Source: a virus. Taken from it: a stretch of DNA of 64,000 bases. The position numbers were made by a program, and so were the translations under genes. The stretch lies in the IMG/VR virus record IMGVR_UViG_3300032296_002111, positions 3,880 through 67,879 of that record; one strand, 5' to 3'. Within the stretch, counting starts at the first letter, position 1. Each line of letters begins with the position of its first letter. This document shows, in pieces, positions 1 through 64,000 of the stretch. The notes below the pieces were generated by a model that worked only from the letters and a program-made list of their open reading frames with translations, made no database searches and was not told the DNA's origin.

Positions 1-78
1 CACTTACATGAAAGAGGGAGATTCTTATTTCTCCTGCAAGGGAGCAGATGTTTCACATTTAAAGAAAAATAAAAAGAA

Positions 79-477
79 ATGATAGACTTAGTAATTGATT
101 TTGACTCACAGGAGGACAAAGCCAAGCTGTTCGGCCTCCTGAAGCACCTTAAAGGACGCCACGCGGTAGGGATAAAGAAAGACCGAAGAGGGCGTTCAAG
201 CAATCAATCAAAATACTACTGGGGAGTTGTGCTTGGATATTTTGGGGAAGAGACTGGATATTCAAAGGAAGAGAGTCATCAAATTTTGGGCAGAATGTTC
301 CTCCGTTACGACAAACAAATGCCCGATGGGACAACCGAATCATTTGTGCGTTCCACAACGTCCCTGAACACGCTGGAATTTGAAGAGTATTTGGAAAAGA
401 TACGCATATTTGCCCTTTCGGAACTGGCAACGTACATTCCGCTTCCGAACGAGATAGTATATGAAGCGAACCGCTAA
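79..477 (+). CDS. NinB/Orf-like phage recombination-associated protein
   Basis: RSSNQSKYYW...STTSLNTLEFEEYLEKI resembles NinB-family RSxxQNxxxW and STxxL motifs. Confidence 0.55.
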   Translation: MIDLVIDFDSQEDKAKLFGLLKHLKGRHAVGIKKDRRGRSSNQSKYYWGVVLGYFGEETGYSKEESHQILGRMFLRYDKQMPDGTTESFVRSTTSLNTLEFEEYLEKIRIFALSELATYIPLPNEIVYEANR

Positions 478-856
478 GAAACCTGTAAAGCCCCGTGTGG
501 AACGCACCCGAAACGCTGGGAGCGAAACAACCAGCCAACACATGGGAAAGATACGTTCCGCTTTACGGAATATTTCCAGATGGTGGAAGCCCTTTGCCAT
601 TGCCCTGAAGGCCGCCTCCCACACCTCCTATGTCGGCAGGTCGAAAAGGGTGCTATACTTGTGTGCCGCCTGCAATAAGTTTTACGGAAGAAAGAACGTG
701 GAGGTGAACCACATCATTCCGGCAGGCAGCCTAAAGTCCTACGATGACCTTCCTGATTTCTGCCGTAGGCTTTTTGTCGAGGACGTAAGCCAGCTTGAAG
801 TGCTGTGCAAGGAGTGCCACAAGGAAGAAACGAAGCAACAAAGAGAGAATAAATGA
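461..856 (+). CDS. HNH endonuclease
   Basis: CAAC...EVNHIIP...LEVLCKECH zinc/HNH motifs. Confidence 0.8.
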   Translation: MKRTAKKPVKPRVERTRNAGSETTSQHMGKIRSALRNISRWWKPFAIALKAASHTSYVGRSKRVLYLCAACNKFYGRKNVEVNHIIPAGSLKSYDDLPDFCRRLFVEDVSQLEVLCKECHKEETKQQRENK

Positions 857-1491
857 ATATAGAACTTATTGGCCACTACGGGTCTGATGAAATTATTGCC
901 TTGTCTGCTTGGACAAGTACGTCAAGGAATCTTTCCGATGAAAAGCGTTCTCGAATCCAACAAATGATTGAGCGCCTTTGGATGGATGGGCATGAAACGC
1001 CATTTGAAAAAGGCATTGTACACTTTCTTGTTGATAGCGACATAGCATCTCACATTCATTTGCTAAAACATCGCATAAGCAGTTTAAATGCCGAATCTGC
1101 ACGTTACAAAGAACTAAAAGAGGATAGGTATATCATCCCCAAAGACTGGGAGGGAAATGAAGTTCTGGAGTATTGGGCTAAAAAACTAAATGAATCATCT
1201 GTGTACATGAATGATATGTATCATAAGTGCATAGATGAAATCACGCCAATAATCGGCAGGAAGAGGGCAAAAGAGTCTGCAAGGTATTTTAAGATGTACA
1301 ACTCTGTGATTAGCTGTGACGTTATGTTTAACATGAGGTCCTTTGCCAACTTTCAAAAACTCAGAAACTCAGAACACGCACAGAAAGAAATCAGAGATAT
1401 TGCAGCCGCAATGTGGAGCCTTGTAGAGCAAATAGAAGGCAATCCATTCGAGCATACAATGGCTGCCATTCGGGCAAAAAACATCATTTAG
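853..1491 (+). CDS. thyX: Flavin-dependent thymidylate synthase
   Basis: GHETPFE, KHRISSLNAESARY (RHRx7S-like ThyX motif), NMRSFANFQKLR...HAQKEIR. Confidence 0.9.
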   Translation: MNIELIGHYGSDEIIALSAWTSTSRNLSDEKRSRIQQMIERLWMDGHETPFEKGIVHFLVDSDIASHIHLLKHRISSLNAESARYKELKEDRYIIPKDWEGNEVLEYWAKKLNESSVYMNDMYHKCIDEITPIIGRKRAKESARYFKMYNSVISCDVMFNMRSFANFQKLRNSEHAQKEIRDIAAAMWSLVEQIEGNPFEHTMAAIRAKNII

Positions 1492-1525
1492 AATAAAAAA
1501 GTTTCGTGTTGTGAAAAAACTCCTA

Positions 1526-1533
1526 TACATTTG
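1526..1533 (+). promoter_or_regulatory. Bacteroidota housekeeping-sigma -7 box (TACATTTG)
   Basis: Matches TAnnTTTG; intergenic, just upstream of ORF 1545. Confidence 0.65.
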
Positions 1534-1544
1534 CGCCCTAAGCA

Positions 1545-1796
1545 ATGTATATGGAAGAAGAACAGAAACAATTTCTAAAGGCCGTTAAATACCACGCTAT
1601 TGCGTTTTTTGCGGCCTTTCTCGGCTTGTACATTATAGCCGCATTCGTAGCATGGGAATGGAGAATGAAAGAATGGTGGTGGAGCATCCGCTTCTTCAAC
1701 CTGGCCTTTTCCGTCTATTTGTCATATATGTATGCCCCTTTGTTTTATAAAAAAGAAGAAGAAATTTTAAATGACGAATATTATGGAACACCCTAA
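1545..1796 (+). CDS. Small membrane protein
   Basis: Two hydrophobic segments; follows a promoter box. Confidence 0.6.
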   Translation: MYMEEEQKQFLKAVKYHAIAFFAAFLGLYIIAAFVAWEWRMKEWWWSIRFFNLAFSVYLSYMYAPLFYKKEEEILNDEYYGTP

Positions 1797-2055
1797 TGTA
1801 ACAATGATTGAGAACCGGGTGCTTGTCCTTGCTGACAAAGCTGCCGAGTTCCTTGATGAGAATGGCCTTATTGCTATTCCTGATTCTATAAAGGAAACCC
1901 CTCCACAAGGCACTGTAATTGCCGTTGGCAACAAGGTGGAAGTGGTTAAGAAGGACGACAGGGTTCTTTACACTAAGAACGTAGGCGTAAAGGCTGAGTT
2001 CAATAAAGTGGAATACCTCATCCTTCGGGAACACGACATTCATTGCATCCTTTAA
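1771..2055 (+). CDS. groES: Co-chaperonin GroES-like protein
   Basis: NRVLV...GLIAIPDSIKETPPQGTVIAVG...VKKDDRVLY...YLILREHDI. Confidence 0.85.
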   Translation: MTNIMEHPNVTMIENRVLVLADKAAEFLDENGLIAIPDSIKETPPQGTVIAVGNKVEVVKKDDRVLYTKNVGVKAEFNKVEYLILREHDIHCIL

Positions 2056-2056
2056 T

Positions 2057-2701
2057 ATGGCATTCGTAGCCCAATATACACACTCACTCAAGCCCGTAAG
2101 GGAGTACCTTGTCAAAATTGACGGCATCTACAAAGAGGTCGAACAATACGGCACACTTCTTCTCCACAGACCTTCTAACGTATATAACGAAACGAGTGGA
2201 CTATGTGAAGAAGGCGTTGTGGTCAAGGCTCCCTTACAGGGCGAGCTTGAGGAGGACATTATAGGAAAGAAGGTGCGCTTTTGGTTTAGCGATGCCCATG
2301 CGACATACAAAGGGAATATGCCGAAGATTGACGAGCATTTGCTTGTTATGCCCACAAGCATTATTTCCGTTGATGGACAAATGGCTGGCGAGTACATTTA
2401 TTGTAAGCCAATAGAGACCTTCCGCTCTGCCTCTGGCCTCATTATTCCCAACATTGAATATGTCAGTTACGACACTATGCAGAAGCCCGTTCAGAACATT
2501 CGGGAGTTCTACACAGACAGAGGCCGTGTTGTTGGCAAGAATAATCACTTCCCTGAAGGCACGGTGCTGTGGTGGGGAGATGAGTCCAATGTCCGTTTAG
2601 GGTGGGACTCAGGTTTCCTTGTAAGGAAACGAATGGTGATTCTTAGTGGCCCTGATGCTGAAAGAATGAGTTACGTTAAGAGGGCTACAAGAAAAGTATA
2701 G
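2057..2701 (+). CDS. Hypothetical protein, possibly with a GroES-like fold
   Basis: Mobile-loop-like RSASGLIIP and GRVV; directly follows groES. Confidence 0.5.
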   Translation: MAFVAQYTHSLKPVREYLVKIDGIYKEVEQYGTLLLHRPSNVYNETSGLCEEGVVVKAPLQGELEEDIIGKKVRFWFSDAHATYKGNMPKIDEHLLVMPTSIISVDGQMAGEYIYCKPIETFRSASGLIIPNIEYVSYDTMQKPVQNIREFYTDRGRVVGKNNHFPEGTVLWWGDESNVRLGWDSGFLVRKRMVILSGPDAERMSYVKRATRKV

Positions 2702-2703
2702 CA

Positions 2704-3039
2704 ATGGCAATAACTAAAAAGGAGGTAAAACTTTTCAAGGAAAAGAAACGAAAGGGAAGACCCATCAAATATGACTTTACGGCGTTTAAAAAGACGGGTA
2801 CTAAGTTTTTGGTATTCGAGGGTATTGGGCTTAAAGAGTACGATTCCATTCGCTCCACTTTTGCGAGATGGAGAAGAAGGTATGGCGTTGAGGGCCGTTT
2901 TGAGTACGATATCGTCCCGGCAACAGATATGTTCCCCTCCTACATTGCCATCTGGCGACAAAAGCCAAGAACCCAAGACATGATAAGGGAGCAGCTATTG
3001 AGGCAACAAGAAGGCTATGGCATACAAGATAGAGAATGA
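2704..3039 (+). CDS. Hypothetical basic protein
   Basis: Tightly packed in operon; KGRPIKYDF motif. Confidence 0.6.
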   Translation: MAITKKEVKLFKEKKRKGRPIKYDFTAFKKTGTKFLVFEGIGLKEYDSIRSTFARWRRRYGVEGRFEYDIVPATDMFPSYIAIWRQKPRTQDMIREQLLRQQEGYGIQDRE

Positions 3040-3340
3040 ACGGATATGGACCTCATACACGATTTACAGAAGAGGCCGCTTCCGTTTCTTCCATTTTGAC
3101 GAGTTCCTTGAGAAGGGGATTCAGTTCTTTCCTTATGGCACAATACCTGAAATAAGCAGAGCATGGAACATAACAAAGAAGCTTCTGAAAACAAGGTCAA
3201 GGCCGAAGGCTCAAAGTGGGAATTGCAATGGGGTGGAGGGGATATATGTCTTCCGCCTTCCAAGGATATATGGCGAAGAGTATTTAACAAAAACCTTAGA
3301 TGCTATGAGGTTTACATCCGAAAAACCAACATACTTGTAG
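3017..3340 (+). CDS. Hypothetical protein
   Basis: Start overlaps previous gene end; also overlaps ORF 3163-3612. Confidence 0.4.
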   Translation: MAYKIENERIWTSYTIYRRGRFRFFHFDEFLEKGIQFFPYGTIPEISRAWNITKKLLKTRSRPKAQSGNCNGVEGIYVFRLPRIYGEEYLTKTLDAMRFTSEKPTYL

Positions 3341-3612
3341 CCACTGGCATTGGGAACACGGCTGACAGCTTCCTCATAGGGAGCCTTCCTGTCATTGTCG
3401 AAATGATGTCGAAAATTATAAATGAAATAGAAAATGGCGAAGTTGACGAAAAAACATTCCGAGGACTTAAACACATCATCAACACCTTCAAGAAAAATAT
3501 CCGAAAGGGAGAGACAATGGATAGAAATGGTGTATTCGGATGGGATAGCCCTGAGTTACACTTGGGAGGGGAGGATGGCGGAAACATCACGGAGGTTGGG
3601 CTATACGATTGA
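3163..3612 (+). CDS. Hypothetical protein
   Basis: Protein-like helical composition but long overlaps with both neighbours. Confidence 0.4.
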   Translation: MEHNKEASENKVKAEGSKWELQWGGGDICLPPSKDIWRRVFNKNLRCYEVYIRKTNILVATGIGNTADSFLIGSLPVIVEMMSKIINEIENGEVDEKTFRGLKHIINTFKKNIRKGETMDRNGVFGWDSPELHLGGEDGGNITEVGLYD

Positions 3613-3994
3613 TGCCCACGCCTTACGAGAAGGCAGCAGACTTTATTTCCAGAACAACATAAAGGCCGAAGCCTATTGGAGTATGGTGGTGATGTATCAC
3701 AATGTCTGTGAATCTATTCGTGTACCCGAAACTTCCGGGGAGGGAAAGGGAGCAAATGAGAACTCCTCCTACAAGGTGAAGATAGAAAATTCTCTTAAAT
3801 TGAAGCCTGTAATGGACGAGATAAAGAGATTGGCAGAGGATTTGTTTAAGAAAAATGAAAAGGCCGAAACTGACTTCAATGCTGGAAAACTTGAAAGTGA
3901 TTTCGGGGAGGGAGCATTGGAGGCCGCACTTCGTGAGGTGAATGAAAATGAAAGTAACAATATCAAAACCCGCAGGAAGAAGGAAGCAGTATGA
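3434..3994 (+). CDS. Hypothetical protein, terminase small subunit candidate
   Basis: Helical, charged 186-aa protein upstream of TerL; position-based only. Confidence 0.4.
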   Translation: MAKLTKKHSEDLNTSSTPSRKISERERQWIEMVYSDGIALSYTWEGRMAETSRRLGYTIDAHALREGSRLYFQNNIKAEAYWSMVVMYHNVCESIRVPETSGEGKGANENSSYKVKIENSLKLKPVMDEIKRLAEDLFKKNEKAETDFNAGKLESDFGEGALEAALREVNENESNNIKTRRKKEAV

Positions 3995-4304
3995 TGGGCG
4001 TTATGCCAATCTTAAACGGGCCGAGTATGTTATTAACAGCAAGAGGGTGTGCAAAACTCAGCCAGGCCACCTTGCCACCATTTCCAAAACGCAGCTTGCT
4101 GAAAATGTTGGAATGGACATCAGGCCATACCTTCGGAAAGCATACGGAGGCAACTTCGTCCTACTAACAGAATCCAAAAGAGAGTATATTATAAAGAGAA
4201 AAGAAGATGGCACAAAGACGTTACAAGAAAACTGCTACATTGGAGAAAGGCTCTATTATATTCCTAAAAGGAAAGCACGTAATCGCAAAGTGGGAGGTGA
4301 GTGA
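3942..4304 (+). CDS. Hypothetical protein
   Basis: ORF track; operon-like packing. Confidence 0.45.
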   Translation: MKMKVTISKPAGRRKQYDGRYANLKRAEYVINSKRVCKTQPGHLATISKTQLAENVGMDIRPYLRKAYGGNFVLLTESKREYIIKRKEDGTKTLQENCYIGERLYYIPKRKARNRKVGGE

Positions 4305-4623
4305 TGTGATAGATGGGAAGGCTTTTATGTTCATGCACGGAGATGTCCGCAAGGAATATGTCCATCCCATAACGGAATATGTAATCAGCGAGCCTTTATT
4401 CAGGAAGGGACTCAGGGCCTATCCGTACAGCGTTGGCCATGAGAATAGATGGAAGGCGTTTGAGGCAAGGAAGGAGTTATTGATTCTTTTCAAGAGAATG
4501 GACGCTCTTAGAGCAAGAATCCCCAACTTACGACACGAAGCAAAAATATTGAACTCTGTGGCGCTCCTAAAGCGTTTCATTGAGGAAATGAAGCAAGCGC
4601 TCAAAAGAAAGGACAAGATATGA
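4207..4623 (+). CDS. Hypothetical protein
   Basis: Stop overlaps TerL start (ATGA). Confidence 0.6.
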   Translation: MAQRRYKKTATLEKGSIIFLKGKHVIAKWEVSDVIDGKAFMFMHGDVRKEYVHPITEYVISEPLFRKGLRAYPYSVGHENRWKAFEARKELLILFKRMDALRARIPNLRHEAKILNSVALLKRFIEEMKQALKRKDKI

Positions 4624-6857
4624 ATAGCGAATACTTGCGTGAGGGATGGAAGGTAGAGAAGAACTACCTCCGTGAGGACATTTGGACGCTTTCGTGCAGA
4701 ACGCCTCCTATGCCCGAAGACTTAACGCAAGTGCAAGGCTATGGCGACCCAAAGGCCAAGTTTACGAGAACGCCCATTCCTGACTACATGGCTATCGAGA
4801 AAAGCCAATTGCAGGCGGACGGCTCAATTCGTTACACGCCCATTCAGCAAGACTTTATCCGCAAGGAGGTGAAGAAGATATTCCACGAGGGCCATTGGTG
4901 TTTCATTCGTGGAAAGCTCACATGGCTCACTCCTTGGATGTACCTTGGACTAAACTATTGGCGACCCTCCGTAGAAACCAATGATGGCTTTTTAGAGTAC
5001 AGAGAACGTCAGCGCAAAATCCTCCATTTCTGTTGGAACGTCCACCAGTATCAAAAGGAACTTGGCGTTGTCTATCTAAAAGGCCGTCAGGAGGGCTTGT
5101 CAACATGGGGCCACCTAATAATGTTTTGGCTTGCCATTCGTGCTGAACGGCAGAACATAGGACTTTCATCTTCCGACCAGAAACTCGCAGACGAGAACTT
5201 TGACGAGCTGATTGCAAAGCCTGTAAACTCTTTGCCGATATGGCTGATTCCTGTTCACAGGATGAACAAGAACGAGCTGTTGCTTACAGAGCCACCAGAA
5301 AGGCAGTCGAAAACTAAGAAAACCGCCAGCGTTTCCAAGGCTCTCGGAGGCTCCATCAGGCTTCGTGCTTTGACCAAACGAGGATGGGATGGTAAGCGTT
5401 TGAACGGGTTGTTTGCCGATGAAGGCGGTAAGTGGGTGCAGGTGCAAATCACAAAGTGGTGGGCAAAGCAGGTGAGGGCGCTGATGGTAAATGGCCGTAA
5501 GCGTGGCTTTGCGTTCTTCCCGACAACAACGGAAGAGGGCGACCAAGGAGGAGCGGAGTTCCAAAAGTTCTACTCACAGGCCGACATTGAAACACGGCAG
5601 AACGGCAAATATCCCACCACCACAAATAAGCTCATAAGCTTGTTCCTTCCGGCCTTCATGGGACTTCCGGGATGGACAGACGAGTACGGGAATGACATTG
5701 TGGATATGCCCGATGAGGAGCAGTGGGAGTGGATGCAACAGAACGGCCACGATGAGCGAATAGGGGCCAAGGAGAAGTTAATGCGTGACAGGCAGCAGCT
5801 ATTGGATGCGGGGCTTGATGACCTCTATGCGGAGGAAATGAGGCAGAACCCATTCACTCCTGCCGATGCGTTCAATTCCATGAACGAGCATTGCCCGTTT
5901 GACGTGACGATTCTCCAAGCACTTAAGCGTGTAGTTGACACTCCCGAAGTTCAGGCCCAAGTGAGGAAAGGGTATTTCTATTGGATGGATTCCAAGGAGC
6001 GCACGGTGGTGGGATGGAGAGAAGACCCAAGCGGCCCTGTTGAGCGTACATGGGAGCCTCCCGGCAACCTTATCAATAAGACACAAATCAGGCGTGGCAT
6101 TAAAGCCCCCACAAACGGCAAGCTAGGCGCTTTCGGGGTTGACCCATACCTAAAGGCATCCACTAAGAAGAAAGGCTCTCGTATGGCCGTTACGGGCAAG
6201 CTTTACTATAATCGCTATTACGAGGAACAGAACAGAAGGGAGAGAGAAACGGCAGGTCGCAATATGCCCGGCTATTTCCCTACGCCTTCCATATTCCTTT
6301 CCTATGCACATAGGTCGGCAGATAGCAATTACGACATGGAGCAGCTTCTTATGGCCGCTGTGTATTATTCCATGCCTATTGTCATTGAGAATAACGCTTC
6401 CATAAGCGTGGAGAACTTCTTTAACATGAGGGGCTACGGAGGCTTCTTATTGCGGGAGGCTGAAATCCTTAACGAAACAAGCCCTACGCAGTCGCAATGG
6501 GACATCATAGGCATCCACACTGGCGTAGAGGGCGCAGGAAGCGATGTGGTGAGGAGAGGGGCTACATACATGAATGACTTCCTCAGAGGCGATGCGCTCT
6601 ATTTGGATAACCACACGTACAACATTACGGAGGAGCCAATACGCTATCCATTTGTGAACAGCATAAACGACAATATGCAGTTTGACATAACGGACAGAAC
6701 AAAGAGCGATGCCACGATGTCTGCCCTTATGGTTCACTTCTATGAGTACAATGTGAACGAGTACAACAATCCGTTTATTAGTTCCGCATTGCCGCAGTCG
6801 GACGCCAAGAGATTATTCCCAAGAGGCACGTTTTTGAGGCGTGTGAGGCAGGTTTGA
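4620..6857 (+). CDS. terL: Terminase large subunit (crAss-like)
   Basis: YLKGRQEGLST Walker A, LFADEGGKW Walker B, AFGVDPY RNase-H-like nuclease motif, RTKSDATMS; 745 aa. Confidence 0.9.
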   Translation: MNSEYLREGWKVEKNYLREDIWTLSCRTPPMPEDLTQVQGYGDPKAKFTRTPIPDYMAIEKSQLQADGSIRYTPIQQDFIRKEVKKIFHEGHWCFIRGKLTWLTPWMYLGLNYWRPSVETNDGFLEYRERQRKILHFCWNVHQYQKELGVVYLKGRQEGLSTWGHLIMFWLAIRAERQNIGLSSSDQKLADENFDELIAKPVNSLPIWLIPVHRMNKNELLLTEPPERQSKTKKTASVSKALGGSIRLRALTKRGWDGKRLNGLFADEGGKWVQVQITKWWAKQVRALMVNGRKRGFAFFPTTTEEGDQGGAEFQKFYSQADIETRQNGKYPTTTNKLISLFLPAFMGLPGWTDEYGNDIVDMPDEEQWEWMQQNGHDERIGAKEKLMRDRQQLLDAGLDDLYAEEMRQNPFTPADAFNSMNEHCPFDVTILQALKRVVDTPEVQAQVRKGYFYWMDSKERTVVGWREDPSGPVERTWEPPGNLINKTQIRRGIKAPTNGKLGAFGVDPYLKASTKKKGSRMAVTGKLYYNRYYEEQNRRERETAGRNMPGYFPTPSIFLSYAHRSADSNYDMEQLLMAAVYYSMPIVIENNASISVENFFNMRGYGGFLLREAEILNETSPTQSQWDIIGIHTGVEGAGSDVVRRGATYMNDFLRGDALYLDNHTYNITEEPIRYPFVNSINDNMQFDITDRTKSDATMSALMVHFYEYNVNEYNNPFISSALPQSDAKRLFPRGTFLRRVRQV

Positions 6858-6924
6858 AAAAAATGTTAGGGGCATAATTTAAGATTTCGTATTTTTGGGC
6901 TTCACATTAAAAAAATTTATCTCA

Positions 6925-7167
6925 ATGGCACTTTTAAAAATGATGACCACTGTGAACCCTCAGACAGCAACATCTGTAGTGGGCGGTTCTGCTTTCTTCG
7001 TTTACAACACAGACCAAATGAATTGGTTGACTTTGGCTTCCAAAGTTGGAACCACTGCTTCAAGCACTTTTGATTATCAACTTAACGGAGGTGGAGTTGG
7101 AAAGGCTTCTGTAAAGCACAGCGTAGCCAACATCATCACTGCTGGTGGAGCTTCCACAGTAAGCTAA
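6925..7167 (+). CDS. Small putative virion protein
   Basis: ATG at 6925 downstream of TATTTTTG box (6890-6897); A/S/T/G-rich; followed by terminator. Confidence 0.55.
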   Translation: MALLKMMTTVNPQTATSVVGGSAFFVYNTDQMNWLTLASKVGTTASSTFDYQLNGGGVGKASVKHSVANIITAGGASTVS

Positions 7168-7189
7168 TCAAGAGAGTCATTGAGACAAT

Positions 7190-7226
7190 AAGGCCGCCTT
7201 TCAAAAGAGGGCGGCTATTTGTGTTT
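7190..7226. terminator. Intrinsic terminator between convergent genes
   Basis: gccgcc-ttttcaaaagag-ggcggc hairpin followed by tatttgtgtttt. Confidence 0.65.
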
Positions 7227-8341
7227 TATTTGACATCTGCAAAATATCCCTCGTAGTTCTCTATGCTCATGTGGTGAGGCTTAGAGTGTTTGGATATTGC
7301 CATATAATTGCTTGTATTTCCCTCGGTACCAGCTTCAGTTACCCACTCGCTTCCGTGAGGAATGTGATAGCAAATGTTGTATGGTAGCTTGTTCTTAACT
7401 ACGTCCGCCCAAAAATTATCCCATGCCGCCCTTCCAAGTTTTAGAGGGACATCAATAATCTCTGAAACACATGAGGCATTGGGGCGAAAAACAAAAAGGT
7501 CTATTCCTTCATAAACAGGCTTGTCTTTTATGTCGGAAAAATTGAGAAGGCTTTCTGTTATGACATCAACACGTTTAGCATAGCAAGCTTCAAGATTGTG
7601 CGTATCCATGTGCGCCCTAATTATTCCTGTTGCCTCAGGAACAAGGCAAATGTCCCTATTCATAATAATAAGAAGGTCGTCAGGATGCGTAAAGCATTGT
7701 ATGCCCTCTAATAGCATTTCATTTAATAAAGGCCAATCCTCGGAAGAATGCAAAAGCACTGAGGCGTGAATATCAAAATTGCACAACTTACTCCATGAAT
7801 AAGCTGCAAACCCATATCGCCCCATTGCGTGTATTTCTGTGGTTTGATATTCATTGACAAGAATGTATGTAGTGGCTCTATTGAGGTCGTGGTGCTGCCT
7901 TACAGGAACGTTCTTAGCGATACAGGCAATCATTTGAGAGGCATCGTGGCCTATAATTTCTTGACAGAATATTCCAATAGTGGATGGCTTTGGCGTAGCC
8001 TGCACCCAAGGATAGCTTCTTGATATTAAAATGTTAGGCTTTTCACACAAATGATACTGAAGGCTATCGTTTAGGATATACAACGTGTCCTCTTGGTTCA
8101 TATCCTCCATTAGCTTTTTGAACCCATCTGTGTGAGGCTTGTAAATCTCAAACGGAATGCCCAAAGAATTAAGGGCATACCTTGTGTTTATGAGAATGTT
8201 CTTGTCTGTTATTTTGCTTGAATTGCCATCAAGGGCAACAATTGCTTTTTTAAACTTGTGCATAGTATTCTTGAAATGCTTGAAACCCCCTGAATGGAAG
8301 AACGAGTTTTGGGTCTTGTCCATCTTGCTGACAAACCACAA
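7226..8341 (-). CDS. Hypothetical protein, possibly glycosyltransferase-associated (start uncertain)
   Basis: GIDLFVF...LGRAAWDNFW...CYHIPH resembles phage GT-like C-termini; co-oriented with the GT gene. Confidence 0.45.
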   Translation of the reverse strand: MWFVSKMDKTQNSFFHSGGFKHFKNTMHKFKKAIVALDGNSSKITDKNILINTRYALNSLGIPFEIYKPHTDGFKKLMEDMNQEDTLYILNDSLQYHLCEKPNILISRSYPWVQATPKPSTIGIFCQEIIGHDASQMIACIAKNVPVRQHHDLNRATTYILVNEYQTTEIHAMGRYGFAAYSWSKLCNFDIHASVLLHSSEDWPLLNEMLLEGIQCFTHPDDLLIIMNRDICLVPEATGIIRAHMDTHNLEACYAKRVDVITESLLNFSDIKDKPVYEGIDLFVFRPNASCVSEIIDVPLKLGRAAWDNFWADVVKNKLPYNICYHIPHGSEWVTEAGTEGNTSNYMAISKHSKPHHMSIENYEGYFADVK

Positions 8342-9293
8342 TTTTTTTATTTGGCCATTTTAATGTACACATCATAGCTGCTTTTACAGGCTCTCTTGCA
8401 TATTCATTTTCTACTTCAAAAACTTTGTGTTGAGGAAATAGCTCGTAAACAATTTGAGAAAACTTTGACAAGCAGCAAATGATTGATGGTTGCTTTAGCT
8501 TTTTACACACCATGTAAATGTCTCCGAAGCGGCCAAGGATGACATAAACAGGCCACTCTGTTTCTAATAATGAAAGCGTTTGCTCCCAGTATTCTATTGG
8601 GCCGTCTGGGTCTACTAATCCAGAAGCTACAAGCCCAGGCCATGCCCTTCCTCTGTGCGTTCCTCCGTTCTCTCCGCAATTGTAGGCACGAGAAATAGAT
8701 GGAAGTATTTCCACCCTATCTCCTAAATGACTGCTTACAATAACGTCCCATGAAGTGTCGTGCTTGTCGTCACCTGTAGTCCATGTGGCAAACATTTCTT
8801 CCCATCTGTCCCCCCAAGTTCCCCACCCCCAGCAAGTGAAATAGTTTTGGCGCATCACCTTCCCATGCTCCTTTTCTGTAAGCGTATTGTCAAGCGAATA
8901 TCCTTTATCGTGACCCCATAAGCCAATGGTGCGAACAGAATGGTCGTCCTTGTACTTCTCGGAAGCCCATTCGATATACTCGAGAGCATCGTCAGAAATA
9001 ATAATGTCATCCTCAATAATAAGAACGAAATCGGGGTTGTCTTTCCAAGCAAGCTCCAATGCGGCTTTTATGGTGTAGTTGCATCCATATTTTGAAGGAA
9101 CGATGAAGGGATTGATGCCGAACTCTTGGAACACATTTAGAACATCTGTGTTGAAGGAATCGCCATGCCTATCCATTGCGGCAAATATCTTATAGCGTTC
9201 CTTACTAAATCCTTTTGCTCCAAATATGGCAGCAAGACTTCTTTGTGTGTATTCTGGCCTATTGTAGGCGGATATGGCAATGTTTATTTTCAT
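8250..9293 (-). CDS. GT-A fold glycosyltransferase
   Basis: IAISAYNRPEY, VLIIEDDII (DxD-like), FTCWGWGTWGDRW, SWD, PSISRAYNCG. Confidence 0.8.
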   Translation of the reverse strand: MKINIAISAYNRPEYTQRSLAAIFGAKGFSKERYKIFAAMDRHGDSFNTDVLNVFQEFGINPFIVPSKYGCNYTIKAALELAWKDNPDFVLIIEDDIIISDDALEYIEWASEKYKDDHSVRTIGLWGHDKGYSLDNTLTEKEHGKVMRQNYFTCWGWGTWGDRWEEMFATWTTGDDKHDTSWDVIVSSHLGDRVEILPSISRAYNCGENGGTHRGRAWPGLVASGLVDPDGPIEYWEQTLSLLETEWPVYVILGRFGDIYMVCKKLKQPSIICCLSKFSQIVYELFPQHKVFEVENEYAREPVKAAMMCTLKWPNKKIVVCQQDGQDPKLVLPFRGFQAFQEYYAQV

Positions 9294-9946
9294 ATTATAT
9301 CTTTTCTAACCCAAATTGAATACCCATTCCGTAAGGTGAGATTGCAGAACAAACACTCGTAGTATTCATTTTTTCTTAAAGCCTGATGCGAGTGATAGTG
9401 TTTAATGTCAAGAATGTCATCAAGGATGATAATCTTGGCTCCGATAACTTTCAGGTATTCGGCATATCCGCAAAACGGAGACCCATCAAGAAGCGCCATG
9501 TCGGGCTTTATTCCTTCCATTACTCCAGTTTGGATACCCCACTCATCAATTGAAGATAGTTCGTCTTGATACCAAGACAAAACATTATCTAATGAATATT
9601 CATTAAGTTGTGTTGTGGTGAGTTTATAAAAAAGCTCTACAGAGTCCTTTGACATATATTCTTCAACAGGAACAGAAGAGCCGTTTATTGGCTTCACCCA
9701 GTCAAGGCCATTGTATCTATTCACAAGATTTGTATATCTCAACGGGTTCACCTCTATCGTGTATAGGGTCTTGTCTGCCAAGTTACTCATGCCAATTGTA
9801 AGCGCCTCTGTGCTTCCATCCCCACTTGAAGCTCCCACTTCAAGCACTGTGTTTATTTCAGAGGGAAACATATAAATCGTCTGAATTATGCGCTCGTAAA
9901 GCTCATCGTTTTTTATTTCAGCGGGGATTGCTATTCCGTTTTCCAT
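9290..9946 (-). CDS. Class I SAM-dependent methyltransferase-like protein
   Basis: VLEVGASSGDGST motif I, YTIEVN, LLDG, IILDD. Confidence 0.7.
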   Translation of the reverse strand: MENGIAIPAEIKNDELYERIIQTIYMFPSEINTVLEVGASSGDGSTEALTIGMSNLADKTLYTIEVNPLRYTNLVNRYNGLDWVKPINGSSVPVEEYMSKDSVELFYKLTTTQLNEYSLDNVLSWYQDELSSIDEWGIQTGVMEGIKPDMALLDGSPFCGYAEYLKVIGAKIIILDDILDIKHYHSHQALRKNEYYECLFCNLTLRNGYSIWVRKDII

Positions 9947-9950
9947 GCCC

Positions 9951-9958
9951 CAAATGTA
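9951..9958 (-). promoter_or_regulatory. TAnnTTTG box 4 nt upstream of ATG
   Basis: TACATTTG on minus strand; ATG at 9946. Confidence 0.65.
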
Positions 9959-10039
9959 AAACTAATATTGGGCAAAATTGCGCTGCGTGAAAAAAAATGA
10001 AATGAATATTTCTTTCAAAATTAGTAACTTGCGCCTATT

Positions 10040-10753
10040 ATGCTTGAGCAGCTAATCACCACCGTAATCACCTACCTTAACGCTTCGGGCTACTACAAGA
10101 CAGCCGAGGAAATCAAGAATGCCATTAACGTGGCCCAGCTTGACCTTTATAAGCGACTGAGGGGCAACCTTGTACAATATGCCCCAGGAAGGCCGCAGGC
10201 TGCCATTAACCCCGAACAGACAAACGTAACGGCTGATGCCATTTCGGAATTGTATTACACAATGGCGTTACAAGGAGGAAGATATGCCGACCTGAATGTA
10301 GCAGCCACAACATACAACAGAACCATTGACCTCGTAATGTCATTGGAGGTGGCATATAAAGACAGCCCGAATACGCTATATCCCGTGAACATTGTTCCGG
10401 ATAATCAGTTTTTAATGCTGTCTAAGAACCCCGTTGTGCCTCCTGTAAAGGAACGGCCATTGGGAAGACTTAGTAGGTCGTTGGTGTATGAAGTGTTGCC
10501 CTATCAGAACGCAAGCAATCAAATCATTATTGATAGCTTTGAGACAAGGGTGCTTACGCTTCCCAACCCCGTAGATTTTGTATTTACAGAAAGCAATGGC
10601 CCGATACCTAACATCATTATTACTTCTCCGATTGATTGGTCTGATGACAAATTGGATAACATGGTGTATGGCACGGTGGCAAACCTTGGTTTCAATCTTT
10701 CAAATGGTGTCTTAGTTCAAAGCGGAAACGCAATGAACAATTCCGTACTCTAA
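10040..10753 (+). CDS. Putative head-tail ring/adaptor protein
   Basis: First of three 210-250 aa genes before the cargo genes; NASGY..AEEIKNAINVAQ N-terminus like podoviral tail-tube/adaptor proteins. Confidence 0.5.
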   Translation: MLEQLITTVITYLNASGYYKTAEEIKNAINVAQLDLYKRLRGNLVQYAPGRPQAAINPEQTNVTADAISELYYTMALQGGRYADLNVAATTYNRTIDLVMSLEVAYKDSPNTLYPVNIVPDNQFLMLSKNPVVPPVKERPLGRLSRSLVYEVLPYQNASNQIIIDSFETRVLTLPNPVDFVFTESNGPIPNIIITSPIDWSDDKLDNMVYGTVANLGFNLSNGVLVQSGNAMNNSVL

Positions 10754-10754
10754 T

Positions 10755-11396
10755 ATGGACTATAACTACATTGCGAACCAAATCGTTCTCCTTTACACAG
10801 GAGGAAGGCCGACAACAGAGGGCATAGATGTCCGTGAGGTGGAGGCTTGGGTGAGAGAAGCCCATGCCACTATAGGACGGAGTGACTACTTTGAAAACTA
10901 CAAGGCGGAAAACCAGTCCACAGTGAATGGACAATGGCTCGTCAATTATCAGATTCCGTTGCTCACCAATCCTAATGGAACAATAGCCATTGATGCCGCT
11001 ACGGGATATGCCTCTGCGCCTCTTATTGATAGCTACATAGCACTTCCTAAGAACAGAGGCGTTGTGAGGGTGAGCATTGCCGACCCCGACTACAAGAAGA
11101 AGCGCCAAGTGGCCTTCATTAGCTTTGAGAACTACGAGAACATTCGTGGAGGAAGCGCCATTAAGTTCGCAGGGGATTATTTCTATTCCTTGGTGGCTAA
11201 GACGATATTCCTGCTCCCTGCTTGTAACAATCCAATAAAGGTGAAGCAGCTTACGGTGACGCAGGCGGTGGCTAACGATGCCACATTGAACGACAGCCAC
11301 ATTATGCTCATTGTTAATCAAGTGATGCCTTTAATGAACCTGCGTTATTCTCGCAAGGCCGATATGGTGACAGACGCAAACCCCAATAGCATTTAA
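10755..11396 (+). CDS. Putative ring/adaptor virion protein
   Basis: Size and position in the structural operon. Confidence 0.45.
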   Translation: MDYNYIANQIVLLYTGGRPTTEGIDVREVEAWVREAHATIGRSDYFENYKAENQSTVNGQWLVNYQIPLLTNPNGTIAIDAATGYASAPLIDSYIALPKNRGVVRVSIADPDYKKKRQVAFISFENYENIRGGSAIKFAGDYFYSLVAKTIFLLPACNNPIKVKQLTVTQAVANDATLNDSHIMLIVNQVMPLMNLRYSRKADMVTDANPNSI

Positions 11397-11401
11397 TAAT
11401 T

Positions 11402-12142
11402 ATGTTAGCAGATAAGGTAGATAGCATCGTAGGCGTTGTAATGGAAGAGCTTGGGGCTACGGCCAACCAACAGTTCGTGTTTATGAACTGGGCCTTGGAC
11501 TTTGTTCGTTCCATGCAGAAGGACGTGGCCACCATGATTCCTGATAGGAACAAGGAAATATTCTACGAGTTCGACAAATATGGCTACAATGTGGCCAAGC
11601 TGCCGGGCGACTACTATGACTACATAAGCGTAGGGGCGCAAATAGGACGCTACGTTAAGGGCCTTGCTATCAATAACCGCCTCACCACCCACAAGAGGCA
11701 GCCTGAGATATTCCCGCTTCTCCAAGAGAGCAACCAAAACATTTGGTATTGGGGCGGCTTGTACGGCTACGGAATGGGCTACGTTGGGGGCGGTCCTGTG
11801 GATGCTTACGGAAACGGAGGCGACTATGGAGATGTGGAAATTGACTACGAAAGGAAGCTGCTCATCACCTCTCCTACGTTCCGCTTTAAGAACGTAATTC
11901 TGAACTATTACACGAATTGCATCACTCCTTCGGAGGAAACTGTGATTCACCCTTGGTTCATTGAGGCCATGAAAAACTATTTGTATTACAAATATTATTT
12001 CTTCAGGGGCGATGCAAGATGGCAAGTGAGTAAAATGGAATACGAAAAACTTTATTTATTTGCCGTCCAAAGTAAGTATAGGATGAAAATCCCCACTATT
12101 GTTAAAATTGTTGAACGCATTAGAGGCTATAGACACGGCTAA
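11402..12142 (+). CDS. Putative tail tubular/ring protein
   Basis: KLPGDYYDYISVG and IHPWFIEAMKNYLYYK resemble crAss-like tail tubular proteins. Confidence 0.55.
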   Translation: MLADKVDSIVGVVMEELGATANQQFVFMNWALDFVRSMQKDVATMIPDRNKEIFYEFDKYGYNVAKLPGDYYDYISVGAQIGRYVKGLAINNRLTTHKRQPEIFPLLQESNQNIWYWGGLYGYGMGYVGGGPVDAYGNGGDYGDVEIDYERKLLITSPTFRFKNVILNYYTNCITPSEETVIHPWFIEAMKNYLYYKYYFFRGDARWQVSKMEYEKLYLFAVQSKYRMKIPTIVKIVERIRGYRHG

Positions 12143-12145
12143 AAT

Positions 12146-13657
12146 ATGGCACAGGAAACAGCAGGAACCATTGGCATTCCGGTAATAAAGAACGAGGTAC
12201 TTCCGTATGTTGTTGATTACGCCAAAAGAAGACAAAGGGCAGAGGAATTAGACGCTCGTAGGAAACAACAAGAAGCCTTAGCTGCCGCCAAGAAAGAAGA
12301 ACAGCTTGCCTCTGCTTTCAAGATGCAGACTGGTCGTGGACGCCTTTTTGGCCACTTGGATGATGCCGAGAATACAAAGGACATTCAAGAGGGTGTTAAT
12401 ATATTTAAAAGTGGTGCTGGAAGTGCTGCCGATAGAATTATGACTGCCAACGTACTTCAGAATAGACTCAATCAACGCAAGAGTTTATCTGAGGGATTGG
12501 ATAAAGATTATGAACAAACGCTGAAAGGACTTGAAAACTCCTATGTGAGGATGGACTACCCAACTATGCAGGCATGGGCTTCACAGCAGACATCGTATAA
12601 GCCTGCCCAAGAGTTTTCCGAGTCTGTAAAGAATGACCCACGCTTTGTCAATCTTGACAAAATAGGAGAGACGGCAAAGAACTATGGAACTTACGAATAT
12701 AAGTTTCGTGATGCCAAGGGGAATGAAAGGTCTGTAACGCAAAGCCCATTGTTTGAATACAAGATGGAGAAAGACCCTGTATTGGGAATAGAAACTCCAA
12801 AAGTGGCGGGAGTGAAAGCAGACGTTGCTCAGGCCATTATTGAAAGGGACCCTGAAATGCAAAGGGCCGCATCTGTATGGATAAAGCAGCGCAAACAAGA
12901 TTTAACTAAACTTAATCCTACTGCCGACCCTGTACAAATTGAAGATAGGGCAACGCAGGATTTTATGGACACAGCTTTCCGTAAGTTTGGCGAGATTAAA
13001 TATGGCACAAGCGCCCCAATGCCAACTAGGGCGGGAGCGAAAGGAGGAAGAGCGCCTGGCGCTGCCGTTACGGCCACTGGACCATCTTCGGTTGTTGTTA
13101 AGACATATAAAACAGTTAAGCCACAAGGTACTTCTGACTACCCAGAATTTAGCACCCAGCAAGTTAAAATAGGAAGTGACAGTGACCGACAATATACTTT
13201 CAAGAAAGAATATACCTTAGATAAAAATAAGGCGGTCGTGCTTTTGCAGCCTCAAGACGAAAGCTTTAACGACATAGTAGAAAGGAATCCTAATAATGGC
13301 AGGTTTACGCTTAAGCAAAACATAAGGTTTTCTAATGCTACAGAAAGAATAGTAAACACGCTTGATGAGGACTACATTAGCCAACAGGGTACTAAGAACG
13401 AACAGCTTATAAAAGCAGGAACGCCTGTGTCTGATGATTTTTACAAAGCGGTGATGTCTGGAAGCTATAAGGGTGGAAGAAGGCCGAAAATGTCAAAGTC
13501 TTTTGGATATGAGATTGCGGGAACGGTATATGATGCAAAGAACAATCCTATTAAAAGCATAAGCATTTTTGTTCCAGAAAGTCAAGCAGGCACAATAAAG
13601 AACGCAATAGAGCTAGGAGAGGCAGAAGAGACAAGCGAAAATCCTTGGGATAAATAG
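12146..13657 (+). CDS. Putative internal virion (cargo) protein
   Basis: 503 aa, coiled-coil N-terminus, precedes the giant proteins. Confidence 0.5.
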   Translation: MAQETAGTIGIPVIKNEVLPYVVDYAKRRQRAEELDARRKQQEALAAAKKEEQLASAFKMQTGRGRLFGHLDDAENTKDIQEGVNIFKSGAGSAADRIMTANVLQNRLNQRKSLSEGLDKDYEQTLKGLENSYVRMDYPTMQAWASQQTSYKPAQEFSESVKNDPRFVNLDKIGETAKNYGTYEYKFRDAKGNERSVTQSPLFEYKMEKDPVLGIETPKVAGVKADVAQAIIERDPEMQRAASVWIKQRKQDLTKLNPTADPVQIEDRATQDFMDTAFRKFGEIKYGTSAPMPTRAGAKGGRAPGAAVTATGPSSVVVKTYKTVKPQGTSDYPEFSTQQVKIGSDSDRQYTFKKEYTLDKNKAVVLLQPQDESFNDIVERNPNNGRFTLKQNIRFSNATERIVNTLDEDYISQQGTKNEQLIKAGTPVSDDFYKAVMSGSYKGGRRPKMSKSFGYEIAGTVYDAKNNPIKSISIFVPESQAGTIKNAIELGEAEETSENPWDK

Positions 13658-13670
13658 ATAATAAAGACCA

Positions 13671-16600
13671 ATGGCAATACAAGGCGAAGAATCAAGAAGG
13701 CAGCTATATCGTGACTTGCTTAATGACAAGTCGCTTGGATATGCCGATAAGATAAGGAAGTATTCTTTTAATAGCTTTCAGGACAAACTTCTTAATGACG
13801 ACAAAGCTCAGGCAAGGCTAACCTCTGACCTTATTGAGAAAGGAAAGGTGAAGGACGGCACAGAGTTCTACGAGAAGTACATTCTTGACGAAGTTAAGCC
13901 AGCCCCCGCCCCCAAGGCCGCCCCTGTCGCCCCAGTCCAACAGGTTGTTGAGCCGATGGCTATGGAGGAAGAGGCATACATTCCAGAACCTCAGCCTGCC
14001 GTAGGAACAACCGAATACGACAAGCAACTTCAGAAGCAATACGGAGGAATGGCTCCTACATTAGGAGCGACATTCGGAGGTGCGCCTGCCGCCTTTGAAA
14101 CGCCTGAACAGAAGAAACAGGAACAAATCAGTCCTGCTTTCAAAGCGCAGAAATTAGCCTTTGAGGAAGTTCCTATTGCCTCCGAACAACGGAGAGCGCA
14201 AAGGGAATTTGCTAAGGCCACGAAGGAACAACAGAAGGCTGCCGTAATGGGAGGGACTGGGTTTGAGTTATCTCAAAATGTTGCAGATGAAAATAGGGCT
14301 GCTGCGCAAAAACTAAAAGATTTTGGCTATTCTATTGGGGCGCTTTTTGATAATGTGATTGACAAATCAAAGGCTGCCGAGGCAATGTTTGGCGCTAAAC
14401 AAAGAAGCCTATTAACCTTTGGAGATAAACGCAAGAAAGCAGAAGAGCAGGAGAAGAGGGTAAAGCAAGGCATTGTTGATTATGTTGACCAATTAGACCA
14501 AGAGTTTGCCGCAAAGCAAGCAGACTATAACATTAATGGAAACTTATTTGACGTTATAAGTAAAGGCCAATTGGATAGAATCCCAGAAGCATTTGCCTAT
14601 AATTTAGCACAGATAGGAGTTCAGGCTCTTGCCGCATCACAAACAGGAGGGTATTCTATGTTTGCCCAAATATTCCCAGATTTGTATAAGTCGGGAGTAG
14701 AGGAAATAGCAAAGAAAACAAAAACCACTCCTGAGCAAGTAATTGCAAGCGGGAATGATAGGGAACTTCTTTCCTATCTTGGAGGCACTTTAAGCGGATA
14801 TATTGAGAATTTGTCGGGAGGAATACTTGGCAAGGCAATGAAATCAAAAGGCGCTTACAAGTTTATTCGTGACAAGGCTCTTGACAAAATAGGAAAAACA
14901 AAATGGAAGCAAGCTGCTGCTTCTGGTATTGCTCTTACAGGAACAGCAGGACTTGAAGGAGCAACAGAAGGAACGCAAGGGTTGGTTGAAATAGCTGCTC
15001 CACAAATTGCCTCAGCCGAATCATTCAAGGAGGCAAGAGAGAATATCTATGGCGAACTACAAAAGCCAAGCACACAAAAAAGACTTGCAGGCGATATTGT
15101 TGGAGGTGTTGCTGGAGGTGGTGGCATAGCTGCTGGAGGTCGTGCTTTAGATAGGATTCTTCAAGGAGATTATGGGTATGGAGATGTGCGGAAAGCTCCT
15201 GCTACGCAACGTGTCGATTATGATATTATCCAAACGGACAAAAAGCTAGAAACTCGCAAAAAAGCCATTCAGGCAATGGAAGAAGCCGTTAAGGCCAATC
15301 CAGAAGCAGAAGGGCAAATCAGGCAGCAGTTTCAAAAGCAGATTGATGCCGCTGCTCCAACGAATGAGGAAGTCATTAATGCCTACGAAAGTACGGCACA
15401 GCTTCCTGAATCGGAAGAGAAGGCCAAGATACAGCAGAATCTTGAGGCTTACATGGCCGAGAAGGGCATACGGCCCGAAGCCGTTGGGCAGGAAGCCGGA
15501 CTTGGTGAATTGATGCGTAGAGAAGCCCCCGAAGCTCCCGTTGCCGAAGAAGTGGTGGACGATAACGAATATGCCAATTTTATTGACAATGGAGTTGTTT
15601 CCGAAGAAAGGCTAAATGACATTGCCGAAAAGGTTAGGAATAGAGAACAACTTACCGAAAGAGAAACCGCAATATTCACCGATAAGGCAGGCGAAATTAA
15701 CGCAATAATTGAGAGCCAATCTACTGAAGTTGCTCCCGAAGAAACCATTCCCGTAGAGGAGGACGAAGACTTAGCGGCCCTGAACGAACAGATTGCCGCA
15801 ATAGAGAACGCTCCTGCGGAAAGAGAAATGGTTCCTGCCGCTCCTAAGGTAAGATTTGAGTTACCAAAATTGAACGTGACTCTCCCAGAAGGATTTGCCC
15901 CTGCATTGCGTAAACTTGGGTACACGGATGAAGAAATATCCGGAATGACCATTGACCAACAACAGGACATTGCTATAAACAAAACTGAACCAGCAAGGGC
16001 AGAAAGCAGTTCAAAGGTTGATGTCGCAAAGGAGAATCAAAGAGTAGAAAGGATTGCGGAGGCTCAAAAGAAGTTAGATGAGGAGATTGCTGCCGAACAA
16101 GCCGCCCCCGTTGCTGCCGAGGAGGAAATAGTCGAGGCCGTTCCTGCCCCCGCTCCGAAAAAAGGGAAAGGAGTAACGGTTGAGTTTCCAACTGAACTTT
16201 CTGTTAGCGAAGTTAAGCCTTATGCAGAAGTACCCGATAACTATTACCGCCCTGACCAGCAGTTAAAGTTCAATCAAGGCAACTACTACGAACCTGTTAG
16301 AGTGATTGCTCATCCCGATGTGATTAGGGCAATAACGATTGGAAGTAGATTAGGGGATGCTCAAAAAAGGAAAACGGTTTCTGATAGCGATATTGAGTTT
16401 GCAAATAAAATTGCCAAGCAACTTGGGTACACCAATGATGCGGGTAATGGCAATGCAATTATGCTCCATAGAGCCGCAAAAGACCTTGCAAAAGAAAATA
16501 GGAGCAAGAATGAAGAGGTCTTTATGGTGATTGGCAACGAGGCAAAAGCCCCCAAACCAACGCCCGTAACGCCCACTGCCGCTCCGAAGGCACAGCCTGT

Positions 16601-18623
16601 GGCGGAGAAGAAGGAGGAGAAGCCCGCTCCGAAAAAAAGAGAACCAAAAAGTATTTATGAGGCAGAAGAGGCGGTAAGACAAACTTTATCAGAATCTCCA
16701 TTAAAACAAGAAGCAGCAGAACAAGCAAGAATAGAGAAGGAGGCTTTGCGAAAAGAAGATGCGGCAGAAACTTTGTCTGATTTTGTTGCTAAATCTCAAG
16801 ACCCTGATTTGCAAAAAGGATGGTATGATTTAAGGCAATTGGATTATCAGAAATTCAATCAATATACTCCAGCAAACAAGGCAAAGATACTTGTAGATAA
16901 AGCGATTTCTTTAGGATTTATAACCGAAAACGAAGCAAAGCGTTTAACGGGCAAACCCGAAAAAGCCGAAACCACCCCCGCCACAGAAACCCCCCAAGAA
17001 GGCAGCGATGTGAGCCTTCCTCCGCAGTCCAAATACACCACAGAACCTCGCAAAATGGTGTTTAAGGATGGAGAGTGGAAGCAGAATGTCGGAGGGCAGT
17101 TCGTTTCCGTAGGCGAGTCCGTTCAGAAGCAGGCGCAGGAAGCGTTTTCAGGGAAGATGGAGGCAAAGGCAGAGGAAGTCCTTGCAGAACCATTAACGGA
17201 GCAAGAAAAGGAAATAACAAAAGAGATAAACATTACAGAAAATGAAGCAGCAGCAGCAAAACAATCGAGCCCAAAGCGTACACGAAAATCTAAATCTGTT
17301 ACAGAGGCTATCGAGCGTGAAGCAACGAATGTTGAAAGTAGTGGAAGCGCAGAAAGGGCGGAAGAAGTCATTGAGGCCATCGAAGCAGCAGAAATCGCTA
17401 TTTTAAATAATGCAGAAGTTGATGAGTCTTTTGATGAAAAATATGGATTTAGCGCATTAAAATTTGCGGAGGACTACAACCTTGCGGGCAAAAGCGCAGA
17501 CCTATATGACATATACAAATCCGTTACAGGAAAAGAATTAGACACCGAAGGTAATTCATATAGGCCATCCGAAAAGGCGATTCAATTTGCCCAAGACCTT
17601 CTTTCCGCACTTGGCAGAGAGGGAATAAAACTTAAAAACCCTCTTGGAATAGATGGCATAACAATAAATATAGCCCCATCCCCTGTTAAACCATTCTCAA
17701 AAACAGGAACAGATGCTTTGCAAGAATTAGTGGGCAAAGACGATATGCGGCCAAGTATGCAGGGCGTTTATTTTGATGGGGACAATATGGTGGCTACGAA
17801 TGGGTTTATATTAACTGTTCAGAAAAAAACAGAATCGGATAGGGAAATCATAGAAAAGGCGGAGGCTTTATTGGTTAAATCTTTATCAAAAAACTTTGCT
17901 CCAAATGATGCAAGACAAATAGCATCAAAAACATACGAGGAAATAAAGAAAAATGGACTTAATGGTAAAATAATAAACCTAAAAACAGGAGAAGTTATTG
18001 ACCAAAAATATCCGGACTATCAAAACGTAATACCGAAAAAAAACGAAACCAAAACAGGCAAGATGAGCATACAAGACCTCATAAATCTTGCCAATGGTGC
18101 AAATATTACGCTATCTAACAACAATAAGGAAGTAAGGCCGATAGTATTTTCAATAAAAGGGGACGAGCAGTTTGAAATAGGTCTTGATGCAAAAGGGCTT
18201 AAAGACCTTCTTCAATCATTGCAAGGAAGTGGAGCAAAAAGCGTAACACTTGAACTTCAATCACCAAGCAAAGGGGTTTTAATAAAGGGAGATAATGGGA
18301 GCATTGGGCTTATAATGCCCGTAATGATAGGCGAGGAAATAAAAAATCGTTCCCAACCTATCCCATTAGAAACGAAGCCCGCTCCCAAAGCCCCCGAAAC
18401 GAAGGGTGCTGAGGAAACGATGCCAACGGCAGAATTCACCTCCAAACAAGAAGGCAACGCTTCCACAGAATTTGACGGCATAAAGAAACCATCAAAAATC
18501 AAAACGAAGTCCTTTGACAACAAATACGGAAAGGGAGCCTTTGAGCGTATGCAGAACATCACGCAGAACTTTGAAGACATAATGGACGGCCTGTCCGAGA
18601 AAATAAAACAAGATTGTCTATAA
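13671..18623 (+). CDS. Giant internal virion/ejection protein with C-terminal beta-clamp-like domain
   Basis: 1650 aa, A/E/K-rich with glycine-zipper segment; DDMRPSMQGVYF, VATNGFIL, KYPDYQNVIP, LIMPV near C-terminus. Confidence 0.6.
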   Translation: MAIQGEESRRQLYRDLLNDKSLGYADKIRKYSFNSFQDKLLNDDKAQARLTSDLIEKGKVKDGTEFYEKYILDEVKPAPAPKAAPVAPVQQVVEPMAMEEEAYIPEPQPAVGTTEYDKQLQKQYGGMAPTLGATFGGAPAAFETPEQKKQEQISPAFKAQKLAFEEVPIASEQRRAQREFAKATKEQQKAAVMGGTGFELSQNVADENRAAAQKLKDFGYSIGALFDNVIDKSKAAEAMFGAKQRSLLTFGDKRKKAEEQEKRVKQGIVDYVDQLDQEFAAKQADYNINGNLFDVISKGQLDRIPEAFAYNLAQIGVQALAASQTGGYSMFAQIFPDLYKSGVEEIAKKTKTTPEQVIASGNDRELLSYLGGTLSGYIENLSGGILGKAMKSKGAYKFIRDKALDKIGKTKWKQAAASGIALTGTAGLEGATEGTQGLVEIAAPQIASAESFKEARENIYGELQKPSTQKRLAGDIVGGVAGGGGIAAGGRALDRILQGDYGYGDVRKAPATQRVDYDIIQTDKKLETRKKAIQAMEEAVKANPEAEGQIRQQFQKQIDAAAPTNEEVINAYESTAQLPESEEKAKIQQNLEAYMAEKGIRPEAVGQEAGLGELMRREAPEAPVAEEVVDDNEYANFIDNGVVSEERLNDIAEKVRNREQLTERETAIFTDKAGEINAIIESQSTEVAPEETIPVEEDEDLAALNEQIAAIENAPAEREMVPAAPKVRFELPKLNVTLPEGFAPALRKLGYTDEEISGMTIDQQQDIAINKTEPARAESSSKVDVAKENQRVERIAEAQKKLDEEIAAEQAAPVAAEEEIVEAVPAPAPKKGKGVTVEFPTELSVSEVKPYAEVPDNYYRPDQQLKFNQGNYYEPVRVIAHPDVIRAITIGSRLGDAQKRKTVSDSDIEFANKIAKQLGYTNDAGNGNAIMLHRAAKDLAKENRSKNEEVFMVIGNEAKAPKPTPVTPTAAPKAQPVAEKKEEKPAPKKREPKSIYEAEEAVRQTLSESPLKQEAAEQARIEKEALRKEDAAETLSDFVAKSQDPDLQKGWYDLRQLDYQKFNQYTPANKAKILVDKAISLGFITENEAKRLTGKPEKAETTPATETPQEGSDVSLPPQSKYTTEPRKMVFKDGEWKQNVGGQFVSVGESVQKQAQEAFSGKMEAKAEEVLAEPLTEQEKEITKEINITENEAAAAKQSSPKRTRKSKSVTEAIEREATNVESSGSAERAEEVIEAIEAAEIAILNNAEVDESFDEKYGFSALKFAEDYNLAGKSADLYDIYKSVTGKELDTEGNSYRPSEKAIQFAQDLLSALGREGIKLKNPLGIDGITINIAPSPVKPFSKTGTDALQELVGKDDMRPSMQGVYFDGDNMVATNGFILTVQKKTESDREIIEKAEALLVKSLSKNFAPNDARQIASKTYEEIKKNGLNGKIINLKTGEVIDQKYPDYQNVIPKKNETKTGKMSIQDLINLANGANITLSNNNKEVRPIVFSIKGDEQFEIGLDAKGLKDLLQSLQGSGAKSVTLELQSPSKGVLIKGDNGSIGLIMPVMIGEEIKNRSQPIPLETKPAPKAPETKGAEETMPTAEFTSKQEGNASTEFDGIKKPSKIKTKSFDNKYGKGAFERMQNITQNFEDIMDGLSEKIKQDCL

Positions 18624-19114
18624 TGAAAGAATCACTATTAAAAGCCAGCGACAAGAAGCTGCTGAACGAAGCCGTAGGACACGAACTCTACGCTTCCAAC
18701 TTTTACAAGTATGCCGCCTCCTGCTGTCAGAAGCAGGGCCTATTCGGAGCGCAGAAGTTCTTTGAAGCGGAATCCGCTGATGAACTGAAACATTACTATA
18801 AGCTCCGTGACTTCTTTAACGACAGAGGGGACGAAGCCGATATGCCTCAAGTGGACGAGGTGGACTTCAAGGAAGGCATTGACCTCATGGGCATCCTTGA
18901 TGCTGCGTACAACCTTGAGAAGGACTTGGGAGAGTTCTATAACGACTTCTATTTCTCCACAAAGGATGCCACAGTGCAGGTGAGGATTCACAAGTTCGTG
19001 AAGATACAGACGAAGGCGGTAGGTGAATACGGAGACCTCCTTGCTCGTCTTTCCCTCGTTTCGGAATGTCCCGGAGGATTGTTAATTTTCGACCAAGAAT
19101 TAGGCAATAAATAA
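18614..19114 (+). CDS. Ferritin-like protein
   Basis: HELYASNFY, FFEAESADELKH, FFNDRG, AYNLEK, FVKIQ, LLIFDQELG: ferritin helix bundle with ferroxidase ligands. Confidence 0.85.
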   Translation: MSIMKESLLKASDKKLLNEAVGHELYASNFYKYAASCCQKQGLFGAQKFFEAESADELKHYYKLRDFFNDRGDEADMPQVDEVDFKEGIDLMGILDAAYNLEKDLGEFYNDFYFSTKDATVQVRIHKFVKIQTKAVGEYGDLLARLSLVSECPGGLLIFDQELGNK

Positions 19115-19116
19115 AC

Positions 19117-22100
19117 ATGGCTAAACTTCCTTGCGTTCCTGAATCCCGAATGTTCACTTTGAAGGACACGGGAGAAACAATGTCCTACGACCAGGTGCGT
19201 CAGTACCTGATGGAGAACCCAGACATTTGGCTTGGGGCGAAGGAGGGCAAGGAAGTGGCTATGCCGAAGGGAGAAACGAAGCCATTGTCTGCCGAGCAAG
19301 AACTCTCCCAAGCATTCAAAAAGTGGAAGGAAAGTTTTGGCAAAATGGGTATCATATTCGACCCAGCAAAACCGCCAAAAGATGATATTGAATTTTTTAA
19401 TGCCATCCGTGCTTACGTTGTTAGGAAGTTTAACGAGGGGGCGTATTCGGTTAAGCAGTTTATTAAAGACTTAATTGAAGAAGGCATTCCCGATGTTAAG
19501 GAACAACAGAAGGTTTGGGAAAGGTTTTATGATGAGAGCATTCCATCTGAAAAATCCGAAGGAAAGAAAGAAGCTCCGAAACCTCCAAAGCCCCCGGTAA
19601 CGCCTCCTCCAACTCAAGGCAAGGAAATGCCAGAGGGAGAGAAAATGGAGCGTGGATTCGTCACCTCAATAAAGGAGGCAACGGATATTCGTGAGGATGT
19701 AAAGGAGGCTTTGATAGGAGGCCGCTCAACATATACAAGGCTTCCAAATATAGTTAGTGTAAGAGAGGCCAATGCCATCTTAAACGCAATCGGAATAGAG
19801 GAGGCTAAAAAACTCATAACTGCCGTTAGTAGCGACATTCCATTTGCGTTCAGAACTACTCTTGGCCAAGTATTGATAAAGAGGCTGAATGAAGAAGAAA
19901 AGTTTAAAGAGGCCGTTAATGTAGTTGAAGATGTCGCAGAACTTTCCACAGGACTTGCTCAAGGACTTCAAGCATTATCATTGCTTCAATATTTAACACC
20001 AGCAGGGCAATTATTGGCAGCACAAAGAGATATTAACAAAATTCGCCAAAAGAAGTTCAGCGAACACGAAGACCAAATAAAAAAGCTAAAGGCGCAGCTT
20101 GAGGCTCTTAATAAACAAATCGTTGAGCAAGCCATTAATAATGTTTCTGACAAAACACAAGACGTTGCTACTCCTGAATCTCAACCAAAAGGGTATGGAG
20201 AGTCTAACAAGATAGTAACTAAAAGTGCGTTTAATAAAGCCCTTGAAAGACTGCGCCAAGCCAAGTTCTTTACTGGCGTTCCTCCTGAACTTATTGAGAT
20301 TGCCATTTATCACATAGAGGCAGGCTCAAGGGAGTTTGGGGAGTTCAGCAGAAAAATGGTTCAAACTGTTGGCAAAAAAGTTAAGCCATATTTAAAAAGT
20401 GCATATAGAGCAGCTCAAAAACGATTGGGCGGAGAGGGATATTCTTCGGATGCCGACATTGCCACCTATATGACTAAGGATATTGACAAGGATATTGTAA
20501 GCGTTCTTAGGCAATCGGGAGAAAAGATTCAAGAAATTATTCGACAACACTACACCGTAGCCGAAGAAGTTAAACAAACTCTTTCAGAAAAGCTCCAAAA
20601 GAAACTTGGCCTATCTAAAAAGGATGCGGATGCAATTCAAAAAGCTGTAAGCACGGAGTTTGACAAACTTGCTACGGAAAAGAAAGAGAAGGCTGTTGGT
20701 TCAATATATAAAAGGCTTGCTCGCAAGAAGCCAATAAGCAAAACAGCTTCTCAGAGATTGATAGAGTTTTCCAACCTTGGGGCATTTGATGAAAAGACCT
20801 TTAAGGAGGAATACGCAAAAGCAATGGGCTTCCCTGAATTGACAGAGGCAGATGCTAAAAAAATCAAGGAACTTGCTGATAAAGTTCAAAACGCCCCAGA
20901 AGGCGCTCCGAAGCAAAAAGCGATAACTGATTTGCTTAACTACCGCCAAACAATAGGAGGCGTTTCTCTATTAGAAAAATCATCAAGCCTTTTCGTTGCT
21001 GCCCTTCTTTCTGGAGCAGAAACGCAATCTCGAAACTTATTTGGTAATGCATTTAACTTGGGGTTGAGTGTGTTAAATATTGGCCTACAATCACTTGAAA
21101 ATCCAAAGCAATTGCCATTTTTATTGCAAGGGCTAACCTATGGAATAGCACAAGGAGCATTAGAGGGAACATACACTTTGACAACGGGCTATCCTCCATT
21201 CAAGGGGAAAGAAGATGTTTCGGCAATTCTTGAGCTTGTTAATTTTTATGGAGGTCGTAAGAATCCATTTAATTATTACAAATATGTAAATAGGATGCAA
21301 CTTGCTGTTGATGCTTTATTTTATGAGCCTCTAAAAGAAATGAGGGCAAGACAATTTGCTCTTACGCAAGCACGCAATGAGTTTCCCGACCAAAACGCCA
21401 TACAAAAGGCTATAGAACTTGTTAACGAGGGAGATGATGCCTATAAACTAGCGCAACAACAGGCGAAAGAAGAATATGAGGCTGAGATAAAAAAGATTGA
21501 GTCCGACAAGTCTTTAAAAGGAAATAAAAAGAGAGTACAAATATTTAACGCCAAATTAGAGCGTGTTAAAAGGGTTCGCAATATTCTTGAGCAATCAAGG
21601 GGCGAGCAGCTTGTTTCGGAGGCCACTGACTTTGGGTTAAGAAACACATTCAATAATCCTCCAGAAGGTTTATTAGGTGTGTTGGCTCAGGCAATGAATT
21701 TTGTTACAAACAGACTGCCATTGGTGAAGTTTGAAATCCCATTTGTAAATGTGATAACAAATGCCGCCAATATGGCTCTTGATTATACGCCAGTTGGCCT
21801 TGTAAGAATGATGAGGGGCGGGTCTATTACAGGAAATTTAAAGAAGCCTTTATCTGAACAAGAAAAAGCAAATTTGCGAGTTAGGGCAATGACTGGTTTG
21901 ACCGTAATGTTTGCAGCATTTTTATTAAGTGAGCCAATAGGAGATGATGACGAACCGATTATTGAAATCACCGCAGATGGATATAATGATTATCAAAAAA
22001 ATGAGGACCTTGAGAAAACAGGATGGAGGCCATATTCAATTAAAATAGGAGATAAATGGTGGAGCTATAAACTTACTCCTCTTATAGGGGTTCTTGGTTT

Positions 22101-23322
22101 AGTTGGGGCCTATCGTGACCAACAAAAATATCACAAGGCAAAAATTGACCAAACAACTTCACAGCGTTTAGGAATTGCTGCGGCAATTTCTATGTCAACT
22201 ATATTAGAAACATCATTCTTATCATCAGCTGAAACCTTCCTGAGCGGACTTATGGGTTTTGCCCTTAAAAATGATAAAGGCGAAAAGATGAAAGAATGGG
22301 CTACAAAGAAAGCAACAGCATTTGTCCCTGTTTTAGGCACAAACTTTTATCAGCAGATAGCAAAAGCTGTTCAGCAGCAATTTGATATTCCTGACAAAGA
22401 GTATAAAGGAACATATTGGGGCCGATTCTTACGATTCATTCCTGTTGCAAGGGATATGTATGAAAACTCTGTCAATGGACTTGGCGAAGAGCTTCCTCCA
22501 AAGAAAGCAGGGATTCTGTATTCTGTAGAGAACAAAGGGCCATACGCAAAGCTATGGAATCTCCTTGCCGAAAAGAACTCAAACACAGGCAAACCAGACC
22601 GCAGAGGGGCTTCTTATATTGACAAAGATGGCAATCAGAAGGCAATGAATGATGAGCAATTCTATTTCTTCAGCAAGCAACGTGGAGAATACCTTCGCAC
22701 TCTTATGATGGTCAATTATGATAATTTGAAAAACATGGATGTAAAAGAGTTTGCCGATTGGATGGAGAACGCTCGCAAAGGGGCAAATAGCTATGCCAAT
22801 GGAGAACTTGCGCTTCGTGATGAAAAGCAGATATACGAAAAGAGCCTTCAGAAATATGAAGGGGAGTCCAATCACGAAAAGTCAAAAGTTATTTATGCCA
22901 TAGAGGCGAATGATGTTAAGTCTGGGAGGTCTGCCTACAAGAAATATCTATCCCTTACTACAAAGGACGAGGATGATGCAAGCAAGGATATATTCACAAA
23001 GATTGTGAGCGATTCTGATATTCTTCCGAAGGGCATTTCTGCGGACGACAAGCAAAGTTTCTACGAGGGACTTTTTGAGGGAAATGACGAGGCTGAAATC
23101 ACAATTAAGAAAGAGAACGCTGAAGGCCAGGTGGAAGAAACAACTGCTACCTTTAAGGAAGTGTTCTCGCCTGCACAAAGAGAAAAACTCATCAATCTTT
23201 ATAAGCAAAAGGCGGCATCCGTTGCTCCAAAGCTGAAGAAGATGGACGAGATTATGGGAACGGAATATTCCGAAGACTATAGTGGCCCTGCTATATGGAG
23301 GCAATACATTACCGAGGAATAG
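19117..23322 (+). CDS. Giant internal virion/ejection protein
   Basis: 1401 aa, helical; IPFVNV and GWRPYSIKIGDKWWSY motifs typical of large phage DNA-transfer proteins. Confidence 0.6.
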   Translation: MAKLPCVPESRMFTLKDTGETMSYDQVRQYLMENPDIWLGAKEGKEVAMPKGETKPLSAEQELSQAFKKWKESFGKMGIIFDPAKPPKDDIEFFNAIRAYVVRKFNEGAYSVKQFIKDLIEEGIPDVKEQQKVWERFYDESIPSEKSEGKKEAPKPPKPPVTPPPTQGKEMPEGEKMERGFVTSIKEATDIREDVKEALIGGRSTYTRLPNIVSVREANAILNAIGIEEAKKLITAVSSDIPFAFRTTLGQVLIKRLNEEEKFKEAVNVVEDVAELSTGLAQGLQALSLLQYLTPAGQLLAAQRDINKIRQKKFSEHEDQIKKLKAQLEALNKQIVEQAINNVSDKTQDVATPESQPKGYGESNKIVTKSAFNKALERLRQAKFFTGVPPELIEIAIYHIEAGSREFGEFSRKMVQTVGKKVKPYLKSAYRAAQKRLGGEGYSSDADIATYMTKDIDKDIVSVLRQSGEKIQEIIRQHYTVAEEVKQTLSEKLQKKLGLSKKDADAIQKAVSTEFDKLATEKKEKAVGSIYKRLARKKPISKTASQRLIEFSNLGAFDEKTFKEEYAKAMGFPELTEADAKKIKELADKVQNAPEGAPKQKAITDLLNYRQTIGGVSLLEKSSSLFVAALLSGAETQSRNLFGNAFNLGLSVLNIGLQSLENPKQLPFLLQGLTYGIAQGALEGTYTLTTGYPPFKGKEDVSAILELVNFYGGRKNPFNYYKYVNRMQLAVDALFYEPLKEMRARQFALTQARNEFPDQNAIQKAIELVNEGDDAYKLAQQQAKEEYEAEIKKIESDKSLKGNKKRVQIFNAKLERVKRVRNILEQSRGEQLVSEATDFGLRNTFNNPPEGLLGVLAQAMNFVTNRLPLVKFEIPFVNVITNAANMALDYTPVGLVRMMRGGSITGNLKKPLSEQEKANLRVRAMTGLTVMFAAFLLSEPIGDDDEPIIEITADGYNDYQKNEDLEKTGWRPYSIKIGDKWWSYKLTPLIGVLGLVGAYRDQQKYHKAKIDQTTSQRLGIAAAISMSTILETSFLSSAETFLSGLMGFALKNDKGEKMKEWATKKATAFVPVLGTNFYQQIAKAVQQQFDIPDKEYKGTYWGRFLRFIPVARDMYENSVNGLGEELPPKKAGILYSVENKGPYAKLWNLLAEKNSNTGKPDRRGASYIDKDGNQKAMNDEQFYFFSKQRGEYLRTLMMVNYDNLKNMDVKEFADWMENARKGANSYANGELALRDEKQIYEKSLQKYEGESNHEKSKVIYAIEANDVKSGRSAYKKYLSLTTKDEDDASKDIFTKIVSDSDILPKGISADDKQSFYEGLFEGNDEAEITIKKENAEGQVEETTATFKEVFSPAQREKLINLYKQKAASVAPKLKKMDEIMGTEYSEDYSGPAIWRQYITEE

Positions 23323-23325
23323 TCG

Positions 23326-23333
23326 TAACTTTG
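23326..23333 (+). promoter_or_regulatory. TAnnTTTG box 4 nt upstream of ATG
   Basis: TAACTTTG; ATG at 23338. Confidence 0.65.
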
Positions 23334-23337
23334 TGAT

Positions 23338-26300
23338 ATGATACACAGAATTGACCGGGTGAACCCCGATGTGGACGACAGGGTGATTAAGCCTAACGAG
23401 GCACGTTTCGCAGAGAACCTGCGTTTCGGTGCTTCTACGGAGGACACGAACCTTTCGGGCGGAACGCTCATTCTGGGTAATACGCAGCTTGATTTCGTTC
23501 CTCCTGCGGGAGTGAATAAGGTGGTGGGTACGCTCAGTGACCTTGAGAACCGTGTCGTTTACTTTGCTATGTATAATGACAACGGAACGGAAGACGGGAA
23601 GCAGCATGGCATCTATCGTATCAATAGCGGAACTGATGATTCTGTTGATACCATAGCGCAAGGGAATTGGCTGAACTTTCAATCGGACGACACATACAAC
23701 GTATCTATGGCCACCATTCGTGGCCTCCTTTATTGGACGGACAATGTGAACGAGCCTCGGGTGATAAACATCGAGAAGGGCATCAGAACGCAAACGGGAG
23801 CCACAGAGGACATCTATCCATTCCCAATAGAGGATTGGCACTATACGCAAATCAAGAGGCCGCCAGGTCAGGCGTTGTTAGTTAACCCGCAATTAGAGAA
23901 TGACCTTCCTGGGGTTAGTCTTACAAAACAGAATAGGGCGCTCACCCAAACGGGATTCCAATATTCGTATTATTATGTGTATGATAACAATGAGGAAAGC
24001 CGTCTTGCCCCATACTCTATTGACACATTCTCAAACTATAATGTAACCCTTACGATTCCTGAAGCCGAGTTTAACGCTTATGCTTCCAATGCTCAAATCA
24101 TAAAGGCTTTTGTGATTGTCATAAGGAATGGCAATGATGGAGTTTGGAGGGAGTTAAGGTACATAAAAAACGATGGGGCTACGAGGACATTCTTGTTTAG
24201 AGATATTCTTTCTACAAGTTTATCGCTAGTATCCTCTGACATAGTGGATGCACGGTATGATTCTGTTCCATTGGTGAGCAAAACAAACGAGATTGCTCAA
24301 AATAGGCTCAATCACGCAAACTATGTAGTTGATTATCCTAGAATAGATGGAATTGAGTTTAAGGCTTCTATTACCAGAATAACTTCTTTAGAAGACGAAA
24401 ATATATACAATGACCGCACAGACCGTTCTTTTGTGCCTTGGGGTAGGTATAATATAGGAGTGGAGTTTGTTGATAAATATGGAAGAACGCAGCCAGTATC
24501 AAACGTATCGGAAGCTATAGCAGGAGTTTGGCTTTCTGATTATACTACATCAGACGGAAGTGGATATGGCAACTCAATACCCTTAGAGAATGTAAATTCC
24601 TATATTGGTGTTACTCCTACGATTACAGACCAAAAGTATTATAGACGAGTTGCTGAATATTCAATAAAGGGGGACATTCCTGATTGGGTGGATAGGGTGA
24701 ATATTGTACGAAGCAAGGCTAAGAACATTATTCAGTTCAATCAGTCAATGGGTCGTATTTATTTGTGGTATCAAAAAAATGCAGGAGGCGACTATTTCTT
24801 TACATGGGTTCCATACGCCATAAACCCATACATAGTTAATCAGCCACAGAATAAGTGGAATATGAATGAAATATATGATGGAGGCGATACGAACACTAAA
24901 TATACATTCATAGGCTATGTGGTGGAGTTTGCTGCAAACGAGGGGTTTGTAGCCTCAGAAAATCAATATATTTATTTCAATACAGACTTTTCAGCAGGAG
25001 GCGACCCAACTCCAAACAATGAGGTTTACGCAACAATATCAAAGTTTAAAGTAAACAACATTATTGGCAATAGGATATATGTAAAAGCCTCGGATGGAGT
25101 TCAAATCAATCCAAATTTTGAAGGATATGAAACGTCTCAGGAGGATAGGACAATAACTCCATACACGCTACCAGTGGCCTGTTTCAATACAGAGATTACT
25201 GAGTTCGGGCAAATGAGTAATATAAATAACTACATACCACTATTTTACAATTTTACCTTAACGCAAGAGGGAAATTTTGATGAGCAAATATTATATACTA
25301 CAGAGGCAACATACACGGCTAAAGAGTATAAAGATGCAATTGCTATTAATGGAGAAGTTAAGGGATATTTGTTTGGAGATGCAAGAATTTCTCTGTCGCT
25401 AAAAACTACTATAGCTCAATCATATAATATAAAGATTTTTAACCCAGGCCAAATCAACGGACAGCCAGTCATAAAAGATGCTGTTCAGAATATTAACGCT
25501 CAAGGATGGTATGGGTTCTTTATCTCAATGTCCCCAATAGACATTTTCAATCAGAAATGGAACCAGAATATTGGACAGGTTAACACAACAAGCTATCTTG
25601 ACTCCCAAAATTTAAGACAGGACAATCAAATCTGTTTCTCCAATCCAACAGTGGGGTCAACGCAAGTGAATGGACTAAACAAGTTCAACTCTGCCGACTT
25701 CCGTTCCGCTCCTGTGGAGAATGGGCCAATTACGGCACTCATTAACACAAACGCCACACAAAGGGAGCCGGGCGTACTTCTTGCCGTAGGGGCATACGGA
25801 GTGAGTTCGTTCTATTACGATGCCGTTCAGCTTACGAATGTTGACGGAACATCAAACGTAACGACAACCAATTCCTACCTTGCCTCTCAAAGGCCGCTGC
25901 TTGGGCAGTTCGGAACGTCAAGGCCAATGTCCATCACCAAAACGCCACTGTCCACTGTTTATTGGTGGAGCGATGTGGTGAACGACTTGGTTCGTTATAG
26001 CAACGCAGGGCTTGAGCGCCTTGGCTTAACGTATTCGTTCAGCAACTATCTTCGGCAGACATACGGAGGGAACGCCCTCATCACTACTTGGTACGACCAA
26101 GTGACAGATGAAATCAATCTTGTCGGGAAGGGACTCGCCACTGCTACGTTCAGTGAGCGCTACAAAACCTTCCAAGGGACAAGAAGCTACATCAACGGGG
26201 ACATCTCTCCAGAACGCTCCATAGGGGCCGCTACGAAGTTCTATAACTTCCTTGGAGGTGAGATATGGAAAACGGATGTGAACAACACAGCGGCCAACGA

Positions 26301-26670
26301 TAGCCAGTTATTTGGCGAATATAAAATGCCAAAGGTGGCCATCATTACAAACGAGCAGCCTGCTGTAATGAAAACGTGGAATCAAATAAAAATGTTTGGC
26401 CCACATCCCACAACGACAGAACTTGTTGCCGTAGCTAATAGCACAGTGAGTAGCGGAAACCTGCTTTCAACCATTGATTACAATTGGTGGATAGAAAGAA
26501 AGAATGTGTGGGAGGCCGCCATCAGGCGTTCTATTACATCACAAGGTGGGGTTCTTGCAGGAAAAATAATGGAAAGTAGAATATTATATTCTATTTTTGC
26601 ATTCGACCCTCAGTCTTTTGATAAAATCAACTTTATTGAGGTGAAGAGCAATTCATCGATAGTACAATAG
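23338..26670 (+). CDS. Tail stabilisation/muzzle protein (P22 gp10-like, crAss-like)
   Basis: NPDVDDR..NEARFAENLR, LLYWTDNVNEPRVINI, FQYSYYYVYDNNEES, QNRLNHANY. Confidence 0.75.
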   Translation: MIHRIDRVNPDVDDRVIKPNEARFAENLRFGASTEDTNLSGGTLILGNTQLDFVPPAGVNKVVGTLSDLENRVVYFAMYNDNGTEDGKQHGIYRINSGTDDSVDTIAQGNWLNFQSDDTYNVSMATIRGLLYWTDNVNEPRVINIEKGIRTQTGATEDIYPFPIEDWHYTQIKRPPGQALLVNPQLENDLPGVSLTKQNRALTQTGFQYSYYYVYDNNEESRLAPYSIDTFSNYNVTLTIPEAEFNAYASNAQIIKAFVIVIRNGNDGVWRELRYIKNDGATRTFLFRDILSTSLSLVSSDIVDARYDSVPLVSKTNEIAQNRLNHANYVVDYPRIDGIEFKASITRITSLEDENIYNDRTDRSFVPWGRYNIGVEFVDKYGRTQPVSNVSEAIAGVWLSDYTTSDGSGYGNSIPLENVNSYIGVTPTITDQKYYRRVAEYSIKGDIPDWVDRVNIVRSKAKNIIQFNQSMGRIYLWYQKNAGGDYFFTWVPYAINPYIVNQPQNKWNMNEIYDGGDTNTKYTFIGYVVEFAANEGFVASENQYIYFNTDFSAGGDPTPNNEVYATISKFKVNNIIGNRIYVKASDGVQINPNFEGYETSQEDRTITPYTLPVACFNTEITEFGQMSNINNYIPLFYNFTLTQEGNFDEQILYTTEATYTAKEYKDAIAINGEVKGYLFGDARISLSLKTTIAQSYNIKIFNPGQINGQPVIKDAVQNINAQGWYGFFISMSPIDIFNQKWNQNIGQVNTTSYLDSQNLRQDNQICFSNPTVGSTQVNGLNKFNSADFRSAPVENGPITALINTNATQREPGVLLAVGAYGVSSFYYDAVQLTNVDGTSNVTTTNSYLASQRPLLGQFGTSRPMSITKTPLSTVYWWSDVVNDLVRYSNAGLERLGLTYSFSNYLRQTYGGNALITTWYDQVTDEINLVGKGLATATFSERYKTFQGTRSYINGDISPERSIGAATKFYNFLGGEIWKTDVNNTAANDSQLFGEYKMPKVAIITNEQPAVMKTWNQIKMFGPHPTTTELVAVANSTVSSGNLLSTIDYNWWIERKNVWEAAIRRSITSQGGVLAGKIMESRILYSIFAFDPQSFDKINFIEVKSNSSIVQ

Positions 26671-26676
26671 GAATGT

Positions 26677-27453
26677 ATGGCAGAGTTTGATTACAACCAA
26701 CTTATTCAGCCCGCAGTAGGAGCAGGACTTTCATTTGCAGGGTCTATTCCTCAAATGATTGAGGCAAGAAGGCTTCGAAAAGAACGTGAACGTCTTTTGC
26801 AAGAGGGCGCTCCTGGCCTTTCTCCTATGGAGCAGGAACAGCTTGCTGCTGCTCGTGCAAGGGCCGCTTCTTCTCTCGCTCCGGGGTATGCTCAGGAGAT
26901 GGAAGGAATTGCTCAGACACAAGGAGATGTTCTTGGTGCTGCCAAGAGGGCTGGAATCTCAGGGTCGAATCTGCTGAACACGTTAAGCCGTTTGAATATG
27001 CAGGGACAAGCCGCAAGGCGCAATCTTGCTGTTCGTGGCGCACAGGCTCAGAGGGCTTCTCAGGAGGACTTGCAGAACCTCGCTATGGCTGCTGATGCAA
27101 GAAGGCAGGGAAGGGTTCAGAATTGGGAGGCTAAACTGGCGGCAATGGATGCGGCTCGCAGGCAGTACAACGCTGCTGCTGCACAAAGTCCGCTACAAGG
27201 AGCTTTAGCATTCATGCCAAGAGAAGGATTTAAGTTTGGGACAAAAGATGTATCCACTGGAGGGGCAAGTCCATATAAATCATTTACTGAAATCCCAACT
27301 CAATTTGCAGAAAAGGAGCCAATGTTTAATCCTTATGCCGCACAGAATGCAGCAGGAATGAAAATGACAACTCCAACAGGACCGGGCGCAACTCCTCCTA
27401 TTGGGACTTTATATGATAGTCCTGTAAGGCTAAATCCATATTACAGATTCTAA
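26677..27453 (+). CDS. Putative cargo/pilot protein
   Basis: A/Q/R-rich helical protein between tail and portal genes. Confidence 0.5.
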   Translation: MAEFDYNQLIQPAVGAGLSFAGSIPQMIEARRLRKERERLLQEGAPGLSPMEQEQLAAARARAASSLAPGYAQEMEGIAQTQGDVLGAAKRAGISGSNLLNTLSRLNMQGQAARRNLAVRGAQAQRASQEDLQNLAMAADARRQGRVQNWEAKLAAMDAARRQYNAAAAQSPLQGALAFMPREGFKFGTKDVSTGGASPYKSFTEIPTQFAEKEPMFNPYAAQNAAGMKMTTPTGPGATPPIGTLYDSPVRLNPYYRF

Positions 27454-29736
27454 ATGTTCGCACCAGACCTATCCCTTCCGTTTGAGAAAAAGAAGTCCAA
27501 GGAGTTCGGGAAGGACTTTGCTTCAGGGCTTGAAACATGGCACTTGATGCAAATTGAGAGTCCGAACTTCCCTAAGCGGAAATGGGCGGAGAACTATCAA
27601 TATGCGTTAGGCAACCAATCCTATTTGCGTACCATTCAGCCCATAGATAACCTAGGGGCCAATGATAGCCAAACGCTCATAGCTGCTGATTTGCGGAACA
27701 TGAAGCTCACTTCCACGATACTTGAGAGTATTGTAGGCAAGTTGAACCGCCAGAAGTTCCGCCCAACGGTGAGCATGATTGACAGCCTTGCAATGGGGCA
27801 GCGTGAGGACATGAAGGCCAAAATGGAGCTTGCCATGTATCTCAAGCAGCAGAACGCTGAGATGGGGCAGATATTGCAGCAGCTTGGCCTTACGCCCGAT
27901 GAAGTTCCAATGGACACAACGGAGCTTCAAATTATGCTTGATTGTATGCCTCAGTTTGTTGAGGAAATGAACATTGAGCTGGCCTTGTCGAAAATAGGAC
28001 ACGAAAACAATTTGGAAACCCTTGCGAGGATGACGGACTATGATGACGCCATCACTTCCGTAAGGGGCCATTATATCAATAGAGTAAATGGAAAGCGGCA
28101 AATTGAATGGCTTGACCCTCTTAATAGCGGTCATAGTATGTCCTTTTATCCTGATGGCCGTGATATTGTTTGGTCTTATAGGATTCGGCCTGTACCTGTT
28201 GAACAGGTGCGTATCGAGGCACAGGAATTTCTTACGGACAACGAACTTAATAACCTTAGAGGAGGCCAATTTAGTGTCCTCTACAACTGGCTCTACTGGT
28301 GGGCAGCCCCAGGAGCGAACAACTACCTCGCAACTTTTAACAACACTTACACCGATTATGTTCTCGTCATGGACTTTGAGTTCGTCTCCACAGACGTGCT
28401 TTACACCAACATTAAGAACGGACGGGCGTACAATGGATATTCCAAAAAGACTCCCGGAAAAGATGGTGATGTCTATACTGCCAAGGTGCAAAACCTTTTC
28501 GGGGGTAAGTACATTTGCGGAAGCGGGTATGTCTATGACTACGGTGTCAAGCCTGGAATACGGCAACCTATCGTAACTCGTAATGAGGATGCGTTCAAGG
28601 TAAATGCCTCGAAGGTATATGGCTCATTCGTGTGGCATCACTCTTCAATGATAAGGGGCGAATCTACGTCCATCCTTGATAGAGCCAAGCCGCACATTGA
28701 CGCTATTGAAGACACCTTCAAGAAGTTTAAGACATACGTTAAGGAGTTTCTTCCTTGGATGATAAGGGTGGACCAAGATGCCTTGGCCGACCTTGCCATG
28801 AAGGAAGGCGACAATGTCACTGCCGAGGACTTAATGACTACGCTATTGGAGCGTGGCCTTGGCGTTGTTTCTTCCTCCGCCTATAAGGGCTTCCACAACG
28901 CAAGCGTTAAGGATGCCATTTCCATTATGGAGAATGCAGGGGGAGGAAACCTCCAAGTGCTGTGGAGCTTATTGCTTCAGCAAATCAACCTCCTGCACGA
29001 TGTAGTGGGCGTTCCAAAGGTGGACACAGGAGGAGGCGTAAGTCCTGAGCAAGGAAAAGCCGTTACGCAAATGCTTCTTCAGGGAAGCGACAATGTTCTC
29101 TCTGGACTCATGGAGGCTAAAATACGTTTGTATAGCAGCCTTTGGGAGAACTTGATGTACGACATTATGCAAACCGGAGAATCGGGAGTGGCTAACAATA
29201 GGGCTTTCTCCATTCCTCCGGGCAATCCTGACGAGAGGATTCCAAATCTCGTTGTTGAGCCTTTGCCAACGGACACTGACTGGCAGGACCTGTTTGCAAA
29301 AGCACAGCAAGCTCTCGCAGCGGGGACGCTGACAATAGACCAATATGCCTACCTGAAAATCATAGACAATATGAAGCAGGCGTGGGGCTATTTGGCCGTT
29401 CAGCAGAAGCGCACAGAAATAAAGAAGGCACAGATGCAGCAAATGGCCGACCAAGCCAACACGGAGCGTCAGATGCTTTCCAATCAGCAGGCGCAAGAGG
29501 GGAAAGAAAGACTTGAACAAATTAAAATTTTTGGCAACATATTACAGGAGTATGCGAAGGCTGCCTTTGCCGACCCTATGAATAATGAGAGCCAAAATGT
29601 AATTTTGCAAAAAATACAAATAGAGTTAGAAAAATTGTATGGAACAGGAGGTAATCAACCAAGTGGCGGAGCAGCTGGACAACAGCCAGCAGAGCTTGCC
29701 GGAGGGTCAGCCGCAGTTAGCGGAGAACCCGTTTAA
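27454..29736 (+). CDS. Portal protein (crAss-like)
   Basis: 760 aa; NYQYALGNQ, IEWLDP, VLVMDFEF, Q-rich C-terminal barrel; precedes scaffold and capsid. Confidence 0.8.
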   Translation: MFAPDLSLPFEKKKSKEFGKDFASGLETWHLMQIESPNFPKRKWAENYQYALGNQSYLRTIQPIDNLGANDSQTLIAADLRNMKLTSTILESIVGKLNRQKFRPTVSMIDSLAMGQREDMKAKMELAMYLKQQNAEMGQILQQLGLTPDEVPMDTTELQIMLDCMPQFVEEMNIELALSKIGHENNLETLARMTDYDDAITSVRGHYINRVNGKRQIEWLDPLNSGHSMSFYPDGRDIVWSYRIRPVPVEQVRIEAQEFLTDNELNNLRGGQFSVLYNWLYWWAAPGANNYLATFNNTYTDYVLVMDFEFVSTDVLYTNIKNGRAYNGYSKKTPGKDGDVYTAKVQNLFGGKYICGSGYVYDYGVKPGIRQPIVTRNEDAFKVNASKVYGSFVWHHSSMIRGESTSILDRAKPHIDAIEDTFKKFKTYVKEFLPWMIRVDQDALADLAMKEGDNVTAEDLMTTLLERGLGVVSSSAYKGFHNASVKDAISIMENAGGGNLQVLWSLLLQQINLLHDVVGVPKVDTGGGVSPEQGKAVTQMLLQGSDNVLSGLMEAKIRLYSSLWENLMYDIMQTGESGVANNRAFSIPPGNPDERIPNLVVEPLPTDTDWQDLFAKAQQALAAGTLTIDQYAYLKIIDNMKQAWGYLAVQQKRTEIKKAQMQQMADQANTERQMLSNQQAQEGKERLEQIKIFGNILQEYAKAAFADPMNNESQNVILQKIQIELEKLYGTGGNQPSGGAAGQQPAELAGGSAAVSGEPV

Positions 29737-30706
29737 AGTAACAAGCGTTAAGCCTGCCGATGCAGACGCTCCCTTAAACTATATAGAGGGGAACGAGCCG
29801 CAGGAGGAAGCTCCTATTCAGGAGGAAGCGCAAGAAGAAGTTCAGCAGGAAACACAACAGGCCGTAGAGGATATAGATGCCCTTCGTGCTAAACTTGCTG
29901 AACTAGAAGCGAAGCTTTCCGAGTCCCCTAAGACAAAGGTGGAATATCGGATGCCAGACGAAGTGAGGGAATTATTAGAGAATCCCGCAACGCTTCAAAT
30001 TCTTAATCAGGACTACGAAAATATGCCAGTCCTTGAGCTGATTAAGAACGCCTTTAAGGAAGCAAATCCTTGGGCAAAAACGGACAGGCACATTGAAACG
30101 CACTTGAGAAGGCAATATCCCGATATTGACTTTGACATACCTGAGAATCTTGGACTCTCTGAAGAGGATTATGATGCGATAGCTTGGCAAGCCGAGGGCA
30201 TACGCCAGAATCTCATCAATCAACAGAACGAGGTTAAAGGGAAGTTAGAAGCCGCAAAGGCTCCTGTTACCACTCAAGCCGACCTTGATGCGTACCAAAA
30301 TGCGTTTCAAGGATTGGTGGAAGAAGGTATCAAGAGTTTGAAGCCTGAGCCACTGTCCTTGGACATTCCAGGGTATAAGATGCCTCAGGTGGACTTTGAA
30401 AAGATTCGGGATATTGTTTATAGTGACGCTGTTCCGCTGTCTTTGGATTCCGAAGGCAATGTGTGGCCTAACATGAAGGCTGCATCAGCTATGGCTGAAT
30501 TGGAATTGCTCAAGAGTCAGATTCCGGCGATGCTGGAAGCGGCCCGTAGAGCGGCTCCGAAGGAGGCTGTGGAAGCCATCAGTAGAACGCTGAACAATCA
30601 AGTGCCACAAAATAACGTCGCACCAATCAATCCACAACAAGTGGCGCAGGCTAAGTCGGCAACGCTTGGAGGGTTGAGGATAGTGGGCGTTCAGTCTAAT
30701 TTTTAA
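29639..30706 (+). CDS. Scaffolding-like protein
   Basis: Acidic, coiled-coil, between portal and major capsid. Confidence 0.6.
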   Translation: MEQEVINQVAEQLDNSQQSLPEGQPQLAENPFKVTSVKPADADAPLNYIEGNEPQEEAPIQEEAQEEVQQETQQAVEDIDALRAKLAELEAKLSESPKTKVEYRMPDEVRELLENPATLQILNQDYENMPVLELIKNAFKEANPWAKTDRHIETHLRRQYPDIDFDIPENLGLSEEDYDAIAWQAEGIRQNLINQQNEVKGKLEAAKAPVTTQADLDAYQNAFQGLVEEGIKSLKPEPLSLDIPGYKMPQVDFEKIRDIVYSDAVPLSLDSEGNVWPNMKAASAMAELELLKSQIPAMLEAARRAAPKEAVEAISRTLNNQVPQNNVAPINPQQVAQAKSATLGGLRIVGVQSNF

Positions 30707-30726
30707 TCTTTTAGAAAAACAAAAAA

Positions 30727-32184
30727 ATGGCAAATCCATTGTATGGCGTACAAGGCTCATCAGCCAACAGCCCACAAAACGTAGCGGATGCCGCTACCCT
30801 CTCCGGACTTGCGGACACCGTGTCCTTCGTTCGTGAATTTTGGCCTACACTTCTTGACCGCTACCCTGACAGGCAGCTCATCGAGAACGGACTTATGGCT
30901 CACCTCGTAGACAACAAAGCTTTTGTTGGCGTTCAAACCAACACTACGCAAGTTTTCCACGCTGAACAAGATTCTGTTCTTGCTACTTTGACAGTTCAAA
31001 GCGCTCCTACCTCTTTGGGTGGTAATGCTTACAGAATCATTGTAGATGCTACACAGTATAGTGGAACTCAAGGCCCAGCTGGATTTTACAACTACGCCAC
31101 CGTAGGTCAGAACTTCCAATTGGCAAACAACCCAGGCGTTATTTGTAATGTGTACGATGTAGTGTTCCCCGACACCACTGGTGGCGCCACTCACTACATT
31201 GACGTATATAGCAACGGAACTGTGAATCTTGCCACTGCTATTTCTGCTGGTGACACTCTGCTTCCACAGGATGCTGTAAACGACGTAAACGGAGACTTCC
31301 CTAACGGTTCTGTTCGTGGATGGGCTCGTTATGGCGTTAGCTTCCAATATATGTCCACTGGCTCTGCCATCGTTGGTCAGGACACCTACAACCAGTCATT
31401 CATGTTCCAATTGGAAGGCGGTCAGTCTATTCTTGCTCCTCGCATTTTTGCTGACGCTATGATGACCGCTATGCTTCGTAAGTCTGCTGCCATCACTGTT
31501 GGTAAGGGCGATACTTATGGCGGTAAGCAAACCACCGTTGGTTTCGTTTCTGCTGCTCAGGCTTTCGGCTTGACAGATGACTATGCTGCTGGTGGTGTTC
31601 AAATGTCTGACCTTGAGGACATCGGAATCCGTCTTCAGAATCGTGGTGCTGGTACTGAGCTTGACCTGTGGGGTGGATATAACTTCATGCAGTCAATTCA
31701 GCGTAACGCTCTGTCTCCTTTGACAGGTGGAGCTGTTCAGTACATCAGCGGTGAAATGAACGATGGTTCTGCAAGTTCTCGTCCAGGCTTGAAGAAATCT
31801 CTTGGTCACTTCATCCTTGGTAAATTCAAGGTGAACTTGAACGAGGCTTCTGAGTGGGCGCACAAGGCTATGTACTCTCCTGATTTAGGTGGTACTTCCC
31901 TCACCTCTGGTTATTGGGCTAATGCTTTCTGCATCATCCCTAAAGAAGACGTTGCTGTTCCTCGTGAACTCACCAACACTTCTTACACTGTTACCGCTCC
32001 TATGTTCCGGGTTCTTCAGTTGAAGGCTCCTGTAACCACTGGCGGAACTCCTGTGATGAACCAGATTGTAAAGCGTGACCCTGCACACTTTGGCGCTATG
32101 AAGTACCAAATCATTAACAATGAATACTTCGCTGCCCAGACCATGCTGGCTTCTAAGCTGTACTTCGGAGGAACTATCATCTAA
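30727..32184 (+). CDS. Major capsid protein
   Basis: 485 aa, strong codon bias (gct/ggt/act/tct), follows portal-scaffold, strong terminator downstream. Confidence 0.75.
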   Translation: MANPLYGVQGSSANSPQNVADAATLSGLADTVSFVREFWPTLLDRYPDRQLIENGLMAHLVDNKAFVGVQTNTTQVFHAEQDSVLATLTVQSAPTSLGGNAYRIIVDATQYSGTQGPAGFYNYATVGQNFQLANNPGVICNVYDVVFPDTTGGATHYIDVYSNGTVNLATAISAGDTLLPQDAVNDVNGDFPNGSVRGWARYGVSFQYMSTGSAIVGQDTYNQSFMFQLEGGQSILAPRIFADAMMTAMLRKSAAITVGKGDTYGGKQTTVGFVSAAQAFGLTDDYAAGGVQMSDLEDIGIRLQNRGAGTELDLWGGYNFMQSIQRNALSPLTGGAVQYISGEMNDGSASSRPGLKKSLGHFILGKFKVNLNEASEWAHKAMYSPDLGGTSLTSGYWANAFCIIPKEDVAVPRELTNTSYTVTAPMFRVLQLKAPVTTGGTPVMNQIVKRDPAHFGAMKYQIINNEYFAAQTMLASKLYFGGTII

Positions 32185-32199
32185 TAGAAACTTCGCAAT

Positions 32200-32234
32200 A
32201 AAAAGAGGGCCGCTGAAAAGTTGGCCCTTTTTTT
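32200..32234 (+). terminator. Intrinsic terminator
   Basis: agggcc-gctgaaaagtt-ggccct followed by T-run. Confidence 0.75.
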
Positions 32235-32268
32235 GTTTATTTGCGTAATAAATAAAACATAAACAATT

Positions 32269-33240
32269 ATGATAGTATCAGACAGCCGTGCAGGCATCAA
32301 TGAAATTAACACATGGCCTGCCGAAGTAGAAGAGAAATTGATTTCGCTTGAGCCAGGCGACCTCGTAAAAGTTAGGCTGAATCCAAACCTTTGGTTCACT
32401 GTATTTGAACAGAGGGGAACAAGCCAAGATATGAATCGTCCTGTTTCAAGTGGAATGGTAAAAAAGATAGGGCAGCATGGCATTCCGTCTCCTTGGACTA
32501 TTCGTTGGGAAAGAAGGCCATATCAAATTGGCTTCCTTGAGGGGTATGACGTTAATGGTAATGCTCGCTATCACCACCCTTTATTCTCTGAAACTGGAGA
32601 GATGACATTCAATGGCGACAAGGGGGGCGACAGAGAGCGTTTCTTTGCTTTGCAACTCCATCCTCAAATGCGTATCGACCCTCTTACAGGAATTGAGCGC
32701 AAGACATGGAAGTTTGAAATTGTTGACGAGGAGAAGGATAGTGGCGGAATTACAAGGGACTTTGAAGTTAAGCTGGCCCTCTTGAACAAAATCAAGGACC
32801 TTGATGATGCAAGTCTGAACATCTTAATGAAGCCATCTATGTATGAGCGTTCATTCTTCAACAAGCCAGACCTTATAGGCAAGCCAAAGGCTTCCCGGGC
32901 CATTCTTGTAAAGAAAGTGGAAGGAGGAGAGTACAAGAACGTGGACGCTGCTTTCAAGGCATTGGACGAGGTGAACAAGATAGGAATCATTTACGATGCC
33001 CTCACTTCCCGTAAGCTCATCTGCACGGAGACAAAATTGATGCGTTACGATGGCATGGAAATTTGTACCTTTGCAGAGGAGATTTCAATTCCTAACATGG
33101 AAACGGCTGCCATCAATATCTTCCGTTATGCGGCTCACGTGCCGAACTTTGACGAGAAGGTGATTGAGTTCTTCCGTGAAGGGTTTGAGGCTGCCAAAAC
33201 TACTGCTCACAAGGGCCGTAGGGGAACAAATAATGCCTAA
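32269..33240 (+). CDS. Hypothetical protein downstream of capsid
   Basis: 323-aa ORF; ALQLHPQM...KFEIVDEE. Confidence 0.65.
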   Translation: MIVSDSRAGINEINTWPAEVEEKLISLEPGDLVKVRLNPNLWFTVFEQRGTSQDMNRPVSSGMVKKIGQHGIPSPWTIRWERRPYQIGFLEGYDVNGNARYHHPLFSETGEMTFNGDKGGDRERFFALQLHPQMRIDPLTGIERKTWKFEIVDEEKDSGGITRDFEVKLALLNKIKDLDDASLNILMKPSMYERSFFNKPDLIGKPKASRAILVKKVEGGEYKNVDAAFKALDEVNKIGIIYDALTSRKLICTETKLMRYDGMEICTFAEEISIPNMETAAINIFRYAAHVPNFDEKVIEFFREGFEAAKTTAHKGRRGTNNA

Positions 33241-33245
33241 TTGAC

Positions 33246-33446
33246 ATGGACACCTTAGCAACTTTAACGGCCAAATATCAAACCTCCCTGGCTTTTGACA
33301 TTCAGGGAGGCTGCGTGGCTGCCTCTCAGCGTACACAAATACTGCTTGCTTTTGTGCAGGAAGTGACGTATAGACAGAGTGCGGCAGTGAACGATGAAGT
33401 GACGGCCAATCAGTTGCTAACTTTTACATATCAAAACTATCCTTAG
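33246..33446 (+). CDS. Hypothetical protein
   Basis: Operon packing, terminator downstream. Confidence 0.5.
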   Translation: MDTLATLTAKYQTSLAFDIQGGCVAASQRTQILLAFVQEVTYRQSAAVNDEVTANQLLTFTYQNYP

Positions 33447-33480
33447 TGTTTTTCATAAAATTGAACAATTGGTTATGAGA

Positions 33481-33510
33481 ATAGGGGGAATTTTGTTCCC
33501 CTTTTTCTTT
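33481..33510 (+). terminator. Intrinsic terminator
   Basis: ggggaa-ttttg-ttcccc followed by T-run. Confidence 0.65.
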
Positions 33511-33515
33511 TATAT

Positions 33516-33920
33516 TTGACCCCCATGAACACAAGGCTTGGAGTTCACGTTGCAACAAAGGACAAGATTCCTCAGAATGATTTTGAGAAGCGTTGTCTTA
33601 TTGCCTCTTGTTTAACATGGCAAGAGTATAACGGGCCTATTGTAATTGTCCTTGACGAGGCTTTTTACATTTGGCTTCATTATAGTGGCCTTGAGGTTCT
33701 CTATCAGGACATCATTCCAATAGACATTGAATACCAAACGGAGGAGGACGTGAGGGCGCACTTCAAGGAACATATTCCGTATGACCTTTTCTTTGTTGGC
33801 CTTAACGAAGTGAGCGACCCAAACGGGGGTGGTAAAACTTATTTTATTAAAGGAAAAAAAGATTTTGTAGATTTGCAAGTAGAACTTTTACCTGAAGAGT
33901 ATAAGAAATTATGGCAGTAA
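33516..33920 (+). CDS. Hypothetical protein (probable ATG start at 33525)
   Basis: TATATTTG box at 33511-33518. Confidence 0.55.
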   Translation: MTPMNTRLGVHVATKDKIPQNDFEKRCLIASCLTWQEYNGPIVIVLDEAFYIWLHYSGLEVLYQDIIPIDIEYQTEEDVRAHFKEHIPYDLFFVGLNEVSDPNGGGKTYFIKGKKDFVDLQVELLPEEYKKLWQ

Positions 33921-34822
33921 CACCCGTAGGGGCCACTATACCAGCACCAAATCCGAACAATATAGTTGCAACAAATTATGCTGTTCCGGGTATTGTATTT
34001 GCAAAGGTTACGGAGGCCAATCTTGCAGTGGCAAATTCACAGAGTGGTGGAGATGCTAATAGTCTTAGTGACATTATTGAGCCTGTTACGCTTGCTACGG
34101 GCAAAATTACATCAGACGATACAACTGCGGTTGTATTTGGATATGACACAAGGTTTCTCACTGACTTTTCAAATGGGGACTATTTGTTTTATTACAATAA
34201 TGATGCCTCTCCTATTTTATTAGGAAAGATTCAAAATAGAGATAGTGATACACAAATCACACTTACGGCCTTTAGTAGTGTTACTTTAACAAATCAAACT
34301 TTTTGTGGCGGGTCAAATTCTGTAATCCCAAGAGGCGAGAACCTTCTTGTCAGATTCCCTGTTATTCCGCAAGGCTCTGGAATTATTATTCCTAATTGGA
34401 ATCAATTCAGGCAAGCCCCGGTTTCTCAAAGTAGTTTTAACAAAACCTCATTGAGTAGCATAACCACATATAGTGCTGTTGGAGACCCTACCATTTACGA
34501 CCCATCTGGGGCTAATGTTCAATTCACCATTACTCCAATATTTCCATACACCCAAACTCAGTATTCAAATGGGTATAAATATATTTGGACAACGGCCTCT
34601 GCCTTTCCTAATTTTATTTATGCTATCATTAATCCTTATGGAGCTGGTTCTGCAAAACTCCCAGCAAATACATTGTATAAATTATTTGCCAATCAAAACT
34701 CAAGTGGGGTTGTAGCTTCCATAATATATCCTGTTTTGTTTATGCAGACAATAGGATATGCCGCTTTTGATATGGCTCCTCCAGTAGTTAATCCAAACTC
34801 CACGCCTGGTGGGGAAAATTAA
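33911..34822 (+). CDS. Putative virion protein (paralog of 34846-35655)
   Basis: S/T/N-rich; shares YLFY..LGKIQ..DSDTQITL, IPNW, FPNFI, TLYKL with the next gene. Confidence 0.6.
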   Translation: MAVTPVGATIPAPNPNNIVATNYAVPGIVFAKVTEANLAVANSQSGGDANSLSDIIEPVTLATGKITSDDTTAVVFGYDTRFLTDFSNGDYLFYYNNDASPILLGKIQNRDSDTQITLTAFSSVTLTNQTFCGGSNSVIPRGENLLVRFPVIPQGSGIIIPNWNQFRQAPVSQSSFNKTSLSSITTYSAVGDPTIYDPSGANVQFTITPIFPYTQTQYSNGYKYIWTTASAFPNFIYAIINPYGAGSAKLPANTLYKLFANQNSSGVVASIIYPVLFMQTIGYAAFDMAPPVVNPNSTPGGEN

Positions 34823-34845
34823 AAAAAAATAACATTTAAAATAAT

Positions 34846-35655
34846 ATGGCAACATATAATATTCCATCAATCAATTACTACAGGGTGAATGCCACAAACA
34901 CTGCTATTGCTACAAGTGCAAGCGGAGACGGAAGCCCAACAGAAGAAATACTTGCTCCTTCGCCTGAGGGATTGTTTCAAAGCAACTCTGGGGCCATTAT
35001 CACTGGAGATGGAAGTGGCGACTTTGCCAATTGGAATGAGGGGATGTATCTGTATTATACAGAATCCTTAACGGGCCAATATGTTTTAATGGGGCAAATA
35101 GAAACAATTGATAGCTCAACTCAGCTTACATTAGTTGATACTCCTCTTTCAACAGAAGCTAATGCTGTACTTTCCGCATCTTTTTCGCTCATCACCATTA
35201 ATGAGAGTCTTTATATAAGGATAGCAACAAGCACTTCTGGAGCGCCAAATGGAGGGATGAATATTCCAAACTTTGCTTCTCCATATTGGAGAACTGGGGC
35301 TGGAGTAACCGCTAACAACAATAGCAACCAAGCCTCATTGACGCAATTTAGTTCCACAGGAACCCCTATTAGCACTTTGTCGCCAACTGTAAACATCCCG
35401 TTTACGTTCCAAACAATGAATGTGTTTTCGGTAAGTTCTTCAAGCACCCGTACACAAATATTTTATTGGAACTCATCGACAGAGTTCCCTAATTATATTT
35501 GGATAAGAATAACGCCAAGAACATCTGCAACAAGTAGTTCACTCAATAGCCAAACGCTTTATAGATTGAGCGTGGAGGAGGTATCAGAGGCATTGGTTAT
35601 TACAGCAAACTTTGCTCAGCAATCACTTGCAAATGCAGGATATAGTTTGGCGTAA
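34846..35655 (+). CDS. Putative virion protein (paralog of 33911-34822)
   Basis: YLYY..MGQIE..DSSTQLTL, IPNF, FPNYI, TLYRL. Confidence 0.6.
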   Translation: MATYNIPSINYYRVNATNTAIATSASGDGSPTEEILAPSPEGLFQSNSGAIITGDGSGDFANWNEGMYLYYTESLTGQYVLMGQIETIDSSTQLTLVDTPLSTEANAVLSASFSLITINESLYIRIATSTSGAPNGGMNIPNFASPYWRTGAGVTANNNSNQASLTQFSSTGTPISTLSPTVNIPFTFQTMNVFSVSSSSTRTQIFYWNSSTEFPNYIWIRITPRTSATSSSLNSQTLYRLSVEEVSEALVITANFAQQSLANAGYSLA

Positions 35656-35677
35656 AATATCCATTAAGCACGACTAA

Positions 35678-36595
35678 ATGGCAAGCATTGATGTTTTCTT
35701 CAGGACAGCAGGGGCTAAGAAAGCTTTCGTTTCAACGACAGACAGCTCCTCCTTTGCTCGTTCCTCGTCTATATTCAATGCTTTAACGACAACAACAAGC
35801 AACACGCAGGTCTTTGGAACGCCAAATTCTACAAGTGCTTTCTTTTTAACGTCAGGTTTCTACCAAATATTCAAATCGTCTTCTGTGGCTTCTGTGTTTC
35901 TAACAACACCCACAGCCAACCCCACAAAAGAACTTGTTCTTAAAATAGGAACACTTGGGCCTAACACAGACTGCACTTATGTGGAGGTTCCTGACGCCAC
36001 AGGAGAATACGATGCCACTACAAATCCAGGAGGCTACAATCCCGTAGGAGACCCCTTCAATCCATATCGCCCATATAGAGGGTCTGTAAAGCTATGGACC
36101 GTTTATAAAGTGTGGAATACGCCAATTGGAACTGGAAATATAGGCGACACGCAAACGCCTTCCACGCAAGCAGAACAGAATGATGTAGATTATACATACA
36201 CTCTCTATTTCCCTACAGAAACAATAGAGAATGAAGCCATTGTTATTAAGGGAATTTACGAAATCATTCTAATTGCCGCTCCTTCTTCAGAGAACTATGA
36301 AGAATATATAGGCAATGTAAATCTTTATAGCATTGCTAATGAGCTTGATGATTGGTATGTCACATCTGTTGGCATAATGGTGGATTGCGAGGTGATTAAT
36401 TGCCTTAACAGAAGGCGGTATGAGTTCCTTCAAGGCGTTATGTGCGGGAGATGCGATGATGATTATCTTTTGTTCTATTCCGATTATATAGGTATGCTAT
36501 CGGCAATGGAAATACAAGACTGGCCCACAGCCGTAGAGTTTTATAATAAGCTTAAAACCCAATGCAGCACAGTTGAACCTAGCTGCGGATGTTAA
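35678..36595 (+). CDS. Putative tail/virion protein
   Basis: DATGEYDATTNPGGY motif; Cys-rich C-terminus; precedes the fibre gene. Confidence 0.55.
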   Translation: MASIDVFFRTAGAKKAFVSTTDSSSFARSSSIFNALTTTTSNTQVFGTPNSTSAFFLTSGFYQIFKSSSVASVFLTTPTANPTKELVLKIGTLGPNTDCTYVEVPDATGEYDATTNPGGYNPVGDPFNPYRPYRGSVKLWTVYKVWNTPIGTGNIGDTQTPSTQAEQNDVDYTYTLYFPTETIENEAIVIKGIYEIILIAAPSSENYEEYIGNVNLYSIANELDDWYVTSVGIMVDCEVINCLNRRRYEFLQGVMCGRCDDDYLLFYSDYIGMLSAMEIQDWPTAVEFYNKLKTQCSTVEPSCGC

Positions 36596-36598
36596 TGT

Positions 36599-39500
36599 AT
36601 GGCTAACTTTCTTGATGATATTACCTCCTATAACGCAAAGGCTTCACTTGCTATTGCGTTAGCCGTTAAGGAATGTCGTAATGATACGGCAAACCTAATG
36701 TCTTCCTTAAAGACAACTGCAAACGATACATCGCTATCGGAGCCAGTTAGGCTACAAGCATTAACAGCTCTTATAAATGTAGGAGGACTACTTGACATTC
36801 CGCTTCCTCCATATTTCCCTGTCACCACCACTTATGCTACCACACAGTCTTATGTTGGCATACACAATGACCTATCTGGTCTTCAGGGAGGAGCGGCAGG
36901 AGAGTATTATCACTTAACTGCTGCCGAAAGGACCTCCATCTTAAATAAAGCGGGACTGAGTGATATTACATTCGCAAATCTTCAGGGAGTTTACACTCAG
37001 AACAATAGCCTTAACACGGCAATAAACAGCAAGCAAGACCAACTTAATGCGCCAGTAGGCAATTATTTTGTCAAGATAAGTGGCACTACAATTTCCTACG
37101 ACAATAGCACATATTTAACGAGTGCTACGCTTGCCTCTACCCCCGCTACGGGTCAGTTATCAGGCACATTTGGGAACCCCATTCTCAGTAATGCTGCTGT
37201 AATTGCGAAAGTGCTTACGGGGTGGAACGGGAGCGTGTCTCCTGCCTCCATCACTTCTTCTGATTCGATTCTTACGGCACTTCAAAAACTGAATGCCAAT
37301 ATAAACGATGTAATAGCAAATCCTGCGGGTGTAAGTACGGTGGCCCTAACAATGCCATCTTCTGTATTTACATACACATCCACGCCTTCAAGCGGGGCTG
37401 TAATGCTGAGCGCTTCGTTTAACACGCAAACTGCGAATAGATTTTTTGCAGGACCAACAACGGGGGCGGCAGCTATTCCCACATTCCGTGCGCTTGTGGC
37501 TGCCGATTTGCCTTCGGGTGTGGTAACTCCAGGAACTTATGGCTCTGGCGCTGCGATTCCAGTTATTACAGTGGACACTTATGGAAGAGTGACGGGCATA
37601 ACCACTGCTCCAAGTGCTTCTGGCGGACAAGTGAATACGGTGATGCTAACGGGAAGTGGTATTTTCAGTTTAACGCAGCCTGGCAGCACTCCTACGGATG
37701 TTGTATGGAATATAGGACTTGCTACGCAAACTCCAAATTTTGTGTTCGCTGGCCCCGCCACAGGAAGTACGCCACTTGCACCGGGATTTCGTGCCTTGGT
37801 GGCTGCTGACATTCCTTCTCTTACCATTAGTAAAATATCGGGTCTTCAGAGTGCGCTTGACTCCAAGATGACATATAGCCTCAATGATGGGGAGATATGG
37901 ATAGGAAATAAAGCAAACGCCCCTATAAATCATAGTCTCACGGGGGATGTTTTAATGACTCGTGAGGGGGTTGTTACTATACAGCCAGAGGCGGTAACAT
38001 TTGCCAAGATGCAAAATATCACTTCAGGCAATTTGCTTGGAAGGTATGATGCATCAAGTCCTGGCTCTATTCAGCAAATAAGTCTTGACCCGCTTTCATT
38101 TAATTTGGACGCTTTTGGAGTGCTTTCTCTTGCCACTCCCGTTGCTCCCGTTATTAACACAAAGGGAAGCCTTATTACATATAGGCAAAGCATAGGAGAC
38201 CAAGTTCAATTATATGCAGGAACGAATGGTCAAATTCTAATCCCTAACAATAATTTAGATGATGGATTGGAATGGGTGGATGTAACAGGTGATATTACGC
38301 TTGATACAGCTAATCCAAGCGGGGCAGCAACAATATCAGCAGGAGCCGTTACGCTTGCTAAGATGGCCAATCTTGCAGCCAATTCTTTCATAGGCAACAA
38401 CACGGGCAGTTCAGCTACGCCTATTGCGCTTACGACAGCGCAAGCAACGGCTATGCTTAACGTGTTCGACACTGCCTCTACAACTAAAGGGCTTGTGCCT
38501 GGAAGCAATAGCCTTGGAAGCACCTATTTCCTTTGTGCTGACGGAACGTGGCAGCCCGTAACGGGAACAGGAACTGTGACCACCGTAAGCGTTGTTTCGG
38601 CTAATGGTTTTGCAGGAACTGTGGCAAACGCTACAACAACACCTGCCATTACGCTTTCCACTACCATAACGGGAGTGCTTAAGGGAAATGGAACGGCTAT
38701 TTCCACAGCTATAGCAGGAACAGATGTTGTTACTCCAGGAACAATTACGCAAACATCAGGAGCGGGAAGTGGTCTTGAAATGGCTACTGCTCGCATACTT
38801 GGTCGCACAACGGCTGGAACAGGGCCAATTGAGGCCATTTCTGCTGGGGCTACACTAACGCTTTCAGGAGGCAGCCTTGGCATCAACTTAGGCAATCTTA
38901 ACACGTGGACAGCCAAGCAGACTTTCTCCGCAGGCATTCAGCTTAACGGAGCCACTTCTGGATATGTTCAAATAAACGCTCCTGCCGTTGCTGGGACGCA
39001 GACATACACGCTGCCAACAGGAACGCCATCAGGAAGCAATCAGTTCCTCACGGCCACAACAGGAGGTGTTCTTTCATGGGCCTCTCCTGTGGGGACCACC
39101 ACTAACGCTGTTACGTTTAACAATAGCGGAAGCGGAGCAGCCTCAGGAACGACATTTGACGGCTCTGTTGCTCGTACAATAAGCTACAACACAATAGGGG
39201 CGCAGGCATTGAACGCCAACCTCACAGGACTTTCTGCTCTGTCTTATTCAAGCGGAACGCCATTTGTGAAAATGACGGCAGCAGGAACATTCGCCCTTGA
39301 CACAAACACGTATGTAACGAATGTGTCCTTCACAGGAGGTCTTATTTCTGTGGCCACTCCTTCCACTACGCCTGCCTTCACTGTCGCAGGAACGCAAGGA
39401 GGAATTGTGTATTTCACAAGTGGGTCAACATGGGCCTCCACTTCAGCCTTAGACCAAGGAGAACTCCTTGTCGGAGGAGGAACGGGGTCGCCTTCCACTA

Positions 39501-42500
39501 TTAACACAGGAGCAACTGACACTATTCTTATAAGCAATGGGCCTGGGTTCTCTCCAAGTTGGAGTACGGCTACATATCTTGTAACGACAAGTGCGAACAG
39601 ACTTCTTTATAGTTCAGCCAATAATGTCATCGACGAAATCGTTGCCCCATCATCGGCGAACACCTATCTGAAGTGGGATGGTTCTTCATTCACATGGGAT
39701 GTAGCAGGTGGCGGAGGTGGAAGTGGAACAGTGAGTACAGGCACAATAGGTCAGCTTGCTTATTACACCGGGACCACCACCGTGGCAAGTTTCTCTGCCG
39801 CCAATAGTATCATCTACGGCAATAATTCCAATAATGTCGCAGCATTACCTTACGGCACAGAAGCTAATAAATATCTAAGGGTTAATGCCACTGGCACAGC
39901 ACTTATCTGGGACACTGCTGGAACTGGCACTGTAACAAGCGTAGGGCTAACAATGCCAGCAGCATTTAATGTAAGCATCCCAACGATTACTACATCAGGC
40001 ACATTTGCCGTAACGGCAGCAGGAACAGCGGCCCAATATATTCGTGGAGATGGACAACTTGCTTTATTGCCTACATCAGGAGGTGGCGGTGGAACTTCTG
40101 TTAGTTATTACCTGAACGGCTCTGTTTCTCAGGGAATCAATAACTATAAGCAGATGAGCAAAGTTCCTGTAATTGGTTTAGGAACAGACTTCACGCTTAC
40201 AAATACTACAGGGGCGCAGGTAATGGCCGAGTTCCTTACAGATGCCAATGACCCATCTTTGTTGAACATCCCCGCTGGAGCATGGACAATAAATCTGTTC
40301 TTTTCTGTTAACAATGCTAATGCGGCTCCATCGTTTTATGTTGAACTCTTAAAATACGATGGAGCCACATTTACACCAATAGCGACAAGTCCTTCAGAAG
40401 ATATTTCAAATGGAACAGCTATTAACTATTACAGCACATCCATTGCTCTTTCTTCTACGGCTCTTTCCGTAACAGATAGGCTTGCAATTCGTGTATATGT
40501 AAACACGAATGGAAACAGAACCGTTACGCTTCACACAGAGGATAGCCACTTGGCTCAGGTGGTTACAACATTTTCCACTGGCATCACTTCTTTAAACGGG
40601 TTGAATACTCCGGTGCAGTTCTTTGCCAATGGCTCTTCAGGACTTGCTCCGGCTTTTGTTAGTTCAACATCAACACACACGCTGAACATTCCTCTTGCTT
40701 CAACAGCAAGCGTTACGGCGGGTCTTATAAGCAACACTGACTACACCAATTTCTCTAATAAAATATCCAATCCAATGACAGCATTGGGGGATATTATTTA
40801 CGGAGGAGCATTGGGAGCCCCTACGGCACTTGGAATAGGAAGCGTAAATCAAGTGCTTACTGTCTCTGCTGGCGGTATTCCTACATGGACAAATGCTGGG
40901 ACAGGTGATGTAATAGGACCGTCCTCCTCTCTTGATGGGAACTTTGCTGTGTTTAGCGGACTTGGAGGCAAGACAATTGCTGAACCTGCTGCGGCTTCTT
41001 TGACAACAGGAGGAAGGGCAACATTTAATGATGGAGTAGATGTAGGAGTAAGCAATAGTGCTACAGGAACGCTTGTGTTCCGCAACAACACAACATCAGC
41101 AACAACGACATTCCAGTCTTCTACATCACAATCATCAAATGCCTCTTATGTTTGGCCTCAAGCACAAGCCACTTCTTCTGGATTGGTGCTTACTAATGAT
41201 GGGGCGGGGAATTTGTCTTGGACGGCAACAGGTACTGGGAATGTAACCTTGGCAGGAACAAATCCTTTTACAGGAGCTAATTCATTTTCAAGTTCGGTAA
41301 CAGTCCTTTCTACGGGTACTTTTACGCTTACAACTCCCGGAACTACTGGAACAACAAGGTTGGTAAGTAGTGCTACGGTTGCTTTAAATCAAATTATTAC
41401 ATTTCCAAATGCAACAGGAACGGTTGCGCTAATTAATACAGCTCAAACATTTACTGGTAATCAAAATTTTCAATCTGGAAATATAACAATTGGAGGCAAC
41501 GGCACTTCGGGCGTTTTTAGAATTGGAAACAACTCTTCTACTGGAGTAACAATTTTAGCAAGTGCCGCCACTACTGCGGCGCAGCATATTGTTACATTAC
41601 CAAATGCAGCAGGAACAGTTGCTCTTGCTGATGTTTCACAAACTTTTTCCGCAGCTCAATTTTTTAATGCCCAATTAACAATTAACGGCAACGGGGTTGG
41701 AGGCAGTTTTAGAATTCAAAGCCCTTCCTCTACCGGATATACATCTTTAACAACTAATGCCACTACTGCGGCACAGCATACTGTTACATTTCCAAATGCA
41801 GCAGGAACTGTGCCATTACTTGGTCTTGCTCAAAACTGGAGTGCATTACAGACATTTCAAAACGGCATATCACTAACAACTGCTGGTACATTCACTACAG
41901 CCGCTTCGGTGGCCTCTACATTTAGCGGCTCGGCAGCATTTAACTCATCAACAACATTTACTTCGTCAGCAACATTTAACAGCGGTGTAGCAAGATTTGG
42001 AAACACTTCTAATACATTTTTTTACACAATTGTTGGAAGTGCAATTGGCGCAGGAAGACAATTAACTCTTCCGCTTATTACAACAAACGATACATTTGCT
42101 GTCCTTGGTCTTGCTCAAAGTTTTTCTGCCGCTCAAACATTTAATGGCGGGATTACAATGGGAGCAGCAATAACCGGAGCCGCATCTCAAGATGTTTTTA
42201 ATACAACGTCCACCACCATAAACTTTGCAGGCGCAGCCACAACACTTGCAATAGGCAACACTGCCACCGCTGCTCAAACCGTTAATATGTTTACCGCCTC
42301 AACAGGGGCATCAACATATAACTTTGCAACGGGAGCAACAGCTAACGCCACCACAAAGACCATAAATATTGGTACGGGTGGTGCAGCTGGTTCTACTACT
42401 AATATTACATTTGGGACATCAGCAACCACAAATCTTCGCTTCTTTGGCTCTGCAAACACATCCGGCAAGCCAACAGTAACTGGCAGTAGAGGAGGAAATG

Positions 42501-42568
42501 CGGCACTTGCATCTTTCTTAACGGCATTGTCAAACCTTGGATTGATTACAGATAGCACAACAGCATAA
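36599..42568 (+). CDS. Long tail fibre/receptor-binding protein
   Basis: 1989 aa, G/S/T/A-rich; repeats FAGP..G...P.FRALVAAD.P, GTGTVT.V and T[FL]PNA.GTV. Confidence 0.8.
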   Translation: MANFLDDITSYNAKASLAIALAVKECRNDTANLMSSLKTTANDTSLSEPVRLQALTALINVGGLLDIPLPPYFPVTTTYATTQSYVGIHNDLSGLQGGAAGEYYHLTAAERTSILNKAGLSDITFANLQGVYTQNNSLNTAINSKQDQLNAPVGNYFVKISGTTISYDNSTYLTSATLASTPATGQLSGTFGNPILSNAAVIAKVLTGWNGSVSPASITSSDSILTALQKLNANINDVIANPAGVSTVALTMPSSVFTYTSTPSSGAVMLSASFNTQTANRFFAGPTTGAAAIPTFRALVAADLPSGVVTPGTYGSGAAIPVITVDTYGRVTGITTAPSASGGQVNTVMLTGSGIFSLTQPGSTPTDVVWNIGLATQTPNFVFAGPATGSTPLAPGFRALVAADIPSLTISKISGLQSALDSKMTYSLNDGEIWIGNKANAPINHSLTGDVLMTREGVVTIQPEAVTFAKMQNITSGNLLGRYDASSPGSIQQISLDPLSFNLDAFGVLSLATPVAPVINTKGSLITYRQSIGDQVQLYAGTNGQILIPNNNLDDGLEWVDVTGDITLDTANPSGAATISAGAVTLAKMANLAANSFIGNNTGSSATPIALTTAQATAMLNVFDTASTTKGLVPGSNSLGSTYFLCADGTWQPVTGTGTVTTVSVVSANGFAGTVANATTTPAITLSTTITGVLKGNGTAISTAIAGTDVVTPGTITQTSGAGSGLEMATARILGRTTAGTGPIEAISAGATLTLSGGSLGINLGNLNTWTAKQTFSAGIQLNGATSGYVQINAPAVAGTQTYTLPTGTPSGSNQFLTATTGGVLSWASPVGTTTNAVTFNNSGSGAASGTTFDGSVARTISYNTIGAQALNANLTGLSALSYSSGTPFVKMTAAGTFALDTNTYVTNVSFTGGLISVATPSTTPAFTVAGTQGGIVYFTSGSTWASTSALDQGELLVGGGTGSPSTINTGATDTILISNGPGFSPSWSTATYLVTTSANRLLYSSANNVIDEIVAPSSANTYLKWDGSSFTWDVAGGGGGSGTVSTGTIGQLAYYTGTTTVASFSAANSIIYGNNSNNVAALPYGTEANKYLRVNATGTALIWDTAGTGTVTSVGLTMPAAFNVSIPTITTSGTFAVTAAGTAAQYIRGDGQLALLPTSGGGGGTSVSYYLNGSVSQGINNYKQMSKVPVIGLGTDFTLTNTTGAQVMAEFLTDANDPSLLNIPAGAWTINLFFSVNNANAAPSFYVELLKYDGATFTPIATSPSEDISNGTAINYYSTSIALSSTALSVTDRLAIRVYVNTNGNRTVTLHTEDSHLAQVVTTFSTGITSLNGLNTPVQFFANGSSGLAPAFVSSTSTHTLNIPLASTASVTAGLISNTDYTNFSNKISNPMTALGDIIYGGALGAPTALGIGSVNQVLTVSAGGIPTWTNAGTGDVIGPSSSLDGNFAVFSGLGGKTIAEPAAASLTTGGRATFNDGVDVGVSNSATGTLVFRNNTTSATTTFQSSTSQSSNASYVWPQAQATSSGLVLTNDGAGNLSWTATGTGNVTLAGTNPFTGANSFSSSVTVLSTGTFTLTTPGTTGTTRLVSSATVALNQIITFPNATGTVALINTAQTFTGNQNFQSGNITIGGNGTSGVFRIGNNSSTGVTILASAATTAAQHIVTLPNAAGTVALADVSQTFSAAQFFNAQLTINGNGVGGSFRIQSPSSTGYTSLTTNATTAAQHTVTFPNAAGTVPLLGLAQNWSALQTFQNGISLTTAGTFTTAASVASTFSGSAAFNSSTTFTSSATFNSGVARFGNTSNTFFYTIVGSAIGAGRQLTLPLITTNDTFAVLGLAQSFSAAQTFNGGITMGAAITGAASQDVFNTTSTTINFAGAATTLAIGNTATAAQTVNMFTASTGASTYNFATGATANATTKTINIGTGGAAGSTTNITFGTSATTNLRFFGSANTSGKPTVTGSRGGNAALASFLTALSNLGLITDSTTA
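41567..41811 (+). repeat. Internal ~53-bp direct repeat in the fibre gene
   Basis: gccactactgcggc[g/a]cagcata[t/c]tgttacatt[a/t]ccaaatgcagcaggaac at about 41567 and 41759. Confidence 0.75.
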
Positions 42569-42572
42569 TAAC

Positions 42573-42950
42573 ATGAGCAACAACTTAATCATCGTACCAA
42601 TCAGCAATGAGCCTGTATATGGCTTCAAGCGGACAGTAACAATGGCTGGGCTTATTATAGGGGCTTTGTCATCATTTACTGGCGAAAACGTCAATCTTGT
42701 CTGCCAAGTGGACTACTTTGAGCCGACAACAGATGCTCCAATAAATATCATCCCGCCAAAGATAGTAAGCCTCATTGCCGACAAATCAACTTGCGTGGAC
42801 AGCAAGGGCGTTATCGTTCCTTGCGGCTCTCCTGATGCCGTGATGACAGAATACGAATACTATATGCAGATGTTGTTCGTCCCTGTTGTGATAGCGGATG
42901 CAGTTACGCAAAAGATATTGTGGGCCGATTCAGAAGGTAGATTCAACTAA
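42573..42950 (+). CDS. Putative fibre-associated/chaperone protein
   Basis: Immediately follows the fibre gene. Confidence 0.5.
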   Translation: MSNNLIIVPISNEPVYGFKRTVTMAGLIIGALSSFTGENVNLVCQVDYFEPTTDAPINIIPPKIVSLIADKSTCVDSKGVIVPCGSPDAVMTEYEYYMQMLFVPVVIADAVTQKILWADSEGRFN

Positions 42951-42957
42951 TAAAGCC

Positions 42958-43191
42958 ATGAAAGGAGATAAGAAGTACACGGCCACCATTGGCGGCAAGA
43001 CCAGAAGTTTCGGGGCTAAGGGCTATTCCATTGCTCCCGGAACAGCTAAGGGCGACAACTATTGCGCCCGTTCTTCAGGCATAAAGAAATGTGCCAATCC
43101 TCCGTGCGCCAATGACCTCTCAAGAAAGGCATGGGGATGCGTGGGCAAGAAGTCTTATGCTTCCAAGGCCGTCAAGTACACACGGAAATGA
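42958..43191 (+). CDS. Small basic Cys-containing phage protein
   Basis: MKGDKK..FGAKG..IAPGTAKGDNYCARSSGI; ATG at 42958. Confidence 0.6.
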   Translation: MKGDKKYTATIGGKTRSFGAKGYSIAPGTAKGDNYCARSSGIKKCANPPCANDLSRKAWGCVGKKSYASKAVKYTRK

Positions 43192-43421
43192 CCTTTGACA
43201 AGGACGATGTAGTGTTCTTAATGATAGCCATAGGGTATATGGCATGGAACAGCTATCAAAACTACACGTTTACAAAGGAAGTAAATAGGAAGATGGAGGA
43301 AGTGGTGGACTACAATTACACGCTTCTTCTGAGGCAAGCAAGAATTTCTTCAAGATTGGACGAAATTGAAGCGTCGCAAGACAGTATTCGTTATTATATT
43401 TGCCAACAGAAGAATAAATAA
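43188..43421 (+). CDS. Small membrane-anchored protein
   Basis: N-terminal TM plus coiled coil; ATGA overlap with previous gene. Confidence 0.5.
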   Translation: MTFDKDDVVFLMIAIGYMAWNSYQNYTFTKEVNRKMEEVVDYNYTLLLRQARISSRLDEIEASQDSIRYYICQQKNK

Positions 43422-43426
43422 ATTTA

Positions 43427-43851
43427 TGATTACTTACAAAAACCTTCTTACGTTGCGGTCATTCAGTGACCTCATTGGGCGTTCTGTTGAGAGCGCTTCT
43501 GACCTTATGCCTGTTTACCAGCTTAGCCGTTTGGTAAAGAAGTTCTCCTCTCAATATGAAGAATATGATGAAGCATTGGAGGACCTTCGCCTTGACAATT
43601 GCTACAAAGATGGAAGCAAGATTGTCCGTGACGAAAAGGGTAACTATCAGTGGACTGCCGAGGGCGAGAAAGCCTTCCGCAAAGGCGTAAAAGAGCTTGT
43701 GAATAAAGAAGTGAACGTAGTTTCTTTCTCTCCTCTTTCCTATGCCGAACTTTGTGCTGTAATGCCTGAGGGATTCGCAAAAGCCAATCCTTGGGACATG
43801 ATGGCCGAGGCTCTTTCTCCGTTCTACATTAGCGGCATTCAAGCTGATTAA
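43427..43851 (+). CDS. Hypothetical protein
   Basis: MITYKNL start near 43426; RDEKGNYQW. Confidence 0.55.
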
Positions 43852-43854
43852 GCC

Positions 43855-44052
43855 ATGAAAATATTCGGCAGCGAGGTACACGACACAGCATTGGTCTTTA
43901 TAGGGGCTGTGATATTGCAGTGCTTCGTTGGCGGTGTGGTGATGGGGAGTCAGCCTAGTCAATCCTTTAGCAAGCTCATTGTGTTCATAGCGTCAATAGC
44001 TGCTTTTGTATATTGGTTTTTCACTTACTACCCACTACATTTTAAAAAATGA
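43855..44052 (+). CDS. Small two-TM protein (holin-like)
   Basis: Two hydrophobic helices; lysis region. Confidence 0.45.
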   Translation: MKIFGSEVHDTALVFIGAVILQCFVGGVVMGSQPSQSFSKLIVFIASIAAFVYWFFTYYPLHFKK

Positions 44053-44309
44053 AATCCTACACTATTGACAGCATTCTTCACGCTAAGAACTTCGCTGCCG
44101 AATTTGTAAAAGACTCTCCCCTATTGTTATACTTTGCCTTCTACGAACCCTTCCACTCCTGGCTCATACAAACTGCCGATGATTGGAATCCCATATTGAA
44201 GTTCTTCTTCAACATCTTGATGCTTGCCTACGGACTATTCAGATTCGTACACATTCTAAAGGACTACTTCAGCGGCAAGAAGCCTGACGATAAAGGAATA
44301 AGTATATGA
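44049..44309 (+). CDS. Membrane protein (holin-like)
   Basis: TM helix with charged C-terminus; ATGA coupling. Confidence 0.45.
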   Translation: MKSYTIDSILHAKNFAAEFVKDSPLLLYFAFYEPFHSWLIQTADDWNPILKFFFNILMLAYGLFRFVHILKDYFSGKKPDDKGISI

Positions 44310-44902
44310 ACGTAAAGACATTTGATGTGGCCTTCAAATTAACATTTGTGGGCCTTTTTCTTTTATTGCTGTTCCTAGCCAACGGCATTAGGAAGGACAA
44401 TAGAACGCTCCGTAATGACCTCGATGGACTGAACGTAGCTATCAATAACCAGATGGACACCACACGCAACAAGCTAGGCCAGATGAAGGCTGAAGTGAAG
44501 ACCGTGGTGCTTAGTGAGGAATCTTCACGTAAGCTTCTGTCTGAAGACCTTTCCAACCTACGGAAGGACTTTGGCTTTAAGGTGAGCGGCCTGAAGACAT
44601 ACATTGAGATGCAGAGCGAGCATAGGATTCCTGTCATTATTGAGGGCCGTGATACAATAATAGAACGCAACACAGAGAAAGTGTTCTACATGAACGATGG
44701 AATATATAAGGGCGTTCTCCACACGAAAGGGGACAGCTTGATTGGAAATCTTTCCATTTCCGACACAGTGAGGATAGTGGTGAGCAAGGGTAAGCGTGAG
44801 CACTGGTGGAAGATATGGAAGAAGCGCCCATATGTTACGAATGCTTTTCTTTCCAATAAAGACGGAAGCGTGACAGCTCTTAAAAGCGTTATAACAGAAT
44901 AG
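44306..44902 (+). CDS. Spanin (Rz-like) candidate
   Basis: N-terminal TM, coiled coil, RDT/GDS motifs, KREHWWKIWKKR. Confidence 0.5.
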   Translation: MNVKTFDVAFKLTFVGLFLLLLFLANGIRKDNRTLRNDLDGLNVAINNQMDTTRNKLGQMKAEVKTVVLSEESSRKLLSEDLSNLRKDFGFKVSGLKTYIEMQSEHRIPVIIEGRDTIIERNTEKVFYMNDGIYKGVLHTKGDSLIGNLSISDTVRIVVSKGKREHWWKIWKKRPYVTNAFLSNKDGSVTALKSVITE

Positions 44903-44905
44903 TCG

Positions 44906-44913
44906 TATATTTG
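44906..44913 (+). promoter_or_regulatory. TAnnTTTG box 4 nt upstream of ATG
   Basis: TATATTTG; ATG at 44918. Confidence 0.65.
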
Positions 44914-44917
44914 CGTT

Positions 44918-45865
44918 ATGAGAATTGCCTCCATTACAGAAAGAATCTCCCCCATTCCTATGGGGAATGGCTATGGTGGAGGCAAATGGGAGGTGGTGAA
45001 GGAATTTAATGGGCGTTCCCATAAGGACGGAGGCATTGATATAGAAGTGTCTGAAGGATTTGTGAGGCACATTAACGCTCCCTATGAGAAGCCCGATGAA
45101 ATAGCTAAGAACGGAAGGGTTTGGAAAAGTATTGGAGCTGGCCTCTATGGAGCAGGCGAAGGACTTCTCGACACCATTACGCTTGGGGCGACAGACAAAC
45201 TTACAGACTTAGGCTACGAGGGCTTACAGAAGCTTGGCGGTTCTACGGCTGATGAAATAAGGGAGCAGAACTCCATTCGTGGCTACGGAACTACAGCAGG
45301 GGCTATAACAGGCGGCATCCTATCAGGAGGGGCTGCCACAGGCAGTGCCATTCAGCAAGGGGCAAAGGGATTAGGGGCAGGAATTAGTCAGGGAAGTCCT
45401 GAGAGTAAAGCTGCACAAGCCATAGGCACATATTTGCCTCTTGCCGGAAGCATTGCAGGAATGGCTACAGGAAACGCAGGCTATTCGGGAGCGACAGGAG
45501 CTGCTGCCTCAATGGGCAAAGTGGCTTCCGCTACGCAGGGCCTCGGGAAGTATAGCCCTTACATTAACATGGCAAGTGGCCTTCTCAATCAGCCTACAAC
45601 GCCTATGGAAGGCGTGGGGATGGTGAGTAATCAGATAAACGCAATGATGCCCATGATGTCCTCAAGAACGCCTTCTCGTCAAGCGGAGCGTGAATTGGGA
45701 ATGTCTGGCAAGAAGCCAGGCCAGAGTGGGTATGGAGACATGGACGGCTATGCTGTTACGCCCACAATAGGCCAGCCTTCAGAAGGCCCTATTCAATTCC
45801 GTATGCCTCCCGTTTATCAGGCAGAGTCAGCAAACTATTTAGGAAGATATGGAATCAACGTCTAA
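44918..45865 (+). CDS. Glycine-rich putative virion cargo protein
   Basis: GRSHKDGGI motif; glycine-zipper segments. Confidence 0.5.
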   Translation: MRIASITERISPIPMGNGYGGGKWEVVKEFNGRSHKDGGIDIEVSEGFVRHINAPYEKPDEIAKNGRVWKSIGAGLYGAGEGLLDTITLGATDKLTDLGYEGLQKLGGSTADEIREQNSIRGYGTTAGAITGGILSGGAATGSAIQQGAKGLGAGISQGSPESKAAQAIGTYLPLAGSIAGMATGNAGYSGATGAAASMGKVASATQGLGKYSPYINMASGLLNQPTTPMEGVGMVSNQINAMMPMMSSRTPSRQAERELGMSGKKPGQSGYGDMDGYAVTPTIGQPSEGPIQFRMPPVYQAESANYLGRYGINV

Positions 45866-46031
45866 GCACGTGGAAGTGGAAGATGGGGAACTCCTCATCC
45901 GTTCTTCCAATGGAACGATGGCCATTGTGCCAAAGAACATGGCTAAGTTTATTTCCGAACATATAAAGAGCGGGAATCACCATGTCGTTGACCATTATGT
46001 GAAATCATTACAGCCACTGAAAGAAAAATGA
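45849..46031 (+). CDS. Hypothetical protein
   Basis: VEVEDGE motif; overlaps neighbours. Confidence 0.5.
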   Translation: MESTSKHVEVEDGELLIRSSNGTMAIVPKNMAKFISEHIKSGNHHVVDHYVKSLQPLKEK

Positions 46032-46156
46032 GCAAGGCAAAAGCCACTACGTCCTCCGTTAAAACCACATTCGGTAAAAGGAGAGAGGGAGAGCATAAGA
46101 AATCATACGGGCCGAAAGCAAATAAGCCCAAGAAATATAAAGGACAAGGGAGATGA
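46028..46156 (+). CDS. 42-aa basic protein
   Basis: Hand-translated MSKAKATT...PKKYKGQGR*; ATGA overlaps at both ends. Confidence 0.6.
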   Translation: MSKAKATTSSVKTTFGKRREGEHKKSYGPKANKPKKYKGQGR

Positions 46157-46521
46157 ATAAATTAAAAGACCTTTGGGTGGAGTGGCATGAGGCCCTCCTA
46201 GCCCCCGTTTACTACTTCGGGTTTCTCCTGATTTACAATTACGTTAGCGTTTGGCTTCACGACGAGGCTGCCGCATTGTATCCCATAGGAAGGTATGTAG
46301 ATATGTTGTCTGTTCCTTCCCGTTATTACATTGTTGTTCTCATAGGAACGCTCGGCTTCCGCATCAACACTCCCTCTTTATTCAAGGCTGTGTTCGGGGA
46401 CAGAGCAAGCGGAAAGCTCCGTGACAATATTGTTAAGGACAATCATTTCCAAACGCTATGGCTCGCATTATTCTCCTATGGCTTGCATTTGCTTATAGCG
46501 GCTCTTGTGTCGCTCAAATAA
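46153..46521 (+). CDS. Multi-TM membrane protein (holin candidate)
   Basis: Three hydrophobic segments; directly upstream of endolysin. Confidence 0.5.
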   Translation: MNKLKDLWVEWHEALLAPVYYFGFLLIYNYVSVWLHDEAAALYPIGRYVDMLSVPSRYYIVVLIGTLGFRINTPSLFKAVFGDRASGKLRDNIVKDNHFQTLWLALFSYGLHLLIAALVSLK

Positions 46522-46961
46522 GCTGCATAAAGGAACAAGCTAAACGTCTTATTGGAACACGGGAAGGCCCTGTAAACAACAGAGGTCCTCGTGTTGATAG
46601 CATTATACGTTACGCAGGAGGCACTCCCGGACAGGCGTGGTGTTCCTACACAATGATTTATTTATGGAAAAAGTGCAATATTCCGCACAAAGGCGTGAAC
46701 GGAATGGCAATGTCGTGGGCTAAGGCCGACAAGGCTGTCAAAGGTCCTGTGAGAGAAACGGATTTGTTTACGGTGTTCAATAGGGCCTTGGGGCGCATAG
46801 GCCACGTGGGGATGGTGTACAGGGTGTTTCCAGAGGAACGCTTCTTCACGTCCTTTGAAGGCAACGTGAACGCAAGGGGCGACAGGGAAAGCAAGCGGTC
46901 AATGGCAGGATGCCTCATGAGAGAGTATTCTGTGGCCAATGGGTTTTATAGGTGGCTGTAG
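46458..46961 (+). CDS. CHAP-domain endolysin with signal/anchor peptide
   Basis: GQAWCSY, GHVG, FEGN CHAP motifs; NNRGPRVD; hydrophobic N-terminus. Confidence 0.8.
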   Translation: MARIILLWLAFAYSGSCVAQISCIKEQAKRLIGTREGPVNNRGPRVDSIIRYAGGTPGQAWCSYTMIYLWKKCNIPHKGVNGMAMSWAKADKAVKGPVRETDLFTVFNRALGRIGHVGMVYRVFPEERFFTSFEGNVNARGDRESKRSMAGCLMREYSVANGFYRWL

Positions 46962-46963
46962 CC

Positions 46964-47329
46964 CTATCCTTTATTTAGTTTGTCGTATCGGACCTGAGTC
47001 GCTCTTTCTTTTATATTGAGTTCTGACATCAATCTTTTAACCCTACGCTCGTTTTTCGGGACACTGGATTGCCCCTTCTTTTTTTTAGACTTCCTGCCTA
47101 TTTTGGTTGTCTTGTGAATCGTAGTGTGGCAACTTTCGCATAGTGTAATAAGGGCGCTGCTTGGATATTGCCAAGGCTTCCTCCCTTCCAAATAATATTT
47201 ATGATGGCAATTAAGATGAGACTTTGAGCCGCATTTTTGACAGCAGAATAAGTCCCTCTTGTATATTGAGAGCCTTTTGTCGGCCCATTCTGGGGAGAGG
47301 AGTAGTTCTTTATATTCTTCTTTTGTCAT
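46964..47329 (-). CDS. HNH endonuclease
   Basis: MTKEEYKELLLSPEWADKR..RDLFCCQKC..LNCHHKYY..LITLCESCH; probable ATG at 47329. Confidence 0.85.
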   Translation of the reverse strand: MTKEEYKELLLSPEWADKRLSIYKRDLFCCQKCGSKSHLNCHHKYYLEGRKPWQYPSSALITLCESCHTTIHKTTKIGRKSKKKKGQSSVPKNERRVKRLMSELNIKERATQVRYDKLNKG

Positions 47330-47341
47330 AATAAATAAAGT

Positions 47342-47364
47342 AAAAAAAAGGCCCGAAGGCCCAA
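47342..47364 (-). terminator. Short intrinsic terminator
   Basis: Minus strand gggcc-ttcg-ggccc followed by T-run. Confidence 0.55.
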
Positions 47365-47372
47365 TTTTAACT

Positions 47373-47621
47373 TTAAGACGGAAGCTCCGGTAACGGCATC
47401 CAATGTGTCGTTCGCTTCGGCCATCCGAATTCACCATAAGGTATAACGCCAATATTCTCATCATCTGTAAGGACATTATGCGCTCTGCACTCTAAATGAC
47501 TTTTGTTGGTGGATGCGTTAATCCAAAGTTCAAAACTACAGCACACGATGTTTTTGCCATCTGTCACTAACATAGGCGTGTTCAATGGAGGCTTCTGGTC
47601 TTTTACTGAAATCCAATTCAT
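47373..47621 (-). CDS. DUF551-like phage protein
   Basis: MNWISVKDQKP...THWMPLPELP. Confidence 0.85.
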   Translation of the reverse strand: MNWISVKDQKPPLNTPMLVTDGKNIVCCSFELWINASTNKSHLECRAHNVLTDDENIGVIPYGEFGWPKRTTHWMPLPELPS

Positions 47622-47750
47622 ATATTTTTTTATTTATGATTTACGTATTCTTTTATTGAGGCAAAAAGGAAGGGCCGAATCAGCCCCTCTTTTCGTCAAG
47701 CTATTAACCAAATTAACACTATTTCAAAAAGCGTTTTTTGTTGTGAATGA

Positions 47751-47787
47751 TATATCACGCAATATTGCGTATATGGTGTAGTTATGT
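47751..47787 (+). repeat. attI-like site 1
   Basis: tatatcacgcaatattgcgtatatggtgtaG|TTATGT; contains 14-bp palindrome acgcaatattgcgt; recurs at 51333 and 52556. Confidence 0.75.
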
Positions 47788-47793
47788 GCCATT

Positions 47794-48033
47794 TTACAGA
47801 AACCACCTGAAATTAATGAAACATACGCTTAACCATAATCTTCTATCTTGTGGCTGCCAAAACACACCGAATAAACTTCTATCTATTTCGCAATTATCAA
47901 ACGTAAGCACAGCAAATCCAATGCTCATATATTTGTTCAGCCACAAGTCAAACAAGTGAATTTGATAATCAAAACGGCACATAACACAGTATTTGCGTAA
48001 TGCCTTTCGTAATTCTAATAATCTTTTCTGCAT
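47794..48033 (-). CDS. Cassette 1 hypothetical protein (start in attC loop)
   Basis: N-terminal ALRKYCVMCR is encoded by the attC arm. Confidence 0.6.
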   Translation of the reverse strand: MQKRLLELRKALRKYCVMCRFDYQIHLFDLWLNKYMSIGFAVLTFDNCEIDRSLFGVFWQPQDRRLWLSVCFINFRWFL

Positions 48034-48100
48034 ATTTTTAAATTTTGTATTTCAATTAAAATTCTGTATTGGCACTACGCAAATACTCGGCACGTTAGCA
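47979..48100 (+). repeat. attC-like site 1
   Basis: acatAAC..agtatttgcgtaatgcc / ggcactacgcaaatact..GTTagca (16/17 paired); ggcacataac complements gttatgtgcc at 47781. Confidence 0.85.
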
Positions 48101-48109
48101 ACAATGCCA

Positions 48110-48349
48110 CTAACCTTGTATCTTATATTCAGTTGGTATTATGTGCATAGGTATTATCATTGCCCCACCGCACAAATTACACGTTTCTACTCCACTACTT
48201 ATTGAAGTAGGCGAGCCGTACCAATTTTGAACTAATACCTTACCATCGCCACCGCACTTTGGGCATAATTGATAAGGCACAGTTGCTAACACAGTATAAC
48301 CGCAATTGGCGGGTTTCTGCGTTTTTGAAACTTTTGTTTTCTTTTCCAT
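48110..48349 (-). CDS. Cassette 2 DnaJ-type zinc-finger protein
   Basis: CPKCGGDG...CNLCGG; start in attC loop. Confidence 0.65.
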   Translation of the reverse strand: MEKKTKVSKTQKPANCGYTVLATVPYQLCPKCGGDGKVLVQNWYGSPTSISSGVETCNLCGGAMIIPMHIIPTEYKIQG

Positions 48350-48417
48350 TTTTATCTGTATTTTGAAAGTTATTACTACTTAATCCGCCAACTGACGGTT
48401 ATACTCGACCGTTAGCG
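48284..48417 (+). repeat. attC-like site 2
   Basis: tgctAAC..agtataaccg..ttggcgg / ccgccaa..cggttatact..GTTagcg; gttgctaac complements gttagcaac at 48094. Confidence 0.9.
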
Positions 48418-48639
48418 GTAATTGATTGTACGGTGTTTAATCTGTTCAATACCTTTAAAGTTCCGCTTTGCTTCTGCAACAAGTTCATTCATTGTACAGC
48501 CACCTTCTCTTTTTCGTAGTTCCTCAATCATCCAAATAAGCGGAACTAAATCTCCGTTGTTGTCTTGTGGTGATTCACAACTACCGCTAACATCGGTTTT
48601 GCAAAAAAGCCGCTTTAGTGCTAATTTTAATCTTTTCAT
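48412..48639 (-). CDS. Cassette 3 hypothetical protein
   Basis: TAA stop lies in core G|TTA; start in attC loop. Confidence 0.6.
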   Translation of the reverse strand: MKRLKLALKRLFCKTDVSGSCESPQDNNGDLVPLIWMIEELRKREGGCTMNELVAEAKRNFKGIEQIKHRTINYR

Positions 48640-48717
48640 CTCTATTGTATTTTTAGTTGTTAATTAAACTTTTGTTTTTCAAATACGGCTTCATCGCAAA
48701 GCCATTTTCCGTTAGTG
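48585..48717 (+). repeat. attC-like site 3
   Basis: cgctAAC..ggttttgc..aagccg / cggctt..gcaaagcc..GTTagtg; caactaccgctaac complements gttagcggtaattg at 48411 (13/14). Confidence 0.85.
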
Positions 48718-48723
48718 GCAAGC

Positions 48724-49167
48724 TTAACAAACGTTAGCGATAAACTGACCACTTTCTAATTCTATATGTTTACAACCTTTTTGATTTTTCAATTCATCAA
48801 GCCATAAATCCCAATTATTTGAAATAAGATTTATAAAAGCATCAGTAGAACCTCTTTCTTTATATCGTTTCAAATATTCTTCTTTCAATTCTTTTTTTGG
48901 ATAAACTAACGTAAATTCTAATCCATTTTCTACTAAAGCGTCTCTAACCTCTTTATGGCTTGAAATGAAAATTCTTGAATAACCTTCTGATATTTTTTCT
49001 TTGATATGCTCAATATAGTTTTGTGGAAAATTAGCCTTATCAAATTTACTACTATCGCTATCGGTTGCAAATCCTTGTGGCATATAATCAGCATCTCTGT
49101 AGCAATAAGATGTTTTACCAGTTCCAGGAAAGCCAGCCACTAACATCGGTTTGGCAAAATCTGCCAT
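48724..49167 (-). CDS. Cassette 4 P-loop kinase-like protein
   Basis: AGFPGTGKT Walker A, DSDSSKF, FPQNYIEHIK; probable ATG at 49167 in attC loop (ORF track extends to 49245). Confidence 0.75.
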   Translation of the reverse strand: MADFAKPMLVAGFPGTGKTSYCYRDADYMPQGFATDSDSSKFDKANFPQNYIEHIKEKISEGYSRIFISSHKEVRDALVENGLEFTLVYPKKELKEEYLKRYKERGSTDAFINLISNNWDLWLDELKNQKGCKHIELESGQFIANVC

Positions 49168-49231
49168 TGAAATTTGTGCGAAAATTGAACTTTCCGTTAG
49201 GCAGCCTTCGCCAACCTGCAAAACGTTAGAA
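49138..49231 (+). repeat. attC-like site 4
   Basis: cactAAC..ggtttggc..ctgcc / ggcag..gccaacc..GTTagaa; gccactaac complements gttagtggc at 48711. Confidence 0.85.
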
Positions 49232-49237
49232 ACAACA

Positions 49238-49507
49238 TCACCCATTCACCCACTCCCAAACAAGGTCGTCCTCCTTTCCTTTCTCTATCTTCCCTTTCTT
49301 CTCCGTCACTACCCACTGACAGAAGGCAACGAGCTGTTCGCACCGTAGGCTCGTGTTGAATATCTGATTCTTCACAACGCCACAGAGGGCCTTCTGGTCT
49401 TCCATTGTTAGCCTGATGTCGCCCATGCCCACATGAGCGTCAGAGTTTCGTAGGGATTGGAACGCCTTCTCAAGGGTGGCTAAGTTCCTCACTGTTGGTC
49501 TTCTCAT
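49238..49507 (-). CDS. Hypothetical protein
   Basis: Backbone early gene; ATGA coupling. Confidence 0.55.
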   Translation of the reverse strand: MRRPTVRNLATLEKAFQSLRNSDAHVGMGDIRLTMEDQKALCGVVKNQIFNTSLRCEQLVAFCQWVVTEKKGKIEKGKEDDLVWEWVNG

Positions 49508-49944
49508 ATTTTGTCTTCTATCTTATACTTCTCAATAACGTCCAACGGAACGAAAAGCTGCTTCTCAAATCCCTGGTCCTTGAAGTGGAGATATTGTCCT
49601 TGCTCCAGAACGACAGATTTCGGAAATTTATACGTGCCAACGTCATCCCGAAGTTCAATGTTGTCAAATAGCTTTCCCTCTCGTATCATGTATTCGTTAA
49701 AGCCATATGAATTGTTCTTCCGCATCAAGTGGCTCTCTCGTGTCCGTATCAATTCCAACGTGCGTTCCTTCAAGTCTACACGGCCTACATCCCGCCCGAA
49801 GTTCTCCGAGGCCAAGCGTAGCTGAATGTATAAATGGGAAGGGGTGCGGAACACATGGAACGCATCGCCCTCCTTGTTGAACACAGAGCCATCAGCCTTC
49901 TTTAGGCTACTTGGCTTCTTGTGTTGCGTTAGTGTCTTCTTCAT
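49504..49944 (-). CDS. Hypothetical protein
   Basis: Probable start MKKTLTQ at 49944; HLMRKNNSYGFN..GFEKQLF. Confidence 0.6.
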   Translation of the reverse strand: MKKTLTQHKKPSSLKKADGSVFNKEGDAFHVFRTPSHLYIQLRLASENFGRDVGRVDLKERTLELIRTRESHLMRKNNSYGFNEYMIREGKLFDNIELRDDVGTYKFPKSVVLEQGQYLHFKDQGFEKQLFVPLDVIEKYKIEDKI

Positions 49945-50236
49945 TTGTTTCGAAATTGTTGATGTGGTGGACGAACCGTTCTCTTTCCTTGGCATCAAGG
50001 TCGTAAATCTTCCACACGAGGCCAACAATAGCAGAATTGATGTCGTCCTCCGCCTGTGCTACTTCTTTACCGAGGCCCTTGTGTAAATAGCGCTCAAACT
50101 CCTCAGCGTGGTGCATGAGGCGATTGAAGTGCATCTTTGCTTCATTGTGGAGAACCTTGTCTCCGTTCTTTATCACCCATCCGGATTCGATTACGCCTCG
50201 GACGAAGCAGGTGAACTTGCTGAAATCGTTTTTCAT
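49907..50236 (-). CDS. Hypothetical protein
   Basis: Preceded by TATATTTG box (50245-50252, minus strand). Confidence 0.6.
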   Translation of the reverse strand: MKNDFSKFTCFVRGVIESGWVIKNGDKVLHNEAKMHFNRLMHHAEEFERYLHKGLGKEVAQAEDDINSAIVGLVWKIYDLDAKERERFVHHINNFETNEEDTNATQEAK

Positions 50237-50348
50237 AACAGGGGCAAATATATAATTATTTCACAATGCAAGAAAAATAAATAAAAAAAGGGATGATTAT
50301 AAACCACCCCCTTTCGATTTTACACCAAGTTCAAACCGAATAAAACTT

Positions 50349-50507
50349 TTATTTCTTCTTAGCCGTCTTGGCCGCAGCCTTGAACGCAGCAGCCGTAGGC
50401 GCTCCCTTCGTTCCGGGCTTTCTCATTTTCTCTCCACTTCCAGCAGCAATGCGCTTCCTTTTGGCATGGATGGCATCGTACAATCCTGGGTCTCCTGGCT
50501 TTTTCAT
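50349..50507 (-). CDS. 52-aa basic protein
   Basis: Hand-translated [32 protein letters not shown]...AAKTAKKK*. Confidence 0.65.
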
Positions 50508-50674
50508 TTCTTCTTCATTGTTTGTTTAGCCATAGGCTTGGCCGCTGGCTTGTTTGACTTTCCTGCTTTGTTGAGGGCGATTGCTACACTTTGCTTCATT
50601 GGAACCTTCTCCTTTCGCATTGTCTTAATATTCTCGCCTATCACCTTTTGCGAACTTCCAGATTTTAATGGCAT
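50504..50674 (-). CDS. 56-aa basic protein
   Basis: Hand-translated [36 protein letters not shown]..; ATGA overlap. Confidence 0.65.
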
Positions 50675-50713
50675 AACTTTAAAAGTTTAAAATGTTTGCG
50701 TAAATATAAACAA

Positions 50714-51094
50714 TTAGCCCCAAACCAAATCCTTTAGATTGGGGGGGCGATACCCTTCGGGTTTCATCACTTTGCCGTCCTCCCGAAGCAGGGGCTTCCC
50801 ATCAACGAGCTTGCTCATGTTACTTGCGTGTACCTCTGCGAATATCGCAGGCAGCTTGTGGGCAATCCCGAACTCCTGTGCCGTTCCGAACAGAATGTAC
50901 AGGCAGTCTGCTATGCCATCAGCCACTTCCACGAGGTCGCCCTTTATAGAAGCCTTCAGAAGCTCCGTTACTTCCTCTTGGAGTAATGTATGCCTGAACG
51001 TAGAACGTGACGCTGAGAGCGTTTTTGGTGCGTCATGCACGGGATGCCCGAAGGCGTTGTGGAAGTCCTCCACCATTTTGATTTCCTTTTCCAT
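50714..51094 (-). CDS. MazG/PRA-PH-like NTP pyrophosphohydrolase
   Basis: VEDFHNAF, LLQEEVTEL, EVADGIADCLY, EVHASNMSK, REDGKVMKP. Confidence 0.85.
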   Translation of the reverse strand: MEKEIKMVEDFHNAFGHPVHDAPKTLSASRSTFRHTLLQEEVTELLKASIKGDLVEVADGIADCLYILFGTAQEFGIAHKLPAIFAEVHASNMSKLVDGKPLLREDGKVMKPEGYRPPNLKDLVWG

Positions 51095-51095
51095 A

Positions 51096-51302
51096 TTATG
51101 CCAAAGATAAGTTGTGTTCTTCTAATTTCTCAATAAGCCATGTACGGACATAATCCGTATCAAACTCCTTGTCATCCCATCCCTTGTCATGGGTTCGGAG
51201 CATGGATTGGAGTTCAAAAATGATGTGCTTGTACTTCCATCCGTTGAGGGCATCCATATATGCCTCCTCATCATCAGGCGTGAATTTAAGTATCACTTCC
51301 AT
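51096..51302 (-). CDS. Hypothetical protein
   Basis: ORF track; operon packing. Confidence 0.6.
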   Translation of the reverse strand: MEVILKFTPDDEEAYMDALNGWKYKHIIFELQSMLRTHDKGWDDKEFDTDYVRTWLIEKLEEHNLSLA

Positions 51303-51332
51303 AATTATATGAGGACAAACTGTCCCAAGGTA

Positions 51333-51368
51333 ATATGATGCAATATTGCGTATATGGTGTAGTTAGCT
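51333..51368 (+). repeat. attI-like site 2
   Basis: 26 bp gcaatattgcgtatatggtgtagtta (51340-51365) identical to 47759-47784. Confidence 0.75.
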
Positions 51369-51575
51369 GCCATTGTTTGACAACTTACTCAATACCCATT
51401 TAGCACCTTTTTCAAATGCTAATATCTTATCAATGTTTTTACGCTGCTCATTTAAGTCTTTACCTTTGTAGGCATTTACTGCGGCAGTTTCAATATCCAT
51501 ATTAGATACAACGGCATCTAACAAGCGGTTAGCGTCATTGCCGTTTTCGTGGTTAATTAAAGTTTTATTTTCCAT
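51363..51575 (-). CDS. Cassette 5 hypothetical protein
   Basis: MENKTLINHENGNDANRLLDAV..AFEKGAKW; ATG at 51575 in attC loop; stop in G|TTA. Confidence 0.6.
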   Translation of the reverse strand: MENKTLINHENGNDANRLLDAVVSNMDIETAAVNAYKGKDLNEQRKNIDKILAFEKGAKWVLSKLSNNGS

Positions 51576-51649
51576 ATCAAATTTTGTTTTTAAGTTAAAG
51601 TTTTGTGTTCCAAAGTCGGCAACGAACGCCAACCGCCATACCGTTATAA
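51516..51649 (+). repeat. attC-like site 5
   Basis: atctAAC..gcggttagcgtcattgccg / cggcaacgaacgccaaccgc..GTTataa; acaacggcatctaac vs gttagctgccattgt at 51362 (13/15). Confidence 0.85.
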
Positions 51650-51991
51650 GCAATATTTTTCACGCATTACCCTCCTAATTACATCATCCTTGTTTATTAA
51701 CTGTAACCCCTTCAATGATGAACTTATTGGCTTCATCACTTTGTCTGCTGTATATATTGATGAAATTGGATTAGAAATTTTCCCACATCTACATTTTTCA
51801 ATCCTATAATCAACATATAATCTATCACATTCGGTATATCTTTCTGCATCTAAAAAAATTTCTTTAGATGGTTGTTCATAATATAAGCCAATAAGTTTCC
51901 ACCTGTGAATGTGAAAAAAACGGCTTATAACAAGGCATATATTCAATGCCGAGTTTCGTAGTTTAATCAACTTTTGTTCTTCGTTTTTCAT
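51644..51991 (-). CDS. Cassette 6 hypothetical protein (His/Cys motifs)
   Basis: HIHRWK...KCRCGK; start in attC loop; stop in G|TTA. Confidence 0.6.
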   Translation of the reverse strand: MKNEEQKLIKLRNSALNICLVISRFFHIHRWKLIGLYYEQPSKEIFLDAERYTECDRLYVDYRIEKCRCGKISNPISSIYTADKVMKPISSSLKGLQLINKDDVIRRVMREKYCL

Positions 51992-52057
51992 TTTATCTGT
52001 TTATTAATTTTTGTGTTTCAAATTCCGCACCTGACCACAATCCAAGTGCCGTTATGC
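51925..52057 (+). repeat. attC-like site 6 (degenerate arms)
   Basis: gcttataac complements gttataagc at 51643; ends ccGTTatgc; arm pairing poor. Confidence 0.65.
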
Positions 52058-52276
52058 ACCATAAGTCTTCTCATAATACTCCACACTCCTATCAAACCCT
52101 CTGAACGCAAGGTTCATGGCAATGTAGGCTGCATCGTGAGCCTCAATTATATGGTCTCGCTCCATTTCAAGTGCTTGTTGGAATAGTCCTTCAAACTGAA
52201 CCTTCTGCTCATGGGTTAGGTGAAGTCTTAATGCCTCTTGTAGCCAGATGACTGCCGTTTGGTTTTTATTCTCCAT
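52052..52276 (-). CDS. Hypothetical protein, KQTAVxWL family
   Basis: MENKNQTAVIWL..QQALEMERDHI..YYEKTYGA; probable ATG at 52276. Confidence 0.65.
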   Translation of the reverse strand: MENKNQTAVIWLQEALRLHLTHEQKVQFEGLFQQALEMERDHIIEAHDAAYIAMNLAFRGFDRSVEYYEKTYGA

Positions 52277-52511
52277 AGGTTTTCTGGAAATAAGTGTCAA
52301 AGTCATCCGGGATTCTATCATCAGCCGGAGGCATATAGCCTTGTTCAATCATCCTGATGTAGTGGCATCGTTTGAATCCTTCTATGTAGGCTGCCTTTAG
52401 TTGCTCCTGGTACATTTCCTTGGCCTTATTGTAGGCATTCCAGAAACTTGCTGGATAGGACTCCGCATGAAGGCTATTCATGAAGAAGTCAATTGCGCTA
52501 TTCTGTTTCAT
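52266..52511 (-). CDS. Hypothetical protein, paralog of the adjacent gene
   Basis: MKQNSAI..KAKEMYQEQL..YFQKTYGE. Confidence 0.65.
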   Translation of the reverse strand: MKQNSAIDFFMNSLHAESYPASFWNAYNKAKEMYQEQLKAAYIEGFKRCHYIRMIEQGYMPPADDRIPDDFDTYFQKTYGE

Positions 52512-52555
52512 ATTTCTACGGATATTATTCTGATTTGCCGTTGATTAGTGCGTTA

Positions 52556-52592
52556 TATATCACGCAATATTGCGTAAATATGGTAGTTATAA
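52556..52592 (+). repeat. attI-like site 3
   Basis: tatatcacgcaatattgcgtaaatatggtaG|TTATAA; first 21 bp identical to site 1 with the same 30-nt distance to G|TT. Confidence 0.75.
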
Positions 52593-52598
52593 GCCATT

Positions 52599-52907
52599 TT
52601 ATGAAAACGATAACTCATCTTCGCAAATAGTTTGAATCATTGCAATTCTCATACCTGAACGTAAACCAAATTTCTCATCGTTGCAATCGACATCTTTAAT
52701 TTTAGCATAAACTTGTTTCCAAAATTCTATGTCTTTTTTCATTTCGTCAATAATCAAATCAACCAAATTGCAAAACATATCCCACGCTTGACCATCAAAT
52801 AAATCAAGGTTGTCTAAAACGAATTTTTGAAACTCATTTTTTGCTTCTTCGGAATTATATCTTTGATTTCCGAGTTGTATCATTTTTACTTTGTTATGCC
52901 ATTCCAT
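52599..52907 (-). CDS. Cassette 7 hypothetical protein
   Basis: AT-rich 102-aa ORF; start outside attC. Confidence 0.6.
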   Translation of the reverse strand: MEWHNKVKMIQLGNQRYNSEEAKNEFQKFVLDNLDLFDGQAWDMFCNLVDLIIDEMKKDIEFWKQVYAKIKDVDCNDEKFGLRSGMRIAMIQTICEDELSFS

Positions 52908-52954
52908 TTTTTTTTATAAATTAAATTGTTAAGCCAAACATGAATAAAAACAGC

Positions 52955-53050
52955 TTATAACAGTAGTTTGGCAAAATACCGCCACAAGCCTTTGTACTAA
53001 ATTTAAACATTCTGCAAGGCGGTACTTCGCCAAGCCACAAACCGTTAGAA
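52955..53050 (+). repeat. attC-like site 7
   Basis: ttatAAC..tttggcaaaataccgcc / ggcggtacttcgccaag..GTTagaa; aaaacagcttataac vs gttataagccatttt at 52586 (13/15). Confidence 0.85.
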
Positions 53051-53057
53051 AACATTG

Positions 53058-53261
53058 TTAATTAACCTCACCTATATCATATAGTTCCAAATGTGGAAAG
53101 TGTTTTTCAAAGTAAGGTTCTACTTCATCAACATCTTTTACCCATACAATAATCTTTCCTTCGTTTCCACTTTTGTTTTCAGTGAAATATACCTCAAAAC
53201 AACGTTTTCTAACAAAGTATAAACGTAATGTTTTCAGTTTTTCAATCAATCCTTTTATCAT
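53058..53261 (-). CDS. Cassette 8 hypothetical protein
   Basis: N-terminal TLRLYFVRKR is encoded by the attC arm. Confidence 0.6.
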   Translation of the reverse strand: MIKGLIEKLKTLRLYFVRKRCFEVYFTENKSGNEGKIIVWVKDVDEVEPYFEKHFPHLELYDIGEVN

Positions 53262-53326
53262 AATTTCAAGTTTTGTGTTTCAATTTAAGTTCAGTTAAAC
53301 ACTACGTTTATACTCAACCGTTATGC
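53207..53326 (+). repeat. attC-like site 8
   Basis: ttctAAC..agtataaacgtaatgttt / aaacactacgtttatact..GTTatgc (17/18); aacaacgttttctaac vs gttagaaaacattgtt at 53044 (15/16). Confidence 0.9.
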
Positions 53327-53641
53327 ATTCTTACCATTAATTAATGCATCCAGATTGCGAATGGAATCCTGCAAGTCTCTCCTTGCATCTTTAAGCACCT
53401 CCTCACGTTCCTCTCGTTCCTCAATCAGCATCTCAGCAAGGTCGCTAATGATGGCTGACAAGTCCGACCAATGGTCAAAGGTTGTAAGTTCGGACACAAG
53501 GTCTTCATTCTCTTTTAGGTCAATTCCTGGCATCATGGCCTTGAGAATCTCATCCCTTTCCTCCTCATACTTTTCGCTATTGGGCAGGATGATGAGGTCT
53601 CCACTTGCCCACTTCTCTAATTGTTCCTTAGTGTATTTCAT
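53321..53641 (-). CDS. Hypothetical acidic coiled-coil protein
   Basis: Backbone gene; stop coincides with the array-3 right core site. Confidence 0.6.
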   Translation of the reverse strand: MKYTKEQLEKWASGDLIILPNSEKYEEERDEILKAMMPGIDLKENEDLVSELTTFDHWSDLSAIISDLAEMLIEEREEREEVLKDARRDLQDSIRNLDALINGKNA

Positions 53642-53904
53642 AACTTCTCAATTTCTTGTTTTACTTCTTCCCAATAACTAATTAAAGCATCTACACCTAA
53701 CGCAATTGGTAATTTAATAATCTCATCTACTGCAATTAATGCACAGGCTTTTGCCAAGCCATTTCTATCCTTAAATTTGTTATAGCAATCATTATTCCAT
53801 TCACAATCTAATGGCATACCCATTTGATTGTAGAAAATCCTTAACAACTCTTCTGCTTTTTCTTCAGGATTCATAACTTCTCTATTGCTCTGTTTAAATA
53901 CCAC
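53638..53904 (-). CDS. Hypothetical protein (probable start MNPEEKA)
   Basis: AKACALIAVDEII..YWEEVKQEIEKL pattern. Confidence 0.65.
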   Translation of the reverse strand: MVFKQSNREVMNPEEKAEELLRIFYNQMGMPLDCEWNNDCYNKFKDRNGLAKACALIAVDEIIKLPIALGVDALISYWEEVKQEIEKL

Positions 53905-54155
53905 ACGGCCTTCTCAAGGTCTTGCTTCATTGCTCCCTTCTTGCCTGCCCGAAGGATGTACTTCAAAGCGTTACCGAGGCAGAAGTCTTTTCCCCATCCC
54001 TGAGCCTCAATTATCTTGATGGCCTCGTAAGCGTTGTCCTCTCCCCCATAATGTTCGGGGTGATTAACCATTTCGGAAGGCTTGCTCTTCCTCACCCATT
54101 CTCCTTCCCTTCCTCTGTCGTGAATGATGTTGTCGTTGTTAATAATCGAACCCAT
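53871..54155 (-). CDS. DUF3310 (SaV-like) protein
   Basis: MVNHPEHYG, FCLGNALKYILRAGKK, DLEKAVWYL. Confidence 0.85.
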   Translation of the reverse strand: MGSIINNDNIIHDRGREGEWVRKSKPSEMVNHPEHYGGEDNAYEAIKIIEAQGWGKDFCLGNALKYILRAGKKGAMKQDLEKAVWYLNRAIEKL

Positions 54156-54399
54156 AATCGTTACAAAATATTGGTGTTTGTTCTCCCATGTACGCTCCTA
54201 ATACGTTGTAGTCAAAGTATTCAATCGCCTCCTCCATTGTCATCTCGCTGTCCTTAACTAATATCTCAAGGCACTTTGTTGTGCTGTAAATAAGCCTGCC
54301 AGACATTTCGTCTATGCCTATAACGGCCTCATCAAATCCATCGGCCTTTAGGAAGGTGTCGTCCGGATTGTTCTCAAGTATTATTTCGAGGATGTTCAT
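54139..54399 (-). CDS. Conserved phage hypothetical protein
   Basis: LKADGFDEAVIG..EEAIEYFDYNVLGAYMGEQTPIF. Confidence 0.7.
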   Translation of the reverse strand: MNILEIILENNPDDTFLKADGFDEAVIGIDEMSGRLIYSTTKCLEILVKDSEMTMEEAIEYFDYNVLGAYMGEQTPIFCNDYGFDY

Positions 54400-54881
54400 T
54401 TTATTTGCAGGCTAACATTGTCCTTCAAGAACGCTCCCGGAACTTCCTCTCCGGCCTTCAGAGCATTACCAATAGCCGTCTTGCTTGCCTCCTTCTTAAC
54501 GACAAAGAAAGATTCGGGAAGTTCCGCCTCGTCCACTATTTCCACAGCCTGTGAACGCCTTGTGGACAACTTCATCAGGGGCGTTTCCCATTTCCCATTC
54601 TGTCCGTACAGCATAAGGGCATGGAGAAGCGTTTCCTTCAAGCGAGCAACGGAGTTCTCCTTTGTCTTCTTGATGGCCTGAATGCGCTTGATTTCAGAGG
54701 CAGCAGCTTCGATTTCTGATTCCCATTTGAGAATCAACTTTGCGTACCCATCGGCCTTGTGGCTGAAGTTCTCACGATTGATGGCAAGTTCCTCCATCAG
54801 CTCGTCTGTGGCCTCACCCCCTGCCTCCTCAATAATGGAGGCGAGGGCAAGGAACTCTTGTGTGATTTCCCAGAGTGTCAT
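54396..54881 (-). CDS. Siphovirus Gp157-like protein
   Basis: MTLWEI, EIKRIQAIKK, RRSQAVEI, KTAIGNALKAGEEVPGA. Confidence 0.85.
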   Translation of the reverse strand: MTLWEITQEFLALASIIEEAGGEATDELMEELAINRENFSHKADGYAKLILKWESEIEAAASEIKRIQAIKKTKENSVARLKETLLHALMLYGQNGKWETPLMKLSTRRSQAVEIVDEAELPESFFVVKKEASKTAIGNALKAGEEVPGAFLKDNVSLQIK

Positions 54882-54898
54882 TGTTTATATTTGTTTAG

Positions 54899-54995
54899 CA
54901 GTCGGGGCGAGAGTCGAACTCGCATTGCGCATGAAACATCTGAATGTGTAATACATTCATAGTTTCACGGTGCATTACCTTTATGCTACCCGACT
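54899..54995 (-). tRNA. tRNA-like RNA with elongated anticodon arm (no assignable isotype)
   Basis: Acceptor AGTCGGG/CCCGACT, D-arm GCAT-AAAGGTA-ATGC, T-arm GCGAG-TTCGACT-CTCGC; anticodon arm replaced by a long hairpin. Confidence 0.7.
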
Positions 54996-55048
54996 ATGTT
55001 CCGGTCTTTCCCGGATGTCATTTATTTTATATTTTAACTTATTGAATA

Positions 55049-55708
55049 TTAGAAGGGCAATAAGTCCGCTTCATTATCACCATCTAACGACATCGGGGAA
55101 ATGGCAGGAGCTGGAGCAGCCTTTGGTTTCGACATCATGGCCTTGTACTCATCAGAACCTTTTATCTTCTCCTGAAGGAACGCGGGCATTGATTCAAACT
55201 TAGCTTGGTCGAACTCATCAAGGCTGAACTCAAATGTAGGATTGATTTGCGGAGGGCAAGCCATTCCTTTCATCACAGGCGTAGCACTTGCGATTTCATC
55301 AAACACTTTAGAGGGGTCTTTACGTCCCTGCTTGTGAATGATGTTAAGCAAGCAAGGAACACCAAGCAACTTGGTTACGTCAAAGGCAGCAGCCTCCTCG
55401 TCTGTAAATGCTTTGCCTCTCCATCCCGTCAGGAATGCCCGAAGGTTGGCCTTCTCATTCATGGATAGCGTGAACTCCTTGCTGATTACACAAGGCTGCT
55501 CTCCCTTCTCCTGACTGAATACCTTCAGCTCTGTCGGGAGTTCAAATGTGATGCGTACCTTGTGAACCACTTTTTTCTGCCCCAGTATCTCCTCTTCACG
55601 AGTTCCGAGGTCAATCATCGAATAACAACGGGCTACATAAGTGCCTGCTGGGATGGGAGTGTAAGCGACACCATCGCCTCCACCCACGTTTTTAGCTATT
55701 ATTGCCAT
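55049..55708 (-). CDS. Putative single-stranded DNA-binding/replication protein
   Basis: PIPAGTYVARCYSMIDLGT, FTLSMNEKANLR, FDVTKLLGVPC, acidic tail ending DLLPF; TACATTTG box at 55752-55759. Confidence 0.6.
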   Translation of the reverse strand: MAIIAKNVGGGDGVAYTPIPAGTYVARCYSMIDLGTREEEILGQKKVVHKVRITFELPTELKVFSQEKGEQPCVISKEFTLSMNEKANLRAFLTGWRGKAFTDEEAAAFDVTKLLGVPCLLNIIHKQGRKDPSKVFDEIASATPVMKGMACPPQINPTFEFSLDEFDQAKFESMPAFLQEKIKGSDEYKAMMSKPKAAPAPAISPMSLDGDNEADLLPF

Positions 55709-56049
55709 AATCGTGTGAATAAATTGTTTAATTGTTTTGCTTTAGTGGGAGCAAATGTATATTCCCTTATTGAATATTCCAAATCTCCCTATAAAATATT
55801 GATACATAAATAGTTCTGTTGCGTTGCTGATGCTGACAATCACACGAAAAATGGCACGTGTTTGAAAGCATATTTCCAACTTTTCCGTTCATTTCAGAAT
55901 TGTCAAACGAACAAAAACGTAAATTCCGAAGGCCAAAAACACCCCTAAATTGTCAAAAAAGGCTTTTTCGTTTCTTGACCGGAAGGAGCGGAAGGCATTC
56001 ACGCCTGTCGTAAGCATGACGGCAGAGGTGAAAAGCAGGGCTGTCGTTG

Positions 56050-56232
56050 TCATTGCTGTCCGAATATTTGCATAGCAAGGAATAACATTGCTATGAATGA
56101 AAGGAACAAATAAGTGTAGCCGAGGCGAACATTGTCCACATTGTCCGGCCTGCTGAAGTTAACGTGGCTGCGCCAGATGCAGAAGAACATGGCGAGTACG
56201 TTCGAGACGAATAGTAGGATTTCTGTAATCAT
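56050..56232 (-). CDS. Small two-TM protein
   Basis: Two hydrophobic helices. Confidence 0.45.
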   Translation of the reverse strand: MITEILLFVSNVLAMFFCIWRSHVNFSRPDNVDNVRLGYTYLFLSFIAMLFLAMQIFGQQ

Positions 56233-56247
56233 TGGTAAATATAATTA

Positions 56248-56613
56248 TTATTCTTCTCCGTACTTATTGTTAAGCATATACTTGATGTGTTCACGCTCAT
56301 AGAAATGATTCTCTATTTGCCGTGCCTTCTCCATTGGCCTCTTCTCATCCTTCCCCTCCCATCTGTAATAGGAATCAAGCGTGGGGAAGGCTGCGTATGT
56401 ATGCCCGAAGGCGAGCATCCAAAACACTTCCAGTCCTTCGTTTGTGGAGTCATATCCACCATCAATGATAAGACCCATCCAATCGCTTTGTAACTCTCTA
56501 CAAGTGTCGAAGAACTGTTCTGCCGTAGGCAGGCCATCGGAAGGCTCAGGGGCGTCGTATAACGAGGGAATTTCACCCTCGTAGTATAGCGTCATTGTTT
56601 CTCTAAATGTCAT
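56248..56613 (-). CDS. Hypothetical protein
   Basis: ATGA-coupled early gene. Confidence 0.55.
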   Translation of the reverse strand: MTFRETMTLYYEGEIPSLYDAPEPSDGLPTAEQFFDTCRELQSDWMGLIIDGGYDSTNEGLEVFWMLAFGHTYAAFPTLDSYYRWEGKDEKRPMEKARQIENHFYEREHIKYMLNNKYGEE

Positions 56614-56810
56614 GTCCGTGATGCTCTAATGTATTCAAATGATTTGTTCAATAACTCTTTCGCCTCCTCCTTGCCAGAGCCTGGAAGGCGTTCATTGAGG
56701 GCGTACATATTCTGCACTCCTTCTATTCCCTGAAAAGGCAGGGAGCGTTCCTGACAGGCTTCCCGAAGCCGTGCCATGCGTGTTTCCAGTTTGCGTAAAT
56801 GAGGTGTCAT
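56610..56810 (-). CDS. Hypothetical protein
   Basis: ATGA-coupled. Confidence 0.5.
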   Translation of the reverse strand: MTPHLRKLETRMARLREACQERSLPFQGIEGVQNMYALNERLPGSGKEEAKELLNKSFEYIRASRT

Positions 56811-57103
56811 GATTGTACAGAGAAAACGAGTTCAGGTTTGTTTTTGGCGAAGTGGAATTTCACTCCTTGAAATTGTACGAGAACAACGTCTATAAATTCG
56901 CTCTCCCAAATTCTTACAGGCGTTTCGTGCCATAGCCCCATCACCTTATAGTTCCAGTTGTCGTACTTGACAATGATGCTGACATATTCTCGTCCATACT
57001 CGTCGGCAGGATGGTGCTTAAAGTCGTAGAATGTTGCGCCTAACAAATCGTTCATGTAGGCTGCTGTTTCCTCTAAGGAGGAAGGAAGTTTATGCTTGCT
57101 CAT
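56807..57103 (-). CDS. Hypothetical protein
   Basis: ATGA-coupled. Confidence 0.55.
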   Translation of the reverse strand: MSKHKLPSSLEETAAYMNDLLGATFYDFKHHPADEYGREYVSIIVKYDNWNYKVMGLWHETPVRIWESEFIDVVLVQFQGVKFHFAKNKPELVFSVQS

Positions 57104-57242
57104 AGTGTTGCTTGATTAGTTGTTGAATTTTCTTTTTGAGAATCGTTTTGTCTGATGTCCGTACACGGAATGACATTACGGACGTGGTGAAGGGAAGGGG
57201 TTTCCTCCCACGTTTGTTAGGCTTTGGCAGTATTGGCTTCAT
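57090..57242 (-). CDS. Small DNA-binding protein candidate (AT-hook/RHH-like)
   Basis: MKPILPKPNKRGRKPLP..VMSFRVR..; probable internal start of ORF 57090-57347. Confidence 0.5.
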   Translation of the reverse strand: MKPILPKPNKRGRKPLPFTTSVMSFRVRTSDKTILKKKIQQLIKQHYEQA

Positions 57243-57432
57243 GTGTTTCTTTATTGATTTGATTATGTGCTTTCCATGCCCATTCGAGTGAGCGTCCGAT
57301 GTAGTCCTCAGGGCTGTCATCACGAATGACAATTCCTGGTTCTTCAATCAGCAAATGAGCTGCCGTGAGGAGTTGTAGTGCCTTGTCAAGCAATTCCTTT
57401 GCTTGCGTAGCGTCTGAAGGTGTGTAATACAT
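57217..57432 (-). CDS. Hypothetical protein
   Basis: A-rich upstream; ORF track. Confidence 0.5.
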   Translation of the reverse strand: MYYTPSDATQAKELLDKALQLLTAAHLLIEEPGIVIRDDSPEDYIGRSLEWAWKAHNQINKETHEANTAKA

Positions 57433-57481
57433 ATTTGTTTGTGTTTAATTGTTTATGCAAGATTTGTGAAATAAATTGACA

Positions 57482-57784
57482 TTACCAAATTCTGTTTTCA
57501 AAATTGTGAAGAAATTTCTCAGGCGTTAAGAGTTGTTCCGGCCTTTCGTTCATACGTTCCCAATAGAGACGTTCTGTGAGGCCTACAGAAGCCCTGAGAA
57601 CGCTCCATATTCCGTCGCCTGTGTTTAGTTCGGCATGGAGGAAAAGCACGCTCAGGAGGCGTTCTTCTTTGTCGTTACGTATGTCCTCTGGTAGGTCATT
57701 CCAAAGCATTTCAGCTATTGGACTTGGGGAGAGTTCCGCCACCCATTCGATGGCGGATAGGCGGATGAATGTAGTGCGTTTCAT
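57482..57784 (-). CDS. Hypothetical protein
   Basis: ORF track; operon packing. Confidence 0.55.
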   Translation of the reverse strand: MKRTTFIRLSAIEWVAELSPSPIAEMLWNDLPEDIRNDKEERLLSVLFLHAELNTGDGIWSVLRASVGLTERLYWERMNERPEQLLTPEKFLHNFENRIW

Positions 57785-57789
57785 GTTCG

Positions 57790-58074
57790 TTATTGTTTAG
57801 GAGTTAGGTAAACTGACACTGTATTGTAAACCATGTGGTCTGCATGGTAATTTAAGGCAATGGAGGCAAGCGTTAGTAGTCCTTCGTTTTCCATTCCGTC
57901 AATAGCTTCCTGGATTTCCTCAATCCCGCAATATTTGCGGAAGTGTTCTGCCGAAAGGTTGATTTCTTGCTTGTCCTTTTCCGTTATTGTTTCGGGATGG
58001 CAGTAGTCTATTTGAACGGAATAGTTCTTTATGTCTTTCACAATGGAAAGGACATTTTTTGCTGTTGTTTTCAT
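57790..58074 (-). CDS. Hypothetical protein
   Basis: A-rich upstream; ORF track. Confidence 0.55.
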   Translation of the reverse strand: MKTTAKNVLSIVKDIKNYSVQIDYCHPETITEKDKQEINLSAEHFRKYCGIEEIQEAIDGMENEGLLTLASIALNYHADHMVYNTVSVYLTPKQ

Positions 58075-58096
58075 TTTGCTGTTTTGTTTTCAGTTA

Positions 58097-58324
58097 TTAA
58101 ATATTTTCCCATCCTTCGAGGGCTTCCAAGGGCGTACCAATTGGCCGCAATCCGTAGGGTTCTGCATCAAGGTAGTAATCGAATGTAAAGCCTGCTGATT
58201 CCGTTTCTGTAAGCATTTCTGCCAGTTCTGAATAACTAAGGCCGTTTGCTAATTCGTAGCGGTTGAATATAGCCTGTAATGCTTCAGGCCATGTTTCAAA
58301 AGGTGTTTCGAATAAGTCTTTCAT
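58097..58324 (-). CDS. Hypothetical protein (probable start MKDLFETP)
   Basis: GFTFDYYLDAEPYGLRP. Confidence 0.6.
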   Translation of the reverse strand: MKDLFETPFETWPEALQAIFNRYELANGLSYSELAEMLTETESAGFTFDYYLDAEPYGLRPIGTPLEALEGWENI

Positions 58325-58427
58325 GTTGCGTTCTGTTCGGCTTACTTCACCCGTTCCCGTGTTTAATTGTTTGGAGGCCGGAGGAAGTTGCGAACCTCCC
58401 AAAGTGCATATTTCCGGCCTAGTGGAA

Positions 58428-58709
58428 TTAGTAGCTTAACGCTTCCTCAGCATCAAAGTATGTTTCATGAAATGTTTCTTCGCCGTCCTCAAAGTTTGTA
58501 GTAATGTACGTTACAGGACGTCCAAAGCAAGAAGCAATACAGATGCCGTTTTCAAGTTCTATACATACGTAGCCTGTTTGGTTATTGTAGCCAATGTGGG
58601 CTATTTCTTCGCCTCTCATACTTGCGCTATTATTGTACGCTTGCAGGCAAAGGGTGAAAGAGTGAAGGTCTGACGTTCCCAACGTGTTGATAAATTGTGC
58701 TGTGTTCAT
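58428..58709 (-). CDS. Hypothetical protein, first gene of the leftward early block
   Basis: TACATTTG box at 58740-58747 (minus strand). Confidence 0.6.
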   Translation of the reverse strand: MNTAQFINTLGTSDLHSFTLCLQAYNNSASMRGEEIAHIGYNNQTGYVCIELENGICIASCFGRPVTYITTNFEDGEETFHETYFDAEEALSY

Positions 58710-58899
58710 GTTTGTAAATGTTTAATTGTTTTGTTGGGACAAATGTAAGGGAATGGAATTAATGTAAACAAATTAATTTTTTCTAATTTGGCAAAAAGGG
58801 GCGTAACACTACGAAAAAGGCAGAAAAAAAGTTTACACTTTCGAAAGGTGCGTAAGGGAAAAGGAGTCAAATACCTGAAACGTTCTTTCGTGCGCATAG

Positions 58900-59470
58900 G
58901 TGCGGGAAAGGGTTTCCCGAAAGGAATGAAGGAAAGCGAAGGAAGGAAGGGAGGGAAGGCCGTCCCTTTGTTGCGTGGCTTTTCCCTTTTCGGGAAAGGG
59001 TTTCGTCCTTTCGTTCCGCCTTGTTGCGTTTCGGTTTCGTCCTTTCGTTCCGTTCCTTTCGTTTCGTTCCTTTCGTCCTTTCGTCCGTCCGTTTCGGTTT
59101 GGGTTTCGCTGGTGCTTCCGGTTACGTTCAGGATGCGTCCGAAAGGGGTTTCTGTTTCCGTCCTGTGTTGCCTTCCTTTCGCTACGTTACGTTACGCTCA
59201 GGGCAGCTCAGGAAACGACCCCACGGGGTTAAGGATAAACAGTTTCGGAAGAGGACACGAGGCGGGGGTGGGCAGGGGGGCCATCCCCACTTTGTCGTTT
59301 CGCATCACTTTCAGGGGGCCTACTTTTCTTTCCGCTGTGCCTCCTTCCCTTCGCTACCTCATTTCATTCGTCCCTCGTTCCTTGTGCTTACAAAAGTGGC
59401 CTCGTTCCCTCCTTGCCTCCCTCGTTCCTCGTGTCGTTCCTGCCGTGTTCCTCGTGACGTTCCACAAAAT
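58900..59470. repeat. Non-coding low-complexity strand-skewed region (origin/terminus candidate)
   Basis: Repeated ttcgt/cctttcg/cctcgttcc motifs; pyrimidine-rich top strand; between divergent gene blocks. Confidence 0.5.
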
Positions 59471-59811
59471 GTGTTACGCAGAGTGTGGAATGTGGGACGT
59501 TATGGGAAGTTCCTGTGTAAAAAGTGGTAAAAAATTACCGAATTGGTAAAATATTTCCGTTCTGTGTGGTAGAGGGGGACGTTATGGTTTCGTTCCTCGT
59601 GTAACAAGAAGTGTACGTTAAAGGGGCGTTCTTGGGGCTTTACGCCTTGGGATATATATAAGGAGAGGATTTTTAAAAGTGCTATAATTAATTGATGTGT
59701 AGAGGGTTGAGGTGCTTCACTTACACACATTTATTGTGCTAAAATTGTCAAAAAATTACAAGATTTGTTGAATGGATTGTGCTATATTTGCACTTTGTGA
59801 ACAAAAGGGGC

Positions 59812-60372
59812 ATGAAAAGCGTAGGCAAAAAAGTGGCTATTGACAGCTCAAAGTTTGTCAATATTGAGACGGGGGAGTCCTTGGTGGATGTTTATGGAGG
59901 GGAAGTTTCGAGTGTGAACATTCGGACAGAAATGGTGAAGATTGAATATCCAGAGTTCTTCTCCATGAACGTAAAGGCTTACGATTATTTGAGCAAAAAG
60001 TTTACGGAGACAGAAATGTCAAGAATAACGGATATGTGCTGCATGATAAATAGGACAGAGTACAATGTTCTGTATTCAAGAATTACAAGGAAGCCGCAAA
60101 CAAAAAAGACGTTAATGGCAGAACTTGGGGTTCATAGGAACACGTTTGACCCCTTCATTCACAAGCTTGTAAACAATAGTGTCCTGTATTTGCTGTCTGG
60201 AATAGTTAATAGAAGGAAGGTGGTGTATTACATTCTCAACCCCACAATATCCTGCAAGCAACAAGTTTTCCCGAAAAAAAGAATGGAGCTGTTCGAGGAC
60301 TTCACGAAGAAAGAATTAGTCCCATCGGCCTCAAGGATAGACAAGTTTGAACAAAACAAAATAGGGGAATGA
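59812..60372 (+). CDS. HTH protein, RepL-like replication protein candidate
   Basis: FVNIETGE, LMAELGVHRNTF HTH, YYILNP; TATATTTG box at 59783-59790. Confidence 0.5.
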   Translation: MKSVGKKVAIDSSKFVNIETGESLVDVYGGEVSSVNIRTEMVKIEYPEFFSMNVKAYDYLSKKFTETEMSRITDMCCMINRTEYNVLYSRITRKPQTKKTLMAELGVHRNTFDPFIHKLVNNSVLYLLSGIVNRRKVVYYILNPTISCKQQVFPKKRMELFEDFTKKELVPSASRIDKFEQNKIGE

Positions 60373-60680
60373 CAACAAACGACATAAGAAAGGCTATTGT
60401 GCTTATGAAAAGCCTAAAGGACGTAAAGGTTTACATGGAGCTTATAAGTTTTGCAACGTCAAGCACAGGAGACGGCACAGATAAAAACATTGTGGTTCTT
60501 TCCCCTGAAAGGAGAAAAAGGATTGCTGCCGTTGCTGGTGTTGGGCTTAACAACATTCCAAAACATTTGTCTTCATTAAAGGCCCTTGGATTGATTTCTG
60601 GGGAGCGCAATGACTACACGCTGAACAAGCCAAGCATAATCAAGCAGATGCCCACAGAATACGAAAACCATCCGTTTTAG
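60369..60680 (+). CDS. Winged-HTH protein
   Basis: RKRIAAVAGVGLNNIPKHLSSLKALGLI..YTLN. Confidence 0.55.
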   Translation: MTTNDIRKAIVLMKSLKDVKVYMELISFATSSTGDGTDKNIVVLSPERRKRIAAVAGVGLNNIPKHLSSLKALGLISGERNDYTLNKPSIIKQMPTEYENHPF

Positions 60681-60700
60681 AAACAATTAAATAAACATAT

Positions 60701-61087
60701 ATGCCAATTTATCAATTCAATTCAGAGAAGGAGCGTGTCACGAGCCACGAAACGATTCTTGAGGCCCAAGAGATGACGGGAATCTCCGCCAAGAAGATTC
60801 TTTCCTCTATGAATAAAAAGAAAATATGCGAGGAGGGGTGGTATTTCTCCCGCCAGCCGTTCATTGACATCCTTCCTGGCTATACGAGGGGATGGAGTTG
60901 GAACAAGAGCGAACAGGAGGTGGACAAGGGGAAGAAGGTGGTGAAGTGTAATTTCTCCATTTCCGTAGAGTTTAACGAAAGAATAAACAATGTGATAGAT
61001 AGGGACGAAGAAAGAGGGCTTTTCTTTCGGAAGGCCGTTTTAGAATATGTAGAAAAACTTGAAGCAGAAAAAAGCGAATTACAATGA
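60701..61087 (+). CDS. NUMOD1-like DNA-binding protein with C-terminal RHH-like segment
   Basis: PIYQFN..HETILEAQEMTGIS..GWYF; FFRKAVLEYVEK. Confidence 0.5.
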   Translation: MPIYQFNSEKERVTSHETILEAQEMTGISAKKILSSMNKKKICEEGWYFSRQPFIDILPGYTRGWSWNKSEQEVDKGKKVVKCNFSISVEFNERINNVIDRDEERGLFFRKAVLEYVEKLEAEKSELQ

Positions 61088-61302
61088 AAAAACAGACAGC
61101 CCTTTCAATGCTCATAGAGGCATACACGATGTCCGTTACGGGAGATATGGTGAAAATAGTGGTGAAGGAGGAGGTGTTGCAGAAGCTCTTGGAAATGGAA
61201 ATGGAACAGCTCGAGGAAGCCCTTCTTTTGGGGCAGACGCTAAAAGGTGTTAAGTTTGAAGGCGAAATAGAGAAACGATACGAGCAATGCCAGATATTGT
61301 AA
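61084..61302 (+). CDS. Hypothetical protein, KQTA family
   Basis: MKKQTAL..LLEMEMEQLEEA. Confidence 0.55.
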   Translation: MKKQTALSMLIEAYTMSVTGDMVKIVVKEEVLQKLLEMEMEQLEEALLLGQTLKGVKFEGEIEKRYEQCQIL

Positions 61303-61484
61303 TGTGCGAGAACAAGGAGTGCTATTTGGCCAAGAAGTGCTATAGGTATATGGCCGCTCCTAACAGCTACAGACAGGCTTATACACATTTTGAGCCTGAT
61401 GACGAGGGGGATTGTGAATGGTTCATGCCCCTGAACACATGGCGAGTTCCTGAGGACGATGAGTTTGACGAGTTTGACGAATGA
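61287..61484 (+). CDS. Small Cys-rich phage protein
   Basis: MPDIVMC..C..CYRY..RQAY..CEWF. Confidence 0.6.
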   Translation: MPDIVMCENKECYLAKKCYRYMAAPNSYRQAYTHFEPDDEGDCEWFMPLNTWRVPEDDEFDEFDE

Positions 61485-61523
61485 GTGTTTAGTGTTTAAT
61501 TGTTGAAACAAATACGTGGAAAT

Positions 61524-61552
61524 GGGGCGGCTCTTAGCTGCCTCTTTTTTTT
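61524..61552 (+). terminator. Intrinsic terminator
   Basis: ggggcggct-ctt-agctgcctc followed by T-run. Confidence 0.7.
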
Positions 61553-61570
61553 GTTAGTTCATGTTTGTGA

Positions 61571-62641
61571 ATGTCAATTATTTATATATTTGCCTACGAA
61601 ATTTTCTTCCCAATAATGACAAAAGCCTCCGTTGCCGCTGAATTTCGTGCCAAGCATGGCCTTGATGTTCCAATAAGAACGCTTTCTCGAGCCTTGTATG
61701 CTGAACACCCCTTATTGTTTAAAAACTTAGAAGAAGCAAGGTTCTATTTGCGTTACATTGAGGGGAAGGCCGGGGAGCGCTCAAGAGACTATTCAAAAAA
61801 AGTTAGGCCAGAGCTATTGATGGAGGAAAAACGCCCCCTCAATCCCTATTCCCTCCCGAAAGGAGACGAGAGCGAATACGTTCCTTACGTTATTGAAGGC
61901 CCTGCACGCATTGTAGGGCTTTTTGATGTCCACGTTCCCTATCACAGCATGGAGGCGTTAACGTGCGCCATAGACTTCGCTAAGGCCCACGAGGCCGATG
62001 TTCTCCTCATAGGAGGAGATTTTATTGATTTCTATGGCTTGTCACGTTTCGCTAAGGACCCCAATAAGCGTAACGCTACGCAGGAGATATTGATGGCTGT
62101 GGACGTGCTTAAAGCCATATACGAGGCCATTAAGCCACGTAAAGTGATATATAAAATGGGCAACCATGACGAACGATTTGAGCATTATTTGTGGCAGAAA
62201 TACGCAGAGATTCCCCAATTGACGCAGCTGGAGGAATTTTCCTCTATAACGCTTGAGAACGTGTTACGCAAACGCCTCGGAAAGGACTTTCCAATAGAGT
62301 TCGTAGGGGACAAGAGGATAATTAAGGCCGGAAATTTGAACATTACGCATGGCCATGAGTTTCCTTCAGGGATAGCGTCTCCTGTAAACATAGCTAGAGG
62401 GCTTTATTTGAGGGCCAAGGCAAACGCAATGTGTGGACATTCACATCGCACATCGGAGCATTGTGAAACAAATATGAACGATGAAATGATTACAACGTGG
62501 TCAGTAGGGGCTTTATGCGACCTCCATCCCCTCTATATGCCCATCAATTCTTGGAATCACGGCGTGGCCCTCATTACGCTTGACGAGAGCGGGAACGTGG
62601 ACGTTCAGAACAAACGAATAAAGAACGGCAGAATAATGTAA
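61571..62641 (+). CDS. Calcineurin-like metallophosphoesterase (probable start MTKASV)
   Basis: DVH, GGDFID, GNHDER, HGHE, GHSH motifs; TATATTTG box at 61585-61592. Confidence 0.85.
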   Translation: MSIIYIFAYEIFFPIMTKASVAAEFRAKHGLDVPIRTLSRALYAEHPLLFKNLEEARFYLRYIEGKAGERSRDYSKKVRPELLMEEKRPLNPYSLPKGDESEYVPYVIEGPARIVGLFDVHVPYHSMEALTCAIDFAKAHEADVLLIGGDFIDFYGLSRFAKDPNKRNATQEILMAVDVLKAIYEAIKPRKVIYKMGNHDERFEHYLWQKYAEIPQLTQLEEFSSITLENVLRKRLGKDFPIEFVGDKRIIKAGNLNITHGHEFPSGIASPVNIARGLYLRAKANAMCGHSHRTSEHCETNMNDEMITTWSVGALCDLHPLYMPINSWNHGVALITLDESGNVDVQNKRIKNGRIM

Positions 62642-62646
62642 ATTTG
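62639..62646 (+). promoter_or_regulatory. TAnnTTTG box 4 nt upstream of ATG
   Basis: TAAATTTG; ATG at 62651. Confidence 0.6.
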
Positions 62647-62650
62647 CATT

Positions 62651-63490
62651 ATGGCAGATAAGAATTTTAAATCAGGACCAGGGGGGCGGCTGAAAAGGGA
62701 GGAGGCCAGGAACACTCTATATGTGAACAATCCTAACGACCCTCGTTTGCAGGCTTACCGTGATAGCTCGGATTTGTACAACTTTTACAAAACTCAAAAA
62801 TCACTTGAGAGGCCCTCTGATTTTGTGCCAACAAATTTTATAGAATTGCTTAAAACTGGAGAATCAATAAAATTAAGCGATGAAGGGAAAAGAAGAAGGG
62901 ATTTGGTCACAAAAGCTGCTAAAGAAATTCTTGCAAGGAATAAAAACATACAAGTTGGCCTTATAGGCAATCCAACGCCTCCTATATCAGAATACGATGA
63001 AAGAGGTAGTTATGATATAATTCACCCTAAAATAAAGCCAAAAGGGACTTGGAGCGGAACTGCTTTAAATAACGATTATTCAAATGTAAATCCCAGAAGA
63101 ATAGTTGAATATGTTTCTGAAACCCCAAAAGAAACAATTTCAGAAGTAGTAAAAGCAATTCCACCAGTTCAAAGGCCAAGTTTTAAATCTCAGCCTAAGC
63201 CAAAATCAACCCCCGTAATAGAACGCAAAGTTAGCGAAAGGATTGAGCCTCTCGCAACTCGCCAAGCTTCCGCCCTAGCAATTACTCCAAACGACATAAT
63301 TGCTCCCGTAATGCGCCCTGTAAGCGTTCCTGAATCAACGCCTATGAAAGAGCCAATATTGGAAGAGGAAGTTGTTATGGAGCGTCCTGTGGCTCGAAAA
63401 CCTCCGAAAGCCGTTATGCCTACAAGGGCCGGAGGATGGAGTAATCAGCCTTTACTAATGAAGCTCTTCCCGAAACTTTACGAGCGTTAA
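62651..63490 (+). CDS. Hypothetical protein with Pro-rich C-terminus
   Basis: YVNNPNDPRLQAYRDS motif. Confidence 0.6.
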   Translation: MADKNFKSGPGGRLKREEARNTLYVNNPNDPRLQAYRDSSDLYNFYKTQKSLERPSDFVPTNFIELLKTGESIKLSDEGKRRRDLVTKAAKEILARNKNIQVGLIGNPTPPISEYDERGSYDIIHPKIKPKGTWSGTALNNDYSNVNPRRIVEYVSETPKETISEVVKAIPPVQRPSFKSQPKPKSTPVIERKVSERIEPLATRQASALAITPNDIIAPVMRPVSVPESTPMKEPILEEEVVMERPVARKPPKAVMPTRAGGWSNQPLLMKLFPKLYER

Positions 63491-64000
63491 TGCCCCGCCA
63501 CGCCTCCCTTCCGTTCCATTTCTACGTGAACGTCAATAACGCCTTCCTTGGCCCCAATATGCCACAGGGCGTTACGAAGGGAATATGGCACGGGGTGTTC
63601 TGCCGGGAGTTCCAGGTGCTTTCCTGTCACGTTTTCCTTGAGAGCGGGGCGCATTGGAGTGGGCTTCCAATTCAAGCATTGTCAGCCACAGAAGATTTCC
63701 GTTATGACGGGAACGCCCTTATGCCTTGGGCCGGAATGGGAGAGGAAATGGAAGTGGTGTATATGCCGTTCCTTGAGGGCCTAAAGGCAAGCGTTCTGAA
63801 GCCCTTTGAGGGCAACGGGAGGCACACGGGCCTCGTTATTGATTGGAAGGACGGCTACTCCCGCTATCCCTCGGAACACAAGCCCCTCTCCCTCATTCAG
63901 CTTGAAACGGGACAATTCGCCCTGTTGCCGAACAATTACGTCCTTTATGAAGAGAAACACTTCGTGAGCAAGGAGGCAAGGGAACACCTCAAGCATTACA
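63490..64000 (+). CDS. Conserved phage protein, 3'-truncated by the window edge
   Basis: Hand-translated MPRHASLPFHFYV..GAHWSGLPIQAL..EHK..LETGQFALLPNN; TAATG coupling. Confidence 0.65.
   Translation, partial: MPRHASLPFHFYVNVNNAFLGPNMPQGVTKGIWHGVFCREFQVLSCHVFLESGAHWSGLPIQALSATEDFRYDGNALMPWAGMGEEMEVVYMPFLEGLKASVLKPFEGNGRHTGLVIDWKDGYSRYPSEHKPLSLIQLETGQFALLPNNYVLYEEKHFVSKEAREHLKHY

Follow-up and report, generated by a model that had tools for sequence, protein, structure and literature searches.

Recombinase-less arrays of a probable integron-like gene-cassette system in a phage genome

The DNA analysed here (the window) is a stretch of 64,000 nucleotides from the virus record IMGVR_UViG_3300032296_002111, in which eight small units, each closed by an imperfect hairpin, are strung together in three arrays. 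Their likeness to integron cassettes raises the question to which system they belong and which enzyme could move them. We consider it probable that they belong, without a recombinase of their own, to an integron-like gene-cassette system of phages in which an Xer-type recombinase would move the cassettes. An earlier, sequence-only reading of the window had proposed integron-type cassettes in the early-gene region of the phage; our results support integron-type mobile cassettes, which lie in the leftward small-gene block. The features of the locus, in window coordinates, are as follows.

47759..47784, plus strand: head (attI-like) of array 1; 14-bp palindrome, 6-nt spacer, TAG|TTA
47782..48094, minus strand: cassette 1.1, 313 bp; ORF 47794-48033, 79 aa; hairpin 47982-48097
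48095..48411, minus strand: cassette 1.2, 317 bp; ORF 48110-48349, 79 aa, CxxC zinc-ribbon-like; hairpin 48287-48414
48412..48711, minus strand: cassette 1.3, 300 bp; ORF 48412-48639, 75 aa; hairpin 48588-48714
48712..49225, minus strand: cassette 1.4, 514 bp; ORF 48724-49167, 147 aa, P-loop, phrog_4182; hairpin 49141-49228
51340..51365, plus strand: head (attI-like) of array 2; exact copy of the array 1 19-mer
51363..51643, minus strand: cassette 2.1, 281 bp; ORF 51363-51575, 70 aa; hairpin 51519-51646
51644..52051, minus strand: cassette 2.2, 408 bp; ORF 51644-51991, 115 aa; hairpin 51928-52054, weak stem
52525..52554, minus strand: orphan, recoded duplicate of the tail (NALINGKSE*) of the gene that follows array 3 on the right
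52564..52589, plus strand: head (attI-like) of array 3; variant ...AAATATGGTAG|TTA, 3 mismatches to the 19-mer
52587..53044, minus strand: cassette 3.1, 458 bp; ORF 52599-52907, 102 aa; short hairpin 52958-53047
53045..53320, minus strand: cassette 3.2, 276 bp; ORF 53058-53261, 67 aa; hairpin 53210-53323

The sizes that had been claimed for the eight units are reproduced exactly from the coordinates of the GTT sites (47781, 48094, 48411, 48711 and 49225 in array 1; 51362, 51643 and 52051 in array 2; 52586, 53044 and 53320 in array 3). Every unit is flanked by GTTA and closed by a TAAC...GTTA hairpin and, as the sequence-only reading had also described, is richer in AT than the backbone (GC 0.286-0.391 against 0.445 in the remaining window) and holds a single ORF; the ORFs have 67-147 aa and lie on the minus strand. 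All eight ORFs point towards the head site, which is inverted with respect to the integron convention, and their ATG is found inside the hairpin in every unit except cassette 3.1. The stop codon of cassette 1.3 lies within the GTTA core, and the right-hand GTTA supplies the TAA stop of a backbone ORF both in array 2 (52052-52321) and in array 3 (53321-53641). The protein of cassette 1.4 matches phrog_4182 with a PHROG E-value of 1e-55, that of cassette 1.2 has only weak, sub-cut-off Pfam zinc-ribbon matches, and for cassette 1.1 neither a Pfam nor a PHROG family was found.

One of the integron-like traits of these units is that the left GTTA end of each can pair with the right TAAC end of the same unit, just as R' and R'' of one integron cassette are complementary across G|TT. 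In all eight units this complementarity extends over 9-16 nt with at most one mismatch (15 nt in cassette 1.1, 9 in 1.2, 14 in 1.3, 10 with one mismatch in 2.1, 9 in 2.2, 9 in 3.1 and 16 in 3.2), including a perfect stretch of 5-10 nt, whereas the complementarity to the neighbouring GTTA site covers 4-8 nt, of which 4-6 are perfect. The contrast between own end and neighbour therefore holds throughout, but the earlier wording that the neighbour matches only at GTTA was slightly too strict.

The hairpins measure 88-128 nt from TAAC to GTTA. Our covariance model R1 was seeded with 51 hairpins, three from the window and 48 from other phages, and was applied without filters to the entire 67.9-kb genome. 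It returns exactly the eight window hairpins, all on the plus strand, opposite to their ORFs, with 41-105 bits (E 7e-6 to 2e-18), while the best further match reaches 15.8 bits (E 0.64). The hairpins of cassettes 1.2 (78 bits) and 2.1 (105 bits) are members of the seed, but the five non-seed hairpins also score 41-65 bits: 65 for cassette 1.1 (E 1.4e-10), 41 for 1.4 (E 7e-6), 49.5 for 2.2 (E 1.6e-7), 50 for 3.1 (E 1e-7) and 58 for 3.2 (E 4e-9). The same model gives 59 matches spread over 13 of 20 recombinase loci and eight in the 462-kb phage LR756500.1, and none in 80 control phage loci (804 kb). Over 117 nt the hairpin of cassette 3.2 shows 93% identity to a cassette-array hairpin of LR756500.1. 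Rfam gave no match at gathering score.

It is the structure of the hairpins, rather than their sequence, that is conserved. Among the 51 aligned hairpins compensatory changes are found in all 16 pairs, and the share of paired cells, inflated by the choice of hairpins with a stem-demanding detector, is 87.4%, compared with 52.8% for shuffles. The covariation score is 0.768 against 0.184 in shuffles (0/500 reach 0.768) and 0.09-0.19 when the partners are slid. The circle-junction form is predicted to fold more stably than the array form in seven of the eight units, and the hairpin of unit 2.2 folds weakly. The conserved core of the family is GTTA-NNNN-C, with conserved T.G and A/C non-Watson-Crick positions and spacers of about 2 nt next to TAAC and 5 nt next to GTTA. 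The canonical attC geometry proposed earlier is not supported as written.

The head sites of the window have counterparts in recombinase-bearing loci. Heads of the family end in ...ATA(N)TAG|TTA and occupy the array end that is distal to the promoter, and three such heads are found in the window. The array 1 head ends in ...ATATGGTGTAG|TTA and resembles the ...CATATAGTAG|TTA site that in other viral contigs lies 52-56 nt upstream of the start codon of an Xer-type recombinase. The head 19-mer has three occurrences in the window, a number reached by none of 100 shuffles, and the array 3 head agrees in 11 of 12 bases with the platform consensus ATATAGTAGTTA. When 19 platform loci were scanned, with L116 and L120 left out, a head motif ending in TAG|TT(A/G) was found in 15 and visible variants in the other four. 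What the window heads have in common with these 15 loci is the ATAT..TAG|TTA end; the remainder of the 31-bp window head site, the 14-bp palindrome included, is not common to them.

We examined 21 viral loci with homologues of the recombinase (30-100% identity, one being the contig of the query itself). Hairpins are present at 16 of them by our detector and at one more by the model, and in the four hairpin-less loci the upstream flank is no longer than 368 nt. All detector hairpins lie upstream of the recombinase start with uniform polarity; in G001 the start of a 267-aa tyrosine recombinase is about 52 bp away from an array head. Among 185,579 species genomes, a search whose reach is close relatives gave only two homologues, both weak (42% and 29%) and both without arrays. 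The Xer-type gene that the family carries directly downstream of the head is absent from the whole genome studied here. We can confirm that the window has no integrase, there being no PF00589 match; the whole 67,879-bp record, which has 123-bp terminal repeats, likewise gives none, and no tyrosine, serine or Y1 recombinase gene is found in the genome. LR756500.1 has no PF00589 gene either, and the window arrays are, like it, a recombinase-less member of the family.

The evidence on mobility comes from assembled contigs. Cassette 1.4 recurs with 83-99% nucleotide identity in 11 other viral contigs (12 loci), the homology beginning at 48708-48711 in ten of them and at 48695 in one. It lies between hairpins with differing neighbours in six array contexts elsewhere (seven loci, L090 and L091 being alike), and is 98% identical in L083/L084, although the backbones there have few proteins in common, none of them above 41% identity. 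In L083/L084 and in L086/L087 its TAAC-side hairpin is absent or truncated, so cassette and hairpin do not always travel together, and the eight loci with distant homologues (35-49%) are all without hairpins. In contigs from other runs the homology breaks at 48409/48411, 48711, 51362, 51646/51647 and 52586. Cassette 1.3 is found directly behind attI-like variants in contigs of two public runs (break at 48409/48411), other-run contigs match the hairpin of cassette 2.1 alone (51518-51648) and diverge after 51646/51647, and in array 3 the match of a run X7 contig begins exactly at 52586. These contigs show that a cassette is reused in different contexts, with breaks at GTTA. Whole arrays are also gained or lost among relatives: array 1 is bridged from 47742 to 49244 in a run X2 contig, and array 3 from 52548 to 53345 in a run X5 contig. 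Relatives without arrays 1 and 3 are also without the head sites. This, together with the recoded gene tail at array 3, indicates that entire arrays came in with their heads, in a way for which our model does not account.

Might shuffling of this kind come about without a site-specific enzyme? The hairpins could be regulatory stem-loops (promoter and terminator modules) similar to the PeSLs of T4-type phages, with genes shuffled by homologous recombination next to an unrelated lysogeny integrase. PeSL modules combine a conserved sigma-70 early promoter with a terminator stem-loop. In the PeSL system of T4-type phages (PMC2839356, PMC4122927), small accessory genes are parted by expression-signal stem-loops and shuffled as modules, as in the window family, and PeSLs are known to bring about the shuffling of modules and the formation of mini-circles in hyperplastic regions of phages. 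The presence of start codons and of AT-rich upstream sequence in the hairpin loops, the hairpin-only matches of about 90% identity in many contexts and the finding of cassette 1.4 with a truncated hairpin or none would agree with this explanation. We nevertheless regard it as very improbable. PeSL exchange, as described there, is homologous recombination between conserved repeats, and exchange inside a repeat would neither fix the breakpoints at one GTTA nor yield cassette-specific complementary ends across GTTA in eight of eight units; the fixed GTTA breakpoints argue against exchange by homology alone. Moreover, the stems co-vary while keeping a constant spacing from the invariant TAAC and CGTTA, and the window family, unlike PeSLs, has a linked recombinase with a head site. 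In contigs of 5 kb to 362 kb the arrays are found on one side only of the recombinase gene, behind a head at fixed distance.

Integrons (IntI/attI/attC), especially sedentary chromosomal ones with homogeneous attC, and CALINs are among the closest known systems. They have in common with the phage family arrays of one-gene cassettes that each end in an imperfect hairpin bounded by AAC...GTT, complementarity of the two cassette ends over the junction, a distinct head adjoining a tyrosine recombinase gene in full platforms, the occurrence of one cassette in different arrays, and the existence of recombinase-less arrays. GTT/AAC cores, own-end complementarity and arrays being hallmarks of integrons, the window might hold a canonical integron fragment, that is a true attC cluster (CALIN) whose cassettes are moved by a host IntI. 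Qi et al. 2023 (PMC9892861) present 17 phage CALINs, integrase-less attC-type clusters in virulent phages, including a Polaribacter phage. They were detected by IntegronFinder/HattCI and assayed with IntI1, which recombined five of six tested phage attC, one of them from Polaribacter phage P12002L. The word 'Xer' is absent from the main text of their paper, and its abstract and section 3.4 describe neither a head site peculiar to phages nor a cognate recombinase of phage origin. P12002L has one hairpin of the window type, beside a methyltransferase gene. The family of Xer-type phage cassettes appears to be without a published description, whereas attC clusters in lytic phages are already published.

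For the window arrays we find a canonical integron very improbable. The array-linked enzyme is a 267-aa Xer-type protein that matches the integron-integrase model TIGR02249 with 139.6 bits, in two stretches, against a cut-off of 265, and has 35 residues where IntI4 (2a3v) has 83, about 48 fewer at the IntI-specific insert. An IntI integrase with its specific additional domain is found neither in this genome nor beside the related arrays, and the term 'IntI-type' of the sequence-only reading is not supported as written. Integron cassettes are promoterless, point away from attI and are read from a platform promoter, whereas the eight cassette genes here are reversed, have their own start region inside the hairpin in seven cases and belong to a family in which cassettes and recombinase gene are co-directional. 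Further differences are the core and spacers described above and the carriers: the arrays reside in phages, and this one has its head site in three separate places, away from any integrase gene. Because the array-linked enzyme is without the insert specific to IntI and every cassette gene is inverted, the window arrays are not a canonical integron. That the cassettes are moved by endonuclease-driven homing, with a candidate in the HNH endonuclease encoded 270 bp to the left of array 1 (ORF 46964-47476, HNH endonuclease PHROGs, E 2e-16), is hardly credible: the recoded copy of the target gene's tail at array 3 recalls homing elements and Freya phages have an HNH gene annotated beside the integrase, but across the loci examined there is no consistent linkage of an HNH gene to arrays, such genes are common in phages, and hairpins, own-end complementarity and ordered arrays would be left unexplained.

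For the phage cassette system with an Xer-type recombinase we propose the following mechanism. A cassette consists of one small gene and a TAAC...GTTA hairpin, which in seven of the eight cases also holds the gene's start codon and upstream region. In the circular cassette the two ends (GTTA-NNNN-C and its complement) would pair and extend the hairpin. The Xer-type tyrosine recombinase may then swap strands within the common GTTA, by analogy at G|TT; recombination between two hairpin sites would result in excision and shuffling, and that of a hairpin site with a TAG|TTA-ending head site in insertion. The phage here has three heads with four, two and two cassettes, just downstream of backbone genes. 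As it has no recombinase gene, any movement would need an enzyme in trans, for example from a co-infecting phage or a platform-carrying prophage, and without such an enzyme the arrays would currently be static. We infer the catalysis by the Xer-type enzyme, the folding of single strands, the exact cut position and the action in trans, the latter being assumed because neither this genome nor LR756500.1 has a PF00589 gene. The array-linked recombinase could also be a lysogeny integrase whose attP adjoins accessory genes by chance. A helix without counterpart in the Xer-type enzyme is thought to have let IntI act on folded single strands. In the CTX phage an Xer-type enzyme (XerCD) acts on a hairpin from one DNA strand, as may be the case for the phage cassettes, but there the outcome is the insertion of an entire phage genome at dif, and no cassette arrays are built.

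The probable hosts of the phages that carry the cassette system are Bacteroidota. As to the crAss-like affiliation implied by the sequence-only reading, which is not supported as written, the nearest named relatives of the terminase are from Flavobacterium and Cellulophaga phages, at 26% identity. More generally, phages of Bacteroidota may run an integron-type system of their own, in which a small Xer-type recombinase inserts and excises self-expressing hairpin cassettes at TAG|TTA heads, also in trans, a proposition on which we are evenly divided. If it is true, recombinase-less phages such as this one, with its three heads, would draw on a cassette pool that is common to unrelated backbones, from 35-kb to 462-kb phages.

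Judged from sequence, the three arrays of the window are recombinase-less members of an integron-like cassette family of phages. The viral record is 67,879 bp long with direct terminal repeats of 123 bp. Its rightward genes extend as far as 46961 and include a primase-helicase, ThyX, a terminase, a portal and four giant virion proteins; they are followed by a block of small leftward genes. The nearest named relatives by terminase are Flavobacterium and Cellulophaga phages (26% identity), and the metagenome labels of sequencing runs holding parts of the window are wastewater, freshwater or lake. The features discussed here are as follows.

13671-18623, plus strand: virion-block protein of 1650 aa whose C-terminal residues ~1344-1555 match the PHROGs DNA polymerase processivity factor (E 4e-12) and RusA-like resolvase (8e-14), a module unexpected in a giant structural protein
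46964-58897, minus strand: block of small genes, with all three arrays inside it
46964-47476, minus strand: HNH endonuclease gene (PHROG E 2e-16), with array 1 beginning 270 bp to its right
Array 1, four units: GTT sites at 47781, 48094, 48411, 48711 and 49225
Array 2, two units: GTT sites at 51362, 51643 and 52051
Array 3, two units: GTT sites at 52586, 53044 and 53320

These sites reproduce the unit sizes of the sequence-only reading (313, 317, 300, 514 / 281, 408 / 458, 276 bp), and its description of AT-rich units with one ORF each also holds: their GC content is 28.6-39.1% against 44.5% in the rest of the window, and all eight contain a single ORF of 67-147 aa on the minus strand. A tRNA-like RNA placed at 54899-54995 gains no support: ARAGORN finds no tRNA or tmRNA in the entire window, and no Rfam family reaches its gathering score in it. 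The right end of every unit is a TAAC...GTTA hairpin of 88-128 nt, and in seven of the eight the ATG of the gene lies inside the hairpin. Arrays 2 and 3 each terminate on the right at the TAA stop of a backbone gene. At the left end of each array there is a 14-bp palindrome followed by six bases and TAG|TTA, an attI-like head site. Its 19-mer occurs three times in the window, a number reached by none of 100 shuffles, and was found in no other contig of IMG/VR.

It had been proposed that each hairpin pairs with the left edge of its own unit and matches the neighbouring site only at GTTA. The first part stands, as the left GTTA end is complementary to its own right TAAC end for 9-16 nt, allowing one mismatch; the second is slightly too strict, since the match to the neighbour extends over 4-8 nt, though the contrast is seen in all eight units. 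With DNA energy parameters, a circle-type join of a hairpin and the left end of its own cassette folds more stably than the native neighbour in all units except 2.2 (n=8), and the minus strand of the hairpins folds better than the plus strand every time.

For the identification of further hairpins, a search for GTTA/TAAC pairs alone was dropped because it gave 49 chains in shuffled DNA, and one based on the folding energy of the whole hairpin because of many false positives in GC-rich genes. The adopted detector requires end stems (TAAC-stem...stem-GTTA) and recovers seven of the eight window hairpins, with 3 weak false positives in 64 kb. It yielded 91 different hairpins from the window and 34 fetched loci, of which 51 of the long class were aligned. 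In this alignment TAAC and CGTTA are invariant, and compensatory changes occur at every one of the 16 predicted pairs. Covariation scores 0.768, compared with 0.184 in shuffles (0 of 500 reach 0.768) and 0.09-0.19 when the partners are slid. The proportion of paired cells, 87.4% against 52.8% in shuffles, is inflated by selection because the detector demands a stem, but no such inflation affects the diversity of pair types seen at constant distances from the cores. Two stem positions (columns 11/137 and 20/127) are conserved as non-Watson-Crick pairs, with T.G in 28 of 51 hairpins at one and a near-invariant A opposite C at the other. Each mispair turns into the other kind on the complementary strand, so that they could serve strand choice like the extrahelical bases of attC.

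A covariance model built from these 51 hairpins and run unfiltered on the whole genome returns exactly the eight window hairpins (41-105 bits), including the five outside its building set (41-65 bits); the next match scores 15.8 bits. With default filters the model misses hairpins in three loci (L104, L106 and L121) that the detector sees. Among 80 control loci (804 kb of unrelated phage DNA around MazG-like homologues of at most 57% identity) there were no arrays, with 6 detector hairpins against 4 in shuffles and no model match. Unit 3.2 has a hairpin with 93% identity over 117 nt (84% in another search) to one of the 462-kb uncultured phage LR756500.1. There it stands in a long row of like units, some of which share their GTTA ends with units of the window. 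The model finds eight matches in that genome. They lie on both strands, at 400608-403917 (+) and, about 5 kb away, at 409367-410124 (-), so that the phage has at least two arrays of opposite orientation.

Evidence of mobility comes from cassette 1.4, whose P-loop gene (phrog_4182) is the only window cassette gene with a known family; the automatic Atlas name of that family, 'nucleotide kinase family', is a lead only. The other seven window cassettes have no protein homologues among the fetched loci. For cassette 1.4 we fetched 20 loci from IMG/VR, and DNA identity is 83-99% in 11 contigs (12 loci). The homology starts at the GTTA boundary (48708-48711) in 10 of the 11 contigs and at 48695 in one, and ends within the hairpin (49148-49168). 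The gene is hairpin-bounded with other left and right cassettes in six array contexts (seven loci, L090 being like L091), and directly follows a head-like site in L089 and L086/L087. In L083/L084 (L083:7998-8454) the cassette is 98-99% identical with a truncated hairpin on the TAAC side, and in L086/L087 (L086:1807-2244), also at 98-99%, that side has no hairpin; cassettes can thus become fixed and sites can decay. The homology in L086/L087 stops 4 nt beyond TAAC, which makes this side another possible breakpoint. No hairpins were detected in eight loci with distant P-loop homologues (35-49%). In L083/L084 the cassette has 98% DNA identity, although the few backbone proteins in common with the window reach no more than 41%, which points to a recent transfer.

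Further, independent breakpoints were seen in assembled contigs of four public runs (X2, X4, X5 and X7), where an uncovered array stretch is no sign of absence. Unit 1.3 directly follows head-like sites in two runs (breakpoint before 48409/48411), a contig of depth 2692 matches from 48711 to 49148 with 5 differences, other contigs begin to match exactly at 51362 and at 52586, and in two runs other continuations appear beyond 51646/51647. One contig of X2, a run from the study of the probable source, links 47742 to 49244 through four other letters, and one of X5, from a different study, joins 52548 to 53345. Some close relatives thus lack the whole of arrays 1 and 3, head sites included.

The absence of an integrase from the window was confirmed, with no tyrosine recombinase match in the window or the whole genome; serine recombinase (PF00239) and Y1 transposase (PF01797) are likewise absent from the genome, and LR756500.1 has no tyrosine recombinase gene. 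One of five cassette 1.4 contigs, G001 (45.8 kb), encodes a tyrosine recombinase of 267 aa, whose start codon lies ~52 bp from an array head ending ...CATATAGTAG|TTA. The sequence-only reading spoke of IntI-type integration, which this enzyme does not support: it scores highest with Xer-type models (XerA-type 181.9 bits, XerC 164.6, XerD 158.2), it reaches 139.6 bits in two stretches against an integron-integrase cut-off of 265, and it has 35 residues where the aligned IntI4 (2a3v) has 83, so that the IntI-specific insert is missing.

Homologues of this Xer-type enzyme were collected from 21 IMG/VR loci (30-100% identity, one being the query's own contig). The detector finds hairpins in 16 of them, all upstream of the recombinase start and with a polarity that makes cassette genes and recombinase co-directional. 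Locus L108 has none by the detector and two by the covariance model, and the last four have an upstream-side flank of at most 368 nt. Of 19 loci scanned for the head motif, with L116 and L120 set aside, 15 carry it and the other four show visible variants. The distance from G|TT to the first base of the start codon is 55-59 nt in 14 of the 15 and 71 nt in one. Window head sites have the ATAT..TAG|TTA end in common with these (11 of 12 bases for array 3), and differ in the remainder. A plain lysogeny integrase fits poorly with the range of the contigs, 5 to 362 kb. Polaribacter phages Freya_1 and Freya_10 have integrases with 34% identity to the Xer-type enzyme; upstream of the Freya_10 integrase the detector finds no such hairpins, and one weak match (-10.4) spans the start of that gene. 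In the Freya phages the gene immediately following the integrase is annotated as HNH. A pattern-based search in which each prokaryote species was represented by one genome gave two weak homologues, one in a Chitinophagaceae MAG and one in a Pedobacter, with no arrays at either locus; this search reaches close relatives only and therefore says nothing about hosts.

The cassette arrays appear to work like integrons in every feature open to sequence comparison. They differ from integrons proper in that IntI is lacking, the cassette genes are inverted and the expression signals lie inside the site. A recombinase acting in trans would probably take the folded single strand as its substrate and cut within GTTA, presumably at G|TT. 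Clusters of attC sites without integrase (CALINs) are already published for phages by Qi et al. 2023 (PMC9892861), who report one with methyltransferase genes in Polaribacter phage P12002L. In this phage we observe one hairpin of the present type directly after the DNA methyltransferase gp54 (NC_028924.1 38879-38936), which may be one of the reported sites. The nearest phage analogue is the promoter-stem-loop (PeSL) module of T4-type phages (PMC4122927, PMC2839356). In the openly accessible literature we saw no account of phage cassette arrays with a Xer-type enzyme.

Integrons are the classic example of genes captured through hairpin recombination, an ability attributed to a domain that only IntI has. 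If confirmed, the arrays would represent a parallel system with a plain Xer-type enzyme, and would tell whether the recombination of hairpin cassettes has several origins or is older than IntI. They could also provide a new structure-specific recombination tool. To this the window adds the occurrence of three separate head sites within a single genome, the lack of a recombinase gene and direct evidence of close relatives without arrays. For the phages, such a system would offer a mechanism for the fast turnover of small early and accessory genes, a likely home of anti-defence functions, and would account for the same gene being found nearly unchanged in phages with widely diverged backbones.

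Follow-up and report, generated by a model that had tools for sequence, protein, structure and literature searches.

Cassette arrays in a lytic-type phage

The window analysed here, a stretch of 64,000 nt, belongs to a lytic-type phage whose record of 67.9 kb carries terminal repeats. It contains three small arrays that together hold eight attC-like hairpins (TAAC...GTTA), and each array is laid out with a simple attI-like site first and a full hairpin last. In the list below the slash in G/TTA marks the cassette boundary, and distances run from the start ATG to the core G.

47669-47689, minus: terminator-like hairpin, just downstream (in the minus sense) of array 1 and attI-like site 1
47754-47784, plus: attI-like site 1; palindrome 47757-47770, 10 nt, then G/TTA
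47782-48097, minus: cassette 1; ORF1 47794-48033, 79 aa; hairpin 47982-48097; ATG in loop, 48 nt before core
48095-48414, minus: cassette 2; ORF2 48110-48349, 79 aa, zinc-ribbon-like; hairpin 48287-48414; ATG in loop, 59 nt before core
48412-48714, minus: cassette 3; ORF3 48412-48639, 75 aa, stop at the core TTA; weak hairpin 48588-48714; ATG in loop, 48 nt before core
48712-49228, minus: cassette 4; ORF4 48724-49167, 147 aa, P-loop protein; weak hairpin 49141-49228; ATG at loop/stem edge, 23 nt before core
51340-51365, plus: attI-like site 2, pattern match
51363-51646, minus: cassette 5; ORF5 51363-51575, 70 aa; hairpin 51519-51646; ATG in loop, 53 nt before core
51644-52054, minus: cassette 6; ORF6 51644-51991, 115 aa; degenerate hairpin 51928-52054; ATG 60 nt before core
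52564-52589, plus: attI-like site 3, pattern match
52587-53047, minus: cassette 7; ORF7 52599-52907, 102 aa; short hairpin 52958-53047; ATG outside hairpin
53045-53323, minus: cassette 8; ORF8 53058-53261, 67 aa; hairpin 53210-53323; ATG in loop, 48 nt before core

The minus strand carries all eight cassette ORFs, as the sequence-only reading had stated and the ORF call confirmed. They also run with the surrounding phage operon, as that reading held: 31 of the 35 ORFs chosen by the call between 46,964 and 58,897 share their orientation. Stop codons, which had been placed in or within about 16 nt of the left core, were measured at 0-15 nt from the cassette boundary, and in three of the eight (ORF3, ORF5 and ORF6) the stop is indeed the complement of the core TTA. 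Plus-strand ORFs of 54-81 aa are also present within six cassettes. A terminator scan returned further terminator-like sites at 50315-50285 and 47362-47349, and within the arrays nothing but two weak matches of 5 pairs each (51950-51934 and 48556-48541).

A profile search of the whole phage record for a tyrosine recombinase gave no match to TIGR02249 or PF00589, and no intI lies adjacent to the attI-like sites anywhere in the record. Since the record is without intI, the window is by the published definition a CALIN with attI-like sites and not a complete integron.

Putative recombination sites and cassette boundaries

The TAAC and GTTA ends are found in all eight hairpins, with TAAC starting at the first position of each hairpin as listed and GTTA at 48094, 48411, 48711, 49225, 51643, 52051, 53044 and 53320; past GTTA, the match to GTTRRRY is only loose. 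In the available part of Nivina et al. 2016 (PMC5027507), the cores of canonical attC sites are AAC/GTT, their inverted repeats are imperfect, the terminal loop varies and the length is 57-141 nt; one strand folds better owing to G.T pairs, and cassette ends are complementary across the core. The present hairpins, which measure 88-128 nt, resemble canonical sites in these respects, although not all eight fold stably. In every cassette, 11-13 of 14 positions in the flank of the left core are complementary to the left end of that cassette, and unlike in canonical sites, as described in that part of the paper, this R-box complementarity runs to about 10-15 nt. The rule given there for unpaired bases does not hold here either: in all six sites that could be resolved the extra unpaired bases sit on one and the same arm, namely the one with the 5'-AAC of the better-folding strand, opposite to the canonical arrangement.

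Five of the hairpins are more stable than shuffled sequences (hairpins 1, 2, 5, 7 and 8, with z of -3.51, -4.00, -3.64, -3.22 and -2.45), whereas hairpins 3, 4 and 6 are no stabler than shuffles in situ (z of -0.59, -1.04 and -1.49). In the ORF4-type family, the paired fraction of 119 arm cells is 87.4%, compared with 68.2% after shuffling; none of 500 shuffles reaches the observed value. Compensatory changes occur in 10 of 17 arm pairs of this family, the coding and non-coding arms thus changing in concert, and one G.U pair is retained in 7/7. An Rfam search gave only a chance-level match to osmY (E 0.3).

Cassettes are separate units, delimited at G/TT and encountered in different contexts. 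Cassettes 1 (L220-L222), 2, 4, 7 and 8 were found again in other viral contigs, always with the hairpin 5' of the gene. ORF4-type cassettes (L178, L181-L187) have the 5' hairpin and the body in common and diverge exactly outside both TAAC/ cores, into nine different downstream contexts. For ORF2-type cassettes (L212-L214) homology likewise ends at both cores, and that of the ORF1, ORF7 and ORF8 cassettes to their relatives also ends at the cores. Among the 24 loose ends of metagenome contigs that were listed, out of a larger set with 213 more, 10 fall at cores. Junctions at the left core (L179/L180, L224 and the ORF6 family) show that exchange is not confined to the right core. Recombination at the minus-strand G/TT had been named beforehand as an observation that would speak against the proposed polarity; this exchange complicates the reading of a gene start overprinted on attC and does not remove it.

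The attI-like site ahead of each array has one and the same design, a 14-nt palindrome, 10 nt and then G/TTA; this pattern occurs three times in the window, where shuffled sequence predicts 0. Arrays headed by a motif of identical type also occur in other contigs (L003, L013, L018, L150-L165 and L220). Contigs of the source sample part ways immediately past 52589, the end of attI-like site 3. In contigs of cellular type, the motif follows remnants of an IntI-like recombinase that lie about 100-125 nt upstream and read toward motif and cassettes; such remnant and attI modules are repeated inside one contig (L153, L164). Full-length relatives of the remnants measure 450-575 aa with a long N-terminal extension, those with a named source come from Bacteroidota, and a palindrome and GTT site follows their genes. 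Against TIGR02249 they score 213-225 bits at a cut-off of 265 (0/5 pass), while two of the five exceed the cut-off of NF040815 (XerA/integron integrase).

The cassettes behind the motif in these cellular-type contigs carry sense ORFs, the canonical polarity. The loci are few, and their putative cellular origin was judged from gene content and contig size; in them, a top-strand ORF ends at the hairpin in 3/3 hairpins detected, versus 2/11 in phage loci, the latter two ORFs being 47 and 52 aa long. Together with the 5' hairpin kept across contexts, the homology that ends at the cores and the order of each array from attI-like site to full hairpin, this contrast supports the claim that cassette polarity is inverted.

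T4-type phages carry promoter-stem-loop cassettes, and the present hairpins might likewise be phage regulatory stem-loops beside morons, shuffled by homologous recombination between repeats with no integron-type recombinase involved. The phage does lack a recombinase, the loop motif TTGAAAYACAAAAYTT is conserved in five loops, the geometry is unlike that of canonical attC, and one contig of run X2 is without the entire attI and array 1 module. We nonetheless regard this explanation as quite improbable. Homology between contexts stops at 4-nt cores and not within repeats, and the arms co-vary instead of keeping their sequence. In cellular-type contigs recombinase remnants precede the attI motif, with canonical cassettes behind it, and the cores, imperfect arms and lengths agree with the attC traits in the available text of PMC5027507.

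Coding strand and candidate start codons

That the plus-strand ORFs are the true genes, in canonical ORF-then-attC polarity, with the minus-strand frames accidental, is barely credible in spite of the plus-strand ORFs in six cassettes. Homologues were found for seven of the eight minus-strand ORFs (ORF1, 2, 3, 4, 6, 7 and 8), among them 42 representatives for ORF3, 1187 for ORF4 and four for ORF6, which contradicts the idea for those seven; expression of the plus-strand ORFs had been set down as grounds for abandoning the inverted reading. For ORF5 no homologue was found, and its Atlas scores are all below 0.9. Differences from relatives are biased toward the third codon position, with counts by position of [6,5,13] and [6,5,14] for ORF1 and of [2,3,7] and [13,3,27] for ORF7. 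Furthermore, ORF4 matches a PHROG family (phrog_4182, E 9.7e-56), its core encoding M-L-V immediately ahead of Walker A, and relatives carry Dam, MT-A70, Mom and N6/N4 methyltransferase genes on the strand equivalent to that of the cassette ORFs.

Seven of the eight ATGs had been assigned to the attC loop. This agrees with our mapping, with the refinement that six lie within the loop (48033, 48349, 48639, 51575, 51991 and 53261) and 49167 at the loop/stem edge; the ATG of ORF7 (52907) lies 54 nt beyond its hairpin. From the hairpin ATG the frame is open through one arm and the core in 7/8 ORFs. The frame of ORF4 is also open upstream to an ATG at 49245, and that of ORF5 to a TTG at 51653. Across 24 viral loci, 15 of 28 sense-strand hairpins contain the beginning of an ORF no shorter than 40 aa, versus one of 12 antisense hairpins.

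Could the hairpin instead be merely a structured 5' UTR of real, inverted cassettes, with translation from an ATG, GTG or TTG at the core or just after it? The open frame through the loop would then be a by-product of an A-rich loop poor in stop codons. Such a start is possible in 4-5 of the seven loop-ATG cassettes: in ORF1 an in-frame ATG lies inside the core, and ATG, GTG and TTG are found at or beside it in ORF4, ORF2 and ORF5, respectively. An ORF1 relative without a hairpin (L223) begins at the core Met as MCRFDYQ, an ORF4 relative (P0052) begins at the core position as MLVAAFPG, and the ORF4 homologue of T5-like phages begins only 4 codons before residue 9. The loop-coded peptides, moreover, differ widely in both length and sequence. 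Against this, ORF3, ORF6 and ORF8 have no in-frame core start, their next Met being at residue 37, at residue 86 or absent, and the ORF4-type cassettes L181-L186 have CTG at the core yet retain the loop ATG. An N6/N4 methyltransferase (L158), with its Pfam domain from residue 37, has no second ATG before motif IV, which makes the loop ATG its only usable start. In one attC subfamily, the ATG lies exactly 59 nt before the core in 7/7 cases, with the frame open in all and four unrelated bodies downstream. On this evidence an untranslated hairpin seems unlikely.

As to a portable start codon and N-terminus within attC, this part of the earlier proposal stands at the level of sequence, through the subfamily just described and through the four ORF6 homologues, whose body is common from V-I-S on and joined at the core to three leader types. 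An ORF1-type leader is found on a different body (L224), the arm-coded CKTDVS is common to ORF3 and the L158 methyltransferase, and GDCL directly follows the core in two more cassettes. For ORF3, 34 of 42 relatives match only from beyond the core, with residue 14 as the earliest position. The expectation that non-cassette homologues would lack the attC-derived peptide also held: it is absent from homologues without a hairpin (L215, L223 and those of T5-like phages). Judged from sequence, the proposal that the hairpin would usually supply the start codon and the first 7-20 amino acids is supported.

A probable reverse-polarity cassette layout

We conclude, with a probability of roughly 0.6, that the window holds integron-type cassettes with reversed coding polarity, in which the attC hairpin forms the coding 5' leader of the gene. 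The mobile unit would run from one G/TTA core to the next, with the gene on what is the non-coding strand of canonical cassettes, which would place the hairpin at its 5' end. The large A/T-rich loop would contain an untranslated leader together with the ATG of most cassettes; loop, inner arm and inverse core would provide the first 7-20 codons, and the cargo protein proper would begin right after the core. The cassettes appear to sit behind phage-borne attI copies of the site type that goes with IntI-like tyrosine recombinases of a Bacteroidota lineage, and as the phage has no recombinase, we infer that a host enzyme of this lineage inserts and exchanges them. Transcription would presumably come from the leftward phage operon. 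It may be by read-through from early promoters, as the sequence-only reading proposed; the observations that bear on this are the shared orientation and the lack of terminator-like sites within the arrays, apart from the two weak matches. The hairpin, carried along with each cassette, would serve as a self-contained module for translation initiation. The cargo of relatives, largely DNA-modification enzymes, suggests an anti-restriction use.

CALINs in phages have already been published. In its available part, Qi et al. 2023 (PMC9892861) reports them from virulent phages, including a Polaribacter (Bacteroidota) phage, with 5/6 of the phage attC sites tested recombined by IntI1, with typical same-direction cassettes, and with 'divergent' attC directions in one phage. 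The present arrays resemble these in being integrase-less attC arrays in lytic phages and in a DNA methyltransferase-rich cargo, here that of relatives. They differ in that each of the three arrays is headed by an identical attI-like site, and in that the genes are all antisense to attC polarity, with the start usually inside the hairpin; a start codon within attC is not described in that part of the paper. A limited literature search found no earlier description of reversed polarity with a start inside attC. Canonical cassettes, in the part of PMC5027507 available, likewise differ from those here, where the gene is on the opposite strand and the loop is coding. As given in the accessible portion of a review (PMC8876359), translation signals come from ORF-11 in attI1 and from short ORFs inside attC, and thus a recombination site provides initiation signals to cassette genes there as well; those ORFs act through termination-reinitiation to help a gene of normal polarity that lies downstream, whereas here the gene of the cassette seems to start within the attC of that cassette.

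Integrons of the Treponema-type 'inverted integrase' group have the integrase co-oriented with the cassettes. The cellular-type remnants, which read toward the attI motif and cassettes, and the palindrome and GTT site after their full-length relatives are like this arrangement. Unlike it are the size of these relatives with their long extension, their scores below the TIGR02249 cut-off, and the repetition of modules within one contig.

A wider reading, which we put forward tentatively and at somewhat less than even odds, is that lytic Bacteroidota phages may keep a reverse-polarity cassette pool of their own, combining attC co-opted as initiation module, planted attI and a host recombinase. 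The module would consist of leader, ATG and a disposable leader peptide, insulated by structure, so that any cargo in a co-directional operon would be translated. Phages would plant several host-type attI copies in their own genomes, and with a borrowed host IntI-like recombinase they would trade anti-restriction genes, for example those for Dam, MT-A70, Mom and N6/N4 methyltransferases. Through exchange at the two cores, leaders and bodies would recombine in a way that resembles exon shuffling.

If our main reading is right, it would add a second integron cassette layout, with an antisense gene and attC as its coding 5' leader. Annotation tools that expect ORF-then-attC would mis-annotate such reversed cassettes. 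As unrelated bodies occur on one leader and one body with several leaders, the question of how cassettes are assembled becomes directly testable. A hairpin with its start region left unstructured would amount to a context-independent translation module of natural origin, and recombinase-less lytic phages could, via the machinery of their hosts, swap accessory genes at defined sites, probably for anti-restriction.

Hairpins, cores and the mobile unit

Eight imperfect hairpins, each bounded by a left TAAC and a right GTTA core, are found in the window, grouped as three arrays (cassettes 1-4, 5-6 and 7-8). Their cores are located as follows (left/right):

Hairpin 1, cores at 47982/48094
Hairpin 2, cores at 48287/48411
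Hairpin 3, cores at 48588/48711
Hairpin 4, cores at 49141/49225
Hairpin 5, cores at 51519/51643
Hairpin 6, cores at 51928/52051
Hairpin 7, cores at 52958/53044
Hairpin 8, cores at 53210/53320

The same attI-like site, composed of a 14-nt palindrome, 10 nt and then G|TTA, lies left of all three arrays, giving three occurrences in the window where none is expected by chance. In all eight cassettes the left-core flank is complementary to the cassette's own first bases at 11-13 of 14 positions and, folded as single-stranded DNA, the minus strand of each hairpin is stabler than the plus strand. Five hairpins are more stable than almost every shuffle (z -2.45 to -4.00), and hairpins 3, 4 and 6 do not rise above them (z -0.59, -1.04 and -1.49, respectively). 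A naive fold scan for TAAC...GTTA over the whole window could not separate the hairpin sites from background, and an Rfam search of 47,000-54,000 returned a chance-level match only. It should be noted that a MAFFT alignment of the eight sites put the arms out of register, and that the array parser, at a threshold of 10/14, placed some left cores wrongly (53063, and second 'cassettes' in the phage relatives L154/L165); these rows were excluded.

The arm beside the crossover core holds an unpaired spacer of 5-7 nt, against 0-3 nt on the other arm, and sites 2 and 5 additionally have an extrahelical T. In published attC sites, as described in PMC5027507, the extra unpaired bases are on the opposite arm, and by this comparison the window hairpins are mirrored. 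The mirrored geometry is common to phage and cellular-type hairpins, as read in the cellular-type locus L162 (480-605 relative to the attI G).

While the complementarity of the cassette ends alone leaves the crossover core unsettled, a comparison of contexts identifies it. Cassettes of the type carrying ORF4, a P-loop protein, occur with 81-97% identity in loci L178 and L181-L187, where homology begins directly after the upstream TAAC| and stops directly after the downstream ...TAAC|, with nine different sequences beyond the downstream core. The upstream hairpin thus moves with the gene, and the downstream hairpin stays behind. The same pattern was found for ORF2 (L212-L214), and also for ORF1, ORF8 and ORF7. 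Furthermore, in phage relative L158 the left flank matches that of window array 1, yet two different cassettes come next. They encode Mom and an N6/N4 methyltransferase, and each has its ORF on the minus strand and its ATG in the loop. Since the upstream hairpin travels and homology breaks at the cores, the unit extends from one right core to the next. Judged from these alignments, the attC is on the 5' side of its gene, the reverse of the canonical cassette layout.

Further junctions are located at the left core (the L179/L180 fusions, L224 and the leaders of ORF6) and inside the loop (L227/L228). In L179/L180 (ORF4-type) and L227/L228 (ORF8-type) the bodies, i.e. the cargo proteins after the core, continue in frame from an upstream ORF and the outer arm is missing, the breakpoint being the left core in the former and inside the loop in the latter; they appear to be cassettes that became fixed as gene fusions. 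A 242-nt cassette at 3422-3663 of L165 has its left core just 33 nt from the cassette start, and a 45-aa minus-strand ORF entirely within the hairpin loop.

Candidate gene starts inside the hairpins

Every one of the eight cassette ORFs is encoded on the minus strand. Seven have an ATG 23-60 nt ahead of the core, inside the loop or bordering it, as the sequence-only reading had proposed; ORF7 is the exception, starting 54 nt beyond the hairpin. The stop codons likewise fall where that reading had put them, 0-15 nt from the cassette boundary, with the core TTA used in three. Seven of the eight ORFs have homologues, and substitutions relative to these concentrate at the third codon position. ORF4 matches phrog_4182 (E 9.7e-56) and has 1187 related proteins, ORF3 has 42 representative relatives, and relatives of ORF1, ORF2, ORF7 and ORF8 were found in other viral contigs. 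ORF6 has four homologues and no close relative among viral contigs, and ORF5 has no homologue support. Pfam and PHROGs searches of the eight ORFs named only ORF4 above threshold.

Does translation start at the loop ATG, or at the core itself? The latter is possible for ORF1 and ORF4 (ATG at the core), ORF2 (GTG) and ORF5 (TTG), and some homologues do begin exactly at the core position. On the side of the loop ATG, one hairpin subfamily precedes four unrelated bodies (ORF2, L216, L217 and L218), and in 7/7 cases the ATG precedes the core by exactly 59 nt, in an identical frame; all its members share the arm-coded peptide ANCGYTVL. Similarly, ORF3 and the L158 methyltransferase share the arm-coded CKTDVS, and in the methyltransferase, where the conserved LYLGDCLE starts four codons after the core, no other ATG lies ahead of the catalytic motif. 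In two further cassettes GDCL is found just past the core.

If the leader, the N-terminal peptide coded by loop, arm and core, derives from attC, homologues outside cassettes should lack it, and this expectation is borne out in L215, L223, L188, L191 and T5-like phages, in which hairpin and leader are both missing. The N-terminus of L215 differs from the leader, L223 starts at a Met inside the core, and in L188 and L191 the cores are absent and the N-termini short. For ORF4, the alignment with T5-like phage homologues begins at residue 8-9, and one annotated CDS starts 4 codons earlier. From V-I-S, the core position, onward the four ORF6 homologues have a common body, and they carry leaders of three kinds; for ORF3 the match starts at residue 14 or later in 34 of 42 relatives, the core Val being residue 17. 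We infer from these comparisons that the loop ATG is the candidate translation start. No single rule emerged for the leader phase: phases 0, 2 and 1 occur in 7, 5 and 2 of 14 relatives, and in 4, 3 and 0 cases in the window.

Seven hairpins of the ORF4 type were aligned, and of 119 cells 87.4% are paired, compared to 68.2% in shuffles, with 0 of 500 shuffles reaching 87.4% and slid controls at 28-50%. Both sides have changed in 10 of 17 pairs, and one G.U pair, which pairs on the gene-sense strand only, is kept in 7/7. By eye, a Pro-to-His codon change in the coding arm is accompanied by a partner change in the non-coding arm. In 24 viral loci fetched via cassette proteins, an ORF of 40 aa or more begins within the hairpin and exits via the core in 15 of 28 sense-strand hairpins, against 1 of 12 on the antisense strand. 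The scan thresholds were arbitrary (-13 kcal/mol and 14 or more long-range pairs), and known sites such as L182 and L212 were missed.

attI-like sites and recombinases

The attI pattern matched 17 metagenome stretches. Phage relatives with the motif are L150/L160, L154/L165, L157 and L158/L163, and cellular-type contigs, a class judged by gene content and size, are L152/L164, L153/L159/L161 (one contig of 306,915 bp), L155 and L156/L162. Metagenome loci L151 and L166 and genome locus L168 were left out as chance matches, having unlike flanks and no cassette after the motif. In viral contigs the 16-nt pattern matched 69 stretches, only 3 of which have the extended motif, and the motif is absent from all 80 loci fetched via the neighbouring MazG-like gene.

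The sequence-only reading had proposed comparing the phage polarity with that of chromosomal arrays. In the contigs judged cellular-type, plus-strand cassette ORFs end at the hairpin, in a common scan with the same arbitrary thresholds at 3/3 hairpins detected, whereas among 11 phage hairpins a bottom-strand ORF starts inside in 5 and just after in 5. In the cellular-type contigs a co-oriented remnant of a tyrosine-recombinase C-terminus lies ~100-125 nt left of the attI motif, decayed in L161 and L153, and shares 80-90% identity with the C-termini of proteins of 450-575 aa, with Flavobacterium, Sphingobacteriaceae, Solitalea, Algoriphagus, Lacihabitans and Runella as named sources. A module of ~250 nt, composed of a decayed tyrosine-recombinase 3' end and the attI motif, is repeated within single cellular-type contigs (listed for L153, L161 and L164), with these copies:

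L164, ~208-470, module copy
L164, ~11667-11955, module copy
L153, ~2348-2623, module copy
L153, ~4555 to locus end, module copy

For five such recombinases the integron-integrase model is the best or second-best match at 213-225 bits, below its cut-off of 265, and therefore standard tools may miss them. Relatives of these IntI-like recombinases are present in 163 of 401 sampled Bacteroidota genomes. In loci L196-L211 (G168, G176, G280 and other genomes) a palindrome and GTT core, then apparent cassettes, often come after the recombinase gene. By eye, at least 5 of 16 loci (L198, L201, L203, L204 and L205) have, shortly after the end of the gene, a 16-24-nt palindrome 5-7 nt before a GTT core, and the phage attI-like site has the same plan.

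Even at E <= 1, neither the integron-integrase model nor the general tyrosine-recombinase domain matched anywhere in the whole virus record (67,879 bp with direct terminal repeats, the window covering bases 3880-67879), and Pfam found no recombinase or transposase among the 10 larger non-structural ORFs. A megablast of 46,000-56,000 against phage records gave no match. In one contig of sequencing run X2, just 4 other letters separate 47742 from 49244, and therefore the whole module of attI-like site and array 1 (47743-49243) is missing there. Related phages either have this module as a whole or lack it.

Expression and relation to known cassettes

By a greedy ORF call, 31 of 35 ORFs at 46,964-58,897 are on the minus strand, and therefore the cassette arrays sit within a leftward operon. 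Terminator-like sites outside the arrays are:

47689-47669, minus strand, at least 9 stem pairs
50315-50285, minus strand, at least 9 stem pairs
47362-47349, minus strand, 5 pairs

Inside the arrays only two terminator-like matches occur, of 5 pairs each. This predicted placement fits read-through transcription of the arrays. Sequencing run X17, although labelled RNA-Seq, is probably DNA and its contigs carry no strand information, and it was left out of the reading of expression. Five hairpin loops carry the motif TTGAAAYACAAAAYTT with at most 2 mismatches, 6-30 nt upstream of the loop ATG:

48040-48055, minus strand, TTGAAAYACAAAAYTT copy
48667-48682, minus strand, TTGAAAYACAAAAYTT copy
51598-51613, minus strand, TTGAAAYACAAAAYTT copy
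52006-52021, minus strand, TTGAAAYACAAAAYTT copy
53268-53283, minus strand, TTGAAAYACAAAAYTT copy

No further copy at this stringency is found elsewhere in the window, and inspection of the loops by eye gave no clean match to a Bacteroidota-type promoter.

Virulent phages with attC clusters but no integrase, with methyltransferase cargo and with sites recombined by IntI1, are described in PMC9892861. Translation aided by attI1, or by short ORFs inside attC, concerns genes of normal polarity in PMC8876359, whereas in the window the cassette's own gene would start inside its own attC. In the literature outside subscription journals we found neither a description of such cassettes nor a report of several attI copies in one phage. 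Taken together, the cassette anatomy is well supported, and we infer the expression mechanism and the acting enzyme, which may be a host IntI-like recombinase acting on the phage sites.
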